DNA from: Dehalococcoidia bacterium | GTDB taxonomy: Bacteria > Chloroflexota > Dehalococcoidia > GIF9 > AB-539-J10 | Assembly (NCBI GenBank): GCA_021162245.1 | Contig: JAGGZD010000018.1 | Location: 1 to 62,683, forward strand | Direction: 5' to 3' | DNA: 62,683 nt | Shown here: positions 1-62,683 of the stretch, in pieces | Layout of the letters: the number at the start of each line of letters is the position of its first letter | Numbering within the stretch: the stretch's first letter is position 1 | Position numbers and translations under genes: made by a program | Notes under the pieces: model-generated | Database searches by the model: none | What the model saw: only the letters and a program-made list of their open reading frames with translations | What the model was told of the DNA's origin: nothing

Positions 1-240
1 ATAATGGGCTTTCTTTTAAAGAAATAATAGCTGTTTGTTTTCCTCATTTCGGTAACTCCTTATGTTAGGTTAATGTCATTACTAACCACACCATTAGTGT
101 TACCTATGTATCTCAGCCTCCGCAGGCTATACAACCATGGGAGAAAGCAGGAAGTCTCTCATTGTAGGTGGTACTAAAAACGGGGGCACCCCACGTATCG
201 TATAATAACATGTGCCGCAACATCCTACTGTACAATAAGT

Positions 241-269
241 TTGACTCTGTGTTCCGAAAAGATTAGTAT
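241..269 (+). promoter_or_regulatory. Candidate sigma70-type promoter upstream of rny
   Basis: TTGACT (241-246), 17-nt spacer, TAGTAT (264-269), about 50 nt upstream of the rny ATG at 318. Confidence 0.4.
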
Positions 270-317
270 TAAGGCAAATGAGTAATATGCGCTATTTTAG
301 CGAAGTGAAGAGTAAGT

Positions 318-1844
318 ATGGAAGAATATATATATGTTCTGGTTTGCCTTGCGCTTGTTCTAGGCGGCCTCGTTGGTTATTTTGTCAGACAGATAGTAGC
401 TAATCAGCAAATTCGAAATGCTCGAAAAGAAGCACAAAACTTATTGGATGAAGCTGTGGCTAAGCATAAAGAGATGCTTCTTGATGCTAAGCATGAGGCC
501 ACCAGGGTTAGAAATGCCGCTGCGGCAGAGAGTAGAGAGTATCGCCTCCAGTTAGAGCGCTTAGGGAAACGCCTGGATCGGAAAGAGGAAGCCTTAGAAC
601 GAAAACTAAACTCTTTAGAACAACGTAGCCGTGACCTGGATAGCAAGAGAAAGGAAATTGAAGACACAAAAGCTAGGGTTGAAGAGCTAAAGAAGGACCA
701 ACTGGCACAGCTCGAATCTCTATCAGGCATTACTAGTGATGAAGCAAAGCAATTCCTGCTCCAATCTCTAGAACAGGAGGTTAAGGAAGAGGCTTCACGA
801 CAAGTTCGGGCGTGGGAAACTCAAGTAAAAGAAACGTCTGAAACGGAAGCTCAACGTGTTTTAGCTACGGCTATCCAGAGGTGCACTACTGATGTTGTCT
901 CTGAATTCACAGTGACTACTATCCCCCTACCCAGCGATGAGATGAAGGGACGGCTTATTGGCCGCGAGGGGCGTAATATTCGAGCTTTGGAGCAGGCTAC
1001 AGGCGTTGATCTTATCATTGATGACACTCCAGGGACAGTCACCATCTCTAGCTTTGACCCTGTGAGGCGTGAGATAGCCCGCATCACTCTAAATAAACTT
1101 ATTCTCGATGGTCGCATTCACCCATCTCGGATCGAGGAGGGAGTAGGGAAAGCCAGAGCTGAAGTCGAAGCTACAATTCAAAGTGAGGGTGAACAGGCTA
1201 TTTATGAAGCTGGGGTAGCAAGATTACACCCGGAATTGATCAAATTGCTTGGTCGTCTTAAATTCCGTACCAGCTACGGACAGAATGTTTTACTTCATAG
1301 TCTGGAAGTTTCCCATATAGCTGGCATATTGGCTGAGGAGATTGGAGTAGATGCTAATATGGCCAGAAAAGCTGGATTGCTTCATGATATTGGGAAGGCA
1401 GTGGATCACGAAGTGGAAGGCTCTCATGCCATGATAGGTGCTGATTTAGTCAAACAATGGGATAAATCTGCCGAAGTGGCTCAGGCTATTGCTGAACATC
1501 ATGGCGAAGCTTCGACAACCAGTGTTATGGGATTTATCATTGCTGCTGCCGATTCTATAAGCGGCTCACGTCCTGGTGCCAGACGTGAATCTGTCCAGCA
1601 ATACCTGAAACGGATTGAAGAATTGGAGGATATAGCTGGTGGTTTTTCTGGTGTGGAAAAATGCTTTGCCATTCAGGCTGGGCGTGAAGTACGCATTTTG
1701 GTGAAACCTAAGGAGATCGACGACTTAACAGCTGTCAGACTAGCTCGAGATATTTCCAAAAAAATAGAAGGAAGCCTGACTTACCCTGGCCAGATAAAAG
1801 TTGTGGTGGCTAGAGAGACTGTAGCTGTGGATTATGCCAAATAG
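318..1844 (+). CDS. rny: Ribonuclease Y (N-terminal membrane helix, coiled coil, KH domain, HD domain)
   Basis: 508-aa ORF. N-terminal hydrophobic helix [18 protein letters not shown], Lys/Glu-rich coiled coil, KH-like [21 protein letters not shown] motif [12 protein letters not shown]...EHHG. Confidence 0.95.
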
Positions 1845-1862
1845 AATAGCTAGGGTAAAACA

Positions 1863-2630
1863 TTGAGAATCCTGGTAATAGGTGACATTATTGGCAAACT
1901 TGGCAGGGATGCTGTGAAAGAGCTGCTGCCAGGCTTGCTTCATGAGTACAAACTCGATTTGGTAGTAGCTAATGGCGAAAACACTGCGGGGGGATTGGGA
2001 TTAACTCCAAACACAGCTCAGGAGCTTTTTGATTCTGGCGTCGATGTAATAACCTCGGGTAATCATGTTTGGCATCATAAAGAAATCCTCCCTTATCTAG
2101 ATGGTAATTTGCCTATCCTTCGGCCGTTGAACTATCCACCTGCCGCGCCTGGCCGCGGTTATTTATTTCAAGATAACGTCATGGTTGTCAATTTGATAGG
2201 ACGCACTTTTATAGGTGATTTTGATTGCCCTTTTCGCGCTATGGACAAGTTGTTAGCTGAATTCAACGGTAAGACAAAAGTTATCATTGTTGACTTCCAT
2301 GCTGAGGCAACTTCGGAGAAAGTAGCGATGGGATGGTATCTCGATGGTCGAATTAGTGCTTTACTTGGCACTCATACACATGTAGGTACTGTTGATGCTC
2401 ATATATTGCCCAAGGGTACTGCTTACGTTACTGATATAGGGATGGTCGGTCCTAAGAATTCGGTTATTGGGAATGATGTCGATTCTGTACTTAAACGTTT
2501 CCTTACTCAGATACCTCGCCGCCTCCCAGTAGGAAAAGGTAGAGTTAACTTCGATGCTATTCTTGTTGAAGTGGGCGAGGATACAGGCAAAGCAATAGCT
2601 ATCAAGCGCATCGGGAGATTAGTAGACTAA
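1863..2630 (+). CDS. ymdB: YmdB-type metallophosphoesterase (2',3'-cyclic-nucleotide phosphodiesterase family)
   Basis: TTG start. MRILVIGDIIG, ANGENTAGG, GNHVWHH, DFHAEATSEK and GTHTHVGT metal-ligand motifs. Directly follows rny, as in Bacillus. Confidence 0.88.
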   Translation: MRILVIGDIIGKLGRDAVKELLPGLLHEYKLDLVVANGENTAGGLGLTPNTAQELFDSGVDVITSGNHVWHHKEILPYLDGNLPILRPLNYPPAAPGRGYLFQDNVMVVNLIGRTFIGDFDCPFRAMDKLLAEFNGKTKVIIVDFHAEATSEKVAMGWYLDGRISALLGTHTHVGTVDAHILPKGTAYVTDIGMVGPKNSVIGNDVDSVLKRFLTQIPRRLPVGKGRVNFDAILVEVGEDTGKAIAIKRIGRLVD

Positions 2631-2660
2631 GTACGAAAGTTGGCTTTCACAACAACTCTC

Positions 2661-3518
2661 TTATAGCGTAATTTTCACCACCCTATTAATACCACTTAAA
2701 TCGGGAATCAACTCAATAATCGCTTGCGCGAACTGGCTATCTGCTATTGAGCTTACTGTTTCGCCCTGGTCGTGGCCCACCTCCAGAAGTAAACAACCTT
2801 CAGAGCACATTTTCCCTGGCGCCTGGCTTAACAAACACCGTATCTTATCCAGACCATCTTCGCCACTTGCCAAAGCTGTCATAGGTTCGAAATTTATTAT
2901 TTCTGGGCTTAGTGTCTGTAATTCGCAATTTTTGATGTAAGGAAGATTAGCCACTATTACATTTACAGGTTCAGACAATGGTTCAAGCAAATTGCCCTGG
3001 AGAAGTTTTACCCTGTTGCTAGCTTCCCTATAATGGCAACGATTTATATCAGCTACCTGCAGTGCCGAGGGAGAGATATCCGTAGCGTAAATTCTGGCTT
3101 CTGGCAGTGCCAGAGCAAGGTTAATGGCAATAACTCCACTGCCAGTACCGATATCCGCTATAACAAATTGATTCTTTAAAAGGCAACGACGCTGAGCAAA
3201 TTCGACAGTTTTCTCTACCAGAAGCTCCGTCTCGGGGCGCGGAACCATAACACGGCGGTCAACATAGAAATCACTGCCATAGAATTGGCATCTTTTTAAT
3301 ATATAAGCAGTTGGTTCATGAGAAAGGCGACGTTTAACAAAGTTATGCAAGTGTTTTATTTCTGTTGCACTTAATAGCCTTTCAGGCTCACTATATAACT
3401 GCGCATTTGATATTTCCAGAATAGAGCACAATAGAAGCTCAGCTTCGATATTGGCATCATCAATATTCGCTGCAGATAATGTGCGATTAACTGAATGTAA
3501 AGCCTGGCTTAAGATCAT
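2661..3518 (-). CDS. prmC: Release-factor glutamine N5-methyltransferase PrmC/HemK
   Basis: SAM motif DIGTGSGVIAI and catalytic NLPY (VIVANLPYI). 4-nt overlap with the upstream prfA. Confidence 0.9.
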   Translation of the reverse strand: MILSQALHSVNRTLSAANIDDANIEAELLLCSILEISNAQLYSEPERLLSATEIKHLHNFVKRRLSHEPTAYILKRCQFYGSDFYVDRRVMVPRPETELLVEKTVEFAQRRCLLKNQFVIADIGTGSGVIAINLALALPEARIYATDISPSALQVADINRCHYREASNRVKLLQGNLLEPLSEPVNVIVANLPYIKNCELQTLSPEIINFEPMTALASGEDGLDKIRCLLSQAPGKMCSEGCLLLEVGHDQGETVSSIADSQFAQAIIELIPDLSGINRVVKITL

Positions 3519-4585
3519 GAAAGAGTTGCTTCTAATTGTTTAGCTTGCTCCCTGGCAGATAATTCCTTAAGTACCTCGTCAAGTCCTCCGTCCAGAATTT
3601 GGGTCAAGTTATGGAAGGTTACATTAATACGGTGGTCTGTGATGCGATTTTGAGGAAAGTTGTAAGTGCGTATTTTTTCTGCTCGTCGCCCACTCCCCAC
3701 CTGGCTTCGTCGCTCCCGATCTATACTTTCAGATTGCTCCCGCTGTTGTATATCGAATAATCTGGCTCTAAGCAGTGCCATAGCTTTATCTTTATTTCTT
3801 CCCTGGGAACGTTCATCTTGGCAGGCGACTGTTATACCTGATGGTAAATGTGTAAGGCGAACTGCTGTAGATACTTTGTTTACATTCTGCCCCCCAGCAC
3901 CTCGGCTGTGAAAGAACTCCATTTTTAACTCATCAGGGCTGATACTGAGCTCAATCTCCTCTACTGCGGGGAGAACAGCCACAGTGGCTGTTGAGGTATG
4001 AATTCGCCCCGAAACTTCAGTAGCAGGGACTCTTTGCACTCGGTGCACACCACTCTCATACTTGAGTTGGCTAAAGGCACCTTTTCCTTTAACTTCGAAT
4101 ATCACTTCCTTAAAACCTCCGATCTCACTGCGGTTACTATTGATAATGCTTGTTCTCCACCCCTTGCTTTGAGAGTAGCGACTGTACATACGGAACAGAT
4201 CGGCAGCAAAAAGACCTGCCTCTCCCCCCCCTGTACCAGCTCTTATCTCGACGATGACATCCTTGCTGTCGTTGGGGTCTTCGGGTAATAAGAATAATTT
4301 AAGCCGTTGAAGGAGCTTATCCTGACGTTGTTCGAGTTCCTCTACTTCTTCCTTGATAAGCGCTGTCATGTCTACTTCTCCGGTGTTGTCAAGCAGAGCC
4401 TCCATTTCAGATAATTCTTTGCGGTTCGCCTTATATTTCCGATATATAGTGATAATGTTCTCAATATTAGCTCTTTCCTTGCTTAGCTGTTGAAGTTGCT
4501 GGAAGTCAGCGAGTACATCTGGCTGAGCCATAAGCTTATTCAGCTCTGCGTAACGTTTTTCCGCCAATTTCAGTTTGTTGAACAT
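3515..4585 (-). CDS. prfA: Peptide chain release factor 1
   Basis: GGQ motif (SRGAGGQNVNKV) and RF1-type PAT tripeptide (RVPATE); 356 aa. Confidence 0.97.
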   Translation of the reverse strand: MFNKLKLAEKRYAELNKLMAQPDVLADFQQLQQLSKERANIENIITIYRKYKANRKELSEMEALLDNTGEVDMTALIKEEVEELEQRQDKLLQRLKLFLLPEDPNDSKDVIVEIRAGTGGGEAGLFAADLFRMYSRYSQSKGWRTSIINSNRSEIGGFKEVIFEVKGKGAFSQLKYESGVHRVQRVPATEVSGRIHTSTATVAVLPAVEEIELSISPDELKMEFFHSRGAGGQNVNKVSTAVRLTHLPSGITVACQDERSQGRNKDKAMALLRARLFDIQQREQSESIDRERRSQVGSGRRAEKIRTYNFPQNRITDHRINVTFHNLTQILDGGLDEVLKELSAREQAKQLEATLS

Positions 4586-4608
4586 AATTCGTGATTTACC
4601 TGGAATGG

Positions 4609-5172
4609 CTATATTGAAGATTTTTCCTCTGTCACTTCCTGCAAGGCAGAGCAGTAACTTTCATAGGTCTTGGAGTCGAAAAGGACAAATACCACGTCCT
4701 TAATAGAGGTGTTTTGTTTCTTGAGAAATGAAGTCACAGTTTTTATGGCTATCCCTGCTGCCTCAGTTAAGGGGTAGCCATAGGCACCCGTGCTTATAGA
4801 AGGGAAAGAAATGCTAGCTAATTTGTGTCTAGTTGCTACTTTCAGACATTCCAGATAAGCACTTTCCAGTACCGCAGCTTCATTTCTACCACCTCCATGC
4901 CAGATGGGGCCAACCGTGTGTATTACATTTTTCGCCTGCAGGTTTCCTCCCGTGGTAATCACAGCCTTCCCTGCTGGCAATCTTCCTCGCTTGGAAACAA
5001 TACGCTTACATTCTTCCAGTATAGCTAGTCCTCCAGCCCTGTGTATCGCTCCATCCACTCCACCACCTCCCATTAGACTGGAGTTAGCAGCATTAACTAT
5101 AGCATCTGTAGTTTGTCTGGTGATGTCTCCCTGAATCGTGGCTATTTTTACCTGATTAATAATTGCTTCCAT
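4609..5172 (-). CDS. Macro-domain protein (O-acetyl-ADP-ribose deacetylase / ADP-ribose-binding family)
   Basis: DITRQTTDAIVNAANSSLMGGGGVDGAIHRAGG and SFPSISTGAYGYP are typical MacroD/YmdB-type macro-domain motifs. Confidence 0.85.
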   Translation of the reverse strand: MEAIINQVKIATIQGDITRQTTDAIVNAANSSLMGGGGVDGAIHRAGGLAILEECKRIVSKRGRLPAGKAVITTGGNLQAKNVIHTVGPIWHGGGRNEAAVLESAYLECLKVATRHKLASISFPSISTGAYGYPLTEAAGIAIKTVTSFLKKQNTSIKDVVFVLFDSKTYESYCSALQEVTEEKSSI

Positions 5173-5181
5173 ATTTAGATT

Positions 5182-5256
5182 TGGCTCCCCGAGTAGGATT
5201 CGAACCTACAACCTTACGGTTAACAGCCGTCTGCTCTACCATTGAGCTATCGGGGA
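5182..5256 (-). tRNA. tRNA-Asn (GTT), CCA encoded
   Basis: Reverse complement folds as a cloverleaf: acceptor TCCCCGA/TCGGGGA, anticodon loop CTGTTAA, T-arm GTAGG-TTCGAAT-CCTAC, 3' GCCA; 75 nt. Confidence 0.9.
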
Positions 5257-5271
5257 ATCCAGATTAATAAG

Positions 5272-5342
5272 CTGCCGAGCCTGGATTCGAACCAGGGCTA
5301 GAGGATCCAAAGTCCCCCGTGCTACCACTACACAACTCGGCA
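5272..5342 (-). tRNA. tRNA-Gln (TTG), no CCA encoded
   Basis: Acceptor TGCCGAG/CTCGGCA, anticodon loop CTTTGGA, T-loop GGTTCGAATCC; 71 nt. Confidence 0.88.
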
Positions 5343-5355
5343 TCAACTCTCTTCG

Positions 5356-5440
5356 TGCCGAAGGTCGGAGTCGAACCGACACGAGAGTTGCCTCCCAACA
5401 GTTTTTGAGACTGCCGCGTCTACCATTCCGCCACTTCGGC
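5356..5440 (-). tRNA. tRNA-Leu (CAA), long variable arm, no CCA encoded
   Basis: Acceptor GCCGAAG/CTTCGGC, anticodon loop CTCAAAA, long variable arm, T-loop GGTTCGACTCC; 85 nt. Confidence 0.88.
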
Positions 5441-5458
5441 ATGTCTGCTCCCTTCAAG

Positions 5459-5533
5459 TGGAGCGGAAGACGAGATTCGAACTCGCGACCTCTTCCTTGG
5501 CAAGGAAGCATTCTACCGCTGAACTACTTCCGC
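5459..5533 (-). tRNA. tRNA-Gly (GCC), CCA encoded
   Basis: GCGGAAGTAGTTCAGCGGTAGAATGCTTCCTTGCCAAGGAAGAGGTCGCGAGTTCGAATCTCGTCTTCCGCTCCA; anticodon loop TTGCCAA. Confidence 0.92.
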
Positions 5534-5567
5534 ATCCTCAGAGCACAAATTTTTTATGTTGTTAAAG

Positions 5568-5640
<73 letters not shown>

Positions 5641-5732
5641 GCGCATGGATATTCTAGATTTTCCTTACCCTAGTGTCAAGCATAATGGCTTTGTTGTACC
5701 CATGCTGTGAAAATCACGCCCTCGTGCTTAAG

Positions 5733-6980
5733 CTACTGCTTGAATTTTCTGAAGACGAGGGTGGCGTTTGCCCCACCAAAGCCAAACGAATTGGAAAGAG
5801 CCGTGTTCACATCCGCTTTTCTGGCTAAATTGGGGACGTAATCCAGGTCACATTCAGGGTCTGGAGTATCGTAGTTTATGGTAGGCGGGATTATGCCATC
5901 TCTAATAGTTAAAGCAATAAAAATGGCCTCTATTACGCCCGCAGCTGCCAGCAGGTGACCAGTCATAGACTTGGTAGAACTTACAGGCACTTTGCTGCTG
6001 TGCTCACCCAGAGCAGCCTTTATAGCCCTGGTTTCGCTTAAATCATTGAGGATAGTAGACGTTCCATGTGCATTTATGTAATCAAGGTCGGCAGGTGAGA
6101 TACCAGCGTCGTGCAAGGCTAAATTCATACATTTTGCCTGGCTTTCCCAATCAGGAGCTGTTATATGGAAGCCGTCAATGTTGGAGCCATAACCTGCGAT
6201 TTCGGCATAAATGTTAGCTCTCCTCCTTATGGCAGATTCCATTTCCTCCAGAATCACAATGCCAGCCCCCTCTCCAAGTACAAAGCCATCTCTATCCTTA
6301 TCGAATGGGCGTGACGCTTTTTCTGGTGCATCATTCCTTTGGGATATAGCTCCTATTCTGCCAAGCCCGGCTATGCCTGTGGGGAGAATATATGATTCGC
6401 TTCCTCCAGCAATCATAGCATCTGCTTCTCCATATTGAATGAGCCTGAAGGCGTCACCAAGGCAGTGGTTTCCAGTGGCGCAGGCAGTAACCACGCATTT
6501 GCTTGGTCCCTTAGCACCGAAAAGCATGGACACCTCTCCTGCTGCCATGTTGGGTATAAATGCAGTGATGAAAAAGGGAGAAACAGCTCTGGGTCCTTTA
6601 TCTCGAAGTGCAAAGAGGTTTTTTTCGTAAGTTGTCATGCCTCCAATACATGAACCTATTACTATTCCTACCCTGCTAGCATTACTATCGTTGATATTCA
6701 ACCCGGAGTTATCTAATGCCATGTGAGTAGCCGCCAGTGCGTAGTGAATAAATTGGTCTGTTCTTCTTATCTTTTTCTTGTCCAGAAAATCCTCAGGATG
6801 GAAATTTTTAATCTCAGCGGCAATTTGTGTTTTGAATCCTGCGGGGTCGAACTTGGTAATCCTTGCTACTCCTGACTTACCCTGGCATATTGCTTGCCAT
6901 GACTCCTCAGCACTATTGGCTAATGGAGTAACGGCACCAATACCTGTAATAACTACGCGTCTTTTGCTTATTCCTCTCAT
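5733..6980 (-). CDS. fabF: 3-oxoacyl-ACP synthase II (copy 1)
   Basis: 415 aa. RVVITGIGAVTP, active-site Cys in VVTACATGNHC, His motifs INAHGTST and KSMTGHLLAAAG, C-terminal NSFGFGGANA. Confidence 0.9.
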   Translation of the reverse strand: MRGISKRRVVITGIGAVTPLANSAEESWQAICQGKSGVARITKFDPAGFKTQIAAEIKNFHPEDFLDKKKIRRTDQFIHYALAATHMALDNSGLNINDSNASRVGIVIGSCIGGMTTYEKNLFALRDKGPRAVSPFFITAFIPNMAAGEVSMLFGAKGPSKCVVTACATGNHCLGDAFRLIQYGEADAMIAGGSESYILPTGIAGLGRIGAISQRNDAPEKASRPFDKDRDGFVLGEGAGIVILEEMESAIRRRANIYAEIAGYGSNIDGFHITAPDWESQAKCMNLALHDAGISPADLDYINAHGTSTILNDLSETRAIKAALGEHSSKVPVSSTKSMTGHLLAAAGVIEAIFIALTIRDGIIPPTINYDTPDPECDLDYVPNLARKADVNTALSNSFGFGGANATLVFRKFKQ

Positions 6981-6986
6981 TGGTGG

Positions 6987-7940
6987 CTAAGCCTGCTTTC
7001 CCTTCCTGGTTTGCTCCTGAACCTGTTGATCCATGTCCTCGACTACGATATCGCTCAGCTTTCCTTTACTACGGGCATAATCTAATACTTCGTCGGGATT
7101 CATGGTATGGACATGTGCTTTCAGAAGTTTTTCATCGCCTACCACAAGAGGACATTCCCCGGAGGCAACAATTCTATCTCTTATCTCTTCAACAGGCAAG
7201 GATTCACCTTCGAGCAGAAATTGCACATCGAACCCATAGACTCTCTTCGCTTCTTTCCCTGCGGGTGGGGCAGTTGCTTGGGTTTTTCTTGTGGAGTGAG
7301 TACCGCTGGACTTCGTACGGCAGATAGCGTTCTCCATACCCTTAAAGAAGTAATATAAACCTTTTGCTCCAGCATCTACTACCCCTGCCTCTTTCAATAT
7401 CGGGAGTAGCTCAGGTGTTTCCTTGACTGTTTTCCTTGCTCTCAAGACAACCGCAGTTATGGCTCGCGCAAATCCTGTTTTCCTTCCCGCAATGCGTGAT
7501 GCCTCCTCAGAAACTTCCTTGATAACAGTGAGGATAGTCCCCTCAACAGGTTTTTCCACGACTTTGTAGGCTTGCTCTGAGGCAATGTAGAGGGAGTGAG
7601 CAAAGTCAGTAAAGGAGAAAGTCTTTTTCCCTTCCAGTCCTCTGGCTAGCCCTCTCATTATTTGTGATAGGATAACGCCAGAGTTTCCCCTGGCTCCCAG
7701 AATAGCCCCCTTGGCTGCCGAAGCAGCGACAATACCTGCAGAAGAGGGGTCTGCTTTCTCTGCAGCCTCTATCGCTGATTTCATGGTGAGGAACATATTG
7801 ACACCGGTATCTCCGTCGGGGACAGGGAAAACGTTCAGCGCGTTTACTTCATCCACATGTTGTTCAATATATGCTCCCGCTTCCTTGAATGCTTTCTTTA
7901 AATCCTGCCCATTCAGTTCTACTTGCGTTGCAGTGGCCAT
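6987..7940 (-). CDS. DAK2/DhaL-domain protein, short FakA/YloV-like (candidate fatty-acid kinase ATP-binding subunit)
   Basis: N-terminal LNVFPVPDGDTGVNM and GARGNSGVILSQ (Dak2 nucleotide-binding motifs). 317 aa, directly downstream of a DegV gene. Confidence 0.78.
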   Translation of the reverse strand: MATATQVELNGQDLKKAFKEAGAYIEQHVDEVNALNVFPVPDGDTGVNMFLTMKSAIEAAEKADPSSAGIVAASAAKGAILGARGNSGVILSQIMRGLARGLEGKKTFSFTDFAHSLYIASEQAYKVVEKPVEGTILTVIKEVSEEASRIAGRKTGFARAITAVVLRARKTVKETPELLPILKEAGVVDAGAKGLYYFFKGMENAICRTKSSGTHSTRKTQATAPPAGKEAKRVYGFDVQFLLEGESLPVEEIRDRIVASGECPLVVGDEKLLKAHVHTMNPDEVLDYARSKGKLSDIVVEDMDQQVQEQTRKGKQA

Positions 7941-7954
7941 AATCGCCTCCTATC

Positions 7955-8794
7955 TTACTCGTTATAGAAACCTATCCCCAGGGAATCAGGGCTCAGGTGA
8001 ATCGCTAATACTGGGGAAGCTTCCCCTATCCAGAGCTCGGCACAGTTATATTGAGATGCTATCCATTTTTTGAATTCCTCAGCTTCTTCCCTGGCTGCAG
8101 CATGAAGCACCGCGGCGTGAAGCGGTGTATCTTTCCTTGCTCTTTCCTGCACCAGCTCCCTGAGGTGATTACGTCCTTCCTCCTGAGTGGCGTATTTATC
8201 ACCGGATGCCGTAAGCTTCCCTTCCTTGACGGTGATAATGTAACTCTCCCCTCTGGAACCCACTTCTGACTCACTGATGCGGCCACCTTTCAGGAAATAA
8301 CTGATTGACCCCGGGTTCACGAAGAGATTCGTTTTGGGAATAACCCTCTTCGCCGCCTCGGCCACTTCTTTCAGGCCTGCGCCGGCGTCGGCAGCTCGAG
8401 CAGCAGCCGTGGCTACCAGCCCCAGAGGTGTCATAACGGACTGTGAATCGATAACTTCGATGGGGATACCTTCAACCATCTCCTGTGCCATCACAGCGGA
8501 GCGGTAGCCTGCTGAAGGCGTGTTGGCAGCGAGCGTGATGGCAACTATACCATCGACCTTACTCCGCAGCTCTTCGAATATACTATAAAACTCTCCTTGA
8601 ACTGAGCCGCTGGTGGTGGGCAGAGTTTCAGATGTTTTCAATCGAGCATAAAATTCACCCGGGGTTATGTCCACCCAGTCGGTATATTCCTTCTTATCCC
8701 ACACCAGGTGTATTGGAACCAGCCTGACATGAAATTCATCAGCCAGCTTCGGGGTAATACCAGAGCTGCTATCTACAAGTACAGCTATAGACAT
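7955..8794 (-). CDS. DegV-family fatty-acid-binding protein (FakB-like)
   Basis: 279 aa. IAVLVDSSSGITP start and TSGSVQGEFY are typical of the DegV family. AGGAGGGGG Shine-Dalgarno sequence 6 nt upstream. Confidence 0.85.
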   Translation of the reverse strand: MSIAVLVDSSSGITPKLADEFHVRLVPIHLVWDKKEYTDWVDITPGEFYARLKTSETLPTTSGSVQGEFYSIFEELRSKVDGIVAITLAANTPSAGYRSAVMAQEMVEGIPIEVIDSQSVMTPLGLVATAAARAADAGAGLKEVAEAAKRVIPKTNLFVNPGSISYFLKGGRISESEVGSRGESYIITVKEGKLTASGDKYATQEEGRNHLRELVQERARKDTPLHAAVLHAAAREEAEEFKKWIASQYNCAELWIGEASPVLAIHLSPDSLGIGFYNE

Positions 8795-8873
8795 AATTCA
8801 CCCCCTCCTGCGCTAAAATTCGTTACCAGTCATATCTTAACATGAATGTTCTTTGATTTGTATATCTGTCAAA

Positions 8874-9941
8874 TTACAATAATTTTATATTCACTGGTTC
8901 GTATACGTGTGCTCCAGTAATTTGAATTTTCACTGCGATTTCTCCCAGTTCTGACTTTAATTCTCCCAGGAAATTCGCTTCCACCGCCAATTTTGTCTGG
9001 CGTATAGACTCGGCCACCTCAGGGGCTTTAGAGCGACCATGTCCAACCCATACCACTCCATTGACACCGTAAATCATTGCTCCACCGCCTACATCAGCTA
9101 TATGGGTTAGAGCAAACAAATCATTGCCAATGGCATCGATTTCTTTCTGTGTAAGGTATTTCCCCAGTCGTGTTCTCAGCCATTCAATGGTAGAATTACC
9201 CAGGCCCTCGCAGAATTTAAGCAGGATGTTACCGATAAATCCATCACAGACGATAACATTTGCCTTTCCCTGTAGGATATTATTGCCTTCCACGTTGCCA
9301 ATAAAATTGAGGCTGCTTTGCTTGAGAAGCTGATAAGTCTCCCTTACCAACTTATTTCCCTTTCCCTCCTCGCTGCCATTGCTGAGCAGAGCTATTGTGG
9401 GGTTATTGATATGCAACAACTTCCTGGCGACGACAGAGCCTATAACGGCAAAATTTACTAAGTCGCGTGGCTTGCAATCGGCGTTTGGTCCTAAATCGAA
9501 CGCGACTGTGTTGGGGGCAAAGCCACCGAGGAAGCTGCCGGCGCTGGGACGCTTGATGCCTTCCAGTTTCCCCAGGATTTTAATAGCACTCACCATCACT
9601 GCGCCTGTATGTCCCATGCTTACCACGGCGTCAGCCTGGCCTTCTTTCACCAGCCGCATAGCTACCAGTACAGAGGCATCTGGCTTCTGCCGTAGCGCAG
9701 CTACAGGAGATTCACCATCACGTATAGCTTCGCTGGCATTTACCACACGAACAGGAAGAGCAGAAACATCATATCGCTCCAGTTCCTTGAGGATAGCATC
9801 TTCAGAACCTACCAGTATAAGCTCGGCCCCGTCTTGCCCAACTGCCTGAATAGCTCCTTTGACTATTTCCCGGGGAGCGTAATCACCTCCCATCACATCT
9901 ATTGCTACTCTCACTGGGTCTCTGTTTATATCGGATGTCAA
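8874..9941 (-). CDS. plsX: Phosphate acyltransferase PlsX (copy 1)
   Basis: VAIDVMGGDYAP, SMGHTGA, VCDGFIGNILLK motifs; 355 aa. Confidence 0.9.
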   Translation of the reverse strand: MTSDINRDPVRVAIDVMGGDYAPREIVKGAIQAVGQDGAELILVGSEDAILKELERYDVSALPVRVVNASEAIRDGESPVAALRQKPDASVLVAMRLVKEGQADAVVSMGHTGAVMVSAIKILGKLEGIKRPSAGSFLGGFAPNTVAFDLGPNADCKPRDLVNFAVIGSVVARKLLHINNPTIALLSNGSEEGKGNKLVRETYQLLKQSSLNFIGNVEGNNILQGKANVIVCDGFIGNILLKFCEGLGNSTIEWLRTRLGKYLTQKEIDAIGNDLFALTHIADVGGGAMIYGVNGVVWVGHGRSKAPEVAESIRQTKLAVEANFLGELKSELGEIAVKIQITGAHVYEPVNIKLL

Positions 9942-9943
9942 GT

Positions 9944-12403
9944 TTAGCTCCCTTGCTTGTGTAAGCTATCTACAGTGGAAATAGAAACAACACTTTCATC
10001 CTCAGCCAGCGCCATCAAATGCACACCTCTGCCATTTCTGCTTTGAACTGATATCTGCTCAATAGGGATACGTTCAACGGTGCCTGCACTCGACAACATT
10101 AGCAAATATCCGTGATTTTTGTCCACAAGCTTGGCTGCTACGATCCTCCCTATTTTGGCACTAGCTCTGTGAGCTTTAATCCCTTTTCCTCCTCTCTGCT
10201 GTACAGAGTAACTCTTAATTGGAGTCAATTTCCCAAACCCTTTTTCCGTTACTGTGAGCATGCATGTATTTTGAGATTCCTCCATTTCACTGGTAATGAC
10301 ATTCATGCCGACAACCCAATCATCATTAGCCAGACGAATGCCGCGAACACCACCACTGGTTCGCGATGCAGCCCTCAGGTCTTTGACTTTGAATCTAATA
10401 GCCTGCCCCCTTTGGCTTACGAGAATCACGTGGTCTGAGTCAGTGGCTATCATTGCCGACGTCAATTCATCTCCTTGCTTGAACCTCATGGAAATAAGCC
10501 CATTTTTCTTAATAGATGAAAACTTATCCAGAGAAGTTTTTTTTATCTCACCAGCTTTAGTCTGCATCAATAAGAACATATTGCTTGTCCACTTTGGCAC
10601 AGCCAGCAATGCAGTTACCTCCTGCTCTAAATCAATGGGCAGCAGATTAACTATCGATATGCCTTTAGTGGTACGGGATGAATCCTCAGGGATATCATAG
10701 CATTTCAGGCAGTAAACCTTGCCGAGCTTGGTGAAAAAAAGCATGTTATCATGTGTATCGGCCACCAAGATACGCTTGGGCAAATCGCCCTCACGTATTA
10801 CCATTCCCCTAACACCTCTTCCCCCACGGCGCTGTAGCTTGTAAGTGCTGACGGGCAATCTCTTAATAAAACCCTGGTTGCTAATTTTAACCGTTACTTT
10901 CTGATGGGGAACAAGATCTTCCCTGCGGAATTCCCTGGCTTCCTCTCTGTTAATCAAAGTACGCCGCTTATCGCCATACTTGGATTTCAGATAATCAACA
11001 TCTTGTTTAACAATGAACAATATCTTCTTAGGGTTAGCTAACAGGTCTTCCAGATAAGAAATATCCTTTACTACGCTAGCATATTCATCAGCTATCTTTT
11101 GCTGTTCCATATGAGCCAACCTGCGAAGAGGCATGTCAAGAATAGCCTGTGCCTGAACTTGCGACAGGCTAAACACCGACATCAAATTGGTGCGAGCGGC
11201 GTCAACTGTCTCAGATTGCCGAATAATTTTGATCACCTGTTCCAGATTATCCATGGCAATCCTGAAACCCTCAAGAATATGAGCTCTGTTTCTTGCCTTC
11301 TCAAGGTCAAATTGAGAACGCCTGGTAATAACCTCACAACGGAAATCAATGTAGCAAGTTAACGCCGTCTTGAGATTAATCAGCCGTGGTTGTCCATTAA
11401 CTAAAGCGACCATGTTAATGAAGAAGGCTGATTGCATGGGAGTATACTTATACAAGTTATTAAGTATCTGTCGAGGTTGACCTATTTTTTTGAGTTCGAT
11501 AACCAGATGCATGCCTTGCCTATCGGATTCATCGCGCACTTCAGCTATTCCTACAAGCTTCTTTGTTTTGATCAAATCAGCGATTCTTTCTACCAGAGCT
11601 GCTTTGTTTACCTGGTAAGGTAGCTCAGTAATAATTATCCGTTTTTTACCCCCTTTAGTGCTTACCTCAGTGGCTTTAGCTCGAATAATAACTTTCCCTC
11701 GTCCTGTAGCATATGCACTCCTTATTCCTTCTTCCCCAAAAATTATGCCTGCCGTAGGGAAATCGGGGCCTTTAACAAAATCCAACAGCTCATCTGTGGT
11801 AGCTTGCGGGTTATCGATTAAGTAGGAGATAGCATCACATATCTCTCCCAAGTTATGTGGAGGGATGTTGGTTGTCATACCTACAGCTATACCTGAGGAA
11901 CCGTTAACCAGTAGATTGGGCAACCTGGCTGGTAGAATAGAAGGTTCTTCAAGGGAATCATCGAAATTAGGAACGAAGGTGACTGTATTTTTATCAATGT
12001 CGACAAGCATCTCTTCGGCGACCTTAGTAAGCCGGGCCTCCGTATATCTCATCGCTGCTGCTGGGTCGTTATCGACGCTACCAAAATTACCCTGCCCATC
12101 GACCAAAACACATCTCAGTGAGAAATCCTGAGCCATACGCACCATAGTTTCATAGATCGAAGCATCACCGTGAGGATGGTATTTACCCATAACTTCACCT
12201 ACAATTCGGGCGCTCTTTTTATGAGGGGTGTTGTGGCGCAACCCCAATCCATCCATGGCGTATAAAATGCGTCGCTGCACTGGCTTTAAACCATCTCGCA
12301 CATCGGGTAGTGCTCGAGCGACGATGACACTCATAGCGTAGTCCAGATAGGAGCTTTTCATCTCCTTTTCAATGTCAATAGGCTTTACTATTCCAATTCC
12401 CAT
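9944..12403 (-). CDS. gyrA: DNA gyrase subunit A
   Basis: 819 aa. [20 protein letters not shown]-like [18 protein letters not shown], catalytic Tyr context [11 protein letters not shown]-terminal beta-pinwheel repeats with QRRGGRG/QQRGGKG. Confidence 0.97.
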
Positions 12404-12617
12404 TACTTCTCAATCTCCCTTTTATCAGTCCCTTGAAGTGTAGAAAATTCTCCAGCGCAATTTCGTCTTCGCCTGGAGCTAAATTGTGAAACTTAATTAT
12501 ACCAGTTTTGCCTGTCTCAGCGTTTTTATACCTGCCTCGCCTTGTTTCTCTGTTTGTCAATTAAACATCTCTTGCCACTCTAAACAAATAGCGATTGCCA
12601 CCACATACTAGAGAGCA

Positions 12618-13841
12618 TTAAACACTCTCTAGTTCAAAAGCTCTATGTAATACTTGAACAGCATCCTTAACGCTGTCCCTGGAGATGATGCAGGTTATCC
12701 TTATCTCCGACGTGGTAATTAATTGGATATTAATACTTTGCTCGCTAAGGGCATGAAACATCCTGGCAGCATACCCCGGAGTATTTTGCATACCGCTCCC
12801 TATGATGCTGACCTTGGCTAATGTGGAATCAGCCACACATTGCTTGCCTCCTATGGAGTTAGCCACTGGCTCTACTATCGACATCGCCTTATATAAATCA
12901 TCTTGTGTCACTGTAAATGTAAGGTCAGTAATTTTCTCTGTGCTGGCATTCTGGACAATGGTATCTACGCTTATATTTGCCCTGGCCAAAGGTTCAAAGA
13001 TTGTCATAGCGACTCCAGGACGGTCAGGAATACCAACAACGGTGATTTTAGCCACATTGGTGTCATGAGCAATGCCAGTAACCTTATTTTTTACCTCCAT
13101 ATCCATAGAAGCCTCCTTACAAATAATAGTTCCTGGTGTGTCACTAAAGCTAGAAGCCACCAGTATAGGTACATTGTATAGCTCCCCTAATTCCACTGCT
13201 CTAGGGTGTATTACCTTTGCCCCATAGCTGGCCATCTCCAGCATTTCTTCATAGCCGATCCTGTCTAACTTGCTGGTGTGAGGGACAAGACGAGGATCAG
13301 CTGTATAAATTCCTTCAACATCAGTATAAATCTGGCACATATCAGCGCTCAAGCCAGCAGCTAGCGCAACTGCCGTGGTATCGGAGCCACCCCGCCCTAA
13401 GGTAGTAATGTCCATATTAGAAGTGACGCCCTGAAATCCGGCTACAATGACGACATTATCTTTGTTCAATTCACTAATGATACGCTCAGTATTGACGCGA
13501 AGAATGCGGGCTCGGTTATAATTGGAATCAGTGTGGATGCCTGCCTGTGCGCCAGTAAGGCTGACCGCCTTGCAACCCAAATTTCCTAAAGCCATAGCTA
13601 AGAGGGTACTGGAAATTACCTCGCCCGTAGAAAGTAGCACATCAAACTCTCGTTCTTCCGGGTATTCGCTAATCTGTTGTGCCAAATGGATTAATTCGTC
13701 GGTAGTATCTCCCATTGCTGAGACGACGGCCACCACATTATTCCCCTCTGCTTTAGCTTTGGCTATGCGGAGGGCTACATTCTTAATTTTGTCAGCGTCA
13801 GCAACTGAGCTACCACCATACTTTTGGATTATTAATGCCAT
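12618..13841 (-). CDS. lysC: Aspartate kinase with C-terminal ACT domains
   Basis: IIQKYGGSSV start, GRGGSDTTA, C-terminal ACT-like repeats; 407 aa. Confidence 0.92.
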   Translation of the reverse strand: MALIIQKYGGSSVADADKIKNVALRIAKAKAEGNNVVAVVSAMGDTTDELIHLAQQISEYPEEREFDVLLSTGEVISSTLLAMALGNLGCKAVSLTGAQAGIHTDSNYNRARILRVNTERIISELNKDNVVIVAGFQGVTSNMDITTLGRGGSDTTAVALAAGLSADMCQIYTDVEGIYTADPRLVPHTSKLDRIGYEEMLEMASYGAKVIHPRAVELGELYNVPILVASSFSDTPGTIICKEASMDMEVKNKVTGIAHDTNVAKITVVGIPDRPGVAMTIFEPLARANISVDTIVQNASTEKITDLTFTVTQDDLYKAMSIVEPVANSIGGKQCVADSTLAKVSIIGSGMQNTPGYAARMFHALSEQSINIQLITTSEIRITCIISRDSVKDAVQVLHRAFELESV

Positions 13842-13846
13842 AAATT

Positions 13847-15031
13847 TTACACTATTAATTTACCCGCGATATTATATCCCTTTTCAATAAAAAGGTGAGT
13901 GTTTTTAGCCTCAATTTCGGTAAATCTTCTTGCTCCATTGGACACGAATCCTGCCCCCCATAGCATGAATGGAACCGGTTCTGCGACATGAGTTTGAATA
14001 TTAATTGGCGTCCCATGGTCAGGCATAATTAATACCCGGAGGGGATATTCACTCCAGTAGCGAAGCCGGCTTATAATTTCCGTGTCCACCTTACAGATAG
14101 CCTCTATTTTATCATTAATGGAGCCCGCGTGAGCAGCTTCATCAGGTGCTTCTACGTGGGTAACTACCATGTCGTGTGTCTTAAGCGCTTCTAAGCTACC
14201 CTTTGCCTGGGCAGCATAATCATTATCCAGACTGTCAGTCACGCCCTTAATATTTAACACTTTCATTCTCGTCATTAGTGCTAAGCCACGTAGAAGGTCA
14301 ACTCCGGAGCTCAGAGCAGCGTCAAGTCCATAAAGTTGCTTGAAAGCTGGCATAGCAGGTGCTTTATTGCTGCCCCAAAAGAGCCATGTCATCGTAGCTG
14401 GCATATTACCACGAGACCTTCGTGCTACATTTACAGGATGATTATCCAGCACAATTTTCGACCTTGTCATAAGCTCTCTCAAAAAACCACCTCCGGGGCC
14501 GCGAGGAAGAAATTCGTTAACAGGCTTACCCGGGATATCATGTGGCGGCGTGCAGGTGCTTAGAAGTATATCCTTATGCCCTTTTATCTTGCATATGTGC
14601 CTGTAACTAACACCGGGATAAAAATGTACCTCATCGCTGCCGAGGCTTTCATTCAAGGCTGTGATAAGCTCTTGAGCTTCATTGTTGCTGATATGGTCAG
14701 AACTGTAACTACACATTTTCCCATCACGAACAGCAACTAAATTGCAGCGGAAAGTGATTTCTCCATCTTCAATAGGGATACCCATGCTGATAGCTTCGAT
14801 AGCACTCCTGCCCCTATAATAGACCTTCGGGTCATAACCCAAAATTGACATACAGGCACAAGCACTGCTGGGCTCCATCCCCTCAGGGACAGTTCGCACT
14901 AACCCCATAACGCTTTCCTTTGACATAGCGTCCAGATTGGGAGTATATGCTAGTTCAAGGCAGGTTTTTTTGTCACGTTGAGTCAGCGGCCAGCCTGCTG
15001 CACCGTCGATTATTAGCACATAATACTTCAT
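13847..15031 (-). CDS. apgM: Cofactor-independent phosphoglycerate mutase family, archaeal ApgM type (subgroup proposed as an alternative homoserine kinase)
   Basis: 394 aa. MKYYVLIIDGAAGWP start, metalloenzyme-superfamily motifs (HVEAPDEAAHAG, MPDHGTP). 5 nt upstream of lysC. Confidence 0.78.
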   Translation of the reverse strand: MKYYVLIIDGAAGWPLTQRDKKTCLELAYTPNLDAMSKESVMGLVRTVPEGMEPSSACACMSILGYDPKVYYRGRSAIEAISMGIPIEDGEITFRCNLVAVRDGKMCSYSSDHISNNEAQELITALNESLGSDEVHFYPGVSYRHICKIKGHKDILLSTCTPPHDIPGKPVNEFLPRGPGGGFLRELMTRSKIVLDNHPVNVARRSRGNMPATMTWLFWGSNKAPAMPAFKQLYGLDAALSSGVDLLRGLALMTRMKVLNIKGVTDSLDNDYAAQAKGSLEALKTHDMVVTHVEAPDEAAHAGSINDKIEAICKVDTEIISRLRYWSEYPLRVLIMPDHGTPINIQTHVAEPVPFMLWGAGFVSNGARRFTEIEAKNTHLFIEKGYNIAGKLIV

Positions 15032-15073
15032 TCTTGTGTTACGTAATTAAAGCACTTATAATAGCTTTCAGCA

Positions 15074-15147
15074 ACGGGGCGTAGCGCAGCCTGGTAGCGC
15101 GCAGCGTTCGGGACGCTGAGGTCGGAGGTTCGAACCCTCTCGCCCCG
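15074..15147 (+). tRNA. tRNA-Pro (CGG), no CCA encoded
   Basis: CGGGGCG acceptor, D-arm GCGC-AGCCTGGTA-GCGC, anticodon arm CAGCG-TTCGGGA-CGCTG, T-arm GGAGG-TTCGAAC-CCTCT; 74 nt. Confidence 0.92.
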
Positions 15148-15379
15148 ATTTATATTTTCACGAAAGTTAATGGCGTTGATTAACTGTCACCTGGCTTCCT
15201 TAGCTCGTCGGGAGTGCCTAGGGAGTGGAATTATCGGGTCATGGTAAATTTTAATTCATCAGGTAAAAGGGATGAATCTGCAGGAAAACCAAAGTTGCTC
15301 AGGGAGTGTTTTCATTGGTAGCCTTAATGGGAATGTGCTCTTCCAGACAAGAATAACATTGCTTAGAGCTACAGGGGTG

Positions 15380-15409
15380 TTGACAAGATTTCAATTTTGT
15401 AGTAACAAT
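15380..15409 (+). promoter_or_regulatory. Candidate sigma70-type promoter for the small zinc-ribbon gene
   Basis: TTGACA (15380-15385), 17-nt spacer, TAACAA(T) (15403-15409). Confidence 0.5.
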
Positions 15410-15440
15410 TAAATTAGAGATGAAAAAAAGGAGGTTATCA

Positions 15441-15584
15441 TGGCGACAGCTTATTGCATGAAATGCAGGAAGAAGATAGAAATAAGGAACGCACAACAAA
15501 TCACACTCAAGAATGGTAGACCAGCAACACAAGGTGTCTGCCCCATCTGCGGGACGAAAGTATTCAGGATAGGGAAGGCATAGA
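15441..15584 (+). CDS. Small zinc-ribbon protein, 47 aa (DUF5679-like); absent from the supplied ORF track
   Basis: ATG preceded by AAAGGAGG 5 nt upstream. Translation MATAYCMKCRKKIEIRNAQQITLKNGRPATQGVCPICGTKVFRIGKA has two CxxC pairs. Confidence 0.7.
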
Positions 15585-15752
15585 TATTTCAAATTACTTA
15601 CTAAACGCATTTAACTTTAACAAGTAATTTAGATGTCAATAGCAGAATAGTTTCAGGCACTTTGAGCTTGGGGAGTTGCTTAGAATAAAAGCAGGCAGCG
15701 TTTTATGTTTTTGGCTCTTTGAGTAACAGCTCCGCATGAAAAGATTAACGGA

Positions 15753-16769
15753 GTGGGGTTGTTGCGGAGGTGCGGAATAGAACCTTCATATCTTGCGTTG
15801 TATCGCAGTGGTGAACTTGAACACAGAGCCAAAACGCTGGAAATGCGGTTGGCATCCTGTGATATTTGTCCTCGGGAGTGCCATGTAAACCGTCTGAAGG
15901 ACGAGTATGGGTTCTGTCAATCTGGATATCTGCCTATAGTCTCTTCAGTTTGTGACCACCATGGTGAAGAGCCCGTTATCTCAGGCACTAAAGGATCTGG
16001 AACTATCTTTTTTGCTAATTGCAACATGAGGTGCTCTTACTGTCAAAACTACCAGATTAGCCAGGATCCGGAGCACCAGGCATCTAATGCAATGAGCTTC
16101 CATGCTTTGGCTGAGCATATGATATATCTCCAGGATAAGCTAGGTTGCCACAACATTAATTTTGTTTCACCCTCCCATTTTGTGCCTCAACTTGTCTGGG
16201 CCGTCCTGGAAGCAGTGCCCATGGGGCTCAGGGTGCCCATAGTTTATAACAGCAACGCCTACGACTCCGTAGAATCTCTGCAATCGCTGGATGGGATTGT
16301 GGATATTTACTTACCAGATTTGAAATATGCCTTTGATGGTTGGGCAGATAAATTCTCCCTTACCAGTGATTATGTGCCGCTGGCTCGCCAGGCTATCATA
16401 GAAATGCATCGACAGGTAGGAGACAACTTAATACTGGATGACTTTGGTTTAGCTCAAAGAGGGTTAATTATACGCCATCTTATACTTCCTAATGGACTGG
16501 CTGGTAGTCGAGATTCACTTACCTGGCTGGTTCGGGAGGTTTCCCCCAGAGTTATAGTGAGCATCATGTCTCAATATTGCCCCGTACACCTGGCTCACCA
16601 GATACCAGAGCTGCGACGCAAGATTTCTGGCTCAGAGTATTCGGAAGTTCTTGAATTACTTGATGAATTAGGATTAGAAAATGGCTGGCTCCAGAAGTTG
16701 AATGCAGTAGAAAATTATTTGCCACATTTTGAACGTGATGGTCACCCTTTCTCATTAGAAAAACTATGA
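15753..16769 (+). CDS. Radical SAM protein (PflX-like activating-enzyme family)
   Basis: CX3CX2C cluster motif CNMRCSYCQN and an upstream Cys-rich CDICPRECHVNR region. GTG start is uncertain. Confidence 0.8.
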   Translation: MGLLRRCGIEPSYLALYRSGELEHRAKTLEMRLASCDICPRECHVNRLKDEYGFCQSGYLPIVSSVCDHHGEEPVISGTKGSGTIFFANCNMRCSYCQNYQISQDPEHQASNAMSFHALAEHMIYLQDKLGCHNINFVSPSHFVPQLVWAVLEAVPMGLRVPIVYNSNAYDSVESLQSLDGIVDIYLPDLKYAFDGWADKFSLTSDYVPLARQAIIEMHRQVGDNLILDDFGLAQRGLIIRHLILPNGLAGSRDSLTWLVREVSPRVIVSIMSQYCPVHLAHQIPELRRKISGSEYSEVLELLDELGLENGWLQKLNAVENYLPHFERDGHPFSLEKL

Positions 16770-17053
16770 ATTTATGTTATGCCCTGTACTTATGCCCCAG
16801 GCGTGCGGTTCATCTTAAATAATCCAATTCGTGTTATTGACTTACATCATAGCGTAAATGATATACTATCCCCTTTGAAGACTCTTATCTCGAGTGGGCA
16901 GGCATCTAAAACTAAATAAATGAGGGCATCTTTAATCGTTACAGTTAGCGCTTTTGTGCACCACCAGTTTTTAGCAACATCCTTCTTGGCAACGGCGGGA
17001 GCAGATATCGATGTTTCTCATAGGGTAACGATAAGTAAGGATAATTTCAGGTT

Positions 17054-18061
17054 ATGAGGAAGCCTTATAAGTTCGCAGCAGGATTTTTAATGCTTCTTGT
17101 GATAGCGCTTGGGGCAAGTGCCTGCTCAGCAAAGGCTCCGGAGCTTGAGAAATTCGAGGATACTCGTTCCCTTATGGACACCTATGTCACTATCGCTGTT
17201 TACGCAGATGAGGATAGCGCAGGAGAGGCTATGGATGCGGCGTTTGCTCGAATGGGGGAAGTGGAGAAAGTAGCCTCGATTTTCGACCAGGAAAGCGAGG
17301 CGTTCAAATTTAATCAGAATGGCTACCTAGACGAGCCATCCAATGACCTCTTCAAGTTAATAATTACATCTTTGTATTATAGTAAATTAACAGGTGGATA
17401 TTTCGACATAACAGTTCAACCACTACTGGACCTGTGGAAAGAAGGCTTGTGGAAAGAGAGCCCTGAATCTCAGCAGAGCAAGATAGAGGAGACAATGAAG
17501 ATTGTTGGCTGGGATAAAATAAATGTCGAAGGCGACAAAATCTACTTAGACGCGGACGGGATGGAGATAACTCTTGGTGGGATTGCCAAGGGATACGCGG
17601 TAGATGAGGCGATAAAAATCCTCAGGAGCATGGGTATCGAATATGCTTTAGTGAATGCTGGCGGGGACATGAGTACGATAAGCTCCAGGGCAGACGGGAA
17701 ACCCTGGAGCGTTGCTCTGGAAAATCCAGACGATACTAGCCAGTGTCTGGCAACCTTTGAGATTTCAGATAAATCAATAGCCACATCGGGAAATTATGAA
17801 CGGTATTTTAACCCGGAGAAGACTGCTCATCACATAATCGACCCTAAGACAGGCTACTCGGCAAACGAATGTATTAGCGCCACGATAGTAGGCGAAAATT
17901 GCATGCAGGTTGATGCCCTGGCGACTGCAGTTTTTGTGATGGGCCCTGAAAAGGGTATCGGGTTAATCGAATCATTACCCGATGTGGAGTGTTTTATAAT
18001 AGATGCTGAAAGGACAACATATTCCTCCTCTGGATTGTCCAGATACTTGTACAAGGAATGA
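17054..18061 (+). CDS. apbE: FAD:protein FMN transferase ApbE, lipoprotein
   Basis: Lipobox ALGASAC after a hydrophobic signal; MDTYVTI, GGIAKGYAVD, ATSGNYERYF and HIIDPKTG motifs. Confidence 0.9.
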   Translation: MRKPYKFAAGFLMLLVIALGASACSAKAPELEKFEDTRSLMDTYVTIAVYADEDSAGEAMDAAFARMGEVEKVASIFDQESEAFKFNQNGYLDEPSNDLFKLIITSLYYSKLTGGYFDITVQPLLDLWKEGLWKESPESQQSKIEETMKIVGWDKINVEGDKIYLDADGMEITLGGIAKGYAVDEAIKILRSMGIEYALVNAGGDMSTISSRADGKPWSVALENPDDTSQCLATFEISDKSIATSGNYERYFNPEKTAHHIIDPKTGYSANECISATIVGENCMQVDALATAVFVMGPEKGIGLIESLPDVECFIIDAERTTYSSSGLSRYLYKE

Positions 18062-18070
18062 TTAAATAAA

Positions 18071-19399
18071 GTGAATTTTAAGCTCAACTGGCGGGGAACG
18101 TCTTATGGAGTTAAACTGCCTGAGGCTAAACTTACGGCTGTAAGTCCGATTGAACGTGCTCCATTGCCTGAAAAGGTGATTATCACTCTGCATCAAAATA
18201 TAGGAGCGCCATGTAAACCGCTGGTCAAGAGAGGGGATAAAGTACTGACCGGCCAGAAAATAGGTGATTCGGAAAAGTTTGTCAGTGCTCCTGTCCATGC
18301 CACAATAAGCGGCGAAATATCCGGTACCACTATGCTTGTACACCCTGCGACAGGGCAGCTAGTGGAGGCTCTAATTATTAGCTCTGATGGAACGGACGAA
18401 TGGGTAGTCCCCGAAGCTAAAGATGCCATAGATACGCTCTCGGTGGAAGAAATTCTGAAAAGGATAAGGGAGGCAGGTATAGTGGGCCTTGGTGGCGCTG
18501 CTTTCCCAACCCAGGTTAAATTGTCGCCCCCCAAAGATAAGAGGATAGATACGGTCATTCTGAATGGTTGTGAGTGCGAGCCGTATATAACCTCGGACCA
18601 TAGAGTGATGCTCGAGTATGGCAGAGAAGTGCTCTCGGGGCTGAATATTATAAGAAAGGTGCTTTCTCCCGATAATATGTACATTGCCATAGAGGATAAT
18701 AAACAAGATGCTATAGAGCACGTACGGAAGTTGCTGGCTTCAATGAAGCTTGATAGGAATTGCAAGATAGTTACCCTGAAATCGAAATACCCCATGGGGG
18801 CGGAGAAAACCCTTATACAAAATATACTGGCAAGAGAAGTCCCCATTGGTGGGTTGCCTATGGATGTTGGCGTGGTTGTTCACAATGTAAGCACAGCCAG
18901 GGCAATTCATGACGCTGTCTCTGAAAGAAAGCCTTTTATCGAGAGAGTGGTAACCGTCACTGGCGCGGTCAAAGAGCCGAAAAATCTCTTAGTGAGGTTA
19001 GGCACTCCCTTGAGAGACCTGATAGAGAATTGTGGTGGCATAGATGGGGAAGCCAACGAGATTATCCTTGGTGGACCTATGATGGGCATTTCCCAGTTCG
19101 ACCTTGGTTTCCCGGTGATTAAAGGGACGAATTGTATTCTGCTAAAGAAAAGTATGCAGAGCAAAGAGGGGGATTGCATAAGCTGCGGAAGATGTCTGGA
19201 TGCTTGCCCCATGAGTCTCATGCCTACTATGCTGGTTAAATACGCAAAGGCTGGCAGGTACGATGCTTGTAAAGAAGCCTATATCGCTGATTGTTTCGAG
19301 TGTGGAGCTTGTGCATATGCATGCCCTGCAAATATACCGATAGTGCAATATATAAAGATAGCTAAGAGCGAGCTTATTAAGAGAGCAGCAAAGAAATGA
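18071..19399 (+). CDS. rnfC: Rnf complex subunit C
   Basis: 442 aa. GIVGLGGAAFPT, LNGCECEPY, two 4Fe-4S motifs CISCGRCLDACP and CFECGACAYACP. Confidence 0.93.
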   Translation: MNFKLNWRGTSYGVKLPEAKLTAVSPIERAPLPEKVIITLHQNIGAPCKPLVKRGDKVLTGQKIGDSEKFVSAPVHATISGEISGTTMLVHPATGQLVEALIISSDGTDEWVVPEAKDAIDTLSVEEILKRIREAGIVGLGGAAFPTQVKLSPPKDKRIDTVILNGCECEPYITSDHRVMLEYGREVLSGLNIIRKVLSPDNMYIAIEDNKQDAIEHVRKLLASMKLDRNCKIVTLKSKYPMGAEKTLIQNILAREVPIGGLPMDVGVVVHNVSTARAIHDAVSERKPFIERVVTVTGAVKEPKNLLVRLGTPLRDLIENCGGIDGEANEIILGGPMMGISQFDLGFPVIKGTNCILLKKSMQSKEGDCISCGRCLDACPMSLMPTMLVKYAKAGRYDACKEAYIADCFECGACAYACPANIPIVQYIKIAKSELIKRAAKK

Positions 19400-20343
19400 C
19401 AGGAGACAAGAGGATTTTAATCTCACCCGGCCCACATTTGTGGAGTGGGCTCTCCGTGAGTAAGATAATGTATCTTGTGACACTTGCCCTCATATTACCG
19501 AGTGGGGCGGGGGTGTATTTCTTTGGTTATCGTGCCTTGCTGGTTATGGTTACGAGCGTTGCTACTGCAGTGTTAACAGAATATGTGAGCAAAAAATTAA
19601 GGAAAAGGGCGTTCGTTATGGACTGGAGCGCTGTTGTCACCGGGCTTCTTTTAGCTTTAACTATTTCCCCGACGGTGCCTTTATGGATGGTGGTAATAGG
19701 CTCCGCCTTCTCTATTGGAATTGTTAAAGAGGCATTTGGCGGACTGGGGCACAACATATTTAACCCGGCGCTTGGTGGCAGGGCTTTTATGGCAACGTGC
19801 TTCCCCGCAGAGATGACGACATGGGTACTACCTGCTGGCTTTGTCGCCGACGCCGTAACCTGTGCTACTCCGCTGAACGAGAGTTTTGCCTTCCCTGCGG
19901 ATAAGCTCTCCCTGTACAAAGCATTATTTATGGGCAATGTCGGTGGCTCTATCGGGGAGACATCGACTCTCCTCATACTAATCGGCGGATTGTTACTTCT
20001 GGTACTCGGCATAATAAACTGGAGAATTCCCCTGGCTTACATAGGAACTGTTGCGCTGCTCACTTTTGCATTGGGGCAGGACGCCATTTTCCATATCCTC
20101 GCTGGTGGCCTTATGCTGGGGGCTTTCTTTATGGCAACGGATTATGTAACCTCTCCTATAACTAATAAGGGGAGGATAATATTTGGCGTTGGTGCTGGCG
20201 TATTAACGGTGGTGATAAGGCTTTTTGGTGGCATGCCTGAGGGAGTTTGCTTTTCCATCCTTTTCATGAATGCCCTCACTCCACTTATAGACAGGTATAT
20301 TAAAGTGAGACCGTACGGGCTTAAGAAAGCGGGTGAGAAGTGA
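19396..20343 (+). CDS. rnfD: Rnf complex subunit D (polytopic membrane protein)
   Basis: 315 aa, multi-TM, NqrB/RnfD-like FNPALGGRAF and ATPL segment; 4-nt overlap with rnfC. Confidence 0.92.
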   Translation: MTGDKRILISPGPHLWSGLSVSKIMYLVTLALILPSGAGVYFFGYRALLVMVTSVATAVLTEYVSKKLRKRAFVMDWSAVVTGLLLALTISPTVPLWMVVIGSAFSIGIVKEAFGGLGHNIFNPALGGRAFMATCFPAEMTTWVLPAGFVADAVTCATPLNESFAFPADKLSLYKALFMGNVGGSIGETSTLLILIGGLLLLVLGIINWRIPLAYIGTVALLTFALGQDAIFHILAGGLMLGAFFMATDYVTSPITNKGRIIFGVGAGVLTVVIRLFGGMPEGVCFSILFMNALTPLIDRYIKVRPYGLKKAGEK

Positions 20344-20873
20344 AGACTACTTTGAAGAAAATTTTCCCTGTAATTTTCGTTACAGTAGTTGTATTTATGG
20401 CGGTAGCTTTACTTAGCTGGACGAATAGCATTACAAGGGACAAAATTGAATTTCAGGAAGAACAGCAAATACAAAGCATGCTCGGAGAAATGTTCCCCGA
20501 TATGAGCCGATATGCTTTTGAAGACGATATATACACGATATACTCTGATGAAGCTCAGCTTGGATATGCCTTCCTTGCACTGGGCAAAGGATATGGAGGA
20601 AGTATTAATATCCTGGTTGGGCTCGAAAATGAAACAACCATAAAGGGGATATCCATAATCTCGCAGACCGAGACCCCCGGGCTGGGCGCCAGGATAAGTG
20701 CGAGTTCGTTCGTGGGCGAATTTGCAGGCTTGAGTATCAGCGATGTTGCCCTGAGGCAGGATGGCGGGCAAATAGATGCCATCACCGGGGCGACCATAAG
20801 TTCCGGAGCGGTTGTTGATGCAGTCAAAGCCACAGCGGTGGAAAGAGTTAAATCCCTGCAGGAGAAGGAGTGA
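20340..20873 (+). CDS. rnfG: Rnf complex subunit G (FMN-binding)
   Basis: N-terminal TM, SQTETPGLG, flavinylation motif DAITGATISS. Confidence 0.9.
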   Translation: MKTTLKKIFPVIFVTVVVFMAVALLSWTNSITRDKIEFQEEQQIQSMLGEMFPDMSRYAFEDDIYTIYSDEAQLGYAFLALGKGYGGSINILVGLENETTIKGISIISQTETPGLGARISASSFVGEFAGLSISDVALRQDGGQIDAITGATISSGAVVDAVKATAVERVKSLQEKE

Positions 20874-20874
20874 A

Positions 20875-21495
20875 GTGAAAACGACTAGTTTCTGGAAAGA
20901 ATTTACCAAGGGAATAGTCATCTCGAATCCGCTTTTTGTTCTTGTTTTAGGGTTATGCCCTGCTCTGGCGGTGAGCACATCAGTGGATAATGCACTCGGC
21001 ATGAGCATTGGCGTTACCTTTGTTCTTCTGGGGTCGAATATAATAATATCGGCTATAAGAAAAATCATCCCCAACATGGTGAGAATTCCCATATTCATAG
21101 TCATAATTGCCACATTCGTTACCATCGTAAACCTGGTATTTCATGCCTATGTTCCATCTTTATACGAATCGCTGGGGATATACCTGCCACTGATTGTGGT
21201 TAATTGCATAATACTTGGAAGGGCAGAGGCTTTTGCCTCCAAGAACCCACTACTCCATTCTATTGCCGACGCACTGGGCATCAGCATTGGTTTCATGCTG
21301 GCTTTATTAATCATCTCATTTCTCAGAGAGACGCTGGGAACAGGTAGCCTGTCGATATTTGGCGCCAGGCTGTTCACGCTGCCGATCCTGGGGGAACACC
21401 CTATGGCTATATTCGTACTTCCACCTGGGGCATTCTTGCTTATGGGCCTGCTATTAGCTCTACTCAGGCGACTGGGGGTGATAAAGAGTGAATAA
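20875..21495 (+). CDS. rnfE: Rnf complex subunit E
   Basis: In-frame GTG at 20875 follows GGAGAAGGAG and avoids a 62-nt overlap with rnfG. NPLFVLVLGLCPALAV and the LPLIVVNCIILGRAEAF motif. Confidence 0.88.
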   Translation: MKTTSFWKEFTKGIVISNPLFVLVLGLCPALAVSTSVDNALGMSIGVTFVLLGSNIIISAIRKIIPNMVRIPIFIVIIATFVTIVNLVFHAYVPSLYESLGIYLPLIVVNCIILGRAEAFASKNPLLHSIADALGISIGFMLALLIISFLRETLGTGSLSIFGARLFTLPILGEHPMAIFVLPPGAFLLMGLLLALLRRLGVIKSE

Positions 21496-22063
21496 CCTCA
21501 TTACTATATTCTTGAGCATGGCCCTGCTCAACAACTTCATCCTGGCGAAATTCCTGGGGCTTTGTCCCTTCTTCGGTGTCTCGAAGAAGCTCAGCAACGC
21601 TCTCAGCATGGGCGTGGCAGTCACACTCGTAATGTTTATCGCAACGGTCGCGACCTGGTTCATTAACCATTACATTCTTATTCCATTCGATGTGCAGTAT
21701 ATGAGTATCGTCATATACATACTGGTGATAGCTTCGCTTGTTCAGATAGTGGAGATGGCCATAAAGAGAACGAATCTCACGCTTTACAATGCCTTAGGCA
21801 TATATCTACCGCTTATTACCACGAACTGCGCAGTATTGGGCATCACCCTAATAAATGCCACAGAGGCTTATTCACTCCTCGAAAGCGTGGTATGCTCTCT
21901 GGGCGGTGGTATAGGCTTTACCCTCGTTTTAATCATTATGTCCGGGATACGGGAGAGGTTAGAACTTGCCGACTCTCCCGTGTCAATGAAGGGACTGCCT
22001 GTAGCACTGTTGACAGCAATGCTTCTGGGCCTTACATTCTTCGGATTCGGAGGGATGATATAA
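21488..22063 (+). CDS. rnfA: Rnf complex subunit A
   Basis: 191 aa. NNFILAKFLGLCPFFGVS and LPLITTNCAVLG, typical RnfA/NqrE motifs. Confidence 0.92.
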   Translation: MNNLITIFLSMALLNNFILAKFLGLCPFFGVSKKLSNALSMGVAVTLVMFIATVATWFINHYILIPFDVQYMSIVIYILVIASLVQIVEMAIKRTNLTLYNALGIYLPLITTNCAVLGITLINATEAYSLLESVVCSLGGGIGFTLVLIIMSGIRERLELADSPVSMKGLPVALLTAMLLGLTFFGFGGMI

Positions 22064-22064
22064 C

Positions 22065-22898
22065 TTGACTACAGTGCTTGTCCTCACGGGAATAGGGTTC
22101 GCCTGCGCTGCGCTAATATACTTTATGCACATTGTATTGCCACACAAGGTGCAGGGTCTGGAGAAAACGGAGGAAATTGCAAATACCTTGCCGGGAATGA
22201 ATTGTGGCGCCTGTGGATATCCAGGCTGCTTCGCCTATGCACAGGCGCTGACAAAGAACCCTGACTTAATATCTGAAAGTCCGTGCGCCGTAATGTTGCA
22301 GGATGCTGAAGGGCTGGAACGCCTGGGGAAGATTCTTGGGGTCAGCATAGATGCGGCAGGAATGAGCAAAAGAGCTCTCATACATTGTAACGGAAGCTCA
22401 GAGGTTGTATACGATTACTCCGGAGTTAGAACATGTAAGGCGGCAACACAACTTCTTAAAGGGTATAAGAAATGTCCCTATGCTTGTCTGGGTTTTGGAG
22501 ACTGTTTGGAAGTATGCCCACAGGGTGCGATATACATGGATGATGAGAAAGAAATAGCGGTTGTGGATACGGAGGAGTGCACTGGCTGCGGCCTTTGCGT
22601 AACTGAGTGTCCTCAGAAGCTTATAGAGCTGGTTCCTGAAGGGACAAAAATTGCTTTCCTGTGTAACTATAAACCTTTAAAGAATATACCAGGCAGGGAG
22701 AAGTGCGACTTCGGCTGCATACACTGTCGGAAGTGCTATAAAGCCTGTGAATTCGAGGCGGTAGTGTGGAATAAGGAGAAAGCCATACCTGAATTCGATA
22801 TCGAGAAATGCACTCTTTGCCACAAATGTATAGACGAGTGCCCCAATGGCACGCTGGCGGATTTCACCAGGGTAAAAACTGCTGCCCAGGCCTTATGA
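22065..22898 (+). CDS. rnfB: Rnf complex subunit B (polyferredoxin-type)
   Basis: N-terminal TM, LPGMNCGACGYPGCFAYA, then several CxxCxxCxxxCP ferredoxin motifs; TTG start. Confidence 0.9.
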   Translation: MTTVLVLTGIGFACAALIYFMHIVLPHKVQGLEKTEEIANTLPGMNCGACGYPGCFAYAQALTKNPDLISESPCAVMLQDAEGLERLGKILGVSIDAAGMSKRALIHCNGSSEVVYDYSGVRTCKAATQLLKGYKKCPYACLGFGDCLEVCPQGAIYMDDEKEIAVVDTEECTGCGLCVTECPQKLIELVPEGTKIAFLCNYKPLKNIPGREKCDFGCIHCRKCYKACEFEAVVWNKEKAIPEFDIEKCTLCHKCIDECPNGTLADFTRVKTAAQAL

Positions 22899-22909
22899 GT
22901 GAGTTAGCA

Positions 22910-22982
22910 GAGGCTTTTTCGAAGGCCTGGCGATAGAGCCATCGTGGGAGGGTATAAAACCCTCCCCTACTACACTAATATG
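22910..22982. repeat. Direct repeat A, copy 1 (contains GC hairpin GGGAGGG-tataaaa-CCCTCCC at 22946-22966)
   Basis: 69/73 identical to 23712-23784. Confidence 0.9.
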
Positions 22983-23050
22983 CAACTAGACAAAGTAGTG
23001 GCGGGGTTTTAGCGGTTGGCAGTTTAACTATCAACTGATTCACTGCTTAA

Positions 23051-23152
23051 CTGGTTATTTCCTCCCCTACTGAACAATATGGCATCGATGGCGTAATTGG
23101 ATTGAATTTCATGAGCCAGATAGGTTTGCTGGATTATAAAAGCTCGGTTTGA
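23051..23152 (+). pseudogene. Possible C-terminal relic of a retropepsin-like (clan AA) aspartic protease gene
   Basis: Open frame of only 33 codons, LVISSPTEQYGIDGVIGLNFMSQIGLLDYKSSV-stop. The G-x-DG-h-h-G-h-x-F-h pattern resembles the C-terminal part of bacterial retropepsin-like domains. No start codon or N-terminal part. Confidence 0.3.
23061..23128. repeat. Direct repeat B, copy 1
   Basis: 68/68 identical to 23813-23880. Confidence 0.95.
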
Positions 23153-23170
23153 GGCCGGGAAGGCTTCAAC

Positions 23171-23368
23171 TTAGGCCTGTGTCTTAGGAATAGCGATATC
23201 CAGTTGACGGCATATCTTTCTAGCTAAGAGAATTTCTATCTCTCGGTGACGAGGAACAGCGGCGATATGCCCGTTCTCTGGATTTAGATAAACCGAGTGC
23301 TTGCCACCTTCTCGTTGTAGAATGCACCTTTCTCTTGTCAGATGGTTAACGAGGTCACGGCGTTTCAC
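23171..23368 (-). CDS. hicA: HicA-family mRNA-interferase toxin
   Basis: 65 aa, MKRRDLVNHL...REGGKHSVY...VPRHREI, typical HicA/YcfA pattern. Confidence 0.85.
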   Translation of the reverse strand: MKRRDLVNHLTRERCILQREGGKHSVYLNPENGHIAAVPRHREIEILLARKICRQLDIAIPKTQA

Positions 23369-23372
23369 AACC

Positions 23373-23597
23373 CTAGACCTGAACCTGTATCTTTCTCTTC
23401 AGGGTTTTCCCAGTCACTCCGCTGTCCCGCAATTCCCGCTGGGTTTCCAGTATAAGTTGAACTGCTTCCTTCAGGTTTTCTTGTACCTCGTTGATTGTTC
23501 GCCCCTGACTGAAAGCTCCTGGAACTGCATCTACCCACCCAATATACCATTTGCCACGTTTCTCGATTGTAGCTTCAAATGTCTGCTCCACTGCCAT
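23373..23597 (-). CDS. hicB: HicB-like antitoxin (small UPF0150 type)
   Basis: Start moved to the ATG at 23597 preceded by AAGGAGG. FEATIEKRGKWYIGWVDAVPGAFSQGRTINEVQENLKEAV is the HicB N-terminal fold pattern. 4 nt upstream of hicA. Confidence 0.8.
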   Translation of the reverse strand: MAVEQTFEATIEKRGKWYIGWVDAVPGAFSQGRTINEVQENLKEAVQLILETQRELRDSGVTGKTLKRKIQVQV

Positions 23598-23711
23598 AAC
23601 CTCCTTGCTGACAAACATCAGTATATAGCAACTGGGAATTTAAAATCTACCTTCCCTTCATCATACAGGTATCATATTTAGCTCATTTATTCAAATTAAC
23701 CTTATAATAGC

Positions 23712-23784
23712 GAGGCTTTTTCGAAGGCCTGGCGATATAACCATCGTGGGAGGGTGTAAAACCCTCCCCTACAACACTAATATG
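23712..23784. repeat. Direct repeat A, copy 2 (hairpin GGGAGGG-tgtaaaa-CCCTCCC at 23748-23768)
   Basis: 69/73 identical to 22910-22982. Confidence 0.9.
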
Positions 23785-23796
23785 GAACCGGGCAAA

Positions 23797-23880
23797 GGGG
23801 AGGGTATAAAACCCTCCCCTACTGAACAATATGGCATCGATGGCGTAATTGGATTGAATTTCATGAGCCAGATAGGTTTG
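23797..23880. repeat. Third copy of the GC hairpin (23797-23819) fused to direct repeat B, copy 2 (23813-23880)
   Basis: GGGGAGGG-tataaaa-CCCTCCCC, then 68/68 identity to 23061-23128. The repeat ends exactly at the stop codon of the PilX-like gene. Confidence 0.9.
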
Positions 23881-25197
23881 TTACTTGATTTTCCAGGCTT
23901 CAATGTTCAGGTTTGGGGGTATTGGCTGTAAACCTCCCTCTCCACCGTTCATGTCTATATGCAGGTTTATTGTACCAGGCTCGTTCGGGCCTCCGGAAGT
24001 CCAAGCCGCAGGAGTCCAGATGGCGATATCACCTGTTTGGATTTCATTACCGTTGTTGCCTTTCACATCTTGGTTAAACGAAAGAAGCAATCGTCCATCC
24101 GGTAGCGGCGTCAGAGCAGTAATATTACGCTCAGCGTTAAGAATAATAGAGGTATCGAGATAGAGGCTGAAGCTAGGACTAGACGGAGGTTCAAATTCGA
24201 TTATCTGGTATGGTTCGAAAGTATCACCGCCGTAATCTGATTTTAACTCAGCTCCCTTGTTGGATAAAGAAAAAAGAACATGACCATTTTCCAACCTGCC
24301 AACGGCAGCTATATCGATGCTCTTGTCAAAATACTGTCTCATGTCGTACACAAGTTCGGCGTGGCCCGACTCTGGATCGCCTGTGCCCAATAAGTGAAGC
24401 CTGATTATGTCATCGTTATCACAATCACAAGGAGGATCATTTGTGCCAACGCTGGGCTTCTCTGGGCTTGCCAGAGATATCAAAAGACACTCGTAGCCCC
24501 CATATTCATAATAATGTACGCCGCCAAAAGTGACCTGATCCCCAAGGCCATACAAAGGACCATCGAGATATGCCGCAGAAAATCCCGTAGTCATATTTAG
24601 TGAATAAAGGTCATTGGTTTTGAGTTGTATGGACTCATCATCCGAATTCCACCCTGTGAATGCCATTGCACCCGAGAGGGTAGTAAAGATTACTGTATCA
24701 TCATCAATAGTACTCAAGGCACCTAGGCATTCTCTCGTTTTAAAGTCCCCACCTTCTCCGCCCGCTGCTACTCCTCCAGAATATTGGGCTAATACACGGG
24801 CTACTACTTCACCCATGGTTTCCCCATCTAACTTAGCAGTAGATTTGATGACATACCTTATGCTATCTTCGGCTATCTGCTCAGCATCCAGTATTTTTAG
24901 TTCCACGTTCATTCCGTTTACCTGCTCACCGAGCGAATAGGAATAATCTTTGGACAGTGGACCGGCATATTTTAGTTTCCATAGAGCATCCTCCACCCCA
25001 GCATCGGCGGCGTAAAGCTCCAGGGCGTCCGTTTCTATGAGCTGCTGGTGCTTTATGCTGGTGGCGGCGTGATTGAGGGTAGGAGCCAGGACGATAGCCC
25101 CCAGAGCCAGCACAATGAGCACCATTATCAGAACTTGCCCATTCTGCTTTCGGTTTATTTCTTTCACTGCTCGTTTAATTCTTTTCAACATTGCCAT
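23881..25197 (-). CDS. PilX-N-like pilus-associated protein with a large uncharacterised C-terminal domain
   Basis: 438 aa. N-terminus KQNGQVLIMVLIVLALGAIVLAPTL resembles PilX_N-type anchors. First gene downstream of two minor pilin genes. Confidence 0.6.
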   Translation of the reverse strand: MAMLKRIKRAVKEINRKQNGQVLIMVLIVLALGAIVLAPTLNHAATSIKHQQLIETDALELYAADAGVEDALWKLKYAGPLSKDYSYSLGEQVNGMNVELKILDAEQIAEDSIRYVIKSTAKLDGETMGEVVARVLAQYSGGVAAGGEGGDFKTRECLGALSTIDDDTVIFTTLSGAMAFTGWNSDDESIQLKTNDLYSLNMTTGFSAAYLDGPLYGLGDQVTFGGVHYYEYGGYECLLISLASPEKPSVGTNDPPCDCDNDDIIRLHLLGTGDPESGHAELVYDMRQYFDKSIDIAAVGRLENGHVLFSLSNKGAELKSDYGGDTFEPYQIIEFEPPSSPSFSLYLDTSIILNAERNITALTPLPDGRLLLSFNQDVKGNNGNEIQTGDIAIWTPAAWTSGGPNEPGTINLHIDMNGGEGGLQPIPPNLNIEAWKIK

Positions 25198-25330
25198 TCC
25201 TGTAGCAAGCTTAACATAACAGTTGGGCTTTGCAAATCTTTAACACTGTAAAAATAGCTTATTAGTACCAGCTTGCATGAGAAAATAGTCATATATCAAA
25301 TATAAACATAAATTTTGCTGATTAGCCAGG

Positions 25331-25828
25331 TCAGTCCGGGCGAGGTTTCACCTCAAAAGTTCTCGTCTCAGTTCTCGTGCCTACCTGGACAGTGATGTTC
25401 ACGGTAAGCACTTTTTCTGTACTGTTCCAGCTACAACTGGCGGTGTCGATATATTGAGCGACGAGGGTTCCTGGTGTGCTCTCATTGTAGGAACGCCGAA
25501 GTTCTCCATTCCCCAGAGCGTACTCTACTCTTATAGGGGTGCTCCATGTGCTGGTGCCGTCATCCCACTCCAGATGTTCCATGCTCAGGAATTTTGATGA
25601 CGTCGTGTTTATCGAGCCGGGAGTCGCGGATTGCACATCCCGGTTAATCCAGTTTACCGCGTTGCGTACCTGGTTTATGGCAGTATTGCTGTCGTTGCTG
25701 ATAACCGGAATGGTAACTACCTGGTGTGCGGTCATAGTGGCGGCAACGCCAATTACGCTTGCTATGGCAAGGGCTACTATCAGCTCAATCAAGGTGAAGC
25801 CCTTCTGGTTTTTCATTAACCTGGTCAT
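25331..25828 (-). CDS. Type IV minor pilin (prepilin-type N-terminal cleavage/methylation domain)
   Basis: MTRLMKNQKG|FTLIELIVALAIASVIG: Gly at -1, Phe at +1, Glu at +5. Confidence 0.82.
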   Translation of the reverse strand: MTRLMKNQKGFTLIELIVALAIASVIGVAATMTAHQVVTIPVISNDSNTAINQVRNAVNWINRDVQSATPGSINTTSSKFLSMEHLEWDDGTSTWSTPIRVEYALGNGELRRSYNESTPGTLVAQYIDTASCSWNSTEKVLTVNITVQVGTRTETRTFEVKPRPD

Positions 25829-26301
25829 CGCTCTACCTTATAATCCTCCAGTGTGAACACTATATCTCCCGTACAATTTTCATTATGATAAACTGCGATT
25901 GTTATCTTGCGAATGCCTTCATCATTACTGCCATCACCATCGACATCAAAATCTTCGGCTTTGACCTCGGCACAGTATCCATCATAGTCGTTGGAAAGGA
26001 GTGGAGGCTCATTATTGCCAGGGTCCCACCATCCATCGGGAGGATTTGATGAGTTGCGGGTAGAAGTGGTAATTGTGTAAGACCATGCAGTTGTGGAATA
26101 CGGTTTTTTGCTCTTCACATATTCCATCTGGCTCTGAGCCAATGCAAGGGCTGTCGAGCTCTCATCGCTGATGAAGACGGTTTTAAGAGATGTGCCCAGA
26201 CCACCAAGAAAGACAACGGCAACTATGCCCAGTATAGCCAGTGCTATCAGCACTTCAATGAAGCCTGTGCCTCTCTGCTTTCTCACTAAGTTCCGATTCA
26301 T
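25825..26301 (-). CDS. Type IV minor pilin-like protein
   Basis: KQRGTG|FIEVLIALAILGIVAVV: Gly at -1, Phe at +1, Glu at +5. 4-nt overlap with the next pilin gene. Confidence 0.75.
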   Translation of the reverse strand: MNRNLVRKQRGTGFIEVLIALAILGIVAVVFLGGLGTSLKTVFISDESSTALALAQSQMEYVKSKKPYSTTAWSYTITTSTRNSSNPPDGWWDPGNNEPPLLSNDYDGYCAEVKAEDFDVDGDGSNDEGIRKITIAVYHNENCTGDIVFTLEDYKVER

Positions 26302-26381
26302 TCGGTTTCTCCTGCCAGGCTGCTACCGCTATCCAGACTGGTGAATACAGTTCATCTTTACGCCTGCTATACTTATCTGAA

Positions 26382-27593
26382 TTAAATACCCGTCTGCCCA
26401 TAAATGGAATACATGGCGGAAACCAGAGCCAAGGCAATAAAGCCAACTACTACTCCAATAAATATGGTCATAGCAGGAGTGATAAGTGATACCATGGTTT
26501 TCGTTTTATCGTCGGCTTCAGCCTCATAACTTTCAGCTACGGTGGTTAATGTGCTATCCAGATTACCTGTTTCCTCGCCCACTGCTGTCATTTGCACCAT
26601 AAGAGGCAGAAAAACCTTGTTTTTCGCCATGGGGGCGGATAGGCCTGCGCCGGCAATCATGCTCTGTTGCACTTCAGTCAATGCCTTTTCCATAACTTTA
26701 TTTTTAGTTCCCCGAATAAGCAAAGTCATTATCTCGGGCAGAGGCAATCCACTGCTATATAGCAATACTATATTGCGGCAACACCTGGAGAGCTCATTAA
26801 GGAGGTTGATGCGCCCAACTTTGGGCAGGCTAAGCGATATCTTGCTCCACTGATACTTGCCTGGGGGAGTTCTGCTATAGACAAAGCCAGCGACAACAAT
26901 AGCCAGCAGAGCTAGCAGCAGCCAGAGCCCATACTGTTGCGTCCACTCCGTGAGGGTAAGTAGCGCCCTGGTCGCCGCTGGCAACTGAACATCAAATGCA
27001 GAATACATATTGGCAAAAGTAGGTAAAACAAAGGCGACTAATACGCCAATAACTGCAATAGCTACGATAAGTACGATAAAGGGATATAGCAAGGCGTTCT
27101 TTACACTTTTCTGAGTTGCAGCTGTCCTTTGTAAATAATCAGCCGCACGTCTTAGCACCGTTTCAAGATTACCCGTTCGTTCCCCTACGGCTATCAGGCG
27201 ATGATAAATCTGAGAAAAAGCGTGAGGGTATTTTCCCATAGCTTCCGACAGGGACGAGCCTGCCCGGACATCGGAGATCACGCTGGCGAGTACCTTTTTC
27301 AAAGGGCGGTTGGTTATTTGAGCTTGTAGCAGCTCCAGAGAAGTAACGGCATCGGTGCCTGATTCGATCAACAATGCCAGCTGGCGGGAAAACATTATAA
27401 GCTCGGTTGGGTTTATAGCAGAAAATCGAGAGCTTAATTTCCCTGCGCTGAAGAAGGGTGTAATCTCTTTGAGGCTAAGTATCCGATAGCCGCTGGAATC
27501 CAACGCGTCGGCAGCAGCTCCCTCGTTAGGGGCGGAAATCTTGCCTTTGATTATTCTATTATTTTCGCCACTGGCTACATAACTATAATTCAT
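26382..27593 (-). CDS. pilC: Type IV pilus platform protein PilC (GspF family)
   Basis: 403 aa, two T2SSF repeats, three TM segments, typical ...LSEAM.KYP..FS... motif. Confidence 0.92.
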   Translation of the reverse strand: MNYSYVASGENNRIIKGKISAPNEGAAADALDSSGYRILSLKEITPFFSAGKLSSRFSAINPTELIMFSRQLALLIESGTDAVTSLELLQAQITNRPLKKVLASVISDVRAGSSLSEAMGKYPHAFSQIYHRLIAVGERTGNLETVLRRAADYLQRTAATQKSVKNALLYPFIVLIVAIAVIGVLVAFVLPTFANMYSAFDVQLPAATRALLTLTEWTQQYGLWLLLALLAIVVAGFVYSRTPPGKYQWSKISLSLPKVGRINLLNELSRCCRNIVLLYSSGLPLPEIMTLLIRGTKNKVMEKALTEVQQSMIAGAGLSAPMAKNKVFLPLMVQMTAVGEETGNLDSTLTTVAESYEAEADDKTKTMVSLITPAMTIFIGVVVGFIALALVSAMYSIYGQTGI

Positions 27594-27736
27594 AGCAACC
27601 TCAATCTCTAATGTCTAAGCTCTAAAGCCCAAATTCAAATACCAAAACTCACTTTGTTTTCTCCGCTATCGAGCCGAAGATTTTTACTTTTGTTCTTTTA
27701 TCATATTTCGCCTGCGTTTTAACTGTATTTATCATT

Positions 27737-30070
27737 CTACTCTATTAAGTAAGCATTCCGTAGTACCTCGGAGGGAGTAGTGATGCCCGCTTTTACTTTC
27801 ATCATGCCGTCCTTAATCAGGAGTGTCAACCCCTCTTCGATTGCCTGTTGCCGAATCCCAGCAGTGCTGGCGCCTTTTAGTATTTGCGTTCTTATTTTAT
27901 CGCTTATGGGTAAAACTTCGAACAGCCCTGTTCTGCCTCTATAACCTGTATAGGAGCACAGCTCGCAGCCATCGCCCTGGAGAAACTCGGTTCGCTCTTC
28001 CCCTGTTTCCCTGGTATAGGCTACTTGTTCCATCAGGGGAACCTGCTGGTAACTGGAGCAATGAGAACAAACACGGCGCACCATGCGTTGAGCCACTACG
28101 CCGATAATCGCTGAGGACACCAGGAAAGGTTCTATTCCCAGGTCAAGCAGACGGAAGACGACGCCGATGGCGTCATTGGCGTGGATGGAAGTGAGGACCA
28201 GGTGCCCCGTCAGGGCGGCCTGAATGGCTATTCTGGCTGTCTCAGCATCGCGGATTTCCCCTACCAGCATGATATCGGGGTCCAGTCGCAGCATGGAGCG
28301 TAATCCGCTGGCGAAAGTAACTCCTGCCCTGGCATTTACCTGGACCTGGTTGATATTGGGGAAGTGGTATTCAACAGGGTCTTCGATGGTAATTATATTT
28401 CGGGATACTTTGTCCAATTTATTCACTGAGGCATAGAGGGTGGTAGTTTTGCCTGAGCCTGTGGGGCCGCTAATTAAAATCATACCAAAAGGAACTTTAA
28501 GCATATCCTCATATTTGCTCAAGGCTTCAGGGGAAAAACCTAGCTGGGGCAAATCTATAATTCCCAGAGATTTATCCAGAAGGCGCAACACCGTCATCTC
28601 CCCATTGACTGTGGGTGATGTGGCCACACGAACATCTATAAACCTTCCCTTGGACTGGGTGGAAAATTGCCCGTCCTGAGGGCGGAGACGGTCAGCAATA
28701 TTCATATCAGCCATTATCTTTATTCTTGAAGTGAGCGGGAGGTGTATTTTCAATGGGAGCGACATAATATCCTGGAGCGCACCATCGATGCGGAAGCGAA
28801 TTCTTAACCTGTCTTCTTCTGGTTCGATATGGACATCGGAGGTTCTGGCTTTAACCGCTTCATCGACAATGAGGCGCAAGGCACTAGCCACAGGAGTATC
28901 CTGGGCAGCTTCAATCAGGCGTTGCTCATCCACTTTCCCTGCATCTACAGGCATGCGGGATATCTGGTCTTCTATTTGTCCGAAACCTTTATAGTTGAAG
29001 TCGATAGCTTCACGAATTTCCTTTTCACTGGCAGCTACAGGATATATTCTCATCTTGCTCTGCGACGCCAGCGCTTCCAGCGCAAAGATGTCAGACGGAT
29101 TTGCCATAGCCACTTGCAGAGCATTATTCACAATAGCCATGGGCATGACATTAAATCTTCTTGCCATGCTTTCGGGAATGAGCTGTAAAACTTCGGGTTG
29201 GTCTATGTGTTTAAGCGCTACTTCTTTCGGCTTGGTTTCGACTTCCGGCGTCGAATCGAGCAATTTTTCAATGGTGTTCTGGAGCTTGGCTGCACTCCCC
29301 TTCTTTTTTGTAGCTGTTTTCGGGGTGCGGTTATCTAGTTCAATAATCTTTATTCTCTGGTGCTCAGCAAACTGCTTAATTTCAGGCGCAATTTTCCCAG
29401 AAACCAGCAGAACCTTTCTTTGAATTCCACAATCATAGGATTTGGTGTCGAACAAGGATATCTGGTTTAAGTTTAATTCATTGCCGCTCAAATCATCTAT
29501 GCCCAGCTTATGAGCTATAAAGCCATCATCCAGGGAAGCCAGGATATCGAAATTGTATTCTGCCCCAGATTTCCCTCTAACTTTGCTGTTCTCCTCAACT
29601 ATATAGCCGAGCTCGCTCAGAATCTGTATTGCCTCGCTTTTTGTCTTAGGATGGAAAGAGGTGTTTTTCTTAGCCTGCCTGGCAGGAAGAGCTGTATCCA
29701 AAAATGCTGTTAGTGTTTTGTCATCGAAGATTCTTATTCGCTGTGCTTCAGCAAAACGTTTGGCCGCAGGCTCAATTCCGGGGAGGGCAATAAGTATTTT
29801 ATCCTGAATGCCACAATCATAACATTTGTCATCAAAGGTGAAGGCTCTACTCAGGCTTATTTCCTGCCCATTTTCATTTTGAGCAATATCTATGGCGACA
29901 GTATAAGTCATAAAGTCGCTGTCGCTACGAGCTAGAATATCGAACGCATGCTGAACGCCAGATTTACCTGTGAGAGAAGCATTTTGTTCCACTTTGTAGC
30001 CCTGCTCTTCAAGCCGTTGCACAAACTGGCTTTTAAGTTGCTCGACTTGTTTTCGTGCTATTTGTTGCAT
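27737..30070 (-). CDS. pilB: Type IV pilus assembly ATPase PilB (GspE family) with an approx. 250-aa N-terminal tandem-duplicated extra domain
   Basis: 777 aa. T2SSE_N-like segment (LIPESMARRFNVMPMA...), Walker A GPTGSGKTTT, Asp/His boxes, tetracysteine CSHC...CELC. Residues 8-120 and 143-247 are clear internal repeats. Confidence 0.92.
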   Translation of the reverse strand: MQQIARKQVEQLKSQFVQRLEEQGYKVEQNASLTGKSGVQHAFDILARSDSDFMTYTVAIDIAQNENGQEISLSRAFTFDDKCYDCGIQDKILIALPGIEPAAKRFAEAQRIRIFDDKTLTAFLDTALPARQAKKNTSFHPKTKSEAIQILSELGYIVEENSKVRGKSGAEYNFDILASLDDGFIAHKLGIDDLSGNELNLNQISLFDTKSYDCGIQRKVLLVSGKIAPEIKQFAEHQRIKIIELDNRTPKTATKKKGSAAKLQNTIEKLLDSTPEVETKPKEVALKHIDQPEVLQLIPESMARRFNVMPMAIVNNALQVAMANPSDIFALEALASQSKMRIYPVAASEKEIREAIDFNYKGFGQIEDQISRMPVDAGKVDEQRLIEAAQDTPVASALRLIVDEAVKARTSDVHIEPEEDRLRIRFRIDGALQDIMSLPLKIHLPLTSRIKIMADMNIADRLRPQDGQFSTQSKGRFIDVRVATSPTVNGEMTVLRLLDKSLGIIDLPQLGFSPEALSKYEDMLKVPFGMILISGPTGSGKTTTLYASVNKLDKVSRNIITIEDPVEYHFPNINQVQVNARAGVTFASGLRSMLRLDPDIMLVGEIRDAETARIAIQAALTGHLVLTSIHANDAIGVVFRLLDLGIEPFLVSSAIIGVVAQRMVRRVCSHCSSYQQVPLMEQVAYTRETGEERTEFLQGDGCELCSYTGYRGRTGLFEVLPISDKIRTQILKGASTAGIRQQAIEEGLTLLIKDGMMKVKAGITTPSEVLRNAYLIE

Positions 30071-30125
30071 TGTAGTCCCGTTATTCTCCTGTATAACTAC
30101 GTTTAGCTACGTATTAATACCAACA

Positions 30126-30153
30126 ATATTAACATAATCATTCATATTGTCAA
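30126..30153 (-). promoter_or_regulatory. Candidate promoter for pilB
   Basis: On the minus strand, TTGACA (30153-30148), 16-nt spacer, TAATAT (30131-30126). Confidence 0.4.
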
Positions 30154-30172
30154 TTATACCTGGGTCCTCCTA

Positions 30173-30202
30173 TTGACAAAGCACTGGCTAATAGCTAACA
30201 AT
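30173..30202 (+). promoter_or_regulatory. Candidate promoter for the 1031-aa surface protein gene, leaderless-type geometry
   Basis: TTGACA (30173-30178), 17-nt spacer, TAACAA(T) (30196-30202). ATG at 30210 is 8 nt after the -10 hexamer and has no Shine-Dalgarno sequence. Confidence 0.5.
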
Positions 30203-30209
30203 AAGCTTA

Positions 30210-33200
30210 ATGGGCAAGAGGACATCTCTGGTATTATATCTGGGACTGGTTGCTTTGTTGGCATTACCTGGGTTGCTTCCCTTTATCAGACCTGAACTCG
30301 CTCTGGCTAACCCCGATGAACTGAAGTGGTCTATTGTGGATAGTCCTGGCGAAGAGGGCAATGTTGTAGTTAGCCCCAGTGAAATAAATGCTTTTGCCCT
30401 TGATTCTGAAAATGAAATCTACTATGCACTGGACATTCCCAATGAAATTATCTATAAGTCGATTGACGGAGGCATTACATGGGAGGATGATTTAGCCGAA
30501 GCGCTTCAAAGCGAAGGTGCTATTTTGCCTGCATGGGATATAGCTGTGGCGCCGAATGACCCGGAGTTATTAGCTGTGGTCACCGATGACAGACAGGAGG
30601 TTTATGTTTCCGAGGATGGTGGAGACAGCTGGACAGATATGCAACTTTCAAGTGCCACAGATTGGGATGCAAGCTTGCTCATTTCTGACATTGCCATTTC
30701 TCCGGAATACAGCGGCAATATAGATATCGCCGTGGGCACACGGAATCCAGATAGCTTTAACAACGGCGACGTCTGGGTAATAGAGTCAGAATTCCTTGCT
30801 GTCTGGAAGGCTCAGGAATTGGGACTGGATGTGACGTCAGTTCAATTTTCGCCTGATTACGGGAACGATGAGGCTATACTGGTTGTTGCCAGCGATGCTG
30901 ATAAAACTTATCTTTGCACTGGTATCAGAAATACCGGTGCAAATAGCACGAATTGGGAGGAAACCGATCCACCTAAAGTGGAGATAAGTGAATACAGCGG
31001 GGATTCACCGGGGGAAAGCGAAATTATCTTCTCCGACCTGGCATTGCCCTCTGATTATTCAAGGCTTCAATCCGGGAAACGTATTGTTTATGCTGCTTAT
31101 AGCTCAAACACAACTGCCGACGACGTTTACCGTATCGAAGACAGCGACGTCTTCAGGCTGGATACTAATCGCGGCGATGCAGTTTCTATAGCTTCCATTG
31201 CCTTCCATGGCACTTGCGACGGGGGGAAGTTGCTGGCCGGGGAAGTGGTATCTAAAGCGGATTCAGCTACTGCTTTAATTCACATTTGTTTTGAACCTGA
31301 AGAAGTCTTCCCCGATTGGGAGAAACCTGAAAAGCCACCCACGGGGGGAGCTATTTCAGACAATGCCAATGCTCAAGTTGCCTGGAGCAGTGATGGAGAA
31401 ATGGCTTATTGTGGGACAGGCACTAACCATGTAACGAATGCTAATGAGTGGGCTGACCCTGACAAATGGGCTGGCCAGGCTTATGATGAAAGCGCCTTTT
31501 CCCAAAGCGAAAATGATGGCGATACATGGAACCAGCTATCTCTCATAGACACTATGATGGCGCATCTTTGCGATTATGCACTGCTCACGGACACGGAGAA
31601 TGACGAAGCCCCATACCTTCTTTATCTGGTTTCGGTAAGCAGCAGATTCGACAGTATATGGCGAAGCGAAAGCGAAACACTGGAAACACTGGGGGAAATC
31701 TGGCAAAGAGTATTGTGCTTCGATGGCGCAACCGATGACATAGTTTTGAGGCCTACTCCAGAGGGTAGTCCAGAAGAGGCTATTTTCTTCGCCGCTCTGG
31801 ACAGCGATTACGCCCGCTGTTCAACGGACTATGGGGATACCTGGGAATGGGTCTGGGAATGCCCTCATATCACTGACTTAGCCGTAGTAAGCGACACATT
31901 GCTCTATGTCCTGGATGACAATTTAGTGAACAAGGGTGTATGGGAAGACAAGGACTATGGGGATACCTGGGAATGGGACATGGGTGTGGATACAGGCCTT
32001 CTTTCTGGTTACAGCATATCTACTAGCGGCGAGAATTTTGTTTTCGTTGGGGATGAAGGGGATGAAGGTATAGTTGCTTATTCGGTTGACGGTGGAGTCA
32101 CTTTTGAGCAAACTTTAGCTGTGCCTGAGTCAGAGCCGGGGGAAATATGGGTGATTCCCGACGAAGATTTCGATAACAATAGATTTATTTATGCTGCTGG
32201 CAGTGAAGGTGGAATTTACAGTTGGACTATCGAAGGGAGCACATCGTGGCAGCAATTGACCCCTCCCCATTCAGGATTTTGTGGCCTGACTCAGAGTGGT
32301 GGCGCTCTGTATGGAAATTATGGACCTGGCATTGCCCGTACGCTAATACCACACATGGTAACTATTACCGAAGATGATTGGGATGAACTTACTGTTGGAT
32401 TAGACAGTGGAACTTCCTTCAGAAAAGGTACGCTGAGGGCGGTACGCAATGAAACCATAGATTTATGGGCTATCGACGAGCGAACTTATGATTTTCCCCA
32501 AAGCGAAGGATGCCTATGGGTTTATTCCGACAGCATTGCCTTGCAATCACCATGGCCGACTTCGCCAGCTATAGGGGAATTGCTTCTCTGTGACCCCTGT
32601 GATTGCCATGCCAGAACATTCAGCTTCCGCTGGCGGAAATTACCTTCAACTGAAAAATATGACTTGTGGATATCCCTGGATGAGCAATTTGAATCTGTGC
32701 TGGCTAAAGTAGAGGTATCTCCTGTTGACCTTAGCGACCCTGCCTGCAATTCGCTTGAAATTCCGCTACGCTTTACTTGTGGGGAGATTTACTACTGGAA
32801 GGTGAGAGGCAGCGGCACCGAGGAGGAGAGCATTCATAGCCGCTGGTCGCCGCCAATGAACTTTACTGTAAAAATCTGCTCCTCGATGGGGAGCATGCAC
32901 ATTGCACCTGTAATAGAAGTCCCACAAAGCGACAGCAGCGATGTGCCCAGATCACCTGCTTTCTCCTGGACGGGCTTCTCTCATGCTACAAAGTATGAGT
33001 TTATTCTGGCCAGGGATGTTGACTTAACTCAGATAGTAGTCAGAGAGAAGGTGCCCATATCAGCTTATGTATATAATGGCAAACTCGATTGGGGCACAAC
33101 CTACTTCTGGAGGGTGAAAGCCATCGAGCCTGTTCCCAGTGAACCCAGTGTCATAAGTAGCTTTACCGTAGTGTCAGCGCCAGAGCCAACTGTCCCTGCA

Positions 33201-33305
33201 GCGGCAGTAGTAGCGCCACCAACACCATCCTGGGTATGGTTTATCATTGGCATACTGGCGCTGTTAGACATTGTCATCGTTGTGCTTTGCCTTGTCAGGC
33301 GGTAG
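30210..33305 (+). CDS. Large cell-surface protein: signal peptide, Asp-box (BNR) beta-propeller-like region, two C-terminal FN3-like modules, C-terminal TM anchor
   Basis: Signal LVLYLGLVALLALPG...ALA. Asp-box-like motifs SIDGGITW, SEDGGDSW, SENDGDTW, STDYGDTW, DKDYGDTW, SVDGGVTF. Repeated modules ending YYWKVRG / YFWRVKA. C-terminal WVWFIIGILALLDIVIVVLCLVRR. Confidence 0.75.
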   Translation: MGKRTSLVLYLGLVALLALPGLLPFIRPELALANPDELKWSIVDSPGEEGNVVVSPSEINAFALDSENEIYYALDIPNEIIYKSIDGGITWEDDLAEALQSEGAILPAWDIAVAPNDPELLAVVTDDRQEVYVSEDGGDSWTDMQLSSATDWDASLLISDIAISPEYSGNIDIAVGTRNPDSFNNGDVWVIESEFLAVWKAQELGLDVTSVQFSPDYGNDEAILVVASDADKTYLCTGIRNTGANSTNWEETDPPKVEISEYSGDSPGESEIIFSDLALPSDYSRLQSGKRIVYAAYSSNTTADDVYRIEDSDVFRLDTNRGDAVSIASIAFHGTCDGGKLLAGEVVSKADSATALIHICFEPEEVFPDWEKPEKPPTGGAISDNANAQVAWSSDGEMAYCGTGTNHVTNANEWADPDKWAGQAYDESAFSQSENDGDTWNQLSLIDTMMAHLCDYALLTDTENDEAPYLLYLVSVSSRFDSIWRSESETLETLGEIWQRVLCFDGATDDIVLRPTPEGSPEEAIFFAALDSDYARCSTDYGDTWEWVWECPHITDLAVVSDTLLYVLDDNLVNKGVWEDKDYGDTWEWDMGVDTGLLSGYSISTSGENFVFVGDEGDEGIVAYSVDGGVTFEQTLAVPESEPGEIWVIPDEDFDNNRFIYAAGSEGGIYSWTIEGSTSWQQLTPPHSGFCGLTQSGGALYGNYGPGIARTLIPHMVTITEDDWDELTVGLDSGTSFRKGTLRAVRNETIDLWAIDERTYDFPQSEGCLWVYSDSIALQSPWPTSPAIGELLLCDPCDCHARTFSFRWRKLPSTEKYDLWISLDEQFESVLAKVEVSPVDLSDPACNSLEIPLRFTCGEIYYWKVRGSGTEEESIHSRWSPPMNFTVKICSSMGSMHIAPVIEVPQSDSSDVPRSPAFSWTGFSHATKYEFILARDVDLTQIVVREKVPISAYVYNGKLDWGTTYFWRVKAIEPVPSEPSVISSFTVVSAPEPTVPAAAVVAPPTPSWVWFIIGILALLDIVIVVLCLVRR

Positions 33306-33339
33306 AGTAAGAATAGCACCCATTAGAGCTACGGGAGCA

Positions 33340-33368
33340 TTGACAAATTATGATAGGCTGCCTAAAAT
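33340..33368 (+). promoter_or_regulatory. Candidate promoter for vapBC
   Basis: TTGACA (33340-33345), 17-nt spacer, TAAAAT (33363-33368). GGAGG Shine-Dalgarno sequence precedes the vapB ATG. Confidence 0.5.
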
Positions 33369-33408
33369 ATGACAATGTAAGTTTTCGTGTGAAAACTGGA
33401 GGCCGAGT

Positions 33409-33648
33409 ATGAAGAATGTAGTAAAAGTAGGTAAAAGGTATCAGGTGGTCATTCCCAAGGAGGCCAGGGAGCAGCTTGGCATTAACGTTGAAGATAAGCT
33501 TATTGTCAGCGTTCGAAATGCCCAAATCATTATGCAACCCAAGCCACAGAGATATAGCGAATACATGCAGGGGTTGGGAAAGAAGGTCTGGAGAGAGATT
33601 GAGGCTACCGAATATGTGAGGAAGGAAAGAGAGGCATGGGGGAAATAG
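33409..33648 (+). CDS. vapB: AbrB/MazE/SpoVT-family antitoxin (VapB-like)
   Basis: 79 aa, VKVGKRYQVVIPKEAREQLGINVEDKLIV swapped-hairpin motif. Confidence 0.85.
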   Translation: MKNVVKVGKRYQVVIPKEAREQLGINVEDKLIVSVRNAQIIMQPKPQRYSEYMQGLGKKVWREIEATEYVRKEREAWGK

Positions 33649-34100
33649 AAAAGAGATGCCGAGAACTCCTGGTGCGCTATTCTATCCTGGGGCTGGACAC
33701 CATGCTCTTTATTTACCATTTCGAGGAGAATAAGGACTACCTTCCCTTCACCAGAGCCCTTTTTGGCTTAATCGAGGATGGGATGATAGAAGGCAAGACC
33801 TCGATTATCACCCGCCTTGAGATCCTGGTAAAACCCATAGAGGAGGGCGACGATATTCTAGCGGACGAATACAAACTTATACTGGAGAATTTCCCCCACC
33901 TTGAAGTTGCTCCGGTTGATGCCGGGATAGCAGATTTAGCCTCAAGCCTTAGAGCCAAATATAAACTCAGGACTCCCGATGCCATACAACTTGCTACCTC
34001 GATTGCGAAAGGTGCTCAGGCATTTGTGACCAATGATGAGTCTCTGAAGAAGGTTAAGGAAATCGAGGTCGTTGTCATGAGGGAGAGCTCAGGTGATTGA
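33636..34100 (+). CDS. vapC: PIN-domain ribonuclease toxin VapC
   Basis: Acidic PIN residues in LGLDTMLF, TRLEILV, TPDAIQLAT, FVTNDESL. Overlaps vapB by 13 nt. Confidence 0.85.
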   Translation: MGEIEKRCRELLVRYSILGLDTMLFIYHFEENKDYLPFTRALFGLIEDGMIEGKTSIITRLEILVKPIEEGDDILADEYKLILENFPHLEVAPVDAGIADLASSLRAKYKLRTPDAIQLATSIAKGAQAFVTNDESLKKVKEIEVVVMRESSGD

Positions 34101-34164
34101 GACATCGTTCCCTCTTGAATTTTGTAACATTTTCACTGGACAGCAACGTAGAAGAGGCTTAACT

Positions 34165-34193
34165 TTCACAATCTAATAATATTTTGTTATACT
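34165..34193 (+). promoter_or_regulatory. Candidate promoter (extended -10) for the hdrD-like/flx operon
   Basis: TTCACA (34165-34170), 17-nt spacer ending TGT, TATACT (34188-34193). Confidence 0.45.
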
Positions 34194-34302
34194 GGCTAAG
34201 TCTATTTTGTCCTGTGCTACGAAAAAAGAGGATATCCAGCGGACATCCAGGCAAGTTATCCTTTTTATTTAGCGGCTTTCTTAAAGTCATGGTTAATATC
34301 GA

Positions 34303-35454
34303 ATGGAAGTACTAAGTCCTTACAAAGAAGCTACTGAAGTAATCGCCGAGGCTGGCGGCGATCCTCTTAAGTTATGTTATCAGTGCGGTCTTTGCACCGG
34401 CGTTTGTCCATGGAACCTGGTTAGGAATTTCATTGTGCGCCGCGTCATACACGAAGCCCAGCTTGGAGCAACCGACTTTGGCGGCGAGGAAGCCTGGCTT
34501 TGTGCTACCTGTAATGCCTGCGTCCAGAGATGTCCTCGCGGCGTAGAAATAATCGACATTATGCGCGCTACGCGCCGAGCCATAGTTAGTTTGGGCATCG
34601 GCGTCGTTCCAGACGCTCTCCGAATTTCTGCCAAAAACATTGCCGGCAGTGGCAACCCACTTGGCGAGGCACCAGAGAAACGCGGCGATTGGGCAAAGGA
34701 CATAAATGTAAAGAAATTCACCCCGGGCATGGAGGTGCTTTATTTCCCCTGCTGCATCCCCGCCTATGACCCCGACGTTAAGAAAGTGTCGCAGGCTACC
34801 GCAACCATACTTAATAAATTGGGAATCGATTTCGGCATTCTGGGCAGTGAAGAGAAATGTTGTGGCGAGGCAATTCGAAAAGCTGGGTATGAAGACACGT
34901 TTCTCAGTCTGGCTCAATCCAATATCGACCTCTTTAATAAAAACAACGTTAAAACCGTGGTAGTTTCTTCCCCTCACTGTTACCATACTTTTAAAAATGA
35001 ATACCCTGAACTCGGAAGCAGCTTTGAAGTAGTTCATATTACCCAGTACCTGGCATCGCTTATCGAGGAAGGGAAACTGAATTTTTCCAAAGAAATAAAT
35101 AAAAAAGTAATTTACGCCGACCCCTGCTACCTGGGACGACATAATGGTATATACGATGAGCCGAGAAAGATATTGCAAAGTATTCCGGGGTTAGAATTAA
35201 TTGAATTTCCAGATTCTCGTGAGGAGGCTATTTGCTGCGGCGGTGGAGGTGGCAGAATTTGGATGGATACTGCAAAGGGGGAAAGGTTCTCTGATATAAG
35301 AGTAGAGCAAGCCCTTGAAAAGGGCGCTGCTATAATAGCGCTGGCCTGCCCTTACTGCTTCCTTAATTATAGAGATAGCGTGCTCAGTATGGACAAAGCA
35401 GAGGTTATTGAAGTTAAAGATATATCCGAGATTGTTGCTGAAGCGATGGAATAA
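34303..35454 (+). CDS. HdrD-like soluble (Fe-S)-binding protein (fused HdrC-like ferredoxin + HdrB-like CCG domains)
   Basis: CYQCGLCTGVCPW and CATCNACVQRCPRG 4Fe-4S motifs, then two Cys-rich CCG-type regions (KCCGEA, ICCGGGGG, CPYCF). No TM segments. Confidence 0.85.
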   Translation: MEVLSPYKEATEVIAEAGGDPLKLCYQCGLCTGVCPWNLVRNFIVRRVIHEAQLGATDFGGEEAWLCATCNACVQRCPRGVEIIDIMRATRRAIVSLGIGVVPDALRISAKNIAGSGNPLGEAPEKRGDWAKDINVKKFTPGMEVLYFPCCIPAYDPDVKKVSQATATILNKLGIDFGILGSEEKCCGEAIRKAGYEDTFLSLAQSNIDLFNKNNVKTVVVSSPHCYHTFKNEYPELGSSFEVVHITQYLASLIEEGKLNFSKEINKKVIYADPCYLGRHNGIYDEPRKILQSIPGLELIEFPDSREEAICCGGGGGRIWMDTAKGERFSDIRVEQALEKGAAIIALACPYCFLNYRDSVLSMDKAEVIEVKDISEIVAEAME

Positions 35455-35501
35455 GAGCAATCGATGTTCACCGCCCAATGTACAGTTTAGTGGAGAGATA
35501 G

Positions 35502-35930
35502 ATGAATCAAGAGTCAGAACGGAAACCCAGGATACTCGGTTTTTTATGCCGCTGGTGCAGCTACGCTGGCGCCGACCTGGCGGGGACCAGTCGTAAGAAA
35601 TATCCAGCCAACATAGAAGTAATAAGAGTTCCCTGTTCGGGGAGAGTTGATCCCCTTTTCGTCATCAAGGCACTGCGATTAGGTTTTGACGGGGTGTTGG
35701 TCTCAGGCTGCCATCCCGGTGATTGTCATTATCAGACAGGTAATTACCGCACCCGAAGAAGAATGGCCATAACTAAAAAATTCCTCGAATATGTAGGCGT
35801 CGAGCCCGAACGCATTCAGGCCAGCTGGGTTTCAGCCTCAGAAGGGGGAAAATTTGCCGAAGTGGTCACCAAAATAACAAAGGAACTAAAGGAAATCGAG
35901 CCCAATCGATTATTTGACGATGAAGAATAG
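35502..35930 (+). CDS. mvhD: MvhD/FlxD-type hydrogenase delta-subunit-like [2Fe-2S] protein
   Basis: 142 aa, FLCRWCSYAGADLAG...IRVPCSGRVDP...VSGCHPGDCHY. Confidence 0.88.
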   Translation: MNQESERKPRILGFLCRWCSYAGADLAGTSRKKYPANIEVIRVPCSGRVDPLFVIKALRLGFDGVLVSGCHPGDCHYQTGNYRTRRRMAITKKFLEYVGVEPERIQASWVSASEGGKFAEVVTKITKELKEIEPNRLFDDEE

Positions 35931-36885
35931 CGAAATCGAGCAAAGGTTGCGCCAGGAAGCTAAGGCCTTGCTGGAGCAAGGGAAGGTTGATTGTATCATC
36001 GGTTATGAAACAGGTAGCCTGAAATTCACCACAACCCCTCTAATCACCAGGAACAAAGACGATGTTGAACGCTTAATAGTTAGTCCATTCATTGTAAATA
36101 ATCTGAGCGTATATCTGACCGAGATTAAAGGGAAGGTAGGCATCATAGCCAAGGGGTGCGACAGCCGTTCCATCGTTAACTTAATACAAGACAACAAAAT
36201 AGCCAGGGAAGACGTTGTAATTATGGGCATTCCCTGTCCCGGTTTGATTGACCTGAATAAGATTGAGCTTTCACTGGGCAAGGACAGAGATGAATTAGAC
36301 AACGTTACCAGAGACAACGACAGAGTAGTTATAACGATCGATGGGAAGGAAAAGGATTTCCCGATTACAGAAGTTCTTTTTGATAACTGCCTTGAATGCG
36401 AGTTTCCTACCCCCCGGGAGTATGACGTTCTCCTTGGTGAACCATGCGCTCCTGTCAAGAGTGAAGTGAGTAAGAAGACAAGCATAAAGGAACTGGAAGC
36501 AATGCCACGTGGGGAGCGGTGGAACTACTGGAAAGAGGAATTCAGTCGCTGCATCAGGTGCTATGCCTGCCGCAATGTTTGCCCCGCCTGTTTTTGCCAG
36601 AGATGCTTCGTCGAGGAAAGTGAACCCCAATGGGTATCACCAACTCCCAAGTGGCAGGATAATCTCATGTTTCAAGTAACCAGAAATATCCACGTGGCAG
36701 GAAGATGTACAGATTGCGGGGAATGCGAGCGCGCTTGCCCCATGAATATTCCGCTTAGAAGCCTGACAAAGAAAATGTACGATATAGTGGACGAACAATT
36801 CCACTACAAGGCAGGGACAGATAAAAATGCGTCGCCATTGCTAACAGCCTATGAGGCTGCAGAGGTTGAGGACTTCATAAGGTAG
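35914..36885 (+). CDS. 4Fe-4S cluster protein (FlxC/HydB-like electron-transfer subunit)
   Basis: CIRCYACRNVCPACFC and CTDCGECERACP motifs. Start ATG at 35914 or 35920. Confidence 0.7.
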   Translation: MTMKNSEIEQRLRQEAKALLEQGKVDCIIGYETGSLKFTTTPLITRNKDDVERLIVSPFIVNNLSVYLTEIKGKVGIIAKGCDSRSIVNLIQDNKIAREDVVIMGIPCPGLIDLNKIELSLGKDRDELDNVTRDNDRVVITIDGKEKDFPITEVLFDNCLECEFPTPREYDVLLGEPCAPVKSEVSKKTSIKELEAMPRGERWNYWKEEFSRCIRCYACRNVCPACFCQRCFVEESEPQWVSPTPKWQDNLMFQVTRNIHVAGRCTDCGECERACPMNIPLRSLTKKMYDIVDEQFHYKAGTDKNASPLLTAYEAAEVEDFIR

Positions 36886-36895
36886 GAGATAAACA

Positions 36896-37924
36896 GTGAG
36901 CACCAGTAAGAAAATCAGTAAAAAGGATATAGGGAAAATCCTCAGCCAGTGGAGTCAAGAGTTCACAGTATTAGTGCCGTCTAAGGAAGGTAACGTTAGC
37001 AAGATGGCCAGGTGGGATGGCAAAGATACCAGGTTTATGGATTCCCATAGAAACACAGTGCATCCAGTCAAAGCTAACTTCTTTCCCCCGATGGAGGAAA
37101 TGTTCAGCTTTCAAAAAAACAAGGAGGGTTACCACATAGAACCAGCACCTCCAGACGAACATAAGCTACTGATTTTTGCCATTCGTCCCTGCGATGCTAA
37201 TGCCCTGGCTATACTGGATATGGCCTTTAAGGATGGCTATGAAGACCCGTATTACCTTTCCCGTAGAAAAGACACGGTATTAATCGGACTCGGTTGTACC
37301 AACCCCTACGATAGTTGCTTCTGTACCTCCATGGGAGGCAGTCCATCTGACTCGACCAATGTCGATATTATGCTCACCGATATCGGGAATGAGTTCCTCA
37401 TCGAAGAGATTAGTGAAGCTGGCAAGGAATTAGTTGCCAAAACTGAAGATTTGCAAGAGGCAAAAAAAGCTGATGAAGCTAAAGCTAAGAAGGTAAAAGA
37501 AACATCTTATGATAAAGTAACAAGAAAGATAGATACCAGGGATATCGACAAGAAGCTATTAGCTTGTTTTGAGAATAAGGACTACTGGGAAAAAGTATCT
37601 GCGAAATGTATAAGCTGTGGCATCTGCACCTTCCTTTGCCCCACCTGTTATTGTTTTGACATCAACGATGACTCGTTTAAAAAGCGAGGGGCAAGATTTA
37701 GAAGCTGGGATAGCTGTGCTTTCCCAGTATATACCAGGATGCCAATGGAAAATCCCAGGGGGGAGAAATGGCGACGAGTGAGACAAAAGGTATGCCATAA
37801 ATTCGAGTTCTTCCCCATGAACTTCGGCAGTATAGCTTGCGTTGGTTGTGGAAGATGTATCCGCCTCTGTCCTGTAAATTGGGATATTACCCAAACAATA
37901 GAGAGCGTACCAGAGATAACATAA
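36896..37924 (+). CDS. 4Fe-4S cluster protein (AsrA / sulfhydrogenase-beta / FlxB-like)
   Basis: GTG start after AGGAG. CISCGICTFLCPTCYCF and CVGCGRCIRLCP motifs; about 340 aa, as in AsrA/HydB. Confidence 0.75.
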   Translation: MSTSKKISKKDIGKILSQWSQEFTVLVPSKEGNVSKMARWDGKDTRFMDSHRNTVHPVKANFFPPMEEMFSFQKNKEGYHIEPAPPDEHKLLIFAIRPCDANALAILDMAFKDGYEDPYYLSRRKDTVLIGLGCTNPYDSCFCTSMGGSPSDSTNVDIMLTDIGNEFLIEEISEAGKELVAKTEDLQEAKKADEAKAKKVKETSYDKVTRKIDTRDIDKKLLACFENKDYWEKVSAKCISCGICTFLCPTCYCFDINDDSFKKRGARFRSWDSCAFPVYTRMPMENPRGEKWRRVRQKVCHKFEFFPMNFGSIACVGCGRCIRLCPVNWDITQTIESVPEIT

Positions 37925-37945
37925 GGTTACTATGAGGGAGCAGAA

Positions 37946-38818
37946 ATGACAGTTACCGATATGAGCCAGGGGAAAAGATTTTTTGCCAGTGAGAATGTCT
38001 ATTTACCCCACATAGCAATAATCGAGAAGGTAATCGATGAAACCCCTGGCGTCAAAACCTTCCATTTCAACTTTAAGGATGAAAAGCTACGGAAGGAATT
38101 TAGCTTTAAGTCAGGGCAATTTGCTGAGTATTCGGTGCTCGGCGTCGGCGAAGCTCCATTCTGCATTTCTTCCAGTCCAAGCAGAAGTGACCATCTCGAA
38201 TTTGCCACACAACAGGTGGGCAAGGTAACCAACGCCCTGCATCGGCTTGGCGTTGGCGCAGAGATAGGCTTCAGAGGACCCTATGGCAACGGCTTCCCAC
38301 TGGACTTCCTGCAGGGTAAAAACCTTGTCTTTGTCGGTGGTGGCATCGGGCTTGCGCCACTGAGGTCATTAATCTGGAATGCAATAGATAATCGAGATAA
38401 ATATGAAAATATAGACATTATTTACGGTGCCCGTAGCCCGGATGATCTATGCTTCAAGTATGACCTGGATACATGGGATAAGGATAAGACAATAAACATC
38501 ATAAGTACTATCGACAGAGAGGATAAGAGCTGGAGCGGGAGAGTAGGCTTTGTCCCCAAAGTGCTGGAGGAGGTAGCTCCATCGGCCAGTAACGCAGTAG
38601 CTATCGTCTGTGGACCGCCAGTTATGATACGATTCACTTTTCCTGTTCTAATAAAACTGGGTTTTACTCCAGAGCAAATGATAACTACGCTGGAAAAGAA
38701 GATGACGTGTGGCATAGGCAAGTGCGGCCGATGTAACATAGGCAATCTCTATGTATGCCGCGACGGGCCGGTATTCACCTATGCCCAGATTAAGAATTTT
38801 GTCTCCAGCGAATACTAG
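37946..38818 (+). CDS. FAD/NAD(P)-binding oxidoreductase with C-terminal [2Fe-2S] (AsrB / PyrK / sulfhydrogenase-gamma / FlxA-like)
   Basis: FVGGGIGLAPL nucleotide-binding motif, C-terminal CGIGKCGRCNIGNLYVCRDGPVF. Confidence 0.85.
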   Translation: MTVTDMSQGKRFFASENVYLPHIAIIEKVIDETPGVKTFHFNFKDEKLRKEFSFKSGQFAEYSVLGVGEAPFCISSSPSRSDHLEFATQQVGKVTNALHRLGVGAEIGFRGPYGNGFPLDFLQGKNLVFVGGGIGLAPLRSLIWNAIDNRDKYENIDIIYGARSPDDLCFKYDLDTWDKDKTINIISTIDREDKSWSGRVGFVPKVLEEVAPSASNAVAIVCGPPVMIRFTFPVLIKLGFTPEQMITTLEKKMTCGIGKCGRCNIGNLYVCRDGPVFTYAQIKNFVSSEY

Positions 38819-38882
38819 AATATTCCGTCAATCAATAGAAAGAGCTTTCTAAGGACGTTCAAGCTTTCCCATGCCTCCCCTG

Positions 38883-40847
38883 CTAGACGAGCAAGCCTTC
38901 CATCTGTGCCAGAATTTGCTCGTTTGTGAAATGGCTCAGACTTATGGCATCGCTGGGGCAGGCACCTACACAAGTGCCACATCCCTTGCACAAAGTTTCA
39001 TTTACCTGGCATACTTCCTTCTCTTCATCGAAGGAGATAGCGCTATAGGGGCAAATGAGCTTGCAGAACTGGCACCCGGAACAGTTCCTTTCATCGATAA
39101 CCGCAGTAGCTGCTTCAATCTCAGTTTTACCCTTGCTAATCATAGCTAGAACACGACTGGCAGCGGCTGAAGCTTGAGCCACCGTGTCAGGAATATCTTT
39201 AGGCCCCTGGCAACAACCCACCACAAAGACACCGTCAGTTGTAGTAGCCACCGGATCTAGCTTGGGATGTCTCTCCATGAAAAACCCATCGGCGCCACGG
39301 TTAATATTGAACATTCGGCTAACAGCTTCTGCATCTGCTTGCGGTTCCATAGCGGGACACAGGATAACCATATCCACAGGCACCCTTATTAACCTGCCCA
39401 ACAAAGTATCCTCCGTGACGACAATCAGCTTGCCTTTCTCTTCCTCAGTTATGGCACGGTCGGTAACTCGAGATGGCTTGCCCCGTATAAAATTAACGCC
39501 CTCATCCGAGATGCGCTTATAAAATTCCTCGTAACCCTTGCCAAAACAGCGCATATCTATATACATCTGGTACACTTCGGCATCAATTTTCTCTTTTATT
39601 AAATGAGAATACTTGAGAGCATACATACAACATACCCGAGAGCAATACTCATGATAGTTCTTATCCCTGCTGCCTACACAATGAATAATGGCAACGCTTT
39701 GTGGGACTGAGCCATCTTTGAGTTTGATATCACCATCTGTAGGGCCAAAGGAGCTAACCATTCTCTCAAACTCAAGGCTGGTGAGGACATTATCCAACTT
39801 CTTATAACCATATTGATATATGTCGCTGGGGTCAGATAGACTATACCCTGTGGCTACGATAATAGAGCCCACTTCTAATTCGACAAACTCATCCACCTGC
39901 TCAAAATCAATAGCCTGTGCTTCACATACTTTCTCACAGAGGCGACATTTGCCCTTCAAAAAGTAAACGCAATGCTCGCGGTCGATAACTGGCGTATTGG
40001 GCACCGCCTGCGGGAATGGGGTATAAACAGCCTTCCTCTTTCCCATGCCAGCCTCAAACTCGCTGTCTGTTTTCGCGGGGCACTTTTCCTGGCACAGGCC
40101 ACAGCCAGTGCACTTATCCTCATCAATGTACCTTGCCTTTTTTCTGACCTTGACCTTGAAATTGCCAATGAATCCTGAAACTTCCTCCACCTCACTATAA
40201 GTCATTAGTTCGATATAAGGGTGAGAACCCACCAGTGTCATTTTCGGTGTAAGAATACAAGATGAGCAATCCAGGGTAGGGAATGTTTTATCCAGCTGGC
40301 TCATATGTCCACCAACGCTCGGAGTTCGCTCCACGAGATAGACTTTATGTTCAGAGTCGGCAATCTCCAGGGCAGCCTGGATACCGGCGATGCCGCCACC
40401 CACTATCAGGGTATCAGGGTTAATCGGGGCTTCTTTAAGCGCCAGCGGCTGGTGGTAATAAACTCGATTTACGGCAGCGCTCACCAGGTCTTTAGCTTTC
40501 TCCGTAGCTTCTTGTTTATTCTCAGTCACCCACGAACAGTGCTCCCTGATATTTGCCATCTCGAACAAATATGGATTTATCCCTGCTTCCTGGCATACAC
40601 GACGGAAAGTAGGTTCATGCATCGTTGGCGAGCAAGAAGCAACAACCACACGATTAAGCTGAAAATCACTAATATCCTTTTTAATCAATTCCTGCCCCGG
40701 GTCGGAACACATGAAACTATAATCACGAGCCACTACCACACAATCCAGGCTTCGGGCAAACCGGGCAACTTGCTCTACATCGACAGTGTTCGCAATATTG
40801 CTGCCGCAATGGCATATATAAACACCTATCCTGGGTTCGCTCCACAT
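38883..40847 (-). CDS. hdrA: Heterodisulfide reductase subunit A-like flavoprotein
   Basis: 654 aa. N-terminal IGVYICHCGSNIA, FAD motif LIVGGGIAGIQAALEIA, ferredoxin motifs CTGCGLCQEKCP, CSGCQFCKLICP, CKGCGTCVGACP. Confidence 0.9.
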   Translation of the reverse strand: MWSEPRIGVYICHCGSNIANTVDVEQVARFARSLDCVVVARDYSFMCSDPGQELIKKDISDFQLNRVVVASCSPTMHEPTFRRVCQEAGINPYLFEMANIREHCSWVTENKQEATEKAKDLVSAAVNRVYYHQPLALKEAPINPDTLIVGGGIAGIQAALEIADSEHKVYLVERTPSVGGHMSQLDKTFPTLDCSSCILTPKMTLVGSHPYIELMTYSEVEEVSGFIGNFKVKVRKKARYIDEDKCTGCGLCQEKCPAKTDSEFEAGMGKRKAVYTPFPQAVPNTPVIDREHCVYFLKGKCRLCEKVCEAQAIDFEQVDEFVELEVGSIIVATGYSLSDPSDIYQYGYKKLDNVLTSLEFERMVSSFGPTDGDIKLKDGSVPQSVAIIHCVGSRDKNYHEYCSRVCCMYALKYSHLIKEKIDAEVYQMYIDMRCFGKGYEEFYKRISDEGVNFIRGKPSRVTDRAITEEEKGKLIVVTEDTLLGRLIRVPVDMVILCPAMEPQADAEAVSRMFNINRGADGFFMERHPKLDPVATTTDGVFVVGCCQGPKDIPDTVAQASAAASRVLAMISKGKTEIEAATAVIDERNCSGCQFCKLICPYSAISFDEEKEVCQVNETLCKGCGTCVGACPSDAISLSHFTNEQILAQMEGLLV

Positions 40848-40886
40848 GTCGAAATTCTCCTGTCTCTCTAATTCATTAGATAAACC

Positions 40887-40909
40887 GACAGGGTAAATTA
40901 CACCCTGTC
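40887..40909 (-). promoter_or_regulatory. Intercistronic stem-loop between etfA and hdrA
   Basis: GACAGGGT (40887-40894) / ACCCTGTC (40902-40909), 8-bp stem, 7-nt loop. Overlaps the etfA stop codon. No clear U-tract. Confidence 0.3.
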
Positions 40910-41912
40910 ACGCAGCCAGCAATTCCTTTAGCTTCGCAGTAAAAGCGGGCACAACTTCTTCGTAACGACCCACCACTCCAAAATCCGCTTCCCTGAATAT
41001 ATTGGCCTCCGGGTCCTTATTAATAGCTACGATAGTTTTCGAGCCTGAACAGCCTGCAACATGCTGGCTGGCTCCCGATATAGCTATGGCGACATAAACT
41101 TCAGGAGCAACTATCTTGCCTGTCAGGCCAACATGCACTGCTTCCGGCACCCACCCATTATCGGCAGGTGGTCGTGAAGCTCCTACCGCACCATGTAACA
41201 CATCAGCCAGCTCCTTCAATGTTGTTTTGAAAGGCTCGGGGGAACCAATACCTCTACCACCACTAACTATCACGGGAGCGTCTTCAAGTTTGATGCCAGT
41301 TACCTCTTCTTTCACCTTTTCTATTATCTTTGTTCCTACTCGCGACATATCTATTTCAGCTTTTACAGGCATGACCGTTCCCTTTCTCAAGCCATCACGC
41401 TCCATTGCTGACATAGTCTTCGCTCTAATAGTAACTATCTGAGGCATAGAATCACAGGTAAATATGGCCTGAGCATTACCTCCATACACAGGTTTCGTCT
41501 GCTGAAGCAATTTTGTCTCCGAATCCATGCTTAAATCAACACAATCTGTAGATAAGCCAACTCCCAGCCTGAAGGCGAGGCGAGGGGCTAAGTCTCTACC
41601 CACATGAGTTTGCCCCATAAGTATAATTTTAGGTGAAGATTCCCTGGCCAATTTCTCCAAAACCTGTACAAAGGTCTCTCCCTGATATTCTTTAAGCAAG
41701 GCATCTTCTATTACATAAACCTTATCTGCTCCAAAAGCGATTGCCTCCTTTGCAACAGCCTCATTTACTTTGTCCCCAGCCAGCAAGCAGCACAAATCTT
41801 CCTGCAGCTCGTCGGCGAAATTCCTGCCACAACCTAATAATTCAGCAGTAATGGAAGCTAATTTCCCATTCGCTAACTCGCCGAAAATCATTACACCTTT
41901 GTACTCAGCCAT
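40908..41912 (-). CDS. etfA: Electron transfer flavoprotein alpha subunit
   Basis: 334 aa. C-terminal FAD-binding region [16 protein letters not shown] and [13 protein letters not shown]. Confidence 0.92.
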
Positions 41913-41928
41913 TATTCCCTCCTCGATT

Positions 41929-42738
41929 TCAAATTATCTTTGCTTCTCTAAGCTTTACAGCCAAATTAGCACCTGCTTCTGCTGGGCTTTCCCCTTCAAC
42001 AATTTCGCATTTAGCATCCTTGGCTGGTTGAAAGAGTTTAGCCAGTTTAACGCGCCTTCCAGCAATGCCGACCTGTGAAGGCTCAAGCCCTATATCGGCT
42101 GGCTTCCACACGACAGGTTGTTTTTTAGCTGCCGCCATAATGCCCTTCAGTGCAGCATAGCGCAAATTGCCCAATTCGCTCGTCACCGTAATCACGGAAG
42201 GAAAGCCTATTTCTGTGACTTGATAACCATCGGAAATGACCTGCTCCACTTTCGCCTTCCCATCAATGATTTCTACCTTGCGAGCCAATGTCAAAGCAGG
42301 AATCGACAGAATCTCGGCAATGCCCAGGCCAACTTGCCCTGCATCCCAATCAGAAGATTGTCTGCCACAGAATATAAGGTCATACTCTCCAATCTTCTTG
42401 ATAGCCATTGCTAAAGCATAGGCAGTCGACCAGCTATCACCTTCCTCAAAGGACTCATCTTCGAGAAGGATAAGCTCATCGCCACCCACAGCTAAGGTCT
42501 TTTTTATCACGTCACGAGCTATATTATTACCCAGGCTAAGCACCGTGATTTTACCTCCAACTTTATCCTTGATTCTTAGAGCAGCCTCCAGGGCAAATTC
42601 ATCATATTGGCCAATCACCGGTTTAATATCTCGTGGTAAAGTTACTTTATTAACCGTCGGGTCAATCTTAAACGCCGTTGGCGGCGCTTCGGGGTCAGGT
42701 ACCTGCTTACAGCAAACAACCATCTTTACATCAGGCAT
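41929..42738 (-). CDS. etfB: Electron transfer flavoprotein beta subunit
   Basis: Start moved to the ATG at 42738 (GAGGAGG 7 nt upstream). VVCCKQVPD, DLIFCGRQSSDWDAGQVG motifs. Confidence 0.9.
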   Translation of the reverse strand: MPDVKMVVCCKQVPDPEAPPTAFKIDPTVNKVTLPRDIKPVIGQYDEFALEAALRIKDKVGGKITVLSLGNNIARDVIKKTLAVGGDELILLEDESFEEGDSWSTAYALAMAIKKIGEYDLIFCGRQSSDWDAGQVGLGIAEILSIPALTLARKVEIIDGKAKVEQVISDGYQVTEIGFPSVITVTSELGNLRYAALKGIMAAAKKQPVVWKPADIGLEPSQVGIAGRRVKLAKLFQPAKDAKCEIVEGESPAEAGANLAVKLREAKII

Positions 42739-42890
42739 TTCTCGGCCTCCTCGCATACGGATTTCATACGTGAGAATAGCCTAAAATTCGATTTCTGTCA
42801 ACGACAGGCTCACCTTACTGGACTAAGGCTTCCCTTTATTGAATTAATATTGTATAGTTAAAATATAGTTACATGTAAAGGTTGTGATTA

Positions 42891-43484
42891 TTGAAAATAA
42901 GTAGAACAACCAGGTGGATTTTAACTATTGGCATTCTCGCCATTTTCTTGGCGAGTTTAACTGTGCTTTACCTTCGCCAAACAACGGAGCTAAGATATTT
43001 AAATGCCAGCATAATCCAGGCTCAACAAAATTTTAAAACATACACGACACAGGAAAAGGAGCTGGAGGCAGAGCTCAATCAAGTTGAATCAAGCATTCCT
43101 GCCCTTCCAGGTGAGTTCAGCTCTTCCCTTGAATCCGTAGAGATTAGCGATGCTTTACTTGAAGCCGCCGATGAAGCCAATGTAACCATAACTGAATTCA
43201 GCACTTCGCTCCCCGACAATGAGGAAATAAATGGCATCACTTACCGGGTTGTCTATATCGATCTGACTGCTGAAGGGAAAATGGTGTCGACTCTCAACTT
43301 TGCACAGAAGCTCGGTGACAGGTTTCCCAGCAGCGAAATACAACAGGTAGAGATAGAAGTGACGAAGGTAGGAAATGAAGCGGAGGAAGGGGAGGAAGAG
43401 AAGACCGGGAAAGAGACTGAAGAAGAAAAAGCATCACTCAGTTTAAGTTTAAAAATTTATGCTTACGAGGTCAATAATGGCTAA
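42891..43484 (+). CDS. PilO-like pilus assembly protein (TM + coiled coil + acidic tail)
   Basis: TTG start. N-terminal TM WILTIGILAIFLASLTVLY followed by a coiled coil. Lies immediately upstream of pilM/N. Confidence 0.5.
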   Translation: MKISRTTRWILTIGILAIFLASLTVLYLRQTTELRYLNASIIQAQQNFKTYTTQEKELEAELNQVESSIPALPGEFSSSLESVEISDALLEAADEANVTITEFSTSLPDNEEINGITYRVVYIDLTAEGKMVSTLNFAQKLGDRFPSSEIQQVEIEVTKVGNEAEEGEEEKTGKETEEEKASLSLSLKIYAYEVNNG

Positions 43485-44919
43485 AGAAGTGACTACCATA
43501 TATATAGATGACTCCGCTATCCGGGTATTGAGAAGCAAGGGAAGACAGGTAAGAAAGTGGGCCGATATGCCGCTGGAATCTGGCCTGGTTAAGGACGGAA
43601 CAGTCGTCGACGAGGACGCTGTGGCTGCCAAAATTAAGGAGTTATGGCAGACCCAAAAAATAGGAAGCAGGAAGGTGATAGCCGGCGTCAACGGCATAAA
43701 TTGCCTCTATCGCTTAATCACCCTCCCTGAACTACCCAAAAACATATTGCCCGAAGCAGTGGAAAGAGAAGCCCGCAGAATTTTAGCCATCCCCCTGGAG
43801 CAACTTCACCTTTCCTGGCAAGCTATTCTTACATTGAAAAAAGGAGAAATGCTGGTTTACCTGGCAGCCTTGCCCAGAAATTCCACGGATGGCCTGATTT
43901 CGACGCTACATAAAGCGGGGCTGAATCCTTACCTTATGGATTTAAAGCCCCTGGCCCTGGCCAGGACTATCACCGAAACTAAAGCTATCCTCATCGACGT
44001 TCAACCCGGCAATTTCGATATCGTGATTTTAATGGGCGAAATTCCACAAGTGGTACGCAGCCTGCCATTAGACCGAGAGGCTTCGCTGGACGGGAAAATG
44101 CCCCTCATCAAAGAGGAATTGCAGAGGGCTATCACTTTTTATAACTCCAGCCACCTGGAGGAGCCCATTGAAGCCAGCGTGCCTGTGCTAATCAGCGGGG
44201 AGCTATCCGGGCAGCCAGATAGCTGGGAGCTATTACTTGCAAAGCAAAAACACCCTGTCCAGATACTACCTTCCCCCATGGAGAGCAGTGAAGATTTCCC
44301 CGCAAGCCAATATACAACTAACATTGGCTTAGCCCTCAAGGAAGTGCTGGCCTCAGAGAAAGGAGCCATCGCTTATTCCCTGGTCAATTTCAATGCCCTC
44401 CCTGAAATGTACATTCCCAGGCCTCGCCCTGTATCTGAAATTCTCTTCGCGCCCGTTATCACAATTGGCATTGCCCTGCTGGCTCTGGGCGCTTTCGCTA
44501 ATATCACTACCTTAAACCGTGTCACTGATTCACGCCACAACCTGGCAACTGTACAGCAGATGGCTCTCTCCAGCCACGCTCAAATCGAGCACATAACAGC
44601 TCTCATCGAGGAAGCCTCTTCTACCAAAACCACTGCAGATGCTTTCACCGCCACTCTCAACGATATACATGTCAGCAGGGACGAAATCAATGGCGACCTG
44701 GCTCAGGTAAACAGTTGCCTGTCTGGCGCTATAAAGCCTCCACTCTCTGTAAGCGCTGATGGTGAAGTATTGACAGTGGACGGCCTGGCTGATGATGCTG
44801 ACGCCGTTTTGCACTATGCCAGAGAGTTGAGGGCCACCGGCAGGTTCGCCTCCGTGCTTATTGCCAGCATGAGCCAGCAAGAACAGCAGATAAAATTCAC
44901 CCTGGAGCTCAGTAAATAA
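43477..44919 (+). CDS. pilM: PilM-PilN fusion protein (actin-like ATPase fold + TM + PilN-like periplasmic domain)
   Basis: Start at MAKEV (GAGG upstream). N-terminus IYIDDSAIRVL...GLVKDGTVVDEDAVAAKIKELW is PilM-like. TM at FAPVITIGIALLALGAF, then a PilN-like C-terminal region. Confidence 0.8.
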   Translation: MAKEVTTIYIDDSAIRVLRSKGRQVRKWADMPLESGLVKDGTVVDEDAVAAKIKELWQTQKIGSRKVIAGVNGINCLYRLITLPELPKNILPEAVEREARRILAIPLEQLHLSWQAILTLKKGEMLVYLAALPRNSTDGLISTLHKAGLNPYLMDLKPLALARTITETKAILIDVQPGNFDIVILMGEIPQVVRSLPLDREASLDGKMPLIKEELQRAITFYNSSHLEEPIEASVPVLISGELSGQPDSWELLLAKQKHPVQILPSPMESSEDFPASQYTTNIGLALKEVLASEKGAIAYSLVNFNALPEMYIPRPRPVSEILFAPVITIGIALLALGAFANITTLNRVTDSRHNLATVQQMALSSHAQIEHITALIEEASSTKTTADAFTATLNDIHVSRDEINGDLAQVNSCLSGAIKPPLSVSADGEVLTVDGLADDADAVLHYARELRATGRFASVLIASMSQQEQQIKFTLELSK

Positions 44920-44962
44920 CCCTGCACTGCTCAAATATACCCCGGAAGCTTCGTAAAAATAC

Positions 44963-46042
44963 ATGGTAAACATCGTAGATTTGCTTCGATTAGCCAAGGA
45001 AAAAGATGCCTCGGATTTGCACATGGTGGTTAACTCCCCTCCTATGCTACGTATAGATGGCGTCCTGGAACCCATGGAGGGAATAGCGCCGCTATCCCCT
45101 GAGGAAATAAGCGAGGCCTTTGCCCGGCTAAGTACAGCAGAGCAAAGAAAGAGATTTCACGACACGCTGGAACTTGATTTCGGCTATGCCCTCCCCGATG
45201 TCGGCAGGTTGAGGTGCAATGTTGCCCAGCAGCGTGAGACAATCAGTTTTGCCGTGCGGCTCCTGCCGTTTGCAATTCCCAGCGTAGATGAGCTGGAGTT
45301 GCCACAGTTATACAAGGAATTAGCTTTGCGGCCCAGGGGCCTGGTGATAGCTTCGGGCCCTACTGGAAGCGGCAAAAGCACTACACTGGCAACCATGATA
45401 AACCACATAAACCACCATCGCGCCTGCTATGTAGTCACCATCGAAGACCCCATCGAGTATATCTATCCTAACCTCAAATCAATCATTACACAACGGGAAC
45501 TGGGTAGAGACACCCTGTCCTTCGTCTCAGCCTTGAAACATGTCCTCAGGCAGGATCCGGACGTAATACTTGTCGGCGAGATGAGGGACCCGGAGACCGC
45601 TGCCGCGGCGCTCAACGTGGCGGAAAAGGGGCACCTGGTATTTACCACAGGGCACGCTCCCAACGCAGCACAGGCTATGGAAAGAATAATCGACCTGTTT
45701 CCACCACGCGAGAGATACCTGGCACAGGTGAGACTGGCATCCCTTACCATCGCTGTCATATCTCAGGCCCTGGTCCCACGGGCTGACGGCTCAGGGAGAA
45801 TAGCTGCGGTGGAAATAATGCTGGCAAGTGTCGCAGTGAAAAACCTAATCAGGGAAGGCAAAATTCACCAGCTCCACAATGTTATCCGCAACAGCAACAA
45901 GAAAGGCATGCAAACACTGGACCAATCGCTGGCTCAACTTTACCTCGAAGGAGTCATCACAGGAGAGAGTCTGCGGCAATTTTGCCACAACAGGAAAGAA
46001 ATAGAGGAAGTAATAGGCAAACTGCCCCTTCCCGGCACATAA
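44963..46042 (+). CDS. pilT: Twitching-motility retraction ATPase PilT
   Basis: 359 aa. ASDLHM, Walker A GPTGSGKSTT, ILVGEMRD, TGHLVF-type motifs. Confidence 0.92.
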   Translation: MVNIVDLLRLAKEKDASDLHMVVNSPPMLRIDGVLEPMEGIAPLSPEEISEAFARLSTAEQRKRFHDTLELDFGYALPDVGRLRCNVAQQRETISFAVRLLPFAIPSVDELELPQLYKELALRPRGLVIASGPTGSGKSTTLATMINHINHHRACYVVTIEDPIEYIYPNLKSIITQRELGRDTLSFVSALKHVLRQDPDVILVGEMRDPETAAAALNVAEKGHLVFTTGHAPNAAQAMERIIDLFPPRERYLAQVRLASLTIAVISQALVPRADGSGRIAAVEIMLASVAVKNLIREGKIHQLHNVIRNSNKKGMQTLDQSLAQLYLEGVITGESLRQFCHNRKEIEEVIGKLPLPGT

Positions 46043-46056
46043 TATAAATATAGAAT

Positions 46057-46085
46057 ATAGGGGAGATGCAAAGCATCTCCCCTAT
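46057..46085. terminator. Bidirectional stem-loop terminator between convergent pilT and pilA
   Basis: ATAGGGGAGATGC-aaa-GCATCTCCCCTAT, perfect 13-bp stem, A/T-rich flanks on both sides. Confidence 0.7.
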
Positions 46086-46156
46086 ATTAAGAGCAACCAC
46101 CCTCCCTGGCCAGAACTCCACCGCGAAGACAAGCGTTGAGCCTGCCCTACTTGCTA

Positions 46157-46561
46157 TCAGTCAGGAACAAACTTCGCGCCCTGGTGGGCCTTGCCGGGGG
46201 AACTATCGGTAGGACCCTCAACCCAGTATGTGTATACAGTATCATTTATTAGATAGTACCCCACTTCGTACTTGGTACCACCAGTTGTGATTTGTGCGTA
46301 GCTTTCACTAGTCCCAACTCCATTAAAATCTTCACCATCTTTGGTCGCCTGATACAACGCAGCGCTTGCCGCCACCTGAACATTGTGCAACTCCGCCGCC
46401 GCCGCTTCATCTTCCCCTTTATCCATGAACTGGGTAATGTTAGGGATAGCCACAGCGGCGATAACGCCGAGAATGGCAATCACCACCAGCAACTCGATCA
46501 GGGTGAAGCCCTTCTGCCCGCGATGCAAGCACTTGAATATGGGATATTTTGTTCTTGGCAT
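46157..46561 (-). CDS. pilA: Type IV major pilin candidate PilA
   Basis: Start at the ATG at 46561 (AGGAGG 7 nt upstream). Leader MPRTKYPIFKCLHRGQKG|FTLIELLVVIAILGVIAAVAIP: Gly at -1, Phe at +1, Glu at +5. Short, Cys-free mature protein. Confidence 0.85.
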   Translation of the reverse strand: MPRTKYPIFKCLHRGQKGFTLIELLVVIAILGVIAAVAIPNITQFMDKGEDEAAAAELHNVQVAASAALYQATKDGEDFNGVGTSESYAQITTGGTKYEVGYYLINDTVYTYWVEGPTDSSPGKAHQGAKFVPD

Positions 46562-46625
46562 TTCCAAACCTCCTTTTTTGTCGAGATAACAAGGCAGGGT
46601 AACTCTTATATCCTGCTTTCCTATT

Positions 46626-46654
46626 GTTATACATTACTATGCTAAACTTGTCAA
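46626..46654 (-). promoter_or_regulatory. Candidate sigma70-type promoter for pilA
   Basis: Minus strand TTGACA (46654-46649), 17-nt spacer, TATAAC (46631-46626). Confidence 0.5.
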
Positions 46655-46813
46655 CAGCTATAAGTCAATAGCCTCTTAGTAACAACCAGCATGGGACAAT
46701 AGTCACAGTCCACAATTTTAGTGTTATCAGCTGTCGCCCCGCTCCCATAGCAGAGCGAGCAGCCTTGAGTCCAGCGCTTCTTAAAGCAAATGCCCTTCGA
46801 CTTCTCCTGAGTT

Positions 46814-47383
46814 TCAAAAATAGTAAGCCCGCCTTCTCTTCTTAAAGAAATAACCAGCCGCCAGTCCCAGGGCGAAGCCGCCGAGGTGAGCCTGCCATGC
46901 TACGCTGGGAAGAAAGGAAAGGAGCAGTAAAATTATGGTCGCCATCCAGAGCGGAATGGGAATCGGTATAGGAAAAACAAAAACCCGCACCTTGGGAACC
47001 ATTATGGCTAAGGCTCCGCCCATGGCAAAGATAGCTCCGGAAGCTCCCACCCCAGGGATAAAGGAAGGGCCCAGCAAGATATAGAAGATGTTCCCCACCA
47101 CTCCTCCGGCGAAATATACTCTCAGGAAATCCCTCTCCCCCACCAGCCTGAGCAGAAACCCTCCCAGGAAATACAGACTTATCATATTGAACATGATATG
47201 TCGGAAACCAGCGTGGACAAAGAGGTTGCTTATTATAGTCCAGGGCTGGTGCAGGAAATATGCCGGCGTCAAGCCAAGTAGAAAGATTGCCTCTGGCTGT
47301 ATCAGGGTAATTATAAAGATTAAGACATTCGCAATTATCAAAAACCACAGGGCATTAAACTTGAAAGAGCTATAGTTTCTCAT
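46814..47383 (-). CDS. Rhomboid-family intramembrane serine protease
   Basis: 189 aa, six TM segments. HxxxN (HIMFNM), catalytic Ser in GASGAIFAMGG, His in AHLGGFALG. Confidence 0.85.
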   Translation of the reverse strand: MRNYSSFKFNALWFLIIANVLIFIITLIQPEAIFLLGLTPAYFLHQPWTIISNLFVHAGFRHIMFNMISLYFLGGFLLRLVGERDFLRVYFAGGVVGNIFYILLGPSFIPGVGASGAIFAMGGALAIMVPKVRVFVFPIPIPIPLWMATIILLLLSFLPSVAWQAHLGGFALGLAAGYFFKKRRRAYYF

Positions 47384-47691
47384 AAAGCCAATTATAGGTT
47401 AATATTACCCTCCAGTTCAACACGCATCATATGCCACAACATTTATGCTCCGGTTCAAGATAGACAGTGGATACTCTGGGCAGCCTTTATATGTCATAAA
47501 CAATGTTACTTGTTTCCCATGCCCCGTTTATATTAAGATTTCACCCCCATCCTCGCTAACATAGCTTGACAAGCATTGAAATTGATGTAATTATGTCTGC
47601 TACTCTGGATGTAGTGAGCCAGTGGACTTGCTGTAACAACTGGGTTCGAAATAAACTGTCTCTACCCGATAGCAGAGGTAAACGGAGGAAT

Positions 47692-48093
47692 ATGGCAACT
47701 ATAAGCTATGGCGAGCTGGCTCCGGGGTATGAATTCCCCGTAACTACCCATGAGATGTCCTCGTCATTTATCTCCAGCTATGTAAAGGCGGTGGAGAGCC
47801 CGGATGATAAATATGCTCCTCCCCTGGCTATAGCAGCATGTGCCATGAACGCCATGACAGGGGCTGTTTCATTCCCACCAGGTATTATACACGCATCCCA
47901 GGAATTCGAGTTTTTTAGATTAGTACCGATAGGCACCACAATAATTTGTCATGCCAGGGTAATTCGGAAGCTAGCTAGAAGCACGATGCATATGTTAGAA
48001 TTGGAACTTAGTGTTTTTAATAAAAATGGAGAGAGAATTCAATCAGGAAAGGCAACTCTAATATTGCCAGTTCAGAGGGCAAATGCTCAGTGA
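47692..48093 (+). CDS. MaoC-like single-hotdog protein lacking the hydratase-2 motif (HadA-like non-catalytic dehydratase subunit)
   Basis: Start moved to the ATG at 47692 (GGAGG 3 nt upstream). 133 aa. No D-x-N-P-x-H motif. 11-nt overlap with the next gene. Confidence 0.65.
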   Translation: MATISYGELAPGYEFPVTTHEMSSSFISSYVKAVESPDDKYAPPLAIAACAMNAMTGAVSFPPGIIHASQEFEFFRLVPIGTTIICHARVIRKLARSTMHMLELELSVFNKNGERIQSGKATLILPVQRANAQ

Positions 48094-48517
48094 AATTTGT
48101 GTGGATAAAACTCTTTCCCCTGTGGTGAAGCACATCACCCAGGAAAAAATTAACTCTTATGCCGAAGCCTCGGGGGACTTTAACCCTATCCACGTAGATG
48201 AGGCTTTTGCTACCCAAACGCCGCTGGGCGGCACCATAGCCCACGGCATGCTTATTCTGGCTTACGCCTCAGAGATGATGACGCAGTCTTTCGGCAGAAA
48301 CTGGAATTCCACAGGTAAATTTTCCATTCGCTTTAAAGTGCCGGCACGCCCAGGGGACACCATAACCACCACGGGGAAAATCGATTCCGTCGAGGACAAA
48401 GAAAGCACTCCATCCGTGAACTGCAGTATCGAATGCCACAACCAAAAGGGGGAAACTATAATCATGGGCGGGGCGACAGTCAAACTTTCACCTCAAAAAA
48501 GGATGTCCAATGCCTGA
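48083..48517 (+). CDS. MaoC-like dehydratase with hydratase-2 motif (HadB-like catalytic 3-hydroxyacyl-ACP/CoA dehydratase subunit)
   Basis: YAEASGDFNPIHVDEAFA matches the hydratase-2 signature (S-G-D-x-N-P-I-H-x5-A), followed by IAHGM. Confidence 0.8.
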   Translation: MLSEICVDKTLSPVVKHITQEKINSYAEASGDFNPIHVDEAFATQTPLGGTIAHGMLILAYASEMMTQSFGRNWNSTGKFSIRFKVPARPGDTITTTGKIDSVEDKESTPSVNCSIECHNQKGETIIMGGATVKLSPQKRMSNA

Positions 48518-49544
48518 AGTTAGCAAGAGGACAAGGATAGCAGTCGATGCTATGGGAGGCGATCATGCCCCCGAAGAGATAGTTAAAGGAGCAATTCAGG
48601 CTGCACAGAAAGACCATGTGGAAGTTATCCTGGTTGGACTCATGGATGTATTAGAAAAGGAGTTGTGCAAGTATCATTCTTCAGGGAGTTTACCCCTCCG
48701 TTGTGTCGCAGCCAGCGATGTTATTAAAGAAAATGAATCACCCAGCCTGGCAATTCGCCGTAAATCTAACTGCTCCATAGCTGTGGCTACAAAGCTGGTA
48801 AAAGCAGGTGAGGCGGATGCTGTAGTGGGTGCTGGCTCTTCAGGAGCAGCGGCTGTTAGTGCCATCCACTACATGGGCATGGTGGAAGGAATGGAGCGTC
48901 CTGCAATCTGCGCCCCCCTCAGCAGCTTCGCCCCCAACGTACTACTTGTAGATTTCGGTGCTAATGTTGACTGCAAACCGTATCAGCTTCTAGCATTTGC
49001 CGTTGCTGGGACTGTCTATGCCAGGAAGATATTTAACATTGCCAACCCTGCTGTAGGCTTGTTGAGCACAGGAAGTGAGAAAAACAAAGGGAATGAAGTG
49101 GTACGTGAAACTTACCCTCTCCTTGAAAAAAGCGACTTGAATTTTATCGGCAATATAGAAGGCAGCGATATTCTCAGTGGGCGAGCCAATGTTATCGTTT
49201 GCGATGGATTCGTGGGCAACATCATAATCAAATTCTATGAAAGCATAGGGAAATACGCCATGAAATGGATGGAAAGGAAGGTAAATGGACATCCGCTGGT
49301 AAGTAGCGTGGCTAGATTGTCATTTAACAAAATATTCCCTGTAAACAAACTGAGCTATGAAAGCGAGGATATGGGCGGTGGTATTTTATGGGGTATTGAC
49401 GGCGTTGTCAGAATAGCGCACGGAGCTTCTCGAGCTCCACACATTGCTCATGCCATAGCAAGCGCCAGCAATGCTGTGGAGACTGACCTTGTTGGCTGTT
49501 TAAAGTCGGAACTGGCGAAACTGAGAAAAGAGGGCAAAATGTAA
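48510..49544 (+). CDS. plsX: Phosphate acyltransferase PlsX (copy 2)
   Basis: IAVDAMGGDHAP, GSSGAA, VCDGFVGNIIIK; 344 aa. Confidence 0.9.
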   Translation: MPEVSKRTRIAVDAMGGDHAPEEIVKGAIQAAQKDHVEVILVGLMDVLEKELCKYHSSGSLPLRCVAASDVIKENESPSLAIRRKSNCSIAVATKLVKAGEADAVVGAGSSGAAAVSAIHYMGMVEGMERPAICAPLSSFAPNVLLVDFGANVDCKPYQLLAFAVAGTVYARKIFNIANPAVGLLSTGSEKNKGNEVVRETYPLLEKSDLNFIGNIEGSDILSGRANVIVCDGFVGNIIIKFYESIGKYAMKWMERKVNGHPLVSSVARLSFNKIFPVNKLSYESEDMGGGILWGIDGVVRIAHGASRAPHIAHAIASASNAVETDLVGCLKSELAKLRKEGKM

Positions 49545-49601
49545 AGCAAAGATAGAAATTCTACACGGAATTATATAGATAAATTTCAAAGGAGGTATCG
49601 A

Positions 49602-50623
<1,022 letters not shown>

Positions 50624-50662
50624 TGGTGTTTGCCAGGATGACTTCTAAAGGAGAAAGGTAAA

Positions 50663-51889
50663 TTGAGCATGCCCCGTGTTGTAGCGACTGGAATGGGCAC
50701 CATTAACCCACTGGGATTGAGCGTGGAGGAGTTCTGGGAGGGGTTGGTTGCTGGAAAATCGGGTATCGGCCCTATCACCCACTTCGACAGCAGAAAATTC
50801 TATGTGAAAGTGGATGCCGAGGTGAAGGGATTCGACCCCACGGAATATATGGGACCAAAGATAGTTGACCGTAATCCAAGAGCTGTTCATTTTGCTATCG
50901 CTGCAGCTAGAGAAGCAATAAAATCAGCCAGGTTGAATATGACACGGGAATGTCCCGAACGTGTAGGAGTCAGTATTGGCTGTATGGCGGGGACAGACTA
51001 TATTATCAGACAAAATGAACTGTTTGAGAAACGTGGTCCAAGGAGAGTCGACCCTCTTTTTATAGCCAAATCAGGCCCCAGCGCGGCGGCAATGCAGGTA
51101 GGAATGTTCCTGGGAGCCAAGGGCCCCAATTCCAGCGTCAATAGCCTTTGTGCTACAGGTCTTGATGCCATAGGCACTGCCGTGAATTTCATCCGATTGG
51201 GATATGCAGATGTGATGGTAGCTGGGGGGGCTGATTCCAGTTTAAACCCTATCGGCATGGCCGGTATCGACATACTGGGAGCCCTTTCACGTGAACCAGA
51301 CCCAGCTAAGGCTTCCCGTCCGTTTGACCTCAATCGTAGCGGCTTTATCTATGGCGAAGGAGCAGGAATTGTTGTCCTGGAAAGTTATAAACACGCAAAA
51401 AAAAGAGGGGTGCCAATCCTGGCTGAGTTAGCCGGCGTCGGCTGGTCTTTTGACGCCTATGACCAGACTGCTCCTTCCGCTGAGACTGAAGCTTACGCTA
51501 TAAGCTCAGCTTTACAAAATGCAGGAGTAAAACCCGAAAAAATTAACTATATTAACGCCCATGGCACCAGCACCAGGTTAAATGATGCCAGCGAAAGCAA
51601 AGCTATCAAAATAGTATTTGGAGAAAAAGCTCATAAAATTCCTATCAGCTCCACCAAGTCTATGATTGGACATACAGTGACTGCTGCCGGAGCTATTGAG
51701 GCTATCGCCTGCATACTTACCCTGAATAAGGGAATTATCCACCCAACCATAAATTATGAGACAGCCGATCCCGAGTGTGACCTGGATTACGTTCCAAACG
51801 TAGCCAGATCCACACAAGTAAATACCTGCCTGACGAATAGCTTTGGACTGGGAGGCGAGAATTGCTGCATGGTGCTTAAAAGGATTTAG
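50663..51889 (+). CDS. fabF: 3-oxoacyl-ACP synthase II (copy 2)
   Basis: 408 aa. RVVATGMGTINP, active-site Cys in NSLCATGLDA, INAHGTST, KSMIGHTVTAAG, NSFGLGGEN. Start at TTG 50663 or ATG 50669. Confidence 0.9.
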   Translation: MSMPRVVATGMGTINPLGLSVEEFWEGLVAGKSGIGPITHFDSRKFYVKVDAEVKGFDPTEYMGPKIVDRNPRAVHFAIAAAREAIKSARLNMTRECPERVGVSIGCMAGTDYIIRQNELFEKRGPRRVDPLFIAKSGPSAAAMQVGMFLGAKGPNSSVNSLCATGLDAIGTAVNFIRLGYADVMVAGGADSSLNPIGMAGIDILGALSREPDPAKASRPFDLNRSGFIYGEGAGIVVLESYKHAKKRGVPILAELAGVGWSFDAYDQTAPSAETEAYAISSALQNAGVKPEKINYINAHGTSTRLNDASESKAIKIVFGEKAHKIPISSTKSMIGHTVTAAGAIEAIACILTLNKGIIHPTINYETADPECDLDYVPNVARSTQVNTCLTNSFGLGGENCCMVLKRI

Positions 51890-51895
51890 CGGCCA

Positions 51896-52633
51896 ATGGA
51901 ATTAGAAGATAAAGTATCCCTGGTAACCGGTGCCTCTCGTGGCATAGGCAGAGCTATCGCTCTAAAATTAGCCAGCCTTGGCTCTAAGGTAGCAATCAAC
52001 TATCGAGAAGGAGAAGTAGCGGCTAATAGCGTGGTACGTGAAATAGTTTCCCAAGACAGAGAAGCCATTTCTGTAAAAGCTGATGTCGCCGATAGCAAAG
52101 CAGTTAAAGCCATGATGCAGAAGGTAAATGCTGAATGGGGCAAGATTGACATTCTGGTAAACAATGCCGGTATTACCAGAGATAATTTGCTGTTGAGAAT
52201 GCCCGATAAGGCATGGGATGATGTGCTCAATACAAACTTGCGAGGGGCTTATCTATGCACCAAATTTGCGCTACGTCCTATGATAAAGCAACAGTGGGGA
52301 CGAATTATCAGCGTCGCCTCCATTGCTGGCTTAATAGGTAATGCTGGACAAACCAACTATTCTGCCTCCAAGGCAGGGATAATCGCTTTTACCAAGAGCG
52401 TGGCTCGCGAGGTAGGGTCTAGAAATATAACTGCAAACGCAGTGGCTCCAGGCTTCATTAAAACTCAAATGACAGAGAAACTGCCTGATGCGATAAAGGA
52501 ATCTATTCTATCAATGACGTCGCTACGCCGATTTGGTGAACCAGAAGATGTGGCTGAAGTGGTAGCTTTCTTAGCCAGCGATAGGGCTAGCTATATCACA
52601 GGGCAGGTCATCAGTATAGATGGCGGAATCTAG
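51896..52633 (+). CDS. fabG: 3-oxoacyl-ACP reductase
   Basis: LVTGASRGIGRA, NNAGITRD, YSASKAG, GQVISIDGG. Confidence 0.92.
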   Translation: MELEDKVSLVTGASRGIGRAIALKLASLGSKVAINYREGEVAANSVVREIVSQDREAISVKADVADSKAVKAMMQKVNAEWGKIDILVNNAGITRDNLLLRMPDKAWDDVLNTNLRGAYLCTKFALRPMIKQQWGRIISVASIAGLIGNAGQTNYSASKAGIIAFTKSVAREVGSRNITANAVAPGFIKTQMTEKLPDAIKESILSMTSLRRFGEPEDVAEVVAFLASDRASYITGQVISIDGGI

Positions 52634-52697
52634 ACCTAAACTAGCCTCTGCTGCACAGAATGAGCACAAAAGAGCAAGTCTTAGATTTTTTGCGTCC

Positions 52698-53831
52698 TCA
52701 CCACTGCACAAACATCGGCATGATTACGTGGATATAATTGTCCACGCCCACAGGATGGATAACTCCAGGGCTTGAAGGGGTGGTAACTTCTATAGCAACC
52801 TGGGGTTGGTGAAGAATACTTAAAACGTCAGAGAGATACCTGGCATTAAAAGCTATTTTAGCTTCTTCCCCATCAACAAGAGCATCCATTTCACTGACAT
52901 TGCCACCAATTTCCTCAGCCTGAGCAGAAACAGTTACCTTCCCTGGCGTCAGCTCGGAGCCCGGGGTAATAAGCAAGCGAACTATACCGCTGGCATCGCG
53001 GGCAAATATAGAAGACATCTTGGTAATCCGGAGGAACTCGTTAACATCCACTACCGCTCGAGTCGTATAACTTTGGGGAATGACTTGAGAATAATCAGGA
53101 AAGGAACCCTGAATAAGCTGAGAAACCAGTTCAGCATTTTTGAGGCGGAAGAGAGCCTGGCTTTTTTGCTGATTTATGGTGATTTCTACTGGCTCTTCCT
53201 GGTCACCAAGAAGACGATTTAGTTCACTGAGTGTTCTCGCCGGGATTATCACCATAGCTTTCTCGCCGACTGCGGAGTTAAGAGCCATCTCATGAACTGC
53301 TAGCCTGAAACCATCAGCGGCGACCAATTTAAGTCGCTCCCCCTCAAATTCAGCATTAATTCCAGTTAATACTGGGCGGGATTCCTCTGTGGCAGTAGCA
53401 AAGGCAACCTGTGTGATCCCGTCGCTGAGAGCCTTTGACGTAACATTAGTAATCACCCCATCACTCACACTGGGAACAGGTGGGAAATCCTGAGCATCAA
53501 TACCATTAATATGGGCCTGGAATCGGCCACTTTTTATCTCTACGGCGTGGCTGTTAGAAGGGAGAGTAATATCAATCAACTCGTTGGGGAGAGAATTGAC
53601 AAAATCAATGAGCAACCGAGCAGGTATTGTTACAGCGCCATCTTCCTCTATTTTAGCCCCGACCCAACACGTGGCAGCCATTTCCAAATTAGTGGCTACC
53701 AATTTGAGACGAGATTCCTCAGCAGCCAAAAGAATATTTTGAGTGATAGGCAAAGTAGACCTGATGGCTGCAGCTCTACCAACTATGCCTAATCCTCGAC
53801 TCAGGTTTTCCTGAAGACAAGATAATTTCAT
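52698..53831 (-). CDS. dnaN: DNA polymerase III beta sliding clamp
   Basis: Start at the ATG at 53831 (AGGAGG upstream). MKLSCLQENLSRGL, three-domain length (377 aa), C-terminal MPMFV. Confidence 0.9.
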   Translation of the reverse strand: MKLSCLQENLSRGLGIVGRAAAIRSTLPITQNILLAAEESRLKLVATNLEMAATCWVGAKIEEDGAVTIPARLLIDFVNSLPNELIDITLPSNSHAVEIKSGRFQAHINGIDAQDFPPVPSVSDGVITNVTSKALSDGITQVAFATATEESRPVLTGINAEFEGERLKLVAADGFRLAVHEMALNSAVGEKAMVIIPARTLSELNRLLGDQEEPVEITINQQKSQALFRLKNAELVSQLIQGSFPDYSQVIPQSYTTRAVVDVNEFLRITKMSSIFARDASGIVRLLITPGSELTPGKVTVSAQAEEIGGNVSEMDALVDGEEAKIAFNARYLSDVLSILHQPQVAIEVTTPSSPGVIHPVGVDNYIHVIMPMFVQW

Positions 53832-53887
53832 CGTATGCCTCCTAAACAAGTGATGCTATACCATTATGGCTAAGAATGTCAATATAT

Positions 53888-54484
53888 CTAACTGCAAAGT
53901 CGTTTTAAGGCTTCGTGCACTTTCCGGCTAGCTTGAGCACGATGGCTAATTTCATTTTTTGCTTCCAGCGAAAGTTCGGACATGGCCTTACCTATCTCAG
54001 GAAGGTAAAAAATAGGGTCATATCCAAAGCCACTTTCTCCTCTTGCTTTAAAGGCAATCATGCCCCTGCACTCACCACGACATAATTCCAGTCGACCTTC
54101 CGCCGTAGCCAAAGCAATGACACATTTAAAGCAAGCAGTTCGTTTTTTCCATGGAATACCATCAAGCCTGGCCAGAAGAGTTCTTACCTTATCTGCATCT
54201 GTAGCACCTTCACCGGCAAAGCGAGCTGAGTAAGCTCCAGGTTCACCACCCAGGGCATCCACCTCAAGCCCTGAATCATCAGCAAGGGTAATAAGATGAC
54301 TTAACTCAGCGTAAGTGGTCGCTTTAATTTTCGCATTCTCCTCATAGCTATTCCCTGTTTCAGTAGCAACCTTGGTTATCCCTTGCTCGACAAGGGTAAC
54401 CAGTGGATAGCCAAGACCACCAAGAAGAGAACGGAATTCCCTAATTTTCCCCACATTAGTACTAGCTAGGAGGATACTGGACAT
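53888..54484 (-). CDS. rdgB: dITP/XTP pyrophosphatase (RdgB/HAM1 family)
   Basis: LASTNVGKIREF, DSGLEVDALGGEPGAYSARF, GFGYDPIF. Confidence 0.9.
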   Translation of the reverse strand: MSSILLASTNVGKIREFRSLLGGLGYPLVTLVEQGITKVATETGNSYEENAKIKATTYAELSHLITLADDSGLEVDALGGEPGAYSARFAGEGATDADKVRTLLARLDGIPWKKRTACFKCVIALATAEGRLELCRGECRGMIAFKARGESGFGYDPIFYLPEIGKAMSELSLEAKNEISHRAQASRKVHEALKRLCS

Positions 54485-54492
54485 CTTACCTG

Positions 54493-55587
54493 TTACACAT
54501 CCTGAAATCGTGGAGCCAGTTTTTTGCTCACCTCTGGCATGGTGGTATATTCCATTTGTTCAAGCGGCAGGCGATGTGGTTCAAAAGGCCCCATGCGTCG
54601 CAAGTAATCAGCTATCTCATTCGCTTGCCGACGAGCTGAATCAAAAGCAGGGTCATCAAAAAGGTCATTAGCACCAATAAGCTTGCCATCTGCTAGCTGG
54701 AAGCCAGCAGCTATTACCCTTGGGGGGCCATCGAAGCGAGTACATTTAGCCTGGTGAAAAGGAACTGGCATCAACGGACCATGATGAGAGCCTCTCATCC
54801 ATCCTTCCACTATATTAGGCGAGGCAAATGGCTCAAGCACTTCTCCCACAGCAGGGAATTTACCCTGAGCCCTGACAATGCAAACAGGGTCATCCTTGCC
54901 TACATATCTTCCCGCAATTAAAGCTAAATGTTGTGTAGAAGAAGATGCAGCAATTTCCCCACTCTCCTTATGGTATACAGCCTTAACAGGATAACGATTT
55001 GGTGCCCCCATGAAAACAAGCATATCGTAAATTTCCTCAGGAGCATCGAAAAAAATCTTCTTTGCCTTTATAACATCATGAATCTCAAATTTAAAGCCGC
55101 CGTGCATGTTGGCTGCAATCACCAGTCCAATAGTATTAAAAGGGTCAGCGAAGATTTTGTACAACGGCAAATTCCAAGCACCCGAAGCCGTCTTATCAGC
55201 CATGAATATTATTATACTTTCAGCTTTACGCTCGGCGAATTGCATCTCAGCTACACCAGGTCCCATCCCCCTGACATTACCAGAGAAAGCGTCGGCTAAC
55301 AGGTCTTGCCCCGCACCATGCAACTTTAATTTCTTAGCCACATTGGTACATTCCACAAAGGTATCCCAGGCTAGTTTGTGAACTTGCTCATTTCCCTCAC
55401 CTTTCTGGTGAGTCATTATCAATTGAAGGTCATCACCACAAACTGTGACGTAGTAATCGATTAACATACCCTGTTCCTTAGCATGCTCCATACTTTCCTT
55501 AGCTCTCTGTATCACATCCGGGTGGGAACTGGAATGCCCCACATAGCCACCAACATCCGCCTTGATAACGCTTAAAGTTATATCCAT
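54493..55587 (-). CDS. fbp: Bifunctional fructose-1,6-bisphosphate aldolase/phosphatase (class V FBPase, archaeal type)
   Basis: 364 aa. ITLSVIKADVGGYVGHSSSHPD start is characteristic of the family. Confidence 0.92.
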   Translation of the reverse strand: MDITLSVIKADVGGYVGHSSSHPDVIQRAKESMEHAKEQGMLIDYYVTVCGDDLQLIMTHQKGEGNEQVHKLAWDTFVECTNVAKKLKLHGAGQDLLADAFSGNVRGMGPGVAEMQFAERKAESIIIFMADKTASGAWNLPLYKIFADPFNTIGLVIAANMHGGFKFEIHDVIKAKKIFFDAPEEIYDMLVFMGAPNRYPVKAVYHKESGEIAASSSTQHLALIAGRYVGKDDPVCIVRAQGKFPAVGEVLEPFASPNIVEGWMRGSHHGPLMPVPFHQAKCTRFDGPPRVIAAGFQLADGKLIGANDLFDDPAFDSARRQANEIADYLRRMGPFEPHRLPLEQMEYTTMPEVSKKLAPRFQDV

Positions 55588-55736
55588 TGTTTCCTCCTTT
55601 ACTTAATATCTGCTGTCTTTACACAACAATATCCAACCCTCACAAAGAAATATTCTGTATTGCTTGTGTTAGCAACCAGAATCACCTTCGCCTACACACT
55701 GCCTAAAAACAACACCACTTTCCTATTCCTCTAAAC

Positions 55737-56696
55737 TTGAATATTGTCTGTAAAACCTTTGAAACCTACGTTAATTATATACTTTTACAGTTGATAAAGC
55801 CAGTTTCTTACCGTAATATTCATAATCAGGTGGCAGAAAAACCTCAAGTTAAAGCATTGCTTCGTCAATACGGTCTTAAGGCAAAAAAAGAGTTGGGGCA
55901 GCATTTCCTTACGGACGAAGGTACATTAAAATGTATTTTATCTGCTGCTGAGCTTAGCCAGCAAGATATCGTAGTCGAGGTAGGTCCAGGGTTAGGCATC
56001 TTGACTAAAAGACTGGTTGAGATAGCAGGCAAAGTTATCGCGGTGGAGCTTGACCCCATGCTAGCCAGCACATTAGCGAAAAGATTGGCTCCCTTCCCCA
56101 ACCTTAGAGTTATCCATGCAGATATACTCAAAGTACCCCCCTCACAACTTCTGAAAGATTATTTAACTCTCCCTGAATTAAGCCAGGGTTACAAATACAA
56201 AGTAGTAGCCAATCTTCCTTACTATATTACTTCCCCTATCATCCATCACTTTTTAGAGGCATCATCAAAACCCTCGTTAATGGTGATAATGGTGCAAAAG
56301 GAAGTTGGCGAGGCTATAACCAGTAAGCCTAGTAAGATGAGCTTGCTTAGCCTTAGCGTTCAATTTTACAGCAAGGCAACTCTTATAGCTCGTGTCCCAG
56401 CGAAAAGCTTCTATCCGCCACCGAAGGTAGATTCAGTTATTTTACGCCTTGATACCCATCTCGCCCCACCTGTAGAAGTCTCCGACACTGGCAGCTTTTT
56501 TGACATAATAAAATGCGGTTTTGGGTCGCGCCGCAAGCAACTTCGCAACTCACTGGCTCAAGCTTTGGGAATACCACCTAGCCAGGTCGTTTCTTTGCTG
56601 GAAAAAGCAGGACTGGAACCCAAACGCCGCGCTGAAACTCTCAGTTTAGAAGAATGGAGAGTGCTATGGAGAATTTTTGCTCCTTTTAGGAAATAA
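55737..56696 (+). CDS. rsmA: 16S rRNA (adenine1518/1519-N6)-dimethyltransferase
   Basis: LGQHFL, VVEVGPGLGILT, ANLPYYITSPI. The true start is probably later than the TTG at 55737 (for example the in-frame GTG at 55830). Confidence 0.88.
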   Translation: MNIVCKTFETYVNYILLQLIKPVSYRNIHNQVAEKPQVKALLRQYGLKAKKELGQHFLTDEGTLKCILSAAELSQQDIVVEVGPGLGILTKRLVEIAGKVIAVELDPMLASTLAKRLAPFPNLRVIHADILKVPPSQLLKDYLTLPELSQGYKYKVVANLPYYITSPIIHHFLEASSKPSLMVIMVQKEVGEAITSKPSKMSLLSLSVQFYSKATLIARVPAKSFYPPPKVDSVILRLDTHLAPPVEVSDTGSFFDIIKCGFGSRRKQLRNSLAQALGIPPSQVVSLLEKAGLEPKRRAETLSLEEWRVLWRIFAPFRK

Positions 56697-56701
56697 TTGA
56701 T

Positions 56702-57550
56702 ATGTTAACCATCCGCGCGCCAGCCAAAATAAATCTTGTCCTTGAAGTCCTGGGAAAATATACTAATTATCACCAAATTTCGAGCATTATTCAGGCAATA
56801 AATCTATACGATATCCTTAATTTTAAGCTGGATGAGAAAATATCCTTCAGTTGCAGCGAGTCAAGTTTAGAGCATGATAATCTAGTAACAGCAGCCGCCC
56901 TGCTCCTCAAAAAGGAGGCAAACTACAACAAAGGAGCGCAAATCGAGCTCCGCAAGAACATACCCTGGGGAACAGGCTTGGGCGGTGGCAGTAGCGATGC
57001 AGCAGCTACTCTCTTAACGCTTAATACGCTTTGGGGTTTGAACCTGTCAAACACTGAGCTAATTCAGCTAGCAATTAAATTAGGGGCAGATGTACCCTTC
57101 TTTGTCTATGGAGGCACCGCCTTAATAGAGGGAATAGGGGAAAAGGTAACCCCATTACCACCTCTCGCTCCAACTTGTTTTGTACTACTGGTACCACCAT
57201 TATCCAAAATGCAGGATAAAACAAAGCAACTCTATGCTAAATTGAATGCTAAGCACTTTACCAGGGGACAATTCGTTCACGCAGCCCAGCTATCCTTGAG
57301 AAAAAGAAAATCAATCCCGCCCCCTCTCATGTTCAATGTCTTTGATAAAGTAGCTTTTGACTCCTTTCCCAGGCTTAATAAGTATGAAGAGAGTTTTAAG
57401 AAAGCTGGAGCATCAAACATTCACCTGGCTGGCTCCGGGCCATGTCTCTTTGCTACTGCTCATAAGAGAGAAGCTACCAGAATATGCTTACGCTTGAGAA
57501 AGCAAGGGCTAGAATGCTATATAGTGTTTCCTCTCCCCAAGAGGAGCTAG
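56702..57550 (+). CDS. ispE: 4-diphosphocytidyl-2-C-methyl-D-erythritol kinase
   Basis: APAKINLVLEV, GHMP-kinase motif PWGTGLGGGSSDAAA. Conserved ksgA-ispE adjacency. Confidence 0.9.
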   Translation: MLTIRAPAKINLVLEVLGKYTNYHQISSIIQAINLYDILNFKLDEKISFSCSESSLEHDNLVTAAALLLKKEANYNKGAQIELRKNIPWGTGLGGGSSDAAATLLTLNTLWGLNLSNTELIQLAIKLGADVPFFVYGGTALIEGIGEKVTPLPPLAPTCFVLLVPPLSKMQDKTKQLYAKLNAKHFTRGQFVHAAQLSLRKRKSIPPPLMFNVFDKVAFDSFPRLNKYEESFKKAGASNIHLAGSGPCLFATAHKREATRICLRLRKQGLECYIVFPLPKRS

Positions 57551-58825
57551 CTAATTTACTTTTGGGGTTTTGAGCCTCTTGCCTTTGTATTGTGGTTTCA
57601 TTGATAGAGCTAATTTTTTCTCCCCCTCCGCAGTCTTAACCTCGCCATCCAGTTTCGCTTTATGTAATACCTGGAGGATTTCTCCTAATTCCAGTCCAGC
57701 AGAAAAGCCTAATTTCTTCAGACTATCTCCATTGAGCAATGTCTTTACATGCCTCAATCTAGCTATAAATAGCTCAAGATTAGAACGTGTAGATGAAGAT
57801 TCCGAGGCTATGGCGTTGGCCTGGACAGCTAATGGGTCATATTCACGGAGCAAATAATAAATCTCACTGTGTTTTACAGAGGTCTTACACAGGAGGTGAA
57901 GCCGGCTCTTCAACTGAAGCGTGTCACGAAGCGCTCGAGCCAATTTCGCTGGCACGTTAAGGCGATGAATGAGTCGCTCGCTTTCCTCCTGGCTAAGAGA
58001 ATAAATAAAAAGGCATAGATAAAGTGTGGGTAGTTGACCAGATTTACTTAACAATCGCGCTTTAGAAAACTTCTCAGCTATCCAGCCATTTCCCCTAAGA
58101 GCAGAATTTACTCTCTGTAACACTCCCAGTTCTCCAAGACGCCCAAGGGCAGACTCCGGATGTTTCTCTTTAAGTATCAATTCTAATTCATGCCTTATAC
58201 GGTCGCCACTTATAGTATCCAGCATGGGAATACTCTGTTGAAGCATCTGCAACGTTTGCAATTCAAGTTCAAATCCGAGACGTTGTTCGTAACGGATAGC
58301 ACGGAAAATTCTGGTAGCATCATCCCTAAAACTCCCTGAGTGCAAAATGCGGATGTAACGGCGCTCAATGTCATCGCTGCCTTGAAAAGGATCAATAAGC
58401 TCCCCATGATTACTCGGCACAAGCGATATAGCCATAGCATTGATAGAGAAATCGCGACGAAAAAGATCATCCCTGATAGTCCCATAAACAACTGTGGGCA
58501 ATGCACCTGGTTTGGAATAGGTTTCACACCGTGCTGTAGCTATATCCAAAGTAAAATTGCTATAACCAAGCTTAGCAGTACCAAAACGAGGATGTGTAAC
58601 CAGTCGTAGTTGTCTGGTCTTAGCTATTTGTTGAGCTAATTTCACGGCATCACCCTCAATTACCATGTCCAGGTCGAGGTTAGAATACCCCAAGAACAAA
58701 TCTCGTACCACGCCACCAACAAGATAGGCTTTATGCCCCATTTGGTTAGCTTTCCTGCTAATATCCTCAACTAACTCCAACATTTGCTGAGGCAAATATC
58801 GTTCAATTTGCGAAGCAACGTTCAC
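57551..58825 (-). CDS. cca: CCA-adding enzyme / poly(A) polymerase-family tRNA nucleotidyltransferase
   Basis: GTG start. YLVGGVVRDLFLG...DLDMVIEG head-domain motif, RRDFSINAMA. Confidence 0.85.
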   Translation of the reverse strand: MNVASQIERYLPQQMLELVEDISRKANQMGHKAYLVGGVVRDLFLGYSNLDLDMVIEGDAVKLAQQIAKTRQLRLVTHPRFGTAKLGYSNFTLDIATARCETYSKPGALPTVVYGTIRDDLFRRDFSINAMAISLVPSNHGELIDPFQGSDDIERRYIRILHSGSFRDDATRIFRAIRYEQRLGFELELQTLQMLQQSIPMLDTISGDRIRHELELILKEKHPESALGRLGELGVLQRVNSALRGNGWIAEKFSKARLLSKSGQLPTLYLCLFIYSLSQEESERLIHRLNVPAKLARALRDTLQLKSRLHLLCKTSVKHSEIYYLLREYDPLAVQANAIASESSSTRSNLELFIARLRHVKTLLNGDSLKKLGFSAGLELGEILQVLHKAKLDGEVKTAEGEKKLALSMKPQYKGKRLKTPKVN

Positions 58826-58944
58826 TAGTCATCTTACTCCTAAACTTCTTCAAATCAATTATACCTGAAATCATTATACCATCGCTTTTGCACATCACAT
58901 TCCTCTTTTTTATAGCTACATCAGGGCAGAATCAGCACAGGACA

Positions 58945-58974
58945 TTGACATTATGGCACAAAGCTGTTTACAAT
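58945..58974 (+). promoter_or_regulatory. Candidate promoter for the CetZ-like gene, leaderless-type geometry
   Basis: TTGACA (58945-58950), 18-nt spacer, TACAAT (58969-58974). ATG at 58982 is 7 nt after the -10 hexamer and has no Shine-Dalgarno sequence. Confidence 0.5.
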
Positions 58975-58981
58975 AAACCAA

Positions 58982-60154
58982 ATGAAATTATTAATTATAG
59001 GTTTAGGTCAATGCGGTGGCAGGATCGCTGATAGATTTGCTCGGCTAAACAAGAAGGCACGGTCTATGCGGGGAATTAGTATAATTGCTGATGCCTTCGC
59101 TGTTAATACTGATGTAGCTGATTTGAGTGGGCTACGCACTATTAAATCTGATTACAAACACAGAATACTTGTTGGTGGCCAAAGGACTAATGGCCACGGA
59201 GTAGGTAAGGTAAGTGAACTTGGCGCCGAGATAGCTACGGAAGATAATGATAAAATTATAGATGCTATAAGGACAACAGAGCGGTTCTATGAAACAGATG
59301 CCTTTATGTTGATCGCTTCTGCCTCCGGTGGCACTGGCTCCGGAGCAATAGGGGTAATGACACAGCATCTGAAAGAACGCTATATAGGAAAGCCAGTTTA
59401 CAATATTATTGTTCTTCCTTTCCAGCAAGAAGAAACAACAGAAGCAAGGACTATTTACAACACAGCTATGTGCCTCAAATCCGCATATCTGGTGGCTGAT
59501 GCAATATTCCTTATCGACAATCAGAGATACATCAAAAAGAACTCCCCCGCAGAAAACAACATAGCGACGATTAACTCTCGGGTAGTTGAGCCATTTTATA
59601 ACTTGCTTTGTGCTGGGGAGGAGACAAACAAGAAATATGTCGGATCGAAGACGCTAGATGCAGGGGATATAATACAGACACTGGCAGGCTGGACAGTAAT
59701 TGGCGAAGGCAAATCGTCAATTCGAAGAAAGATGCCTTTGCTTGGACAAGCACGTGATTTCAGAGACAGGATGTCTGAAACAAGCAAAGCTGCTCATGCC
59801 ATGGACGAAGCACTGGGAGAATTATCGCTCACGTGTAGCCCCAAAAATGCTGGAAGGGCTTTGTATCTCGTCACTGCGCCGCCAAGTGAAATGAAAATGG
59901 AAGTAATACAACAACTTGGGGACAATTTAAAGGCTGTGGCTCCAGATGCTTTGACCCGCAGTGGTGATTACCCCAGACAGAAGGGCTCATTGAGCGTTAC
60001 TATGATTCTATCGGATATCAGCAACACGAGGAAAGTCACAAAGTACTTTACTAAGGCAATCGACTTGATTTCTGTTATGAAATCTAAACGCGGGCTGGAG
60101 TACTCAGGCAGAAAGCTTGAAGAGGCTTTCAGCGACATTCCTGTATTACTATAA
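58982..60154 (+). CDS. Tubulin/FtsZ-superfamily GTPase, CetZ-like
   Basis: 390 aa. T1 loop IIGLGQCGG, GHGVG...ELGAEIATED, T4 signature ASGGTGSG (aa 114-121), HLKERY..KPVYNIIVLP, FLIDNQRY (tubulin/CetZ-like DN motif), IIQTLAG, C-terminal SGDYP. Confidence 0.8.
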   Translation: MKLLIIGLGQCGGRIADRFARLNKKARSMRGISIIADAFAVNTDVADLSGLRTIKSDYKHRILVGGQRTNGHGVGKVSELGAEIATEDNDKIIDAIRTTERFYETDAFMLIASASGGTGSGAIGVMTQHLKERYIGKPVYNIIVLPFQQEETTEARTIYNTAMCLKSAYLVADAIFLIDNQRYIKKNSPAENNIATINSRVVEPFYNLLCAGEETNKKYVGSKTLDAGDIIQTLAGWTVIGEGKSSIRRKMPLLGQARDFRDRMSETSKAAHAMDEALGELSLTCSPKNAGRALYLVTAPPSEMKMEVIQQLGDNLKAVAPDALTRSGDYPRQKGSLSVTMILSDISNTRKVTKYFTKAIDLISVMKSKRGLEYSGRKLEEAFSDIPVLL

Positions 60155-60267
60155 GCAGTCTTCTAAACTTGCACACAGCAAAATATCAGGTATGACTCCC
60201 TACTAGCCATTAAAAGGCAAACTGGTGTACGGCATGACTAAAGAGAGTGTTTGACTTGTGACCCTCC

Positions 60268-60657
60268 CTATTTCCTGGCTTTAACAAATACCGCCCATGT
60301 CCGCTCCAGAGCCTCTTTACGGGATTCTCGAGCTTTCATTTCAGCCTCTTCACTTATCCTCAGTGCACGGCTTACGCTACTCTCGAAAGTTTTCCTAGCC
60401 TGGGCTATACTTTCCTCACAGCTCTTCCTGGCTCGTTCTACAACTTCATCATATACCTTATTTGCCTGTCGCTCTTGCTCTTTATAAGCTTCTTCTAACT
60501 GACGTTGAGCTTCCAAGTAAGCCGTATAGGCAGCAGCAGCTCGCTGCTGAGTTTCACTAAGAAAATCAACAGTCTGTTCAATTTTCTTAATGTCCTTCTT
60601 GCCTTTTTGCTCAGTTCCCCCTTTATCCGCAACAAAAACTTGCTCTGGCTCTGGCAT
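60268..60657 (-). CDS. Small Glu/Lys/Ala-rich coiled-coil protein, unknown function
   Basis: 129 aa. Helical-repeat composition similar to the upstream 543-aa gene. 70 nt downstream of it on the same strand. Confidence 0.6.
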   Translation of the reverse strand: MPEPEQVFVADKGGTEQKGKKDIKKIEQTVDFLSETQQRAAAAYTAYLEAQRQLEEAYKEQERQANKVYDEVVERARKSCEESIAQARKTFESSVSRALRISEEAEMKARESRKEALERTWAVFVKARK

Positions 60658-60727
60658 AATATACCTCCTTTATCACTGAACCTCTATTCTATCTCTTTCA
60701 CCAAAAAGAATCTACCTTCGCTTCTAT

Positions 60728-62359
60728 TCAATCTTGTTCTATCTCATCTCTGTCCACAGCTTCCTCCTCAACATACTCATCTTTACCCGCCATATACATT
60801 CGAGCTAAGAAATCCAAGCGCGATTGGACATCTCTCTTAGAATCCACTAGTTTTTTCTTCTCTTTTTCACCGCCCTCAGGTTTACGTAAGGCTTTCTCAA
60901 ATATCTTTAATGGCACTTCAGGGGCCTCCCCTTTGGGGATCTCCTTTGCAATTCCTCCACCCGTTTTCTCAGTTCCACCTACCGCTTTTTCAAAGACCCG
61001 CATTGATGCTTTTGCAGCTCTCCTAGCCGATTTGGTTGTTGCCTCAGCCACAGCAATCGTCTCTCCAAATGCCTTTATCGATGTCATAACAGCCTCTCTA
61101 GCTATCTCTATCGATTTTTCAGTAATCTCTGCAATTATCCGTTTGGACTCATCAGTAACCTCTGCAGTTTCTTGGCCTATTCCCTCAGCTTTGCTTATTG
61201 CTTCCTGAGATGCTTTCTTTGCTTCCTCAGCAGACGCTTTAGCCATTCGGCTTATTTCCTCAGCCTTGCTTATTGCTTCTTGGGATATTCTTGCTGCTTC
61301 TTCGACAGATATTCTAGTCTCTCGGCTTATTTCCTCAGCCTTGCTTATTGCTTCCTGGGATGCTTTCTTTGCTTCCTCAGCTCTACTTGCCGCTTCTTGC
61401 GATGTTCTTGTTGCCCTCTCAATAGCCTCTTCGGCCAATCTAACTGATTTCTCAGCTTCGCTTACCGCCCTCTGCGATGCTTTTATTTGTGTTTTAGCCT
61501 CTTTTCGGGTCATTTTGATTACTTCATTAGCTTTATCTATAGCCTCTTTGAATGAAGTTGCTGAAGTGGCAGCAGATTCATTAGCCAAGCGGCTTACATT
61601 TTCAGCCTTATTTATCGCTTCCCTAAATGCTCTTGTTGAGGCTTCAACAGATTCCGTAGTTGCCTGGCTTATTCTCCCAGTTCTATCTACTGCTTCCTGA
61701 GATGCTCTTTCCGATTCTCTGGCAGACTTCACAATCGCTCGGCTCAATTTCTCAATTCTACTTATGGCCTCCCTGGATGCTTTTCTCGCCTCCTCAGCAG
61801 TTTCTATAGCTGTCTGGCTTACCTTCTCAGCTCTATCTACTGCTTCCAATGATGTCTCTTTAGCATTCTCAGCAATTTCTATCGCCGTCTGGCTCACCTT
61901 CTCAGCTCTATCTACTGCTTCTTGGGATGTTCTTAGTGATGCCTCGGCAGATTCATTACTTGATTTGGCCAACACCTCAATCCTGGCCACAGCTTCTTCA
62001 AATGCTTGCGTTAACGCTTTAGTGGAATCCATAGCCGATTTGACCGATGCCTCAGCTTTGTTTATCGCTTTACGGGATGATCTTCTCGCCCCTTCAACAG
62101 CCTCTGTAGCCGCCTGGCTTACTTTCTCGGCTCTATCTACTGCTTCCTGAGATATTCTCTCCGATTCCCTGGCAGTCTTTTTGGCTGCTCGACTTATCTT
62201 CTCAATTCTATCTATAGTTTCCTGAGACGCCTTTCTCGATGCTTCAGCAGCTTGTTTGGCTACATAGCTTAGCCTCTCAGCTTCGGCCACCGCCTGTTCA
62301 AATGTCCCAATATCAGCTTTCATATTCTTCAAGGATTCAGGGGACTTGTTCCACTCCAC
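60728..62359 (-). CDS. 543-aa alpha-helical repeat protein (about 17 x 25-residue repeats) with acidic C-terminal tail, unknown function
   Basis: Repeats such as EAVDRAEKVSQTAIEIAENAKETSL / EAVDRAEKVSQTAIETAEEARKASR / EAISKAEEISRMAKASAEEAKKASQ. GTG start uncertain, no clear Shine-Dalgarno sequence. Confidence 0.75.
   Translation of the reverse strand: MEWNKSPESLKNMKADIGTFEQAVAEAERLSYVAKQAAEASRKASQETIDRIEKISRAAKKTARESERISQEAVDRAEKVSQAATEAVEGARRSSRKAINKAEASVKSAMDSTKALTQAFEEAVARIEVLAKSSNESAEASLRTSQEAVDRAEKVSQTAIEIAENAKETSLEAVDRAEKVSQTAIETAEEARKASREAISRIEKLSRAIVKSARESERASQEAVDRTGRISQATTESVEASTRAFREAINKAENVSRLANESAATSATSFKEAIDKANEVIKMTRKEAKTQIKASQRAVSEAEKSVRLAEEAIERATRTSQEAASRAEEAKKASQEAISKAEEISRETRISVEEAARISQEAISKAEEISRMAKASAEEAKKASQEAISKAEGIGQETAEVTDESKRIIAEITEKSIEIAREAVMTSIKAFGETIAVAEATTKSARRAAKASMRVFEKAVGGTEKTGGGIAKEIPKGEAPEVPLKIFEKALRKPEGGEKEKKKLVDSKRDVQSRLDFLARMYMAGKDEYVEEEAVDRDEIEQD
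61040..62300 (-). repeat. In-frame tandem 75-nt (25-codon) repeat array inside the 543-aa gene
   Basis: TCTATCTACTGCTTC at 61682, 61832, 61907 and 62132 (spacings 150, 75, 225). CGGCTTATTTCCTCAGCCTTGCTTATTGCTTC at 61248 and 61323 (spacing 75). 61793-61847 vs 61868-61922 differ at about 4 positions. Confidence 0.85.
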
Positions 62360-62405
62360 AAAGACTAAAGATTTCTATACCCCGTTTTCATTTCCACTAA
62401 GTTTA

Positions 62406-62435
62406 ATTTTAATAGGAGTTACCTGGTTTTTTCAA
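62406..62435 (-). promoter_or_regulatory. Candidate promoter for the repeat-protein operon
   Basis: Minus strand TTGAAA (62435-62430), 18-nt spacer, TAAAAT (62411-62406). Confidence 0.35.
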
Positions 62436-62683
62436 CATATGACGCAAAAATCGGAGGCAAAGTAGGCAAGCACCTACATCTCCAAGTCCTATTATTCATT
62501 TTTACCGACAATGGTTTTTAGCTCTCAGTTTAGTTTGGATTTCCTAAACCCTGAGTGTTTCTCCTCTTCACGCTCTGCTTAATGTTACGTCTTGCCTGAT
62601 GATGTAGTCAAGGTAAAGTCTCCTCCAATACAAGATGAGCCTGAAGAGGGTATCGAATTCTAACGCAAAATGAGCCTAAGAGG

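Follow-up and report, generated by a model that had tools for sequence, protein, structure and literature searches.

CetZ proteins are, to our knowledge, the only tubulin-superfamily proteins shown to control cell shape in prokaryotes, and they are regarded as an archaeal invention. Among bacteria, the best-known tubulin relative other than FtsZ is TubZ. CetZ-like proteins in Chloroflexota-Dehalococcoidia were listed in the survey by Santana-Molina et al. 2023 (PMC9871819), which describes them as "sparse paraphyletic groups" and does not cover their partners, promoter or function. The same survey reports that the CetZ_C model matches the Chloroflexota proteins and not TubZ, which it places near CetZ. 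In Dehalococcoides mccartyi, ftsZ (DET0343) adjoins ftsA (DET0342) and extra "FtsZ" genes are present (PMC5102406); an "FtsZ/tubulin GTPase" has also been detected by proteomics in this species (PMC8163811). Every Dehalococcoidales or SAR202 genome surveyed has retained mraZ-mraW-ftsA-ftsZ and is without peptidoglycan genes (PMC10608941).

An earlier note on the DNA analysed here presented a CetZ-type protein in a bacterium as a surprise. The bacterial context is real, but Dehalococcoidia CetZ-like proteins were already in the 2023 survey. Bacterial CetZ-like genes as such are thus part of the literature, so the value of this locus lies in a module and a hypothesis rather than in gene discovery. 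New here are the linkage of the CetZ-like gene to two genes that we call p129 and p543, a conserved and putatively leaderless promoter, the retention of the T7 acidic residues, and a conserved DIPxLL tail.

The CetZ-like gene and its product

The whole stretch of DNA analysed (hereafter the window) is a 62,683-nt Dehalococcoidia contig, within which we found no second tubulin-fold gene. The CetZ-like gene and the parts of its product are as follows.

58982..60154, plus strand: CetZ-like tubulin/FtsZ-superfamily GTPase gene, 390 aa plus stop (Pfam, PDB phmmer, AlphaFold/Foldseek)
58988..59533, plus strand: N-terminal GTP-binding domain, residues 3-184 (Pfam PF00091, E 6.8e-33)
59561..60061, plus strand: C-terminal CetZ_C domain, residues 194-360, with the T7 loop and GDYP (Pfam PF21011)
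59657..59668, plus strand: acidic pair D226-A-G-D229 of the T7 "synergy" loop (alignment to 4b46; family conservation)
60128..60151, plus strand: C-terminal tail peptide F-S-D-I-P-V-L-L, residues 383-390 (invariant residues in family alignments A1/A2)

The earlier note described a 390-aa reading frame with tubulin/FtsZ GTP-binding loops, which is the translation of 58982..60154 and is borne out by the PF00091 match. It placed the start at 58945; that position belongs to the -35 box of the promoter, and the gene starts at 58982. All the motifs it quoted are present: GLGQCGG (residues 7-13), AVNT..ADL.GL (40-51), GHGVG...ELGAEIA.ED.D (71-90), ASGGTGSG (114-121), HLK..Y..PVY....LP (129-146), FLIDNQRY (176-183), IIQTLAG (230-236) and GDYP (328-331). 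The N-terminal domain thus carries T1 (GLGQCGG), T3 (GHGVGK), T4 (ASGGTGSG) and T6/H7 (DNQRY), and these motif columns are kept family-wide. Both the T1 (GxGxxG) and the T4 ([SAG]GGTG[SA]G) signatures of the superfamily GTPase domain are found in the predicted protein.

Several lines of evidence support the earlier reading of the protein as CetZ-like and not FtsZ. The CetZ_C model PF21011 matches with E 8.8e-17 (61.6 bits; cut-off 21.6), and the match spans positions 8-179 of its 180 profile positions. Conversely, the ftsZ model TIGR00065 scores 52.8 bits, far below its cut-off of 295.2, and FtsZ_C is absent from the Pfam matches to the protein at E <= 1. Tubulin_2 (PF13809) is below threshold (E 0.94; 9.1 bits, cut-off 27), and no Tubulin_C match is reported by Pfam. 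A phmmer search of the PDB ranks CetZ1 first (4b46, E 2e-44, full length), with CetZ2 (4b45, 1.2e-27) and Methanosaeta CetZ (3zid, 1.6e-16) behind it, whereas the top FtsZ reaches only E 1.9e-9. Tubulin and BtubA/B structures match at most query residues 72-240, with E 7e-8 or weaker. The resemblance of the predicted sequence to CetZ is far beyond chance.

Structure prediction, a check that the earlier note proposed, points the same way. An AlphaFold (AF2) model built from 50 aligned sequences, the SAR202-type clade among them, has pLDDT 77 and pTM 0.83. Its best Foldseek matches are CetZ1 (E 2.6e-24) and CetZ2 (4.7e-23) at a target-normalised TM of 0.86, and the first FtsZ in the ranking has E 2.8e-18, about six orders of magnitude weaker than CetZ1. 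A model built from a shallower set of 21 aligned sequences (65-93% identity) reached pLDDT 59; CetZ1, CetZ2 and Methanosaeta CetZ rank first with both models.

The protein shares with Haloferax volcanii CetZ1 and CetZ2 the Tubulin plus CetZ_C architecture, the GHGVG and DN motifs, the T7 sequence D..(D/E)II.TLAG, GDYP, and a short hydrophobic C-terminal tail; identity to CetZ1 over the full length is about 35%, as estimated from the alignment. It differs from them in its bacterial host, in its place in a separate clade marked by distinct signature residues, in having dedicated coiled-coil neighbour genes and, relative to CetZ1, in a shorter M-loop. Bacterial FtsZ resembles it in superfamily, GTPase fold, T7 acidic pair and a C-terminal D-I-P-x-hydrophobic peptide. 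With FtsZl-1/Tubulin_2, TubZ, BtubA/B and tubulins, the protein has in common the GTPase domain of the tubulin/FtsZ superfamily; unlike FtsZl-1, it lacks an above-threshold Tubulin_2 domain and, unlike TubZ, it is encoded away from any plasmid or TubR context.

Residues associated with catalysis are retained. In a pairwise alignment with 4b46, D226/D229 align with D215..E218 of CetZ1 such that D229 takes the position of E218, the residue altered in the CetZ1 GTPase mutant E218A. G116-G121 of T4, N180, D226 and D229 are invariant in family alignments A1 and A2, whose members jointly cover a range of 35-93% identity with the window protein. Among 81 CetZ-like sequences, the T7 acidic column holds D or E in 38/38 of clade A and 40/43 of clade B, and the acidic residue characteristic of the superfamily's T7 loop is thus found in the predicted protein. 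In the T4 signature, Ser stands in place of the first glycine in the window protein, and Ala or Ser does so in most of its clade. This Ser coincides with CetZ1 G108, and a CetZ1 G108S mutant is non-functional (bioRxiv 10.1101/2024.04.08.588506), so the kinetics may differ from those of CetZ1.

The tail is similarly conserved. A1 shows no variation at F383, I386, P387 and L389, and A2 (35-93% identity) none at P387 and L389; the linker ahead of them is modelled with low confidence, with pLDDT falling to 51 at residues 371-380. The predicted protein thus has the conserved hydrophobic C-terminal tail typical of the CetZ family. MAFFT places the F.DIPxLL tail opposite the DIPAFL peptide of what we take to be the E. 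coli FtsZ sequence. In CetZ1, the tail LESLF is required for rod formation and is essential for function (bioRxiv 10.1101/2024.04.08.588506).

Placement in the family and genomic context

Relatives are encoded at no fewer than 557 loci in species-representative genomes, and the best 80 of these at least 557 loci are all from Dehalococcoidia/Chloroflexota. In a tree of 82 sequences, built by neighbor joining only, with a manually entered outgroup sequence and with named tips a minority, the window protein falls in a clade of 38 sequences (bootstrap 80) in which every named sequence is from Dehalococcoidia, Chloroflexi/Chloroflexota or SAR202. CetZ1 and CetZ2 belong to the other clade, together with Nitrososphaerales, Bathyarchaeia and Thermococci. 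Our reading of the two as a bacterial and an archaeal clade follows from the named tips and one further homologue search. In this neighbor-joining tree, the window protein would thus stand beside the archaeal CetZ clade, outside the canonical group, and for this reason we call it CetZ-like rather than CetZ. The Chloroflexota clade has signature residues of its own: GQCGG, K76, Ala/Ser in place of the first T4 glycine, LPF..EE, DNQR(Y/F) and LDAGD. The window protein almost certainly belongs to the Chloroflexota-Dehalococcoidia CetZ-like group of the 2023 survey, with which it shares the taxon and a CetZ_C-type C-terminus, its named homologues being Dehalococcoidia or Chloroflexota. Unlike the group as described there, the one recovered here is large, with at least 557 loci, groups into a single neighbor-joining clade (bootstrap 80) and has conserved partner genes.

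The genomic surroundings are bacterial. The CetZ-like gene lies between the genes cca, ispE and ksgA and the p129/p543 pair; cca, ispE, ksgA and dnaN, the bacterial neighbours named by the earlier note, were confirmed by Pfam annotation of homologous loci that encode a CetZ-like protein with 93% identity and three neighbours with 87-89% identity. Elsewhere, the window encodes RNase Y, GyrA, RnfC and PilB/PilM, and ftsA, mraZ/mraW or other dcw genes do not lie beside the CetZ-like gene. GC content is even across the whole window (0.43-0.52 in 2-kb bins) and unbroken at the CetZ-like gene, and four independent assemblies (from ENA, JGI and GenBank) have identical gene order. Relatives are found on Dehalococcoidia contigs of up to about 1 Mb, including the complete chromosome CP070810, and those of SAR202 type on contigs reaching 4.7 Mb. 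The window's contig is of bacterial origin rather than a chimera, and archaeal mis-assembly, a concern raised by the earlier note, is excluded.

Partner genes and promoter layout

Two further genes and two promoter sites make up the rest of the locus.

58945..58974, plus strand: sigma-70-type promoter TTGACA (58945-58950)-N18-TACAAT (58969-58974), consensus score 11/12
60268..60657, minus strand: p129, a 129-aa all-helical protein of no known family, convergent with the CetZ-like gene (conserved adjacency)
60728..62359, minus strand: p543, a 543-aa alpha-helical repeat protein, upstream of p129 on its strand (repeats and conserved ends)
62406..62435, minus strand: promoter-like site TTGAAA-N18-TAAAAT upstream of p543, 10/12 by consensus match only

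Both genes are closely associated with the CetZ-like gene across genomes. Among GTDB loci at >=70% identity, p129 is directly downstream of the CetZ-like gene in 36/37 and at least one partner gene is present in 37/37; p129 also adjoins the CetZ-like gene in many loci at about 60% identity. In 71/80 species-representative loci, one or both partners are no more than 5 kb away from the CetZ-like gene, and every tblastn HSP of p129 and p543 (202/202) is within 5 kb of a CetZ-like gene. Housekeeping neighbours vary from locus to locus, unlike p129 and p543. In Dehalococcoidaceae, the p129/p543 pair is flanked by two CetZ-like paralogues. SAR202-type relatives instead have a single-pass membrane protein as neighbour, in place of p129 and p543, and the coiled-coil pair is therefore not universal in the bacterial clade. 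This linkage, as read from gene order, suggests a functional tie of the CetZ-like gene to p129 and p543.

The two partner proteins are distinct from each other (no significant mutual similarity, E about 0.05). In p129, the motifs QQRA..AYAAYIEAERQ and W..F.KARR are kept, nothing in Pfam or NCBIfam scores above any curated cut-off, and homologues come only from Chloroflexota or from unnamed metagenome sequences. One homologue is named "phage shock protein A" by JGI; we dropped this label because neither the window p129 nor five p129 orthologues from the loci match the PspA family. p543 consists of about 18 repeats of 25 residues (identity at a 25-residue lag 0.35; hydrophobic period 3.57), mirrored by 75-bp tandem repeats in its DNA. 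Its N-terminus, FEQAVAEAERLS, is conserved, as is its C-terminus, RLDFLARMY followed by an acidic tail; full-length orthologues range from about 460 to 800 aa with the ends conserved, and searches of Pfam, NCBIfam and PDB sequences gave no match.

A near-consensus promoter placed for a leaderless mRNA, as the earlier note proposed, recurs across loci. The 11/12 site is the top-scoring one of the scanned region 58700-62683, its -10 box ends 7 nt ahead of the CetZ-like ATG, and no Shine-Dalgarno sequence precedes that ATG. Among 39 distinct upstream regions (loci at >=70% identity, the window's subclade), all 39 place the -10 box so that it ends 6-9 nt upstream of the start codon and just 1/39 has a Shine-Dalgarno-like motif. 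This cross-locus comparison supports a predicted leaderless mRNA for the CetZ-like gene. On the opposite strand, the TTGAAA-N18-TAAAAT site could drive p543 and p129 as a single operon, and we found no intrinsic terminator or stable structure between the convergent CetZ-like and p129 genes.

A candidate envelope cytoskeleton and its alternatives

We propose that the locus probably encodes a GTP-hydrolysing, polymerising CetZ-like filament protein that is native to Dehalococcoidales and works with p129 and p543 on the envelope or cell shape. Its most likely function would be to form GTP-driven, envelope-associated filaments beside canonical FtsZ/FtsA in wall-less cells. The strong promoter would yield a leaderless mRNA, and the N-terminal domain of the product would bind GTP via its T1-T6 loops. 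On head-to-tail assembly, the T7 loop (D226, D229) would enter the nucleotide pocket of the next subunit, and hydrolysis and turnover would therefore be coupled to filament assembly, as they are in FtsZ, tubulin and CetZ1. The conserved F.DIPxLL peptide, borne on a flexible linker, may be a docking site. Filaments would cooperate with the long repeat protein p543 and the short p129, the three forming a cytoskeleton at the envelope; this would determine or alter the shape, or the organisation of the envelope, of cells that have an S-layer but lack peptidoglycan. Division would be left to canonical FtsZ/FtsA. Of this picture, the family, the fold, the conserved catalytic and tail residues, the bacterial origin, the gene linkage and the promoter layout are observed, and we infer that the CetZ-like protein polymerises, physically contacts p129 and p543, associates with the membrane and has a role in cell shape.

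Proteomes of D. mccartyi BTF08 provide a possible parallel. Its "FtsZ/tubulin GTPase" btf_0551 and btf_0548, a hypothetical protein encoded nearby, are abundant in pure cultures, whose cells are disc-shaped, and lower or absent in the barrel-shaped cells of co-cultures (PMC8163811). The shape-linked change in the BTF08 proteome also takes in canonical FtsZ, and btf_0551 and btf_0548 are candidate counterparts only.

The alternative closest to this proposal casts the protein as a cytoskeletal organiser whose task is not shape but, for instance, the positioning of envelope machinery such as type IV pili or respiratory complexes, or the remodelling of membranes, with the helical partners as adaptors. 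Work on Haloferax CetZ1 reads out motility besides rod formation (bioRxiv 10.1101/2024.04.08.588506), long helical proteins like the partners are typical of scaffolds, and the partner in SAR202-type relatives is a membrane protein. However, the locus indicates no specific cargo, the two helical proteins being its only conserved neighbours, and such an organiser would be set apart from a shape-determining cytoskeleton by cellular output alone. We regard it as unlikely.

Less probable again, and in our view doubtful, is a second or replacement FtsZ for the division ring of wall-less Dehalococcoidales, with the DIPxLL tail binding FtsA or SepF. [quoted passage not shown] The profile results above (TIGR00065 and FtsZ_C) speak against such a role, as do the lack of adjacent ftsA or mraZ/mraW and the retention of a canonical ftsZ-ftsA pair in Dehalococcoidales. 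Moreover, the closest characterised relatives, CetZ1 and CetZ2, are reportedly not division proteins, a result attributed to Duggin et al. 2015.

We reject as very improbable a TubZ-like DNA-segregation GTPase of a plasmid, phage or other mobile element. The 2023 survey does put TubZ near CetZ, but its CetZ_C model passes over TubZ (PMC9871819), chromosomal housekeeping genes surround the CetZ-like gene, gene calls reveal no TubR-like adaptor or integrase nearby, no repeat centromere is apparent there, and local synteny is conserved across a family of at least 557 loci in species-representative genomes. An assembly or binning error that placed archaeal DNA in a bacterial contig, which the archaeal nearest characterised relatives might suggest, has next to no probability given the unbroken GC content, the synteny across independent assemblies, the long-contig relatives (CP070810 included) and the bacterial sigma-70 promoter ahead of the gene.

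Returning to the envelope-associated filament system, we tentatively raise a broader possibility: that the CetZ-like protein, p543 and p129 constitute a bacterial cytoskeleton not described before. This system would go back to a single ancient transfer between archaea and the ancestor of Dehalococcoidales and SAR202, in either direction, and would have replaced MreB and peptidoglycan in shape determination. A large, vertically inherited bacterial clade with its catalytic residues, signatures and partner genes would mean that the system crossed the domain boundary. The named members of this clade are Dehalococcoidales and SAR202, lineages reported to be peptidoglycan-less yet to keep FtsZ/FtsA (PMC10608941), and the module is a candidate answer to the question of how disc-shaped, S-layer-covered Dehalococcoides maintain and alter their shape. 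p129 and p543 are the first candidate CetZ-associated factors. If the cytoskeletal interpretation is true, these would be "archaeal-style" bacterial cells, built on an S-layer and a CetZ skeleton.

Identity of the CetZ-like protein and its place in the family

A tubulin/FtsZ-superfamily GTPase of the contig, the window protein, is encoded together with two uncharacterized alpha-helical genes, p129 and p543 (named by length in amino acids), and these conserved neighbors are our main new result.

58982–60154, + strand: CetZ-like GTPase gene (ORF call, 390 aa)
Upstream of this gene, + strand: promoter TTGACA-N18-TACAAT (score 11/12)
60268–60657, − strand: p129, downstream partner gene on the opposite strand
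60728–62359, − strand: p543, downstream partner gene on the opposite strand
Residues 3–184 of the GTPase: Tubulin/FtsZ GTPase domain (Pfam E 6.8e-33)
Residues 194–360: CetZ_C domain (Pfam E 8.8e-17, 61.6 bits vs. a cut-off of 21.6)
Last eight residues: C-terminal peptide F-S-D-I-P-V-L-L, preceded by a low-confidence linker

The earlier note placed the gene at 58945–60154; the gene stands but that start does not, 58945 being the −35 box of the promoter and the ORF beginning at 58982. All motifs quoted there occur in the 390-aa translation, and its reading of the protein as CetZ-like rather than FtsZ is borne out by the CetZ_C domain, by the best sequence and fold matches, and by the NCBIfam FtsZ equivalog model, which gives it 52.8 bits where the cut-off is 295.2. 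Pfam gave no significant Tubulin_2 match in the protein. The top PDB sequence match is Haloferax volcanii CetZ1 (4b46, E 2e-44, full length), followed by CetZ2 (4b45, 1.2e-27) and Methanosaeta CetZ (3zid, 1.6e-16), with the best FtsZ at 1.9e-9 and tubulin-type matches at ~7e-8 or weaker. An AlphaFold model built from a 50-sequence alignment (pLDDT 77.3, pTM 0.83) likewise matches CetZ1 best (E 2.6e-24, target-normalized TM 0.86, rmsd 3.4 Å), then CetZ2 (4.7e-23), and FtsZ structures from 2.8e-18 on; a poorer, earlier model ranked the fold matches identically.

Searching 1.84 billion cluster representatives returned 827 proteins at E ≤ 0.001. We built a neighbor-joining (rather than maximum-likelihood) tree of 82 full-length sequences (379 trimmed columns, 100 bootstraps), with CetZ1 and CetZ2 taken from the PDB search alignment and, as outgroup, what we take to be the E. 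coli FtsZ sequence. CetZ-like proteins fall into two groups, and that of the window protein is a 38-sequence clade (bootstrap 80, many tips unnamed) whose named members are exclusively Dehalococcoidia, Chloroflexi/Chloroflexota, and SAR202, while the other group holds CetZ1 and CetZ2, its named members being Nitrososphaerales, Bathyarchaeia, and Thermococci. As the note proposed, the protein is not an FtsZ; in this tree it also lies outside the archaeal CetZ clade. The bacterial clade has GQCGG in T1 where archaeal proteins have GQAGG, and DNQR(Y/F) in T6/H7 where they have DNDAW, together with T3 GHGVGK, T5 LPF..EE, and T7 LDAGDII; the first glycine of T4 is Ala/Ser in 30/38 of its sequences and Gly in 38/43 of the archaeal clade. 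With its own clade and signature residues, the protein is therefore termed CetZ-like rather than canonical CetZ, and this simple tree, with its many unnamed tips, places it as a probable sister to the archaeal CetZ group.

Functional residues are conserved. Both family alignments, which cover sequences 35–93% identical to the window protein, show no variation at the T4 core G116–G121, at N180 (T6), or at the T7 acids D226 and D229. D229 aligns with CetZ1 E218, a GTPase-mutant residue (bioRxiv 10.1101/2024.04.08.588506). At the position of CetZ1 G108, the first glycine of T4 GGGTGSG, the window protein instead carries serine (S115, codon 59324–59326); because the CetZ1 G108S mutant is inactive (same preprint), nucleotide turnover may differ from that of CetZ1. 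The linker before the tail is poorly modeled (pLDDT 51 over residues 371–380). In the tail itself, P387 and L389 never vary in either Chloroflexota subgroup, and many more distant CetZ-like proteins end similarly, in (D/E/G)(I/L)PxL(L/F). The tail also resembles the FtsZ C-terminal peptide, DIPxFL. In CetZ1, changing the tail LESLF abolished rod formation (bioRxiv 10.1101/2024.04.08.588506).

A bacterial locus

The neighbors are bacterial, as first read. Elsewhere the window encodes RNase Y, GyrA, aspartokinase, RnfC, PilB/PilM, FabF, and six tRNAs: a ~460-nt cluster of five (Asn, Gln, Leu, Gly, Phe; 5182–5640, −) and, apart, tRNA-Pro (15075–15148, +). An archaeal mis-assembly, which would make the gene an artefact, is excluded: GC is even (0.43–0.52), and independent assemblies (ENA, JGI, GenBank) whose CetZ-like protein is 93% identical repeat the order plsX-acpP-fabG-fabF-fabG, dnaN, ham1, FBPase_3, ksgA, ispE, cca, CetZ-like, 129-aa gene, 543-aa gene, secDF, mutL. 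Scanning a single genome for each GTDB species confirmed at least 557 loci, of which the best 80 are all in Dehalococcoidia, Dehalococcoidales, or Chloroflexota MAGs, including a 1.0-Mb contig and the complete chromosome CP070810.

A second archaeal-flavored gene near the CetZ-like gene encodes a fructose-1,6-bisphosphate aldolase/phosphatase of FBPase_3 type (54493–55587, −; PF01950 in the 93%-identity locus L004), a family typical of archaea and deep-branching bacteria. The window also holds type IV pilus genes (PilB-like T2SSE ATPase and PilM), a 1031-aa protein matched only weakly, by a Sortilin/Vps10-type repeat, and a 437-aa ORF without a Pfam match (together 27737–30070, −; 43459–44919, +; 30210–33305, +; 23881–25197, −); these are possible surface proteins of an envelope of S-layer type.

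Conserved partner genes and promoter layout

Upstream housekeeping genes are kept solely at the closest (93%) loci, while the downstream, opposite-strand p129/p543 pair accompanies the CetZ-like gene at its relatives. By tblastn, p129 and/or p543 homologues lie ≤5 kb away in 71 of the 80 best GTDB loci, and all 202/202 HSPs fall within 5 kb, with none in the remainder of loci that reach 21 kb in length. At ≥70% identity all 37 loci have at least one partner and 35 have both, one of the other two lying at a contig end; in the ~60%-identity clade the pair lies downstream in some loci and upstream, divergently oriented, in others. In 26 loci the CetZ-like gene is present as two or three paralogues. 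In L053 (Dehalococcoidaceae-type), convergent cetZ-A (5734–6909) and divergent cetZ-B (10001–11173) flank p129 and p543, a layout also seen in L046, L051, L052, L054–L056, L061, L064, L068, L072, L073, L076, L082, and L083; L063, L066, L067, L070, L071, and L086 carry tandem copies, and some loci three.

The p543 protein consists of ~18 repeats of 25 residues (lag-25 identity 0.35; hydrophobic period 3.57, or 25/7), to which 75-bp tandem repeats in the DNA correspond (61166–61379 and 61741–61934, 76–86% matches). The length of full-length orthologues varies between ~460 and 800 aa, suggesting a readily changing number of repeats, but their ends are conserved: FE.AVARAE.LS at the N-terminus and, at the C-terminus, RLDFLARMY with an acidic tail after it. 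Orthologues of p129 (126–248 aa) keep QQRA..AYAAYIEAERQ and a W..F.KARR ending, and every homologue recovered came from Chloroflexota or from unnamed metagenome sequences. Neither protein scored above curated cut-offs in Pfam or NCBIfam or matched PDB sequences. No intrinsic terminator could be recognized in the 113 nt that separate the convergent CetZ-like gene and p129 (60155–60267), and this stretch is no more stably folded than shuffled sequence (z-score +1.4).

SAR202-type relatives (~37% identity) differ in their downstream neighbor, which is a single-pass membrane protein, a different candidate partner and possibly a membrane anchor. This Pfam-less protein is encoded just after the CetZ-like gene (418–422 aa) and in the same orientation (local coordinates: L087, 8001–10248; L088, 8001–10246; L089 and L090, 8001–10272). 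Its short cytoplasmic N-terminus leads into a single transmembrane helix, after which come a Pro/Ala-rich linker and a beta-rich outer domain.

The proposed leaderless promoter was also upheld. Its −10 box ends 7 nt before the ATG, upstream of which there is no Shine-Dalgarno sequence. At ≥70% identity the −35/−10 pair ends 6–9 nt before the start in 39/39 distinct upstream regions, one of which has an SD-like motif (1/39), whereas below 70% a promoter was found in 33 regions, lying 25–39 nt upstream in 32 of them, and an SD-like GAGGTG occurs in 40/43. Judged from these upstream sequences, the window's subclade has conserved the leaderless design.

A candidate cytoskeleton in wall-less lineages

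According to Wiegand et al. 2023 (PMC10608941), Dehalococcoidales and SAR202 lack peptidoglycan genes but retain mraZ-mraW-ftsA-ftsZ; the dcw cluster is still present in basal Dehalococcoidia. In Dehalococcoides mccartyi 195, ftsZ (DET0343) adjoins ftsA (DET0342), and two more genes are annotated FtsZ (DET0589, DET0636; PMC5102406). Disc-shaped pure-culture cells of strain BTF08 are rich in the "FtsZ/tubulin GTPase" btf_0551 and the nearby hypothetical btf_0548, which are lower or absent in barrel-shaped co-culture cells (PMC8163811). Most likely, the CetZ-like protein is part of a GTP-driven filament system with helical partners, which would form an envelope-associated cytoskeleton alongside a canonical FtsZ/FtsA divisome in S-layer-covered cells that have no wall. 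Our results show the protein's identity and fold, its conserved residues, its bacterial origin, the gene linkage, and the layout of the promoter, while we infer polymerization, partner binding, and the role in shape. Its rivals are a role in division or in organizing something other than shape; a TubZ-like role in segregation is effectively excluded, as is an artefact.

The original observation is thus confirmed and its interpretation supported. Novelty is moderate, since a bacterial CetZ-like group has been mentioned before, in Dehalococcoidia (Santana-Molina et al. 2023, PMC9871819), though never studied. That survey discussed coiled-coil neighbors for archaeal tubulin-like genes only, and the literature searched held no paper tying bacterial CetZ-like genes to partners or shape. 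New here are the conserved module of three genes, the signature residues of the clade, and, as a testable hypothesis, the link to wall-less lineages.

Follow-up and report, generated by a model that had tools for sequence, protein, structure and literature searches.

BtubA/BtubB-BtubC of Prosthecobacter are bacterial tubulin-family genes whose nearest relatives lie in another domain, and they come with a dedicated accessory protein. Crescentin, FilP and Scy, which have a role in cell shape, are long rods whose end segments are conserved and whose periodicity is non-heptad, with stutters and, in Scy/FilP, a repeat of 51 residues, and the C-terminal peptide of FtsZ has the consensus D-I-P-x-F-L. 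Within the tubulin superfamily, CetZ is usually called archaea-specific, although Santana-Molina et al. 2023 (PMC9871819) already drew attention to CetZ-like proteins in Chloroflexota-Dehalococcoidia, and we found no partner encoded beside cetZ described in the literature on archaeal CetZ. The Dehalococcoidales lack dcw/peptidoglycan genes, retain mraZ-mraW-ftsA-ftsZ, and have an S-layer (PMC10608941); D. mccartyi has additional 'FtsZ' genes besides FtsZ and FtsA (PMC5102406). Here we describe a locus in which CetZ occurs in such wall-less bacteria together with two uncharacterized coiled-coil genes, a conserved trio suggestive of a bacterial cytoskeletal module not previously described.

Results

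The window analysed here (62,683 nucleotides of contig JAGGZD010000018.1) comes from a Dehalococcoidales bacterium. The gene for the tubulin-superfamily GTPase CetZl (58982-60154, plus strand, 390 aa) faces, across a convergent gap of 113 nt (60155-60267), the minus-strand genes for a small helical protein, ccS (60268-60657, 129 aa), and a 25-residue repeat protein, ccL (60728-62359, 543 aa as the maximal ORF), which are separated from each other by a 70-nt spacer. An ORF check confirmed the coordinates that an initial annotation had given for the three ORFs and the gap, and the identities of the flanking genes agree with its placing of the trio between housekeeping genes; these encode a poly(A) polymerase/CCA-adding family enzyme, a GHMP kinase read as IspE, rRNA adenine dimethylase, class V FBPase, a Ham1-family protein and DnaN. 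A search for terminator-like sites in the gap found no recognizable intrinsic terminator, and shuffled sequence folds at least as well as the gap (z = +1.3 and +0.4).

Matches of CetZl to the Pfam models Tubulin (6.8e-33) and CetZ_C (8.8e-17), together with Haloferax CetZ1 (4b46, 2e-44) as the best and CetZ2 (4b45, 1.2e-27) as the next closest solved structure, bear out the earlier description of a tubulin-superfamily, CetZ-like GTPase; identity to a Halorubrum CetZ is 34% over 373 aa. An assignment as FtsZ was rejected, CetZl scoring 52.8 bits on the FtsZ equivalog model (cut-off 295) and having no FtsZ_C domain. The protein is basic (pI 9.2), carries T1 (GLGQCGG), T4 (SGGTGSGA) and T7 (LDAGDIIQTL) motifs and an M-loop with a PLLG tip, and terminates in FSDIPVLL-COOH. 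Invariant positions in the CetZl alignment comprise GGTGSG, D226, D229 and the tail residues F383, I386, P387 and L389, and, outside an LPTLD clade, all paralogues whose C-terminus is intact end in [DE][IL]PxL[LI], occasionally with one or two additional residues. D229 aligns with E218 of CetZ1 (residues counted on the CetZ1 alignment), the residue that Duggin et al. 2015 reportedly identified as catalytic. At the level of primary structure, CetZl is a CetZ-type tubulin homologue in which the predicted nucleotide-binding and T7 catalytic motifs are intact.

The 25-residue repeat that had been proposed for ccL is real, being visible as tandem repeats of 75-nt period in the DNA, as a residue autocorrelation of 0.35-0.37 at lag 25 (0.05-0.12 at off-lags), and as a single sharp peak at 3.57 residues (25/7) in the hydrophobicity spectrum. 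Approximately 16 repeats, each consisting of three heptads and a 4-residue stutter, extend this coiled-coil period over ~440 residues, interrupted roughly every 125 residues by AFxEA/NESA repeats. The N-terminal motif is FEQAVAEAE, and the C-terminal part comprises a Gly/Pro-rich linker (~462-481), the conserved peptide RLDFLARMY (RLxFLA[KR]MY in the family) and an acidic tail; R514, L515 and L518 never vary, and M521, Y522 and K526 hardly do. A single-sequence AlphaFold2 model of modest confidence (pLDDT 66) places helices at 5-130, 136-261, 266-398 and 403-461 with 462-481 disordered, and the Foldseek matches of this model, with TM values of 0.2-0.3, are too weak to be informative. These features characterize ccL as a predicted long rod with conserved end motifs and a C-terminal peptide on a flexible linker. 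The length of 543 aa given initially holds for the maximal ORF, but the true start is probably ATG 62323, giving 531 aa, because in close homologues 7 residues precede the FE motif, and a stop codon lies upstream in one or more of them. A simple model in which ccL acts as a ruler along the CetZ protofilament is unsupported, since the 25-residue period (~3.7 nm) does not match the 4.2-nm subunit repeat of CetZ1.

Residues 15-128 of ccS are predicted by AlphaFold2 (mean pLDDT 85) to form one continuous helix ~17 nm long. A disordered N-terminus precedes a conserved core (QRAAAAYxAYxEAxRQ), 11-residue ARKxxEExIAQ repeats, the number of which differs among species, and a C-terminal ExxWxVFxKARK; L33, A43, Y44, A46, A50, Y58 and W121 are invariant in the alignment, and the hydrophobic period is 3.64 residues. 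The gene has a Shine-Dalgarno sequence, AGGAGGT, at 60663-60669, 6 nt before the ATG. The similarity between ccS and ccL noted at the outset stands as a matter of composition but not of homology, since profile-profile comparison of the two finds nothing (probability 0.8%).

Neither ccS nor ccL matches any family in Pfam, NCBIfam, PHROGs or PADLOC, or any natural solved structure. A phmmer search with ccL of 1.84 billion representative proteins gave only 48 matches, mostly fragments, and the ccS family search gave 39, so that both families appear narrow when judged by these searches. Our literature search found no description of the ccS/ccL partners. The suggestion that the system is not described for bacteria can be retained for the three-gene module, but not for the GTPase alone (PMC9871819).

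Conservation of the neighbourhood, the check that had been named beforehand, is extensive. A genome scan identified 557 species-level genomes encoding a relative, of which the best 80, all from Dehalococcoidia/Chloroflexota, were examined. All 38 loci with at least 70% identity have a convergent downstream coiled-coil gene, ccS being present in 37 of them and ccL in all with enough sequence. In a tree of 106 copies, the window's clade contains 71 CetZl copies from these best 80 genomes, and 70 of them are followed, after 10-290 nt (the range of the homologous gaps), by convergent ccS and/or ccL; the lone exception sits at a contig end. The surroundings, in contrast, vary: the upstream neighbour of CetZl belongs to 14 families in 33 loci and the gene beyond ccL to 13 families in 32 loci, and these flanking families are unrelated to one another. 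The association is also kept in rearranged loci. In about 20, the gene gap and a first CetZl gene are followed by convergent ccS and ccL and then by a second CetZl gene and dnaX, the second copy being divergent from ccL at 170-510 nt; this second paralogue is typical of Dehalococcoidaceae-type genomes. Other rearranged loci have CetZl pairs in tandem with adjacency maintained. Identities across loci go down to ~50-58% for CetZl and ~26-35% for ccS/ccL.

In a reverse test, the ccL C-terminal motif served as the starting point, and metagenomic loci with at least 1.3 kb of downstream sequence were counted; a convergent CetZl gene was found at 58 of 60 loci, with ccS between ccL and CetZl in 55 of the 60. 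Far from homologues of the GTPase never neighbouring coiled-coil genes, adjacency is near-universal in the window's clade; nor are the coiled-coil genes widespread without the GTPase in some known role, given the reverse-test result and the lack of any curated family for them. The CetZl-ccS-ccL pairing is conserved across many genomes and contexts. Neither coiled-coil partner is strictly obligatory, however: ccS occurs without ccL at L039 and L041, ccL without ccS at L024, L043, L059 and L078, and eight CetZl copies of a second paralogue clade stand alone between gap and dnaX.

The earlier view that CetZl and ccL-ccS are not co-transcribed is upheld, the convergent units each having a promoter-like site of their own. 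That of CetZl (58945..58974, plus strand; TTGACA, 18 nt, TACAAT) agrees with 11 of 12 consensus positions, and that of the ccL-ccS operon (62406..62435, minus strand; TTGAAA, 18 nt, TAAAAT) with 10 of 12; the ends of the region 58945-62435 are the -35 boxes of these two strong promoter-like sites. Because 7 nt separate its -10 box from the ATG, the CetZl mRNA is probably leaderless or nearly so, and no Shine-Dalgarno sequence is present. The arrangement TTGACA, N17-18, TA[CGA]AAT, 7 nt, start codon is kept upstream of CetZl in almost all of the loci L001-L038, and TTGAAA, N17-18, TA[AC]AAT is kept ~80-95 nt upstream of the ccL FE motif in most of them. Since the genes are convergent with separate promoters, their linkage does not arise from co-transcription.

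Expression data come from D. mccartyi. In D. mccartyi 195 arrays, the three genes of the operon DET0586-0588, beside the FtsZ-like DET0589, co-vary with one another (r = 0.83-0.93) and vary inversely with DET0589 (r = -0.30 to -0.41). All or most of the three are annotated as hypothetical. The gap-CetZl synteny makes it likely that they are ccS/ccL orthologues, in which case transcript co-expression with the GTPase gene is not supported. DET0586-0588 are induced by solvent toxicity (saturating PCE) independently of DET0589 (PMC4340931). In strain BTF08, btf_0551 ('FtsZ/tubulin GTPase') and the nearby hypothetical btf_0548, putative counterparts of the window genes, were both abundant in the disc-shaped cells of pure cultures, and in the barrel-shaped cells of co-cultures they were scarce or escaped detection (PMC8163811).

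Discussion

On balance, we favour the reading that the trio is a conserved, lineage-specific cytoskeletal module of the Dehalococcoidales in which CetZl filaments act with coiled-coil partners at the envelope, a cytoskeletal function that we infer from the linkage and the character of the proteins. CetZl would polymerize with GTP into membrane-proximal filaments or bundles, and ccL and ccS, as dedicated partners, would bundle, anchor or position the polymers. Contact would probably be made through the terminal peptides, which would parallel both the binding of coiled-coil proteins to the FtsZ C-terminal peptide and the requirement for the CetZ1 tail in rod formation. The most likely role would be in cell shape (the disc form) or envelope mechanics, because the Dehalococcoidales share with CetZ-using archaea an S-layer and the absence of peptidoglycan; a separate FtsZ-FtsA division pair would be kept alongside. 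Moreover, with CetZl transcribed from a strong leaderless-type promoter and ccL-ccS from another, the existence of two units implies that the amount of partner relative to filament could be tuned, possibly in answer to stress.

An accessory system for division, in which CetZl and the coiled-coil proteins would work at the FtsZ ring of wall-less cells, ccL/ccS being analogues of EzrA, ZapA or ZapB and the DIPxLL tail sharing or competing for FtsA, seems unlikely to us. The tail [DE][IL]PxL[LI] does resemble the FtsZ C-terminal peptide, the Dehalococcoidales retain FtsA and FtsZ (PMC5102406, PMC10608941), Kruse et al. tie lower FtsZ and tubulin-like protein to barrel-shaped cells (PMC8163811), and the transcripts of DET0589 and DET0636 group with those for growth and respiration (PMC5102406). 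Nevertheless, ftsA-ftsZ never adjoins the module in the loci examined, characterized CetZ proteins serve shape and motility rather than division, and ccS/ccL have no similarity to the ZapA, ZapB, EzrA and SepF families in Pfam and NCBIfam.

The induction of DET0586-0588, probable homologues of ccS/ccL, by saturating PCE independently of DET0589 (PMC4340931) would also suit an envelope or membrane-stress system, in which ccL/ccS would be a stress-induced membrane coat or stabilizer with a PspA/Vipp1-, LEA- or apolipoprotein-like role and CetZl would only position them or remodel membrane with them. JGI's automatic annotation names one ccS homologue (P0123) 'phage shock protein A', ccS/ccL contain repeats of 11-residue and 25-residue (11+14) type, and weak sub-threshold Perilipin matches are seen. 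We consider this explanation improbable, however: the orthology of DET0586-0588 to ccS/ccL is putative, no PspA_IM30, LEA or apolipoprotein model matches at E <= 0.1, large hydrophobic residues are few (~3 per 25), the sharp 3.57 period is more in keeping with a coiled-coil core than with a lipid-binding face, and the only amphipathic terminal helix of ccL is followed by an acidic tail.

It is very doubtful that the genes stand together without shared function, by descent or chance in a slowly rearranging genome. Their convergence and separate promoters, and a sample drawn from one bacterial class only, would allow this, but the pairing persists amid 13-14 different flanking families on each side, outlasts inversion and duplication (the sandwich and tandem forms), recurs at 58/60 loci in the reverse test, and survives divergence to ~50-58% identity in CetZl and ~26-35% in ccS/ccL. 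It is scarcely credible that the trio segregates DNA or plasmids in the manner of TubZ/PhuZ and that the coiled-coil proteins play the part of TubY, even though the second paralogue adjoins dnaX-ybaB-recR in Dehalococcoidaceae-type genomes and a weak PHROG match (1.2e-05) exists, given the lack of a TubR-like DNA-binding adaptor gene, the chromosomal position in varied contexts, the absence of phage homologues, haloarchaeal CetZ paralogues as the sole plasmid homologues, and a CetZ_C domain at the GTPase C-terminus.

The proposed cytoskeletal module has its closest relative in archaeal CetZ (Haloferax volcanii CetZ1/CetZ2; Duggin et al. 2015; Brown & Duggin 2023), which belongs to the same Tubulin + CetZ_C fold family. 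The two share a tubulin-like T1 (GQxGG), an acidic T7 residue, a hydrophobic M-loop tip and a conserved hydrophobic C-terminal tail, and their hosts share an S-layer and the lack of peptidoglycan. CetZl differs in being bacterial (Dehalococcoidia), whereas archaeal CetZ is described as archaea-specific, in being basic (pI 9.2) where archaeal CetZ is acidic, and in having an FtsZ-like DIPxLL tail rather than the LESLF of CetZ1; archaeal cetZ genes neighbour type IV pili, F420 and sugar-epimerase genes, whereas CetZl neighbours its coiled-coil partners. FtsZ with ZapA, ZapB, EzrA and SepF likewise combines a tubulin-superfamily polymer with helical or coiled-coil proteins, and both polymer subunits have a conserved C-terminal peptide, that of CetZl resembling D-I-P-x-F-L. 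CetZl, unlike FtsZ, fails the FtsZ equivalog (52.8 vs 295 bits) and lacks FtsZ_C, ccS/ccL are unlike Zap, EzrA and SepF, and the genuine ftsA-ftsZ pair lies elsewhere in organisms bearing CetZl (PMC5102406, PMC10608941).

TubZ-TubR-tubC (with TubY, a coiled-coil protein) and phage PhuZ resemble the module in associating a tubulin-like GTPase with small partners. They are carried on plasmids or phages and depend on a centromere and an adaptor that binds DNA, whereas the module is chromosomal and has neither such an adaptor nor phage or bacterial-plasmid homologues. BtubA/BtubB-BtubC offers a parallel in its bacterial lineage, cross-domain nearest relatives and accessory protein encoded together; BtubA/BtubB, however, are true tubulins, their accessory is a TPR protein rather than a coiled coil, and the Btub genes are co-transcribed, whereas CetZl and ccS/ccL are convergent or divergent. 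Finally, ccL is like crescentin, FilP and Scy in being a predicted long rod with stutters and conserved end segments, but it has no sequence similarity to them, its period is 25 residues, and it is genetically tied to a tubulin homologue, as crescentin and FilP, to our knowledge, are not.

Results

The CetZ-like tubulin-superfamily GTPase of the window (CetZl; 58982-60154, plus strand, 390 aa) and the two minus-strand genes convergent with it, encoding a 129-aa helical protein (ccS; 60268-60657) and a protein with 25-residue repeats and a maximal ORF of 543 aa (ccL; 60728-62359), are present where the initial annotation placed them, and the convergent gap is the 113 nt that it reported. That annotation proposed a cytoskeletal module and suggested conservation of the neighborhood as its test, and we find that the pairing is kept whether it is approached from the GTPase or from its partners. 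Convergent coiled-coil genes lie downstream of CetZl in all 38 loci at 70% identity or more, with ccS in 37 of the 38 and ccL in each locus whose contig extends far enough. When 106 CetZl copies were assigned to clades on a neighbor-joining tree, the window's clade contained 71 of them; ccS or ccL lies 10-290 nt downstream in 70, and the remaining copy is at a contig edge. Upstream neighbors represent 14 families in 33 loci, the genes beyond ccL represent 13 families in 32 loci, and the window's own flanks are shared only with its closest relatives, such as the homologous loci L001 and L085-L088. For the reverse test, a metagenome scan from the ccL C-terminal motif RL[DQE]FL[AS][RK]MY gave 153 confirmed loci, the best 80 of which were examined. 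Among the 60 of these with at least 1.3 kb downstream, a convergent CetZl gene is present in 58, with ccS between in 55. One exception (L150, 814-1878) has a co-directional gene for a divergent 354-aa Tubulin + CetZ_C protein right after ccL, and the other (L134, 1721-3197) has a truncated ccS with integrase/resolvase-like genes after it, which suggests a mobile-element insertion. Two findings named beforehand as counting against the module, namely GTPase homologs that never neighbor coiled-coil genes and coiled-coil genes that are widespread without the GTPase, are thus contradicted, because the pairing is conserved both ways and the coiled-coil families are narrow.

In about 20 Dehalococcoidaceae-type loci (L040, L045-L050, L052, L055, L058, L062, L066-L068, L070, L071, L075-L078) the arrangement is a "sandwich" in which gap precedes the window-type copy (CetZl-1), which faces ccS and ccL, followed by a second paralog (CetZl-2) and dnaX. 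CetZl-2 is divergent from ccL in these loci, at a distance of 170-510 nt. Tandem CetZl pairs are seen in L060, L061 and L084, and a third, more divergent paralog with an LPTLD tail (39-46% identity) in L057, L064 and L080. Separately, clade-2 CetZ-like genes stand alone between or near gap and dnaX in eight loci (L053, L054, L069, L073, L074, L079, L080 and L042), with no coiled-coil genes adjacent to these copies at the locus.

The identification of the GTPase as CetZ-like is borne out by Pfam matches to the Tubulin/FtsZ GTPase domain (PF00091; 6.8e-33; 115 bits, cut-off 33) and to CetZ_C (PF21011; 8.8e-17; 61.6 bits, cut-off 21.6), the latter domain being found in every paralog clade tested. 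The closest solved structures in the PDB are those of CetZ1 (4b46, 2e-44) and CetZ2 (4b45, 1.2e-27), followed by 3zid (1.6e-16), compared to 1.9e-09 for the best FtsZ structure and 7e-08 for the best tubulin-like protein; identity to a Halorubrum CetZ is 34% over 373 residues. The T1 segment, GLGQCGG, is tubulin/CetZ-like, and the T4 segment, SGGTGSGA (residues 115-122), is invariant among homologs. Asp-226 and Asp-229 are invariant in the T7 loop (LDAGDIIQTL), and Asp-229, by positions counted by hand on the alignment, aligns with Glu-218 of CetZ1 (4b46), which we take to be the catalytic acidic residue of that loop. The M-loop has a hydrophobic PLLG/LFG tip, the C-terminal peptide F-x-[DE]-I-P-x-L-L-COOH is invariant in the window's clade, and [DE][IL]PxL[LI] ends all CetZl paralogs with an intact C-terminus, the LPTLD clade excepted. 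Rod formation by CetZ1 needs both the hydrophobic tail and the M-loop tip. We rejected the assignment of CetZl as FtsZ, given that it scores 52.8 bits with the FtsZ equivalog model TIGR00065 against a cut-off of 295.2, that Pfam searches find no FtsZ_C domain in it, and that its gene is never beside ftsA in the loci examined.

Homologs of the GTPase number 5662 at E <= 0.001 among scored candidates, and those that are named belong to Dehalococcoidia/Chloroflexota. Scanning a single genome for each species identified a relative in at least 557 species-level genomes (557 confirmed among the 599 pattern-matched stretches listed), and the best 80 of these loci are all in Dehalococcoidia-type MAGs, that is, in Dehalococcoidia/Chloroflexota bacteria and outside the archaeal distribution of the canonical Euryarchaeota CetZ clade. 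Santana-Molina et al. (2023) described "sparse paraphyletic" CetZ-like groups in Chloroflexota-Dehalococcoidia, outside canonical CetZ, with C-termini that match the CetZ_C HMM, and discussed no partners for these groups (PMC9871819). On the basis of this placement and the bacterial distribution, CetZl is best filed as CetZ-like. In metagenomes, a CetZl with 98% identity and the window's gene context is found on two contigs, which thus belong to the same species or a very closely related one.

The coiled-coil families are narrow, a profile search finding 39 ccS proteins and an exhaustive phmmer search of 1.84 billion representatives finding 48 ccL matches, mostly fragments. A distant ccS-like C-terminal region (~27% identity) also occurs fused to a PAS domain (protein P0151) or alone (P0152), and such regions lie near plsY at contig ends (L082, 77-1036; L083, 96-1055; L081, 309-995), with no CetZ-like gene in view beside them. 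An origin of the module in phage, defense systems or plasmids was rejected. No phage homolog was matched, and all homologs outside Dehalococcoidia in the plasmid collection are haloarchaeal CetZ paralogs.

The 25-residue repeat noted for ccL is genuine, being evident as a 75-nt tandem period in the DNA, as a residue autocorrelation of 0.35-0.37 at lag 25, and as a single sharp hydrophobicity period of 3.57 (25/7) across ~440 residues. The protein comprises about sixteen 25-mers, each of three heptads plus a stutter, preceded by a conserved N-terminal FExAVARAE motif and punctuated by AFxEA...NESA repeats at intervals of ~125 residues. The positions of these repeats coincide with the breaks between helices 5-130, 136-261 and 266-398 in a single-sequence AlphaFold2 model, the predicted packing of which is not trustworthy, and Foldseek yields only generic long-helix matches (TM 0.2-0.3). 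A disordered Gly/Pro-rich linker, an invariant RLxFLA[KR]MY motif and an acidic tail complete the C-terminal part, giving ccL the architecture of a coiled-coil-rich, intermediate-filament-like protein, with a long heptad-derived rod containing stutters and conserved head and tail segments. In ccS, which is predicted to form a single helix over residues 15-128, a variable, disordered N-terminus is followed by an invariant aromatic core (AAYxAY...AY), 11-residue ARKxxEExIAQ repeats whose copy number varies by species, and a conserved ExxWxVFxKAR end. The two proteins were rejected as paralogs (hhalign probability 0.8%). There is no Pfam or NCBIfam match for ccL and none above threshold for ccS; neither matches the models of ZapA, ZapB, EzrA, SepF, PspA_IM30, Snf7 and others, and in PDB profile searches they matched only a chemoreceptor coiled coil and helical proteins designed de novo. 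A "ruler" model, in which the 25-mers correspond to CetZ subunit spacing, is not supported (~3.7 nm against 4.2 nm).

The GTG start of the maximal ccL ORF (543 aa; window 62323-62359) is probably wrong, and the ATG at 62323 (531 aa) is favored because in close homologs the protein begins 7 residues ahead of the FE motif, with a stop codon upstream in at least one of them. On the strand opposite ccL (60900-62150, plus strand) there are several long antisense ORFs of 91-144 aa with a high content of Ala, Ser and Leu. Both GC skew and AT skew are -0.27 at 60-62 kb of the window, and the simplest explanation of these ORFs is that they are by-products of the repetitive, skewed coding sequence rather than genes.

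Both ends of the interval 58945-62435 delimited in the initial annotation coincide with the -35 box of a promoter-like site. The one upstream of CetZl (within 58945-58981), TTGACA-N17-18-TA[CGA]AAT, is present in the window and in almost all of the related loci L001-L038; exactly 7 nt separate the end of its -10 box from the start codon, and no Shine-Dalgarno sequence is present. The CetZl mRNA therefore appears, from its sequence, to be leaderless. The ccL gene has its own conserved promoter-like site and a leader of ~40-60 nt, and a strong Shine-Dalgarno sequence precedes ccS in the 70-nt spacer between the two genes. We found neither an intrinsic terminator nor a stable RNA structure in the convergent gap, and no shared operator in the two promoters is obvious by eye. 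Since the convergent units have separate promoters, the module is linked by position rather than by co-transcription, as originally stated. Domain matches likewise uphold the description of the flanking genes as housekeeping. Elsewhere in the window, a gene for a class V (archaeal-type) fructose-1,6-bisphosphate aldolase/phosphatase (54493-55587, minus strand; PF01950, 5e-183) is a further case in this bacterial genome of a protein whose affinity is typically archaeal. There are also five tRNA genes clustered within 460 nt (5185-5640, minus strand) and one further tRNA gene (15075-15148, plus strand); no Rfam family other than tRNA was found in the window.

Published data from D. mccartyi bear on the locus. 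In strain 195, FtsZ and FtsA are DET0343 and DET0342, and DET0589 and DET0636 are extra "FtsZ" genes (PMC5102406). DET0589 adjoins gap (DET0590), which is the synteny of CetZl loci, and from this synteny DET0586-0588, annotated as hypothetical wherever an annotation was seen, are likely orthologous to ccS/ccL. In strain 195 arrays DET0586-0588 act as one operon (r = 0.83-0.93) and show an inverse relation to DET0589 (r = -0.30 to -0.41), which co-varies with gap. DET0586-0588 are also induced by solvent (PCE) toxicity (PMC4340931). In strain BTF08, disc-shaped cells from pure culture contain abundant tubulin-like btf_0551 and abundant btf_0548, a hypothetical protein encoded nearby and a putative ccS/ccL ortholog; both are low or absent in the barrel-shaped cells of co-cultures (PMC8163811).

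Discussion

From the linkage evidence, CetZl, ccS and ccL are very likely to be functionally associated. Given a CetZ-type GTPase, two extended coiled-coil proteins whose terminal peptides are conserved, and a host that lacks a wall but retains a separate FtsZ-FtsA pair, we propose with moderate confidence that these genes encode a CetZ-based cytoskeleton in which CetZl would polymerize, terminal peptides would mediate binding to the dedicated coiled-coil partners, and the assembly would act on cell shape or envelope mechanics. Dehalococcoidales are without dcw/peptidoglycan genes, retain mraZ-mraW-ftsA-ftsZ and have an archaeal-like S-layer (PMC10608941). A more specific and distinctly tentative version is that an archaeal-derived CetZ cytoskeleton with lineage-specific partners, two or three paralogs bracketing the operon in some families, might set disc shape and envelope mechanics in place of a wall, the operon being stress-responsive.

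Other explanations must be considered. The CetZl tail resembles the C-terminal peptide of bacterial FtsZ, as might befit an accessory role in division, and a genuine ftsZ-ftsA pair exists separately in Dehalococcoidales, yet CetZl is never encoded beside ftsA in the loci examined; we regard this role as unlikely. Equally improbable, in our judgment, is a role for the coiled-coil operon in membrane stress, with which the PCE response of DET0586-0588 would agree; the PspA_IM30 model matches neither coiled-coil protein. That convergent genes with separate promoters are adjacent without any shared function is very doubtful in view of linkage seen from both sides, and DNA segregation of the TubZ/PhuZ type can be set aside as most improbable, there being no helix-turn-helix partner in the module.

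If the cytoskeletal interpretation is correct, ccS and ccL would be the first dedicated binding partners of any CetZ protein. CetZ is treated as an archaea-specific shape and motility cytoskeleton. The present locus offers a bacterial CetZ-like system that is widespread within one class (at least 557 species-level genomes), two candidate CetZ partners singled out by unusually strong bidirectional gene linkage, and, in the short conserved peptides of CetZl and ccL, directly testable candidate binding sites. It bears on shape maintenance in peptidoglycan-less bacteria, including Dehalococcoides, which are important in bioremediation, and on cytoskeletal gene transfer between the domains of life. 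The claim that such a system had not been described for bacteria holds for the conserved three-to-five-gene module and its two partner families, for which no description was found, but not for the GTPase, which belongs to a known superfamily and had been noted in Dehalococcoidia before (PMC9871819).

Among known systems, TubZ/PhuZ are distinguished by a plasmid or phage location, a DNA-binding adaptor and centromere repeats, features by which the module falls outside that group. FtsZ differs in being encoded with ftsA at its own locus in these same bacteria. CetZ itself has been described as archaea-specific (PMC9856176), and no report of a partner encoded beside a cetZ gene was found in the papers examined. 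The neighborhoods of archaeal cetZ genes contain pili, F420 and epimerase genes and no coiled-coil partners (PMC9856176), unlike the CetZl loci, in which the GTPase faces ccS and ccL.

Follow-up and report, generated by a model that had tools for sequence, protein, structure and literature searches.

CetZ proteins control cell shape in archaea. Other filaments of the tubulin superfamily are associated with helical or coiled-coil proteins that are encoded beside them or act on them, such as ZapA, ZapB and EzrA for FtsZ, BtubC for BtubA/B and TubY for TubZ. Long helical rods with short end domains and a hendecad-derived, non-heptad periodicity are found in crescentin and FilP/Scy, which are lineage-restricted and have cytoskeletal roles; Streptomyces Scy has a 51-residue repeat. 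In eukaryotes, SF-assemblin and β-giardin are microtubule-associated coiled coils whose strict super-period of 29 residues (~4.3 nm), produced by a regular stutter or skip, matches the tubulin spacing. Phasins, group-3 LEA proteins, perilipins, apolipoproteins and GvpC carry tandem helical repeats with an apolar face of small residues and an 11-residue sub-period. Bacterial CetZ homologues have so far been noted only in passing, CetZ-like proteins being on record in Dehalococcoidia (PMC9871819), and the papers that we searched describe no CetZ accessory protein.

The locus analysed here, in a window of 62,683 nt (the whole stretch of DNA under study), encodes a protein of 25-residue helical repeats next to a CetZ-like tubulin and a small helical protein (Table 1). 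The repeat protein is lineage-restricted and shares the rod architecture of crescentin and FilP/Scy, from which it differs in having an Ala/Ser core that is nearly free of Leu, a gene linked to a tubulin homologue, no detectable sequence relation and a period of 25/7 = 3.57 instead of the Scy-type 51/14 = 3.64. As in the systems with accessory proteins, a helical protein is encoded beside a tubulin homologue, and the tubulin here carries a putative FtsZ-like docking peptide at its C-terminus; judged by its sequence, the repeat protein would stand apart from ZapA, ZapB, EzrA, BtubC and TubY, as it has no Pfam match to any of them. It shares the strict non-heptad super-period of SF-assemblin and β-giardin, whereas its unit of 25 residues (~3.7 nm) does not match the tubulin spacing.

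Table 1 Coordinates of the features of the locus in the window
Feature	Position	Strand	Detail or basis
Gene for the 25-residue-repeat helical protein	60728..62359	(-)	543 aa from GTG 62359 (ORF list)
Alternative start of the repeat gene, ATG 62323		(-)	531 aa
Short N-terminal head, aa 1-19	62303..62359	(-)	orthologue comparison
Repeat block 1, aa 20-319, 12 x 25 aa, exact register	61403..62302	(-)	unit layout, per-position composition
Lone 14-aa unit SQEAASRAEEAKKA, aa 320-333, register shift	61361..61402	(-)	
Repeat block 2, aa 334-408, 3 x 25 aa	61136..61360	(-)	TRF array 61166-61379
Two degenerate units, aa 409-458	60986..61135	(-)	alignments A2 and A4
Gly/Lys/Glu/Pro-rich linker, aa 459-513	60821..60985	(-)	
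Family-defining C-terminal motif RLDFLARMYMAGK, aa 514-526	60782..60820	(-)	alignment A2
Acidic C-terminal tail, aa 527-543	60731..60781	(-)	
Sigma-70-like promoter match TTGAAA-18-TAAAAT, upstream of the repeat gene	62406..62435	(-)	consensus scan only
CetZ-family tubulin/FtsZ-superfamily GTPase, 390 aa, convergent neighbour	58982..60154	(+)	
Extreme C-terminal peptide FSDIPVLL of the CetZ-like protein	60128..60151	(+)	
Small hendecad protein, 129 aa, downstream of the repeat gene	60268..60657	(-), same strand	

The preliminary description had read the protein as an array of 25-residue units, and this is confirmed by autocorrelation, which peaks at lags 25, 50, 75, 100 and 125, with sub-peaks at lags 11 and 14. 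Identity at lag 25 over aa 20-458 is 0.355 (z = 27.5 against 2000 shuffles, whose best lags have a mean of 0.151, a standard deviation of 0.007 and a maximum of 0.185). Hydrophobicity has a single dominant period of 3.57 residues, that is 25/7, with a power of 744 as compared with at most 120 in shuffles. This value bears out the proposed 4-3-4-3-4-3-4 spacing of small hydrophobic residues and fits a continuous amphipathic helix of 7+7+11 pattern. In the DNA, TCTATCTACTGCTTC is present exactly at the four positions previously given for it, 61682, 61832, 61907 and 62132, where chance would give 0 copies; TRF returns 75-nt arrays at 61166-61379 and 61741-61934, and the 12 copies of a 34-nt family lie at multiples of 75 nt from one another. 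Two details had to be corrected: the register, said to be exact across the whole array, is broken by one 42-nt step at the lone 14-aa unit, and the 75-nt copies taken as near-identical are only 76-86% alike according to TRF. The count, given as about 17 units, becomes 12 + 3 clear units of 25 aa, one 14-mer and 2 degenerate units, and the Gly/Lys-rich, then acidic tail is as first described.

The repeat gene is real, conserved and under purifying selection, with a dN/dS of 0.25-0.31 for the gene (compared with L001 and L015) and 0.21-0.29 for the array, and no complete copy examined has an interrupted reading frame. Its start codon is uncertain: in the closest orthologues the frame is open up to the position of GTG 62359, where the codon is ATG in L015, and in more distant ones the N-terminus lies at the equivalent of ATG 62323. 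A TFEQAVA.AE motif that begins at aa 19 is conserved across orthologues, the degenerate units include the family-conserved stretch TTKSARRAAKASMRVFEKA, and the R, L, F, L, Y and K of RLDFLARMYMAGK are invariant in alignment A2. The linker differs in length among species and is of low confidence in the AlphaFold2 model. Relatives are 410-761 aa long, and the 3.57 period is kept in all those tested, down to 56% CetZ identity. Length differences between the orthologues of different species are whole steps of 11, 25 or 50 aa; the lone 14-aa unit, for instance, marks a gap of 11 aa in comparison with L003, L004, L005, L008 and L010. Adjacent units within a species are more similar than orthologous units between species, which points to concerted evolution, and the most similar DNA copies are located in repeat block 2. 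The earlier suggestion of recent expansion with variable length is upheld only as unit-wise steps between species. At the strain level no such variation was seen: the four closest relatives (the window, L001, L015 and L048) have repeat genes of identical length, and a metagenome scan returned one further locus only, with the same gene length.

The array contains no Pro, 2.4% Leu and 4 Gly in 389 residues. An Ala/Ser-rich, Leu-poor core of this kind is atypical of stable two-stranded coiled coils, and its combination with a strict 25/7 periodicity makes for an unusual natural coiled-coil design. AlphaFold2, run on the single sequence, predicts a helical conformation throughout the array (aa 2-449 in the numbering of the 531-aa form), although the model is weak (pLDDT 62, pTM 0.41) and the three-helix fold-back that it displays is unreliable. 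With a constant period of 3.57, no helix breakers and predicted helicity, the array has the seam of a stuttered coiled coil, whereas a single alpha-helix (SAH) domain is excluded by a strictly uncharged stripe: at 11 of the 25 positions a charged residue is found in none of the 15 clear units, and these positions form an Ala/Ser/Ile/Val band ~145 degrees wide. Since this band is wider than the seam of a two-stranded coiled coil, it probably serves three- or four-helix bundles, antiparallel packing or the surface of a partner. Periodicity and helicity are what we see directly; the oligomeric state is what we infer from them. Searches of the PDB by sequence and profile returned only designed helical bundles, of which 4tql and 4uos are the best matches to the family profile (E = 4.7e-4 and 4e-3, respectively). 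They have in common with the repeat protein an idealised repetitive helix, an Ala/Ile core and a Glu/Lys/Arg surface. This similarity is one of composition and not significant homology, and it suggests that the repeat sequence resembles an idealised bundle-forming helix.

The preliminary description had allowed for a match to a well-characterised family, and none was found: the window protein has no match in Pfam or NCBIfam and no credible one in the PDB, PHROGs or PADLOC, so that it belongs neither to the phasins nor to the LEA proteins or apolipoproteins. The ZapA, ZapB, EzrA, SepF and BtubC families are absent from the Pfam matches at E <= 1, and no relation to crescentin or FilP/Scy appears in Pfam, NCBIfam or the PDB, the period being 25 and not 51. 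Look-ups for identical sequences returned no record for either form of the repeat protein (543 or 531 aa) or for the CetZ-like protein. A word-indexed homology search with the full repeat protein returned nothing, probably because repetitive words crowded the candidate list; with the C-terminal 148 aa it returned 5 proteins, all fragments. Exhaustive phmmer against 1.84 billion representatives gave 45 matches at E <= 1e-3, mostly short fragments, from which P0006 (7722 aa) was rejected as an unrelated, Pro-containing 25-mer protein. A Foldseek search of the PDB with the weak AlphaFold2 model turned up generic long helices only, none at E <= 1e-3, and our literature search found no account of the repeat protein or of a 25-residue coiled-coil repeat.

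The main clue to the function of the repeat protein is its place in a conserved three-gene cluster with the CetZ-like tubulin. This neighbour combines a GTPase domain with a CetZ C-terminal domain (Tubulin PF00091, 6.8e-33; CetZ_C PF21011, 8.8e-17), and the closest solved structures are CetZ proteins: 4b46 (E = 2e-44), which we take to be Haloferax volcanii CetZ1, and 4b45 (1e-27). Its terminal peptide, which to us resembles the partner-binding DIPxFL tail of FtsZ, is kept as F.DIPVLL in orthologues (C-termini from 45 loci, several being the same contig twice). The third member, the small protein, has 11-residue (hendecad) repeats of period 3.675 with Tyr or Phe in most units, the window copy having Cys and Ile in two of them. 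It is predicted as one uninterrupted helix over aa 20-127 (AlphaFold2, 29-sequence alignment, pLDDT >95) and varies in length by steps of 11 aa. BLASTP finds marginal similarity only between the small and the repeat protein (E = 0.05), too little to establish them as paralogues; in P0013, one chain joins the signature of the small protein (BLASTP 1e-5) with repeat units.

A search with the RLDFLARMYMAGK motif yielded 32 partner-anchored loci, all from Dehalococcoidia/Chloroflexota MAGs, and in every one of them (32/32) the small protein and a CetZ-like gene lie within ~2 kb of the repeat gene. Conversely, the pair of repeat and small protein accompanies 11 of the 13 assessable loci found through the CetZ-like protein; the two sets share several contigs, which turned up in both searches. 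Flanking genes vary from locus to locus, and the linkage persists in L039, L044 and L046, where the CetZ gene flanks the repeat gene on the opposite side. In the distant CetZ-like loci L012 and L013 (52% identity) there is no such partner nearby, and the giant gene beside their CetZ-like genes lacks the 25-mers that we looked for. As all loci come from one class, shared ancestry could explain part of this conservation.

Based on the absence of a named family and the constant CetZ-like neighbour, the repeat protein most likely belongs to a bacterial cytoskeletal module that has not been described before. We propose, at a probability of roughly one half, that the repeat protein and the small protein work with the CetZ-like tubulin in Dehalococcoidia as a lineage-specific scaffold, cross-linker or anchor. 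The repeat protein would be a cytoplasmic, almost wholly α-helical rod or bundle, in which a ~440-residue array of units of two heptads and one hendecad presents an unbroken uncharged stripe. Its gene and that of the small single-helix hendecad protein would be co-transcribed, and the two products would scaffold, cross-link or anchor CetZ-like filaments through the conserved ends of the rod (TFEQAVARAE at the N-terminus, RLDFLARMY and the acidic tail at the C-terminus), with the FtsZ-like C-terminal peptide of the tubulin as a possible further contact. The putative link between repeat protein and CetZ is drawn entirely from gene neighbourhood, and it is from this that we infer physical contact and a role in cell shape or division. 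Subunits of tubulin/FtsZ-type filaments are spaced by ~4.0-4.4 nm, to which a helical unit of ~3.7 nm does not correspond; a strap that runs along the filament with one unit per subunit is therefore unlikely and was rejected.

Cultured Dehalococcoidia are not known to have a peptidoglycan wall. One may tentatively imagine, with the odds against it, that these bacteria took up or retained an archaeal-type CetZ and evolved two dedicated helical partners for it, the rod bundling, anchoring or measuring the filaments and thereby helping to set cell shape or division. If true, these would be the first known accessory proteins for any CetZ, and the module a bacterial case of tubulin plus MAP-like proteins. 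The gene trio, being stable across Dehalococcoidia, supplies concrete candidates for CetZ accessory factors and a way into the cell biology of these environmentally important, largely uncultured organisms.

Among other explanations, an unlikely yet serious one is a free-standing scaffold of the crescentin or FilP/Scy kind, similar to intermediate filaments, which would assemble by itself independently of tubulin and owe its CetZ neighbourhood to history. The long rod with short head and tail, the periodic stutters and the unit-wise length changes are in line with it, as are the usual convergent orientation of the CetZ gene, which places it on a separate transcript from the repeat gene, and the partnerless CetZ-like genes of L012 and L013. 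It is opposed by the invariable linkage, which persists with differing flanks and, in three loci, with the CetZ gene on the opposite side, and by the lack of sequence relation to known filament families in Pfam or the PDB.

Less probable is a coat or protective protein akin to phasins, LEA proteins, perilipins or apolipoproteins, with the small-residue face lying on a granule, membrane or other surface. The wide Ala/Ser/Thr/Val face and the 11/14 sub-periodicity would suit such a coat, and weak similarities occur: Phasin_2 in 2 of 9 orthologues (best E = 1e-4), ApoLp-III in the divergent member P0044, and perilipin and phasin for the small protein (E = 0.05-0.2; Perilipin at 0.053, below the cut-off). 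However, all these matches stay below the curated cut-offs, and for the window protein the phasin families (PF09361 / PF05597) give no match at E <= 0.1; LEA group 3, perilipins and apolipoproteins A-E were likewise rejected, and GvpC differs in the same respects, as the main period is 25/7 rather than 11/3, Pro punctuation is missing and no Pfam threshold is reached. Moreover, with its acidic tail and near-neutral array the protein does not look like a binder of anionic lipids, storage-granule, lipid-storage and gas-vesicle genes are absent near the cluster, and a coat leaves the constant CetZ linkage unexplained.

We consider it improbable, too, that the protein functions through its length, as a rigid ruler that sets a distance within some larger assembly in the manner of tape-measure proteins or long signalling helices. 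Length changes confined to whole structural steps speak for a ruler, as does a weak tape-measure similarity in PHROGs (E = 4e-4), although this match is compositional and there is no phage context; the length of the repeat protein does not co-vary with that of its small partner (r = 0.07). The 25-mer itself also occurs in P0047 and P0029, and in the histidine kinase P0033 it forms a long spacer from PAS to HisKA, again as a ruler would have it. Helices between PAS and HisKA domains are known to pair between subunits, and these occurrences of the 25-mer, like the joined chain of P0013, also count in favour of the proposed cytoskeletal module.

A non-coding repeat array, CRISPR-like for example, or an assembly artefact is already refuted: three exact 8-mer chains at 75-nt spacing do resemble CRISPR seeds, and a JGI annotation recognises no more than the final 119 codons, but the ORF is continuous with a dN/dS of 0.2-0.3, well below 1, the amphipathic phase has been retained, similarity among the repeats is 64-86%, the would-be spacers are themselves repeated, and the independent assemblies of the four closest relatives are collinear. 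Public protein sets hold mostly fragments of the repeat protein, and the family can hardly be seen in protein databases. Some annotation pipelines, at least, shorten this gene, a practical caution for repeat-rich genes generally.

The repeat protein encoded on the minus strand is an extended helical protein of strict 25/7 amphipathic design whose length changes by whole units. Its identity autocorrelation displays sharp peaks of 0.27-0.35 at lags 25, 50, 75, 100 and 125, with secondary peaks at lags 11, 14, 36 and 39, and the lag-25 identity over residues 20-458 is 0.355 (z = 27.5 vs shuffles; the best lag in each of 2000 shuffles averaged 0.151, with a maximum of 0.185). The hydrophobicity spectrum is dominated by a single line at 3.57 residues, that is 25/7, with a power of 744 vs at most 120 in shuffles. 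At the DNA level, TRF delineates 75-nt arrays at 61166-61379 and 61741-61934 (matches 76-86%), the 12 copies of a 34-nt family lie at distances that are multiples of 75 nt, apart from a single 42-nt step, and a 15-mer singled out in the preliminary description recurs exactly at all four of its positions (61682, 61832, 61907 and 62132; 0 copies expected by chance). Autocorrelation, spectrum, exact 15-mer and TRF together confirm the array of 25-residue units reported there. A weaker autocorrelation bump at a lag of 150 residues (0.47) and a 128-nt pair of 78% identity (residues 45-94 vs 195-244; nt 61602-61729 vs 62052-62179) hint at an older six-unit super-repeat within the array.

Genes of the conserved cluster and layout of the repeat protein
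Feature	Position	Strand	Remarks
Repeat-protein ORF	60728..62359	-	543 aa from GTG start
Repeat units in register	aa 20-319		n = 12
Lone 14-aa unit	aa 320-333		
Further repeat units	aa 334-408		n = 3
Degenerate units	aa 409-458		n = 2
Small partner protein	60268..60657	-	129 aa; 70 nt downstream of repeat gene, same strand
CetZ-family tubulin	58982..60154	+	convergent to repeat and small-protein genes

In the consensus unit, S-Q-E-A-(I/V)-(D/S)-(R/K)-A-E-(K/E)-(I/V)-S-(R/Q)-x-A-x-E-(S/A)-A-E-(E/A)-(S/A)-x-(R/K)-A, eleven positions (1, 4, 5, 8, 11, 12, 15, 18, 19, 22 and 25) are uncharged in 15 of 15 units. On a 25/7 helical wheel they form a stripe covering an arc of ~145 degrees, its centre made up of Ala and Ser and its edges of Ile and Val; Glu, Lys, Arg and Gln occupy the remaining positions. 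The array contains no Pro, four Gly and 2.4% Leu, and has a net charge of -3. Small residues fall at each seventh position (4, 8/15/22) with one four-residue stutter per unit, which bears out the 7+7+11 pattern read earlier from the sequence. AlphaFold2, run on the single sequence in its 531-aa form, predicts helix across residues 2-449, folded back into three helices of ~120 residues each; since confidence is moderate only (pLDDT 62, pTM 0.41), we rely on the helicity of this model and not on its topology. The earlier structural reading, a long coiled coil with regular stutters or an amphipathic helix, was largely right.

The same unit occurs in histidine kinases. In the database protein P0033, ~370 residues of this SQEAIxKAEE 25-mer separate the PAS domain from the HisKA domain, and two further kinases (P0047 and P0029) contain comparable stretches. 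Helices between PAS and HisKA normally pair with their counterpart in the other subunit of the dimer, so that finding the 25-mer at this place supports a role of the stripe in packing helix against helix. The P0033 linker is longer than is usual for signalling helices.

Comparison with the orthologues of two related loci (L001 and L015) gives dN/dS values of 0.21-0.29 for the array and 0.30-0.38 for the C-terminal part, the neighbouring tubulin gene being at 0.11, and identity is higher in the stripe (0.92) than at polar positions (0.82). The repeat protein is under purifying selection, and a non-coding repeat array or an assembly artefact is excluded. Several plus-strand ORFs of 91-144 aa (61172-62150), antisense to the repeat gene and with the same periodicity, merely shadow the repeat and do not represent genes. 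The start codon, GTG 62359 vs ATG 62323, is uncertain: distant orthologues start at the equivalent of the latter, and in the closest orthologues the frame is open up to the position of the GTG, where L015 has ATG.

Within the array, gaps in the orthologue alignment measure 11, 25 or 50 aa, and the 761-aa protein of L008 has larger insertions of 114 and 67 aa. The lone 14-aa unit of the window corresponds to an 11-aa gap vs L003, L004, L005, L008 and L010. Within one species, neighbouring units (145/170 and 334/359) share an identity of 0.64-0.92, compared with only 0.40-0.60 for orthologous units between species, which indicates concerted evolution. Length variation, envisaged in the preliminary description as possible between strains, is seen between species, which differ by these steps, but not between near-strains, as the four most closely related copies (those of the window, L001, L015 and L048) are identical in length.

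Sequence, profile and fold searches of Pfam, NCBIfam, PHROGs, PADLOC and the PDB returned no credible match for the repeat protein, the best PDB profile matches of the family being designed helical bundles. Searched exhaustively, 1.84 billion representative proteins yielded 45 matches at E <= 1e-3, mostly short fragments, and we regard the protein as a new, unannotated family. One member of a divergent cluster bears the NCBI label 'ATPase, partial [Dehalococcoides sp.]'. Repeat masking may hide the family from protein databases. The L015 repeat gene (8663-10360) has an intact frame, yet its JGI annotation is confined to the final 119 codons. Three exact 8-mers spaced 75 nt apart, resembling the seeds used by CRISPR finders, stop ~100 nt upstream of this truncated call, so masking of the array as CRISPR may plausibly be the cause. 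Similar seeds lie at 61191-61354 of the window.

To the original observation we add that the gene belongs to a conserved cluster of three genes, one of them a bacterial CetZ, in which the linkage of repeat protein, hendecad helix protein and CetZ-like tubulin is invariant. Starting from the CetZ-like protein, the small and repeat proteins were found at 11 of 13 assessable loci; starting from the C-terminal motif of the repeat protein, all three genes were found at 32 of 32 loci, with CetZ identity down to 56%, the two locus sets overlapping, as several contigs turned up from either starting point. The flanks of the trio vary and include a CCA-adding enzyme, ribosomal protein genes and leucyl-tRNA synthetase, and three loci (L039, L044 and L046) have CetZ on the opposite side of the repeat gene. 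Two loci with 52% CetZ identity (L012 and L013) have no 25-mer protein, and a multi-PAS kinase adjoins instead.

The tubulin neighbour matches Pfam Tubulin (6.8e-33) and CetZ_C (8.8e-17), with 4b46 as its best PDB match (2e-44). FtsZ binds partners via a DIPxFL tail, and the conserved F.DIPVLL at the C-terminus of the CetZ-like proteins (FSDIPVLL in the window) resembles this docking peptide. Santana-Molina et al. (PMC9871819) point out CetZ-like proteins in Chloroflexota-Dehalococcoidia; in their paper we found no mention of the repeat and small partner proteins. A strong sigma-70-like match (TTGACA-18-TACAAT, 58945-58974) ends 8 nt ahead of the CetZ-like ATG, which suggests a possibly leaderless mRNA.

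The small partner protein has a period of 3.675 residues, that is 11/3; most of its 11-residue units contain an aromatic residue (Tyr or Phe), and two units in the window contain Cys and Ile. AlphaFold2 with a 29-sequence alignment predicts a single unbroken helix over residues 20-127 (108 residues, pLDDT >95). Core lengths across species are 87, 98, 120 and 131 aa, in 11-aa steps, and all database clusters (29/29) are metagenomic hypothetical proteins. One database protein (P0013) combines the AYxAY.EA signature of the small protein (BLASTP E = 1e-5) with 25-mer units in one chain; it looks like a fusion of the two partners and weakly suggests that they act jointly.

Based on these data, we propose that the wide small-residue stripe would draw repeat proteins into bundles or filaments, and that through their conserved ends they could scaffold, anchor or cross-link CetZ-like filaments, a function suggested solely by gene context. 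Less probable readings are a filament protein independent of tubulin, which has to be set against the invariant linkage to CetZ; a phasin/LEA-like coating protein, for which there are sub-threshold Phasin_2 matches in 2 of 9 orthologues; and a length-setting spacer, for which there are the whole-unit length changes. A strap along the filament with one unit per subunit is unlikely, because 25 residues span ~3.7 nm and a tubulin-type subunit roughly 4.0-4.4 nm. As a putative scaffold, anchor or cross-linker placed by its gene neighbours, the repeat family would add to the theme of coiled-coil cytoskeletal partners.

The window is ordinary bacterial chromosome, with genes for RNase Y, RF1, GyrA, an Rnf operon, a type IV pilus, ETF and fatty-acid synthesis, and the related contigs are all Dehalococcoidia/Chloroflexota MAGs. 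Pilus-type genes (25331-30070 and 43459-46042) comprise a pilin with an N-methylation motif and PilC-, PilB-, PilM- and PilT-like genes; two large ORFs, 30210-33305 (+, 1031 aa) and 23881-25197 (-, 438 aa), lack any Pfam match at E <= 1e-6. The window contains two PlsX-type genes (8874-9941 and 48510-49544) and apparently two beta-ketoacyl synthase genes (5733-6980 and 50663-51889), of which the second owes its assignment solely to synteny with L015 and the Pfam annotation there. A tight cluster at 5182-5640 (-) holds five tRNA genes (Asn, Gln, Leu, Gly and Phe). Lastly, a 424-aa nucleotidyltransferase (57551-58825, -) has an A-adding enzyme model as its best match and L015 contains a second PolyA_pol+HD gene (3521-5017, 498 aa), which suggests that the CC-adding and A-adding tRNA enzymes are split.
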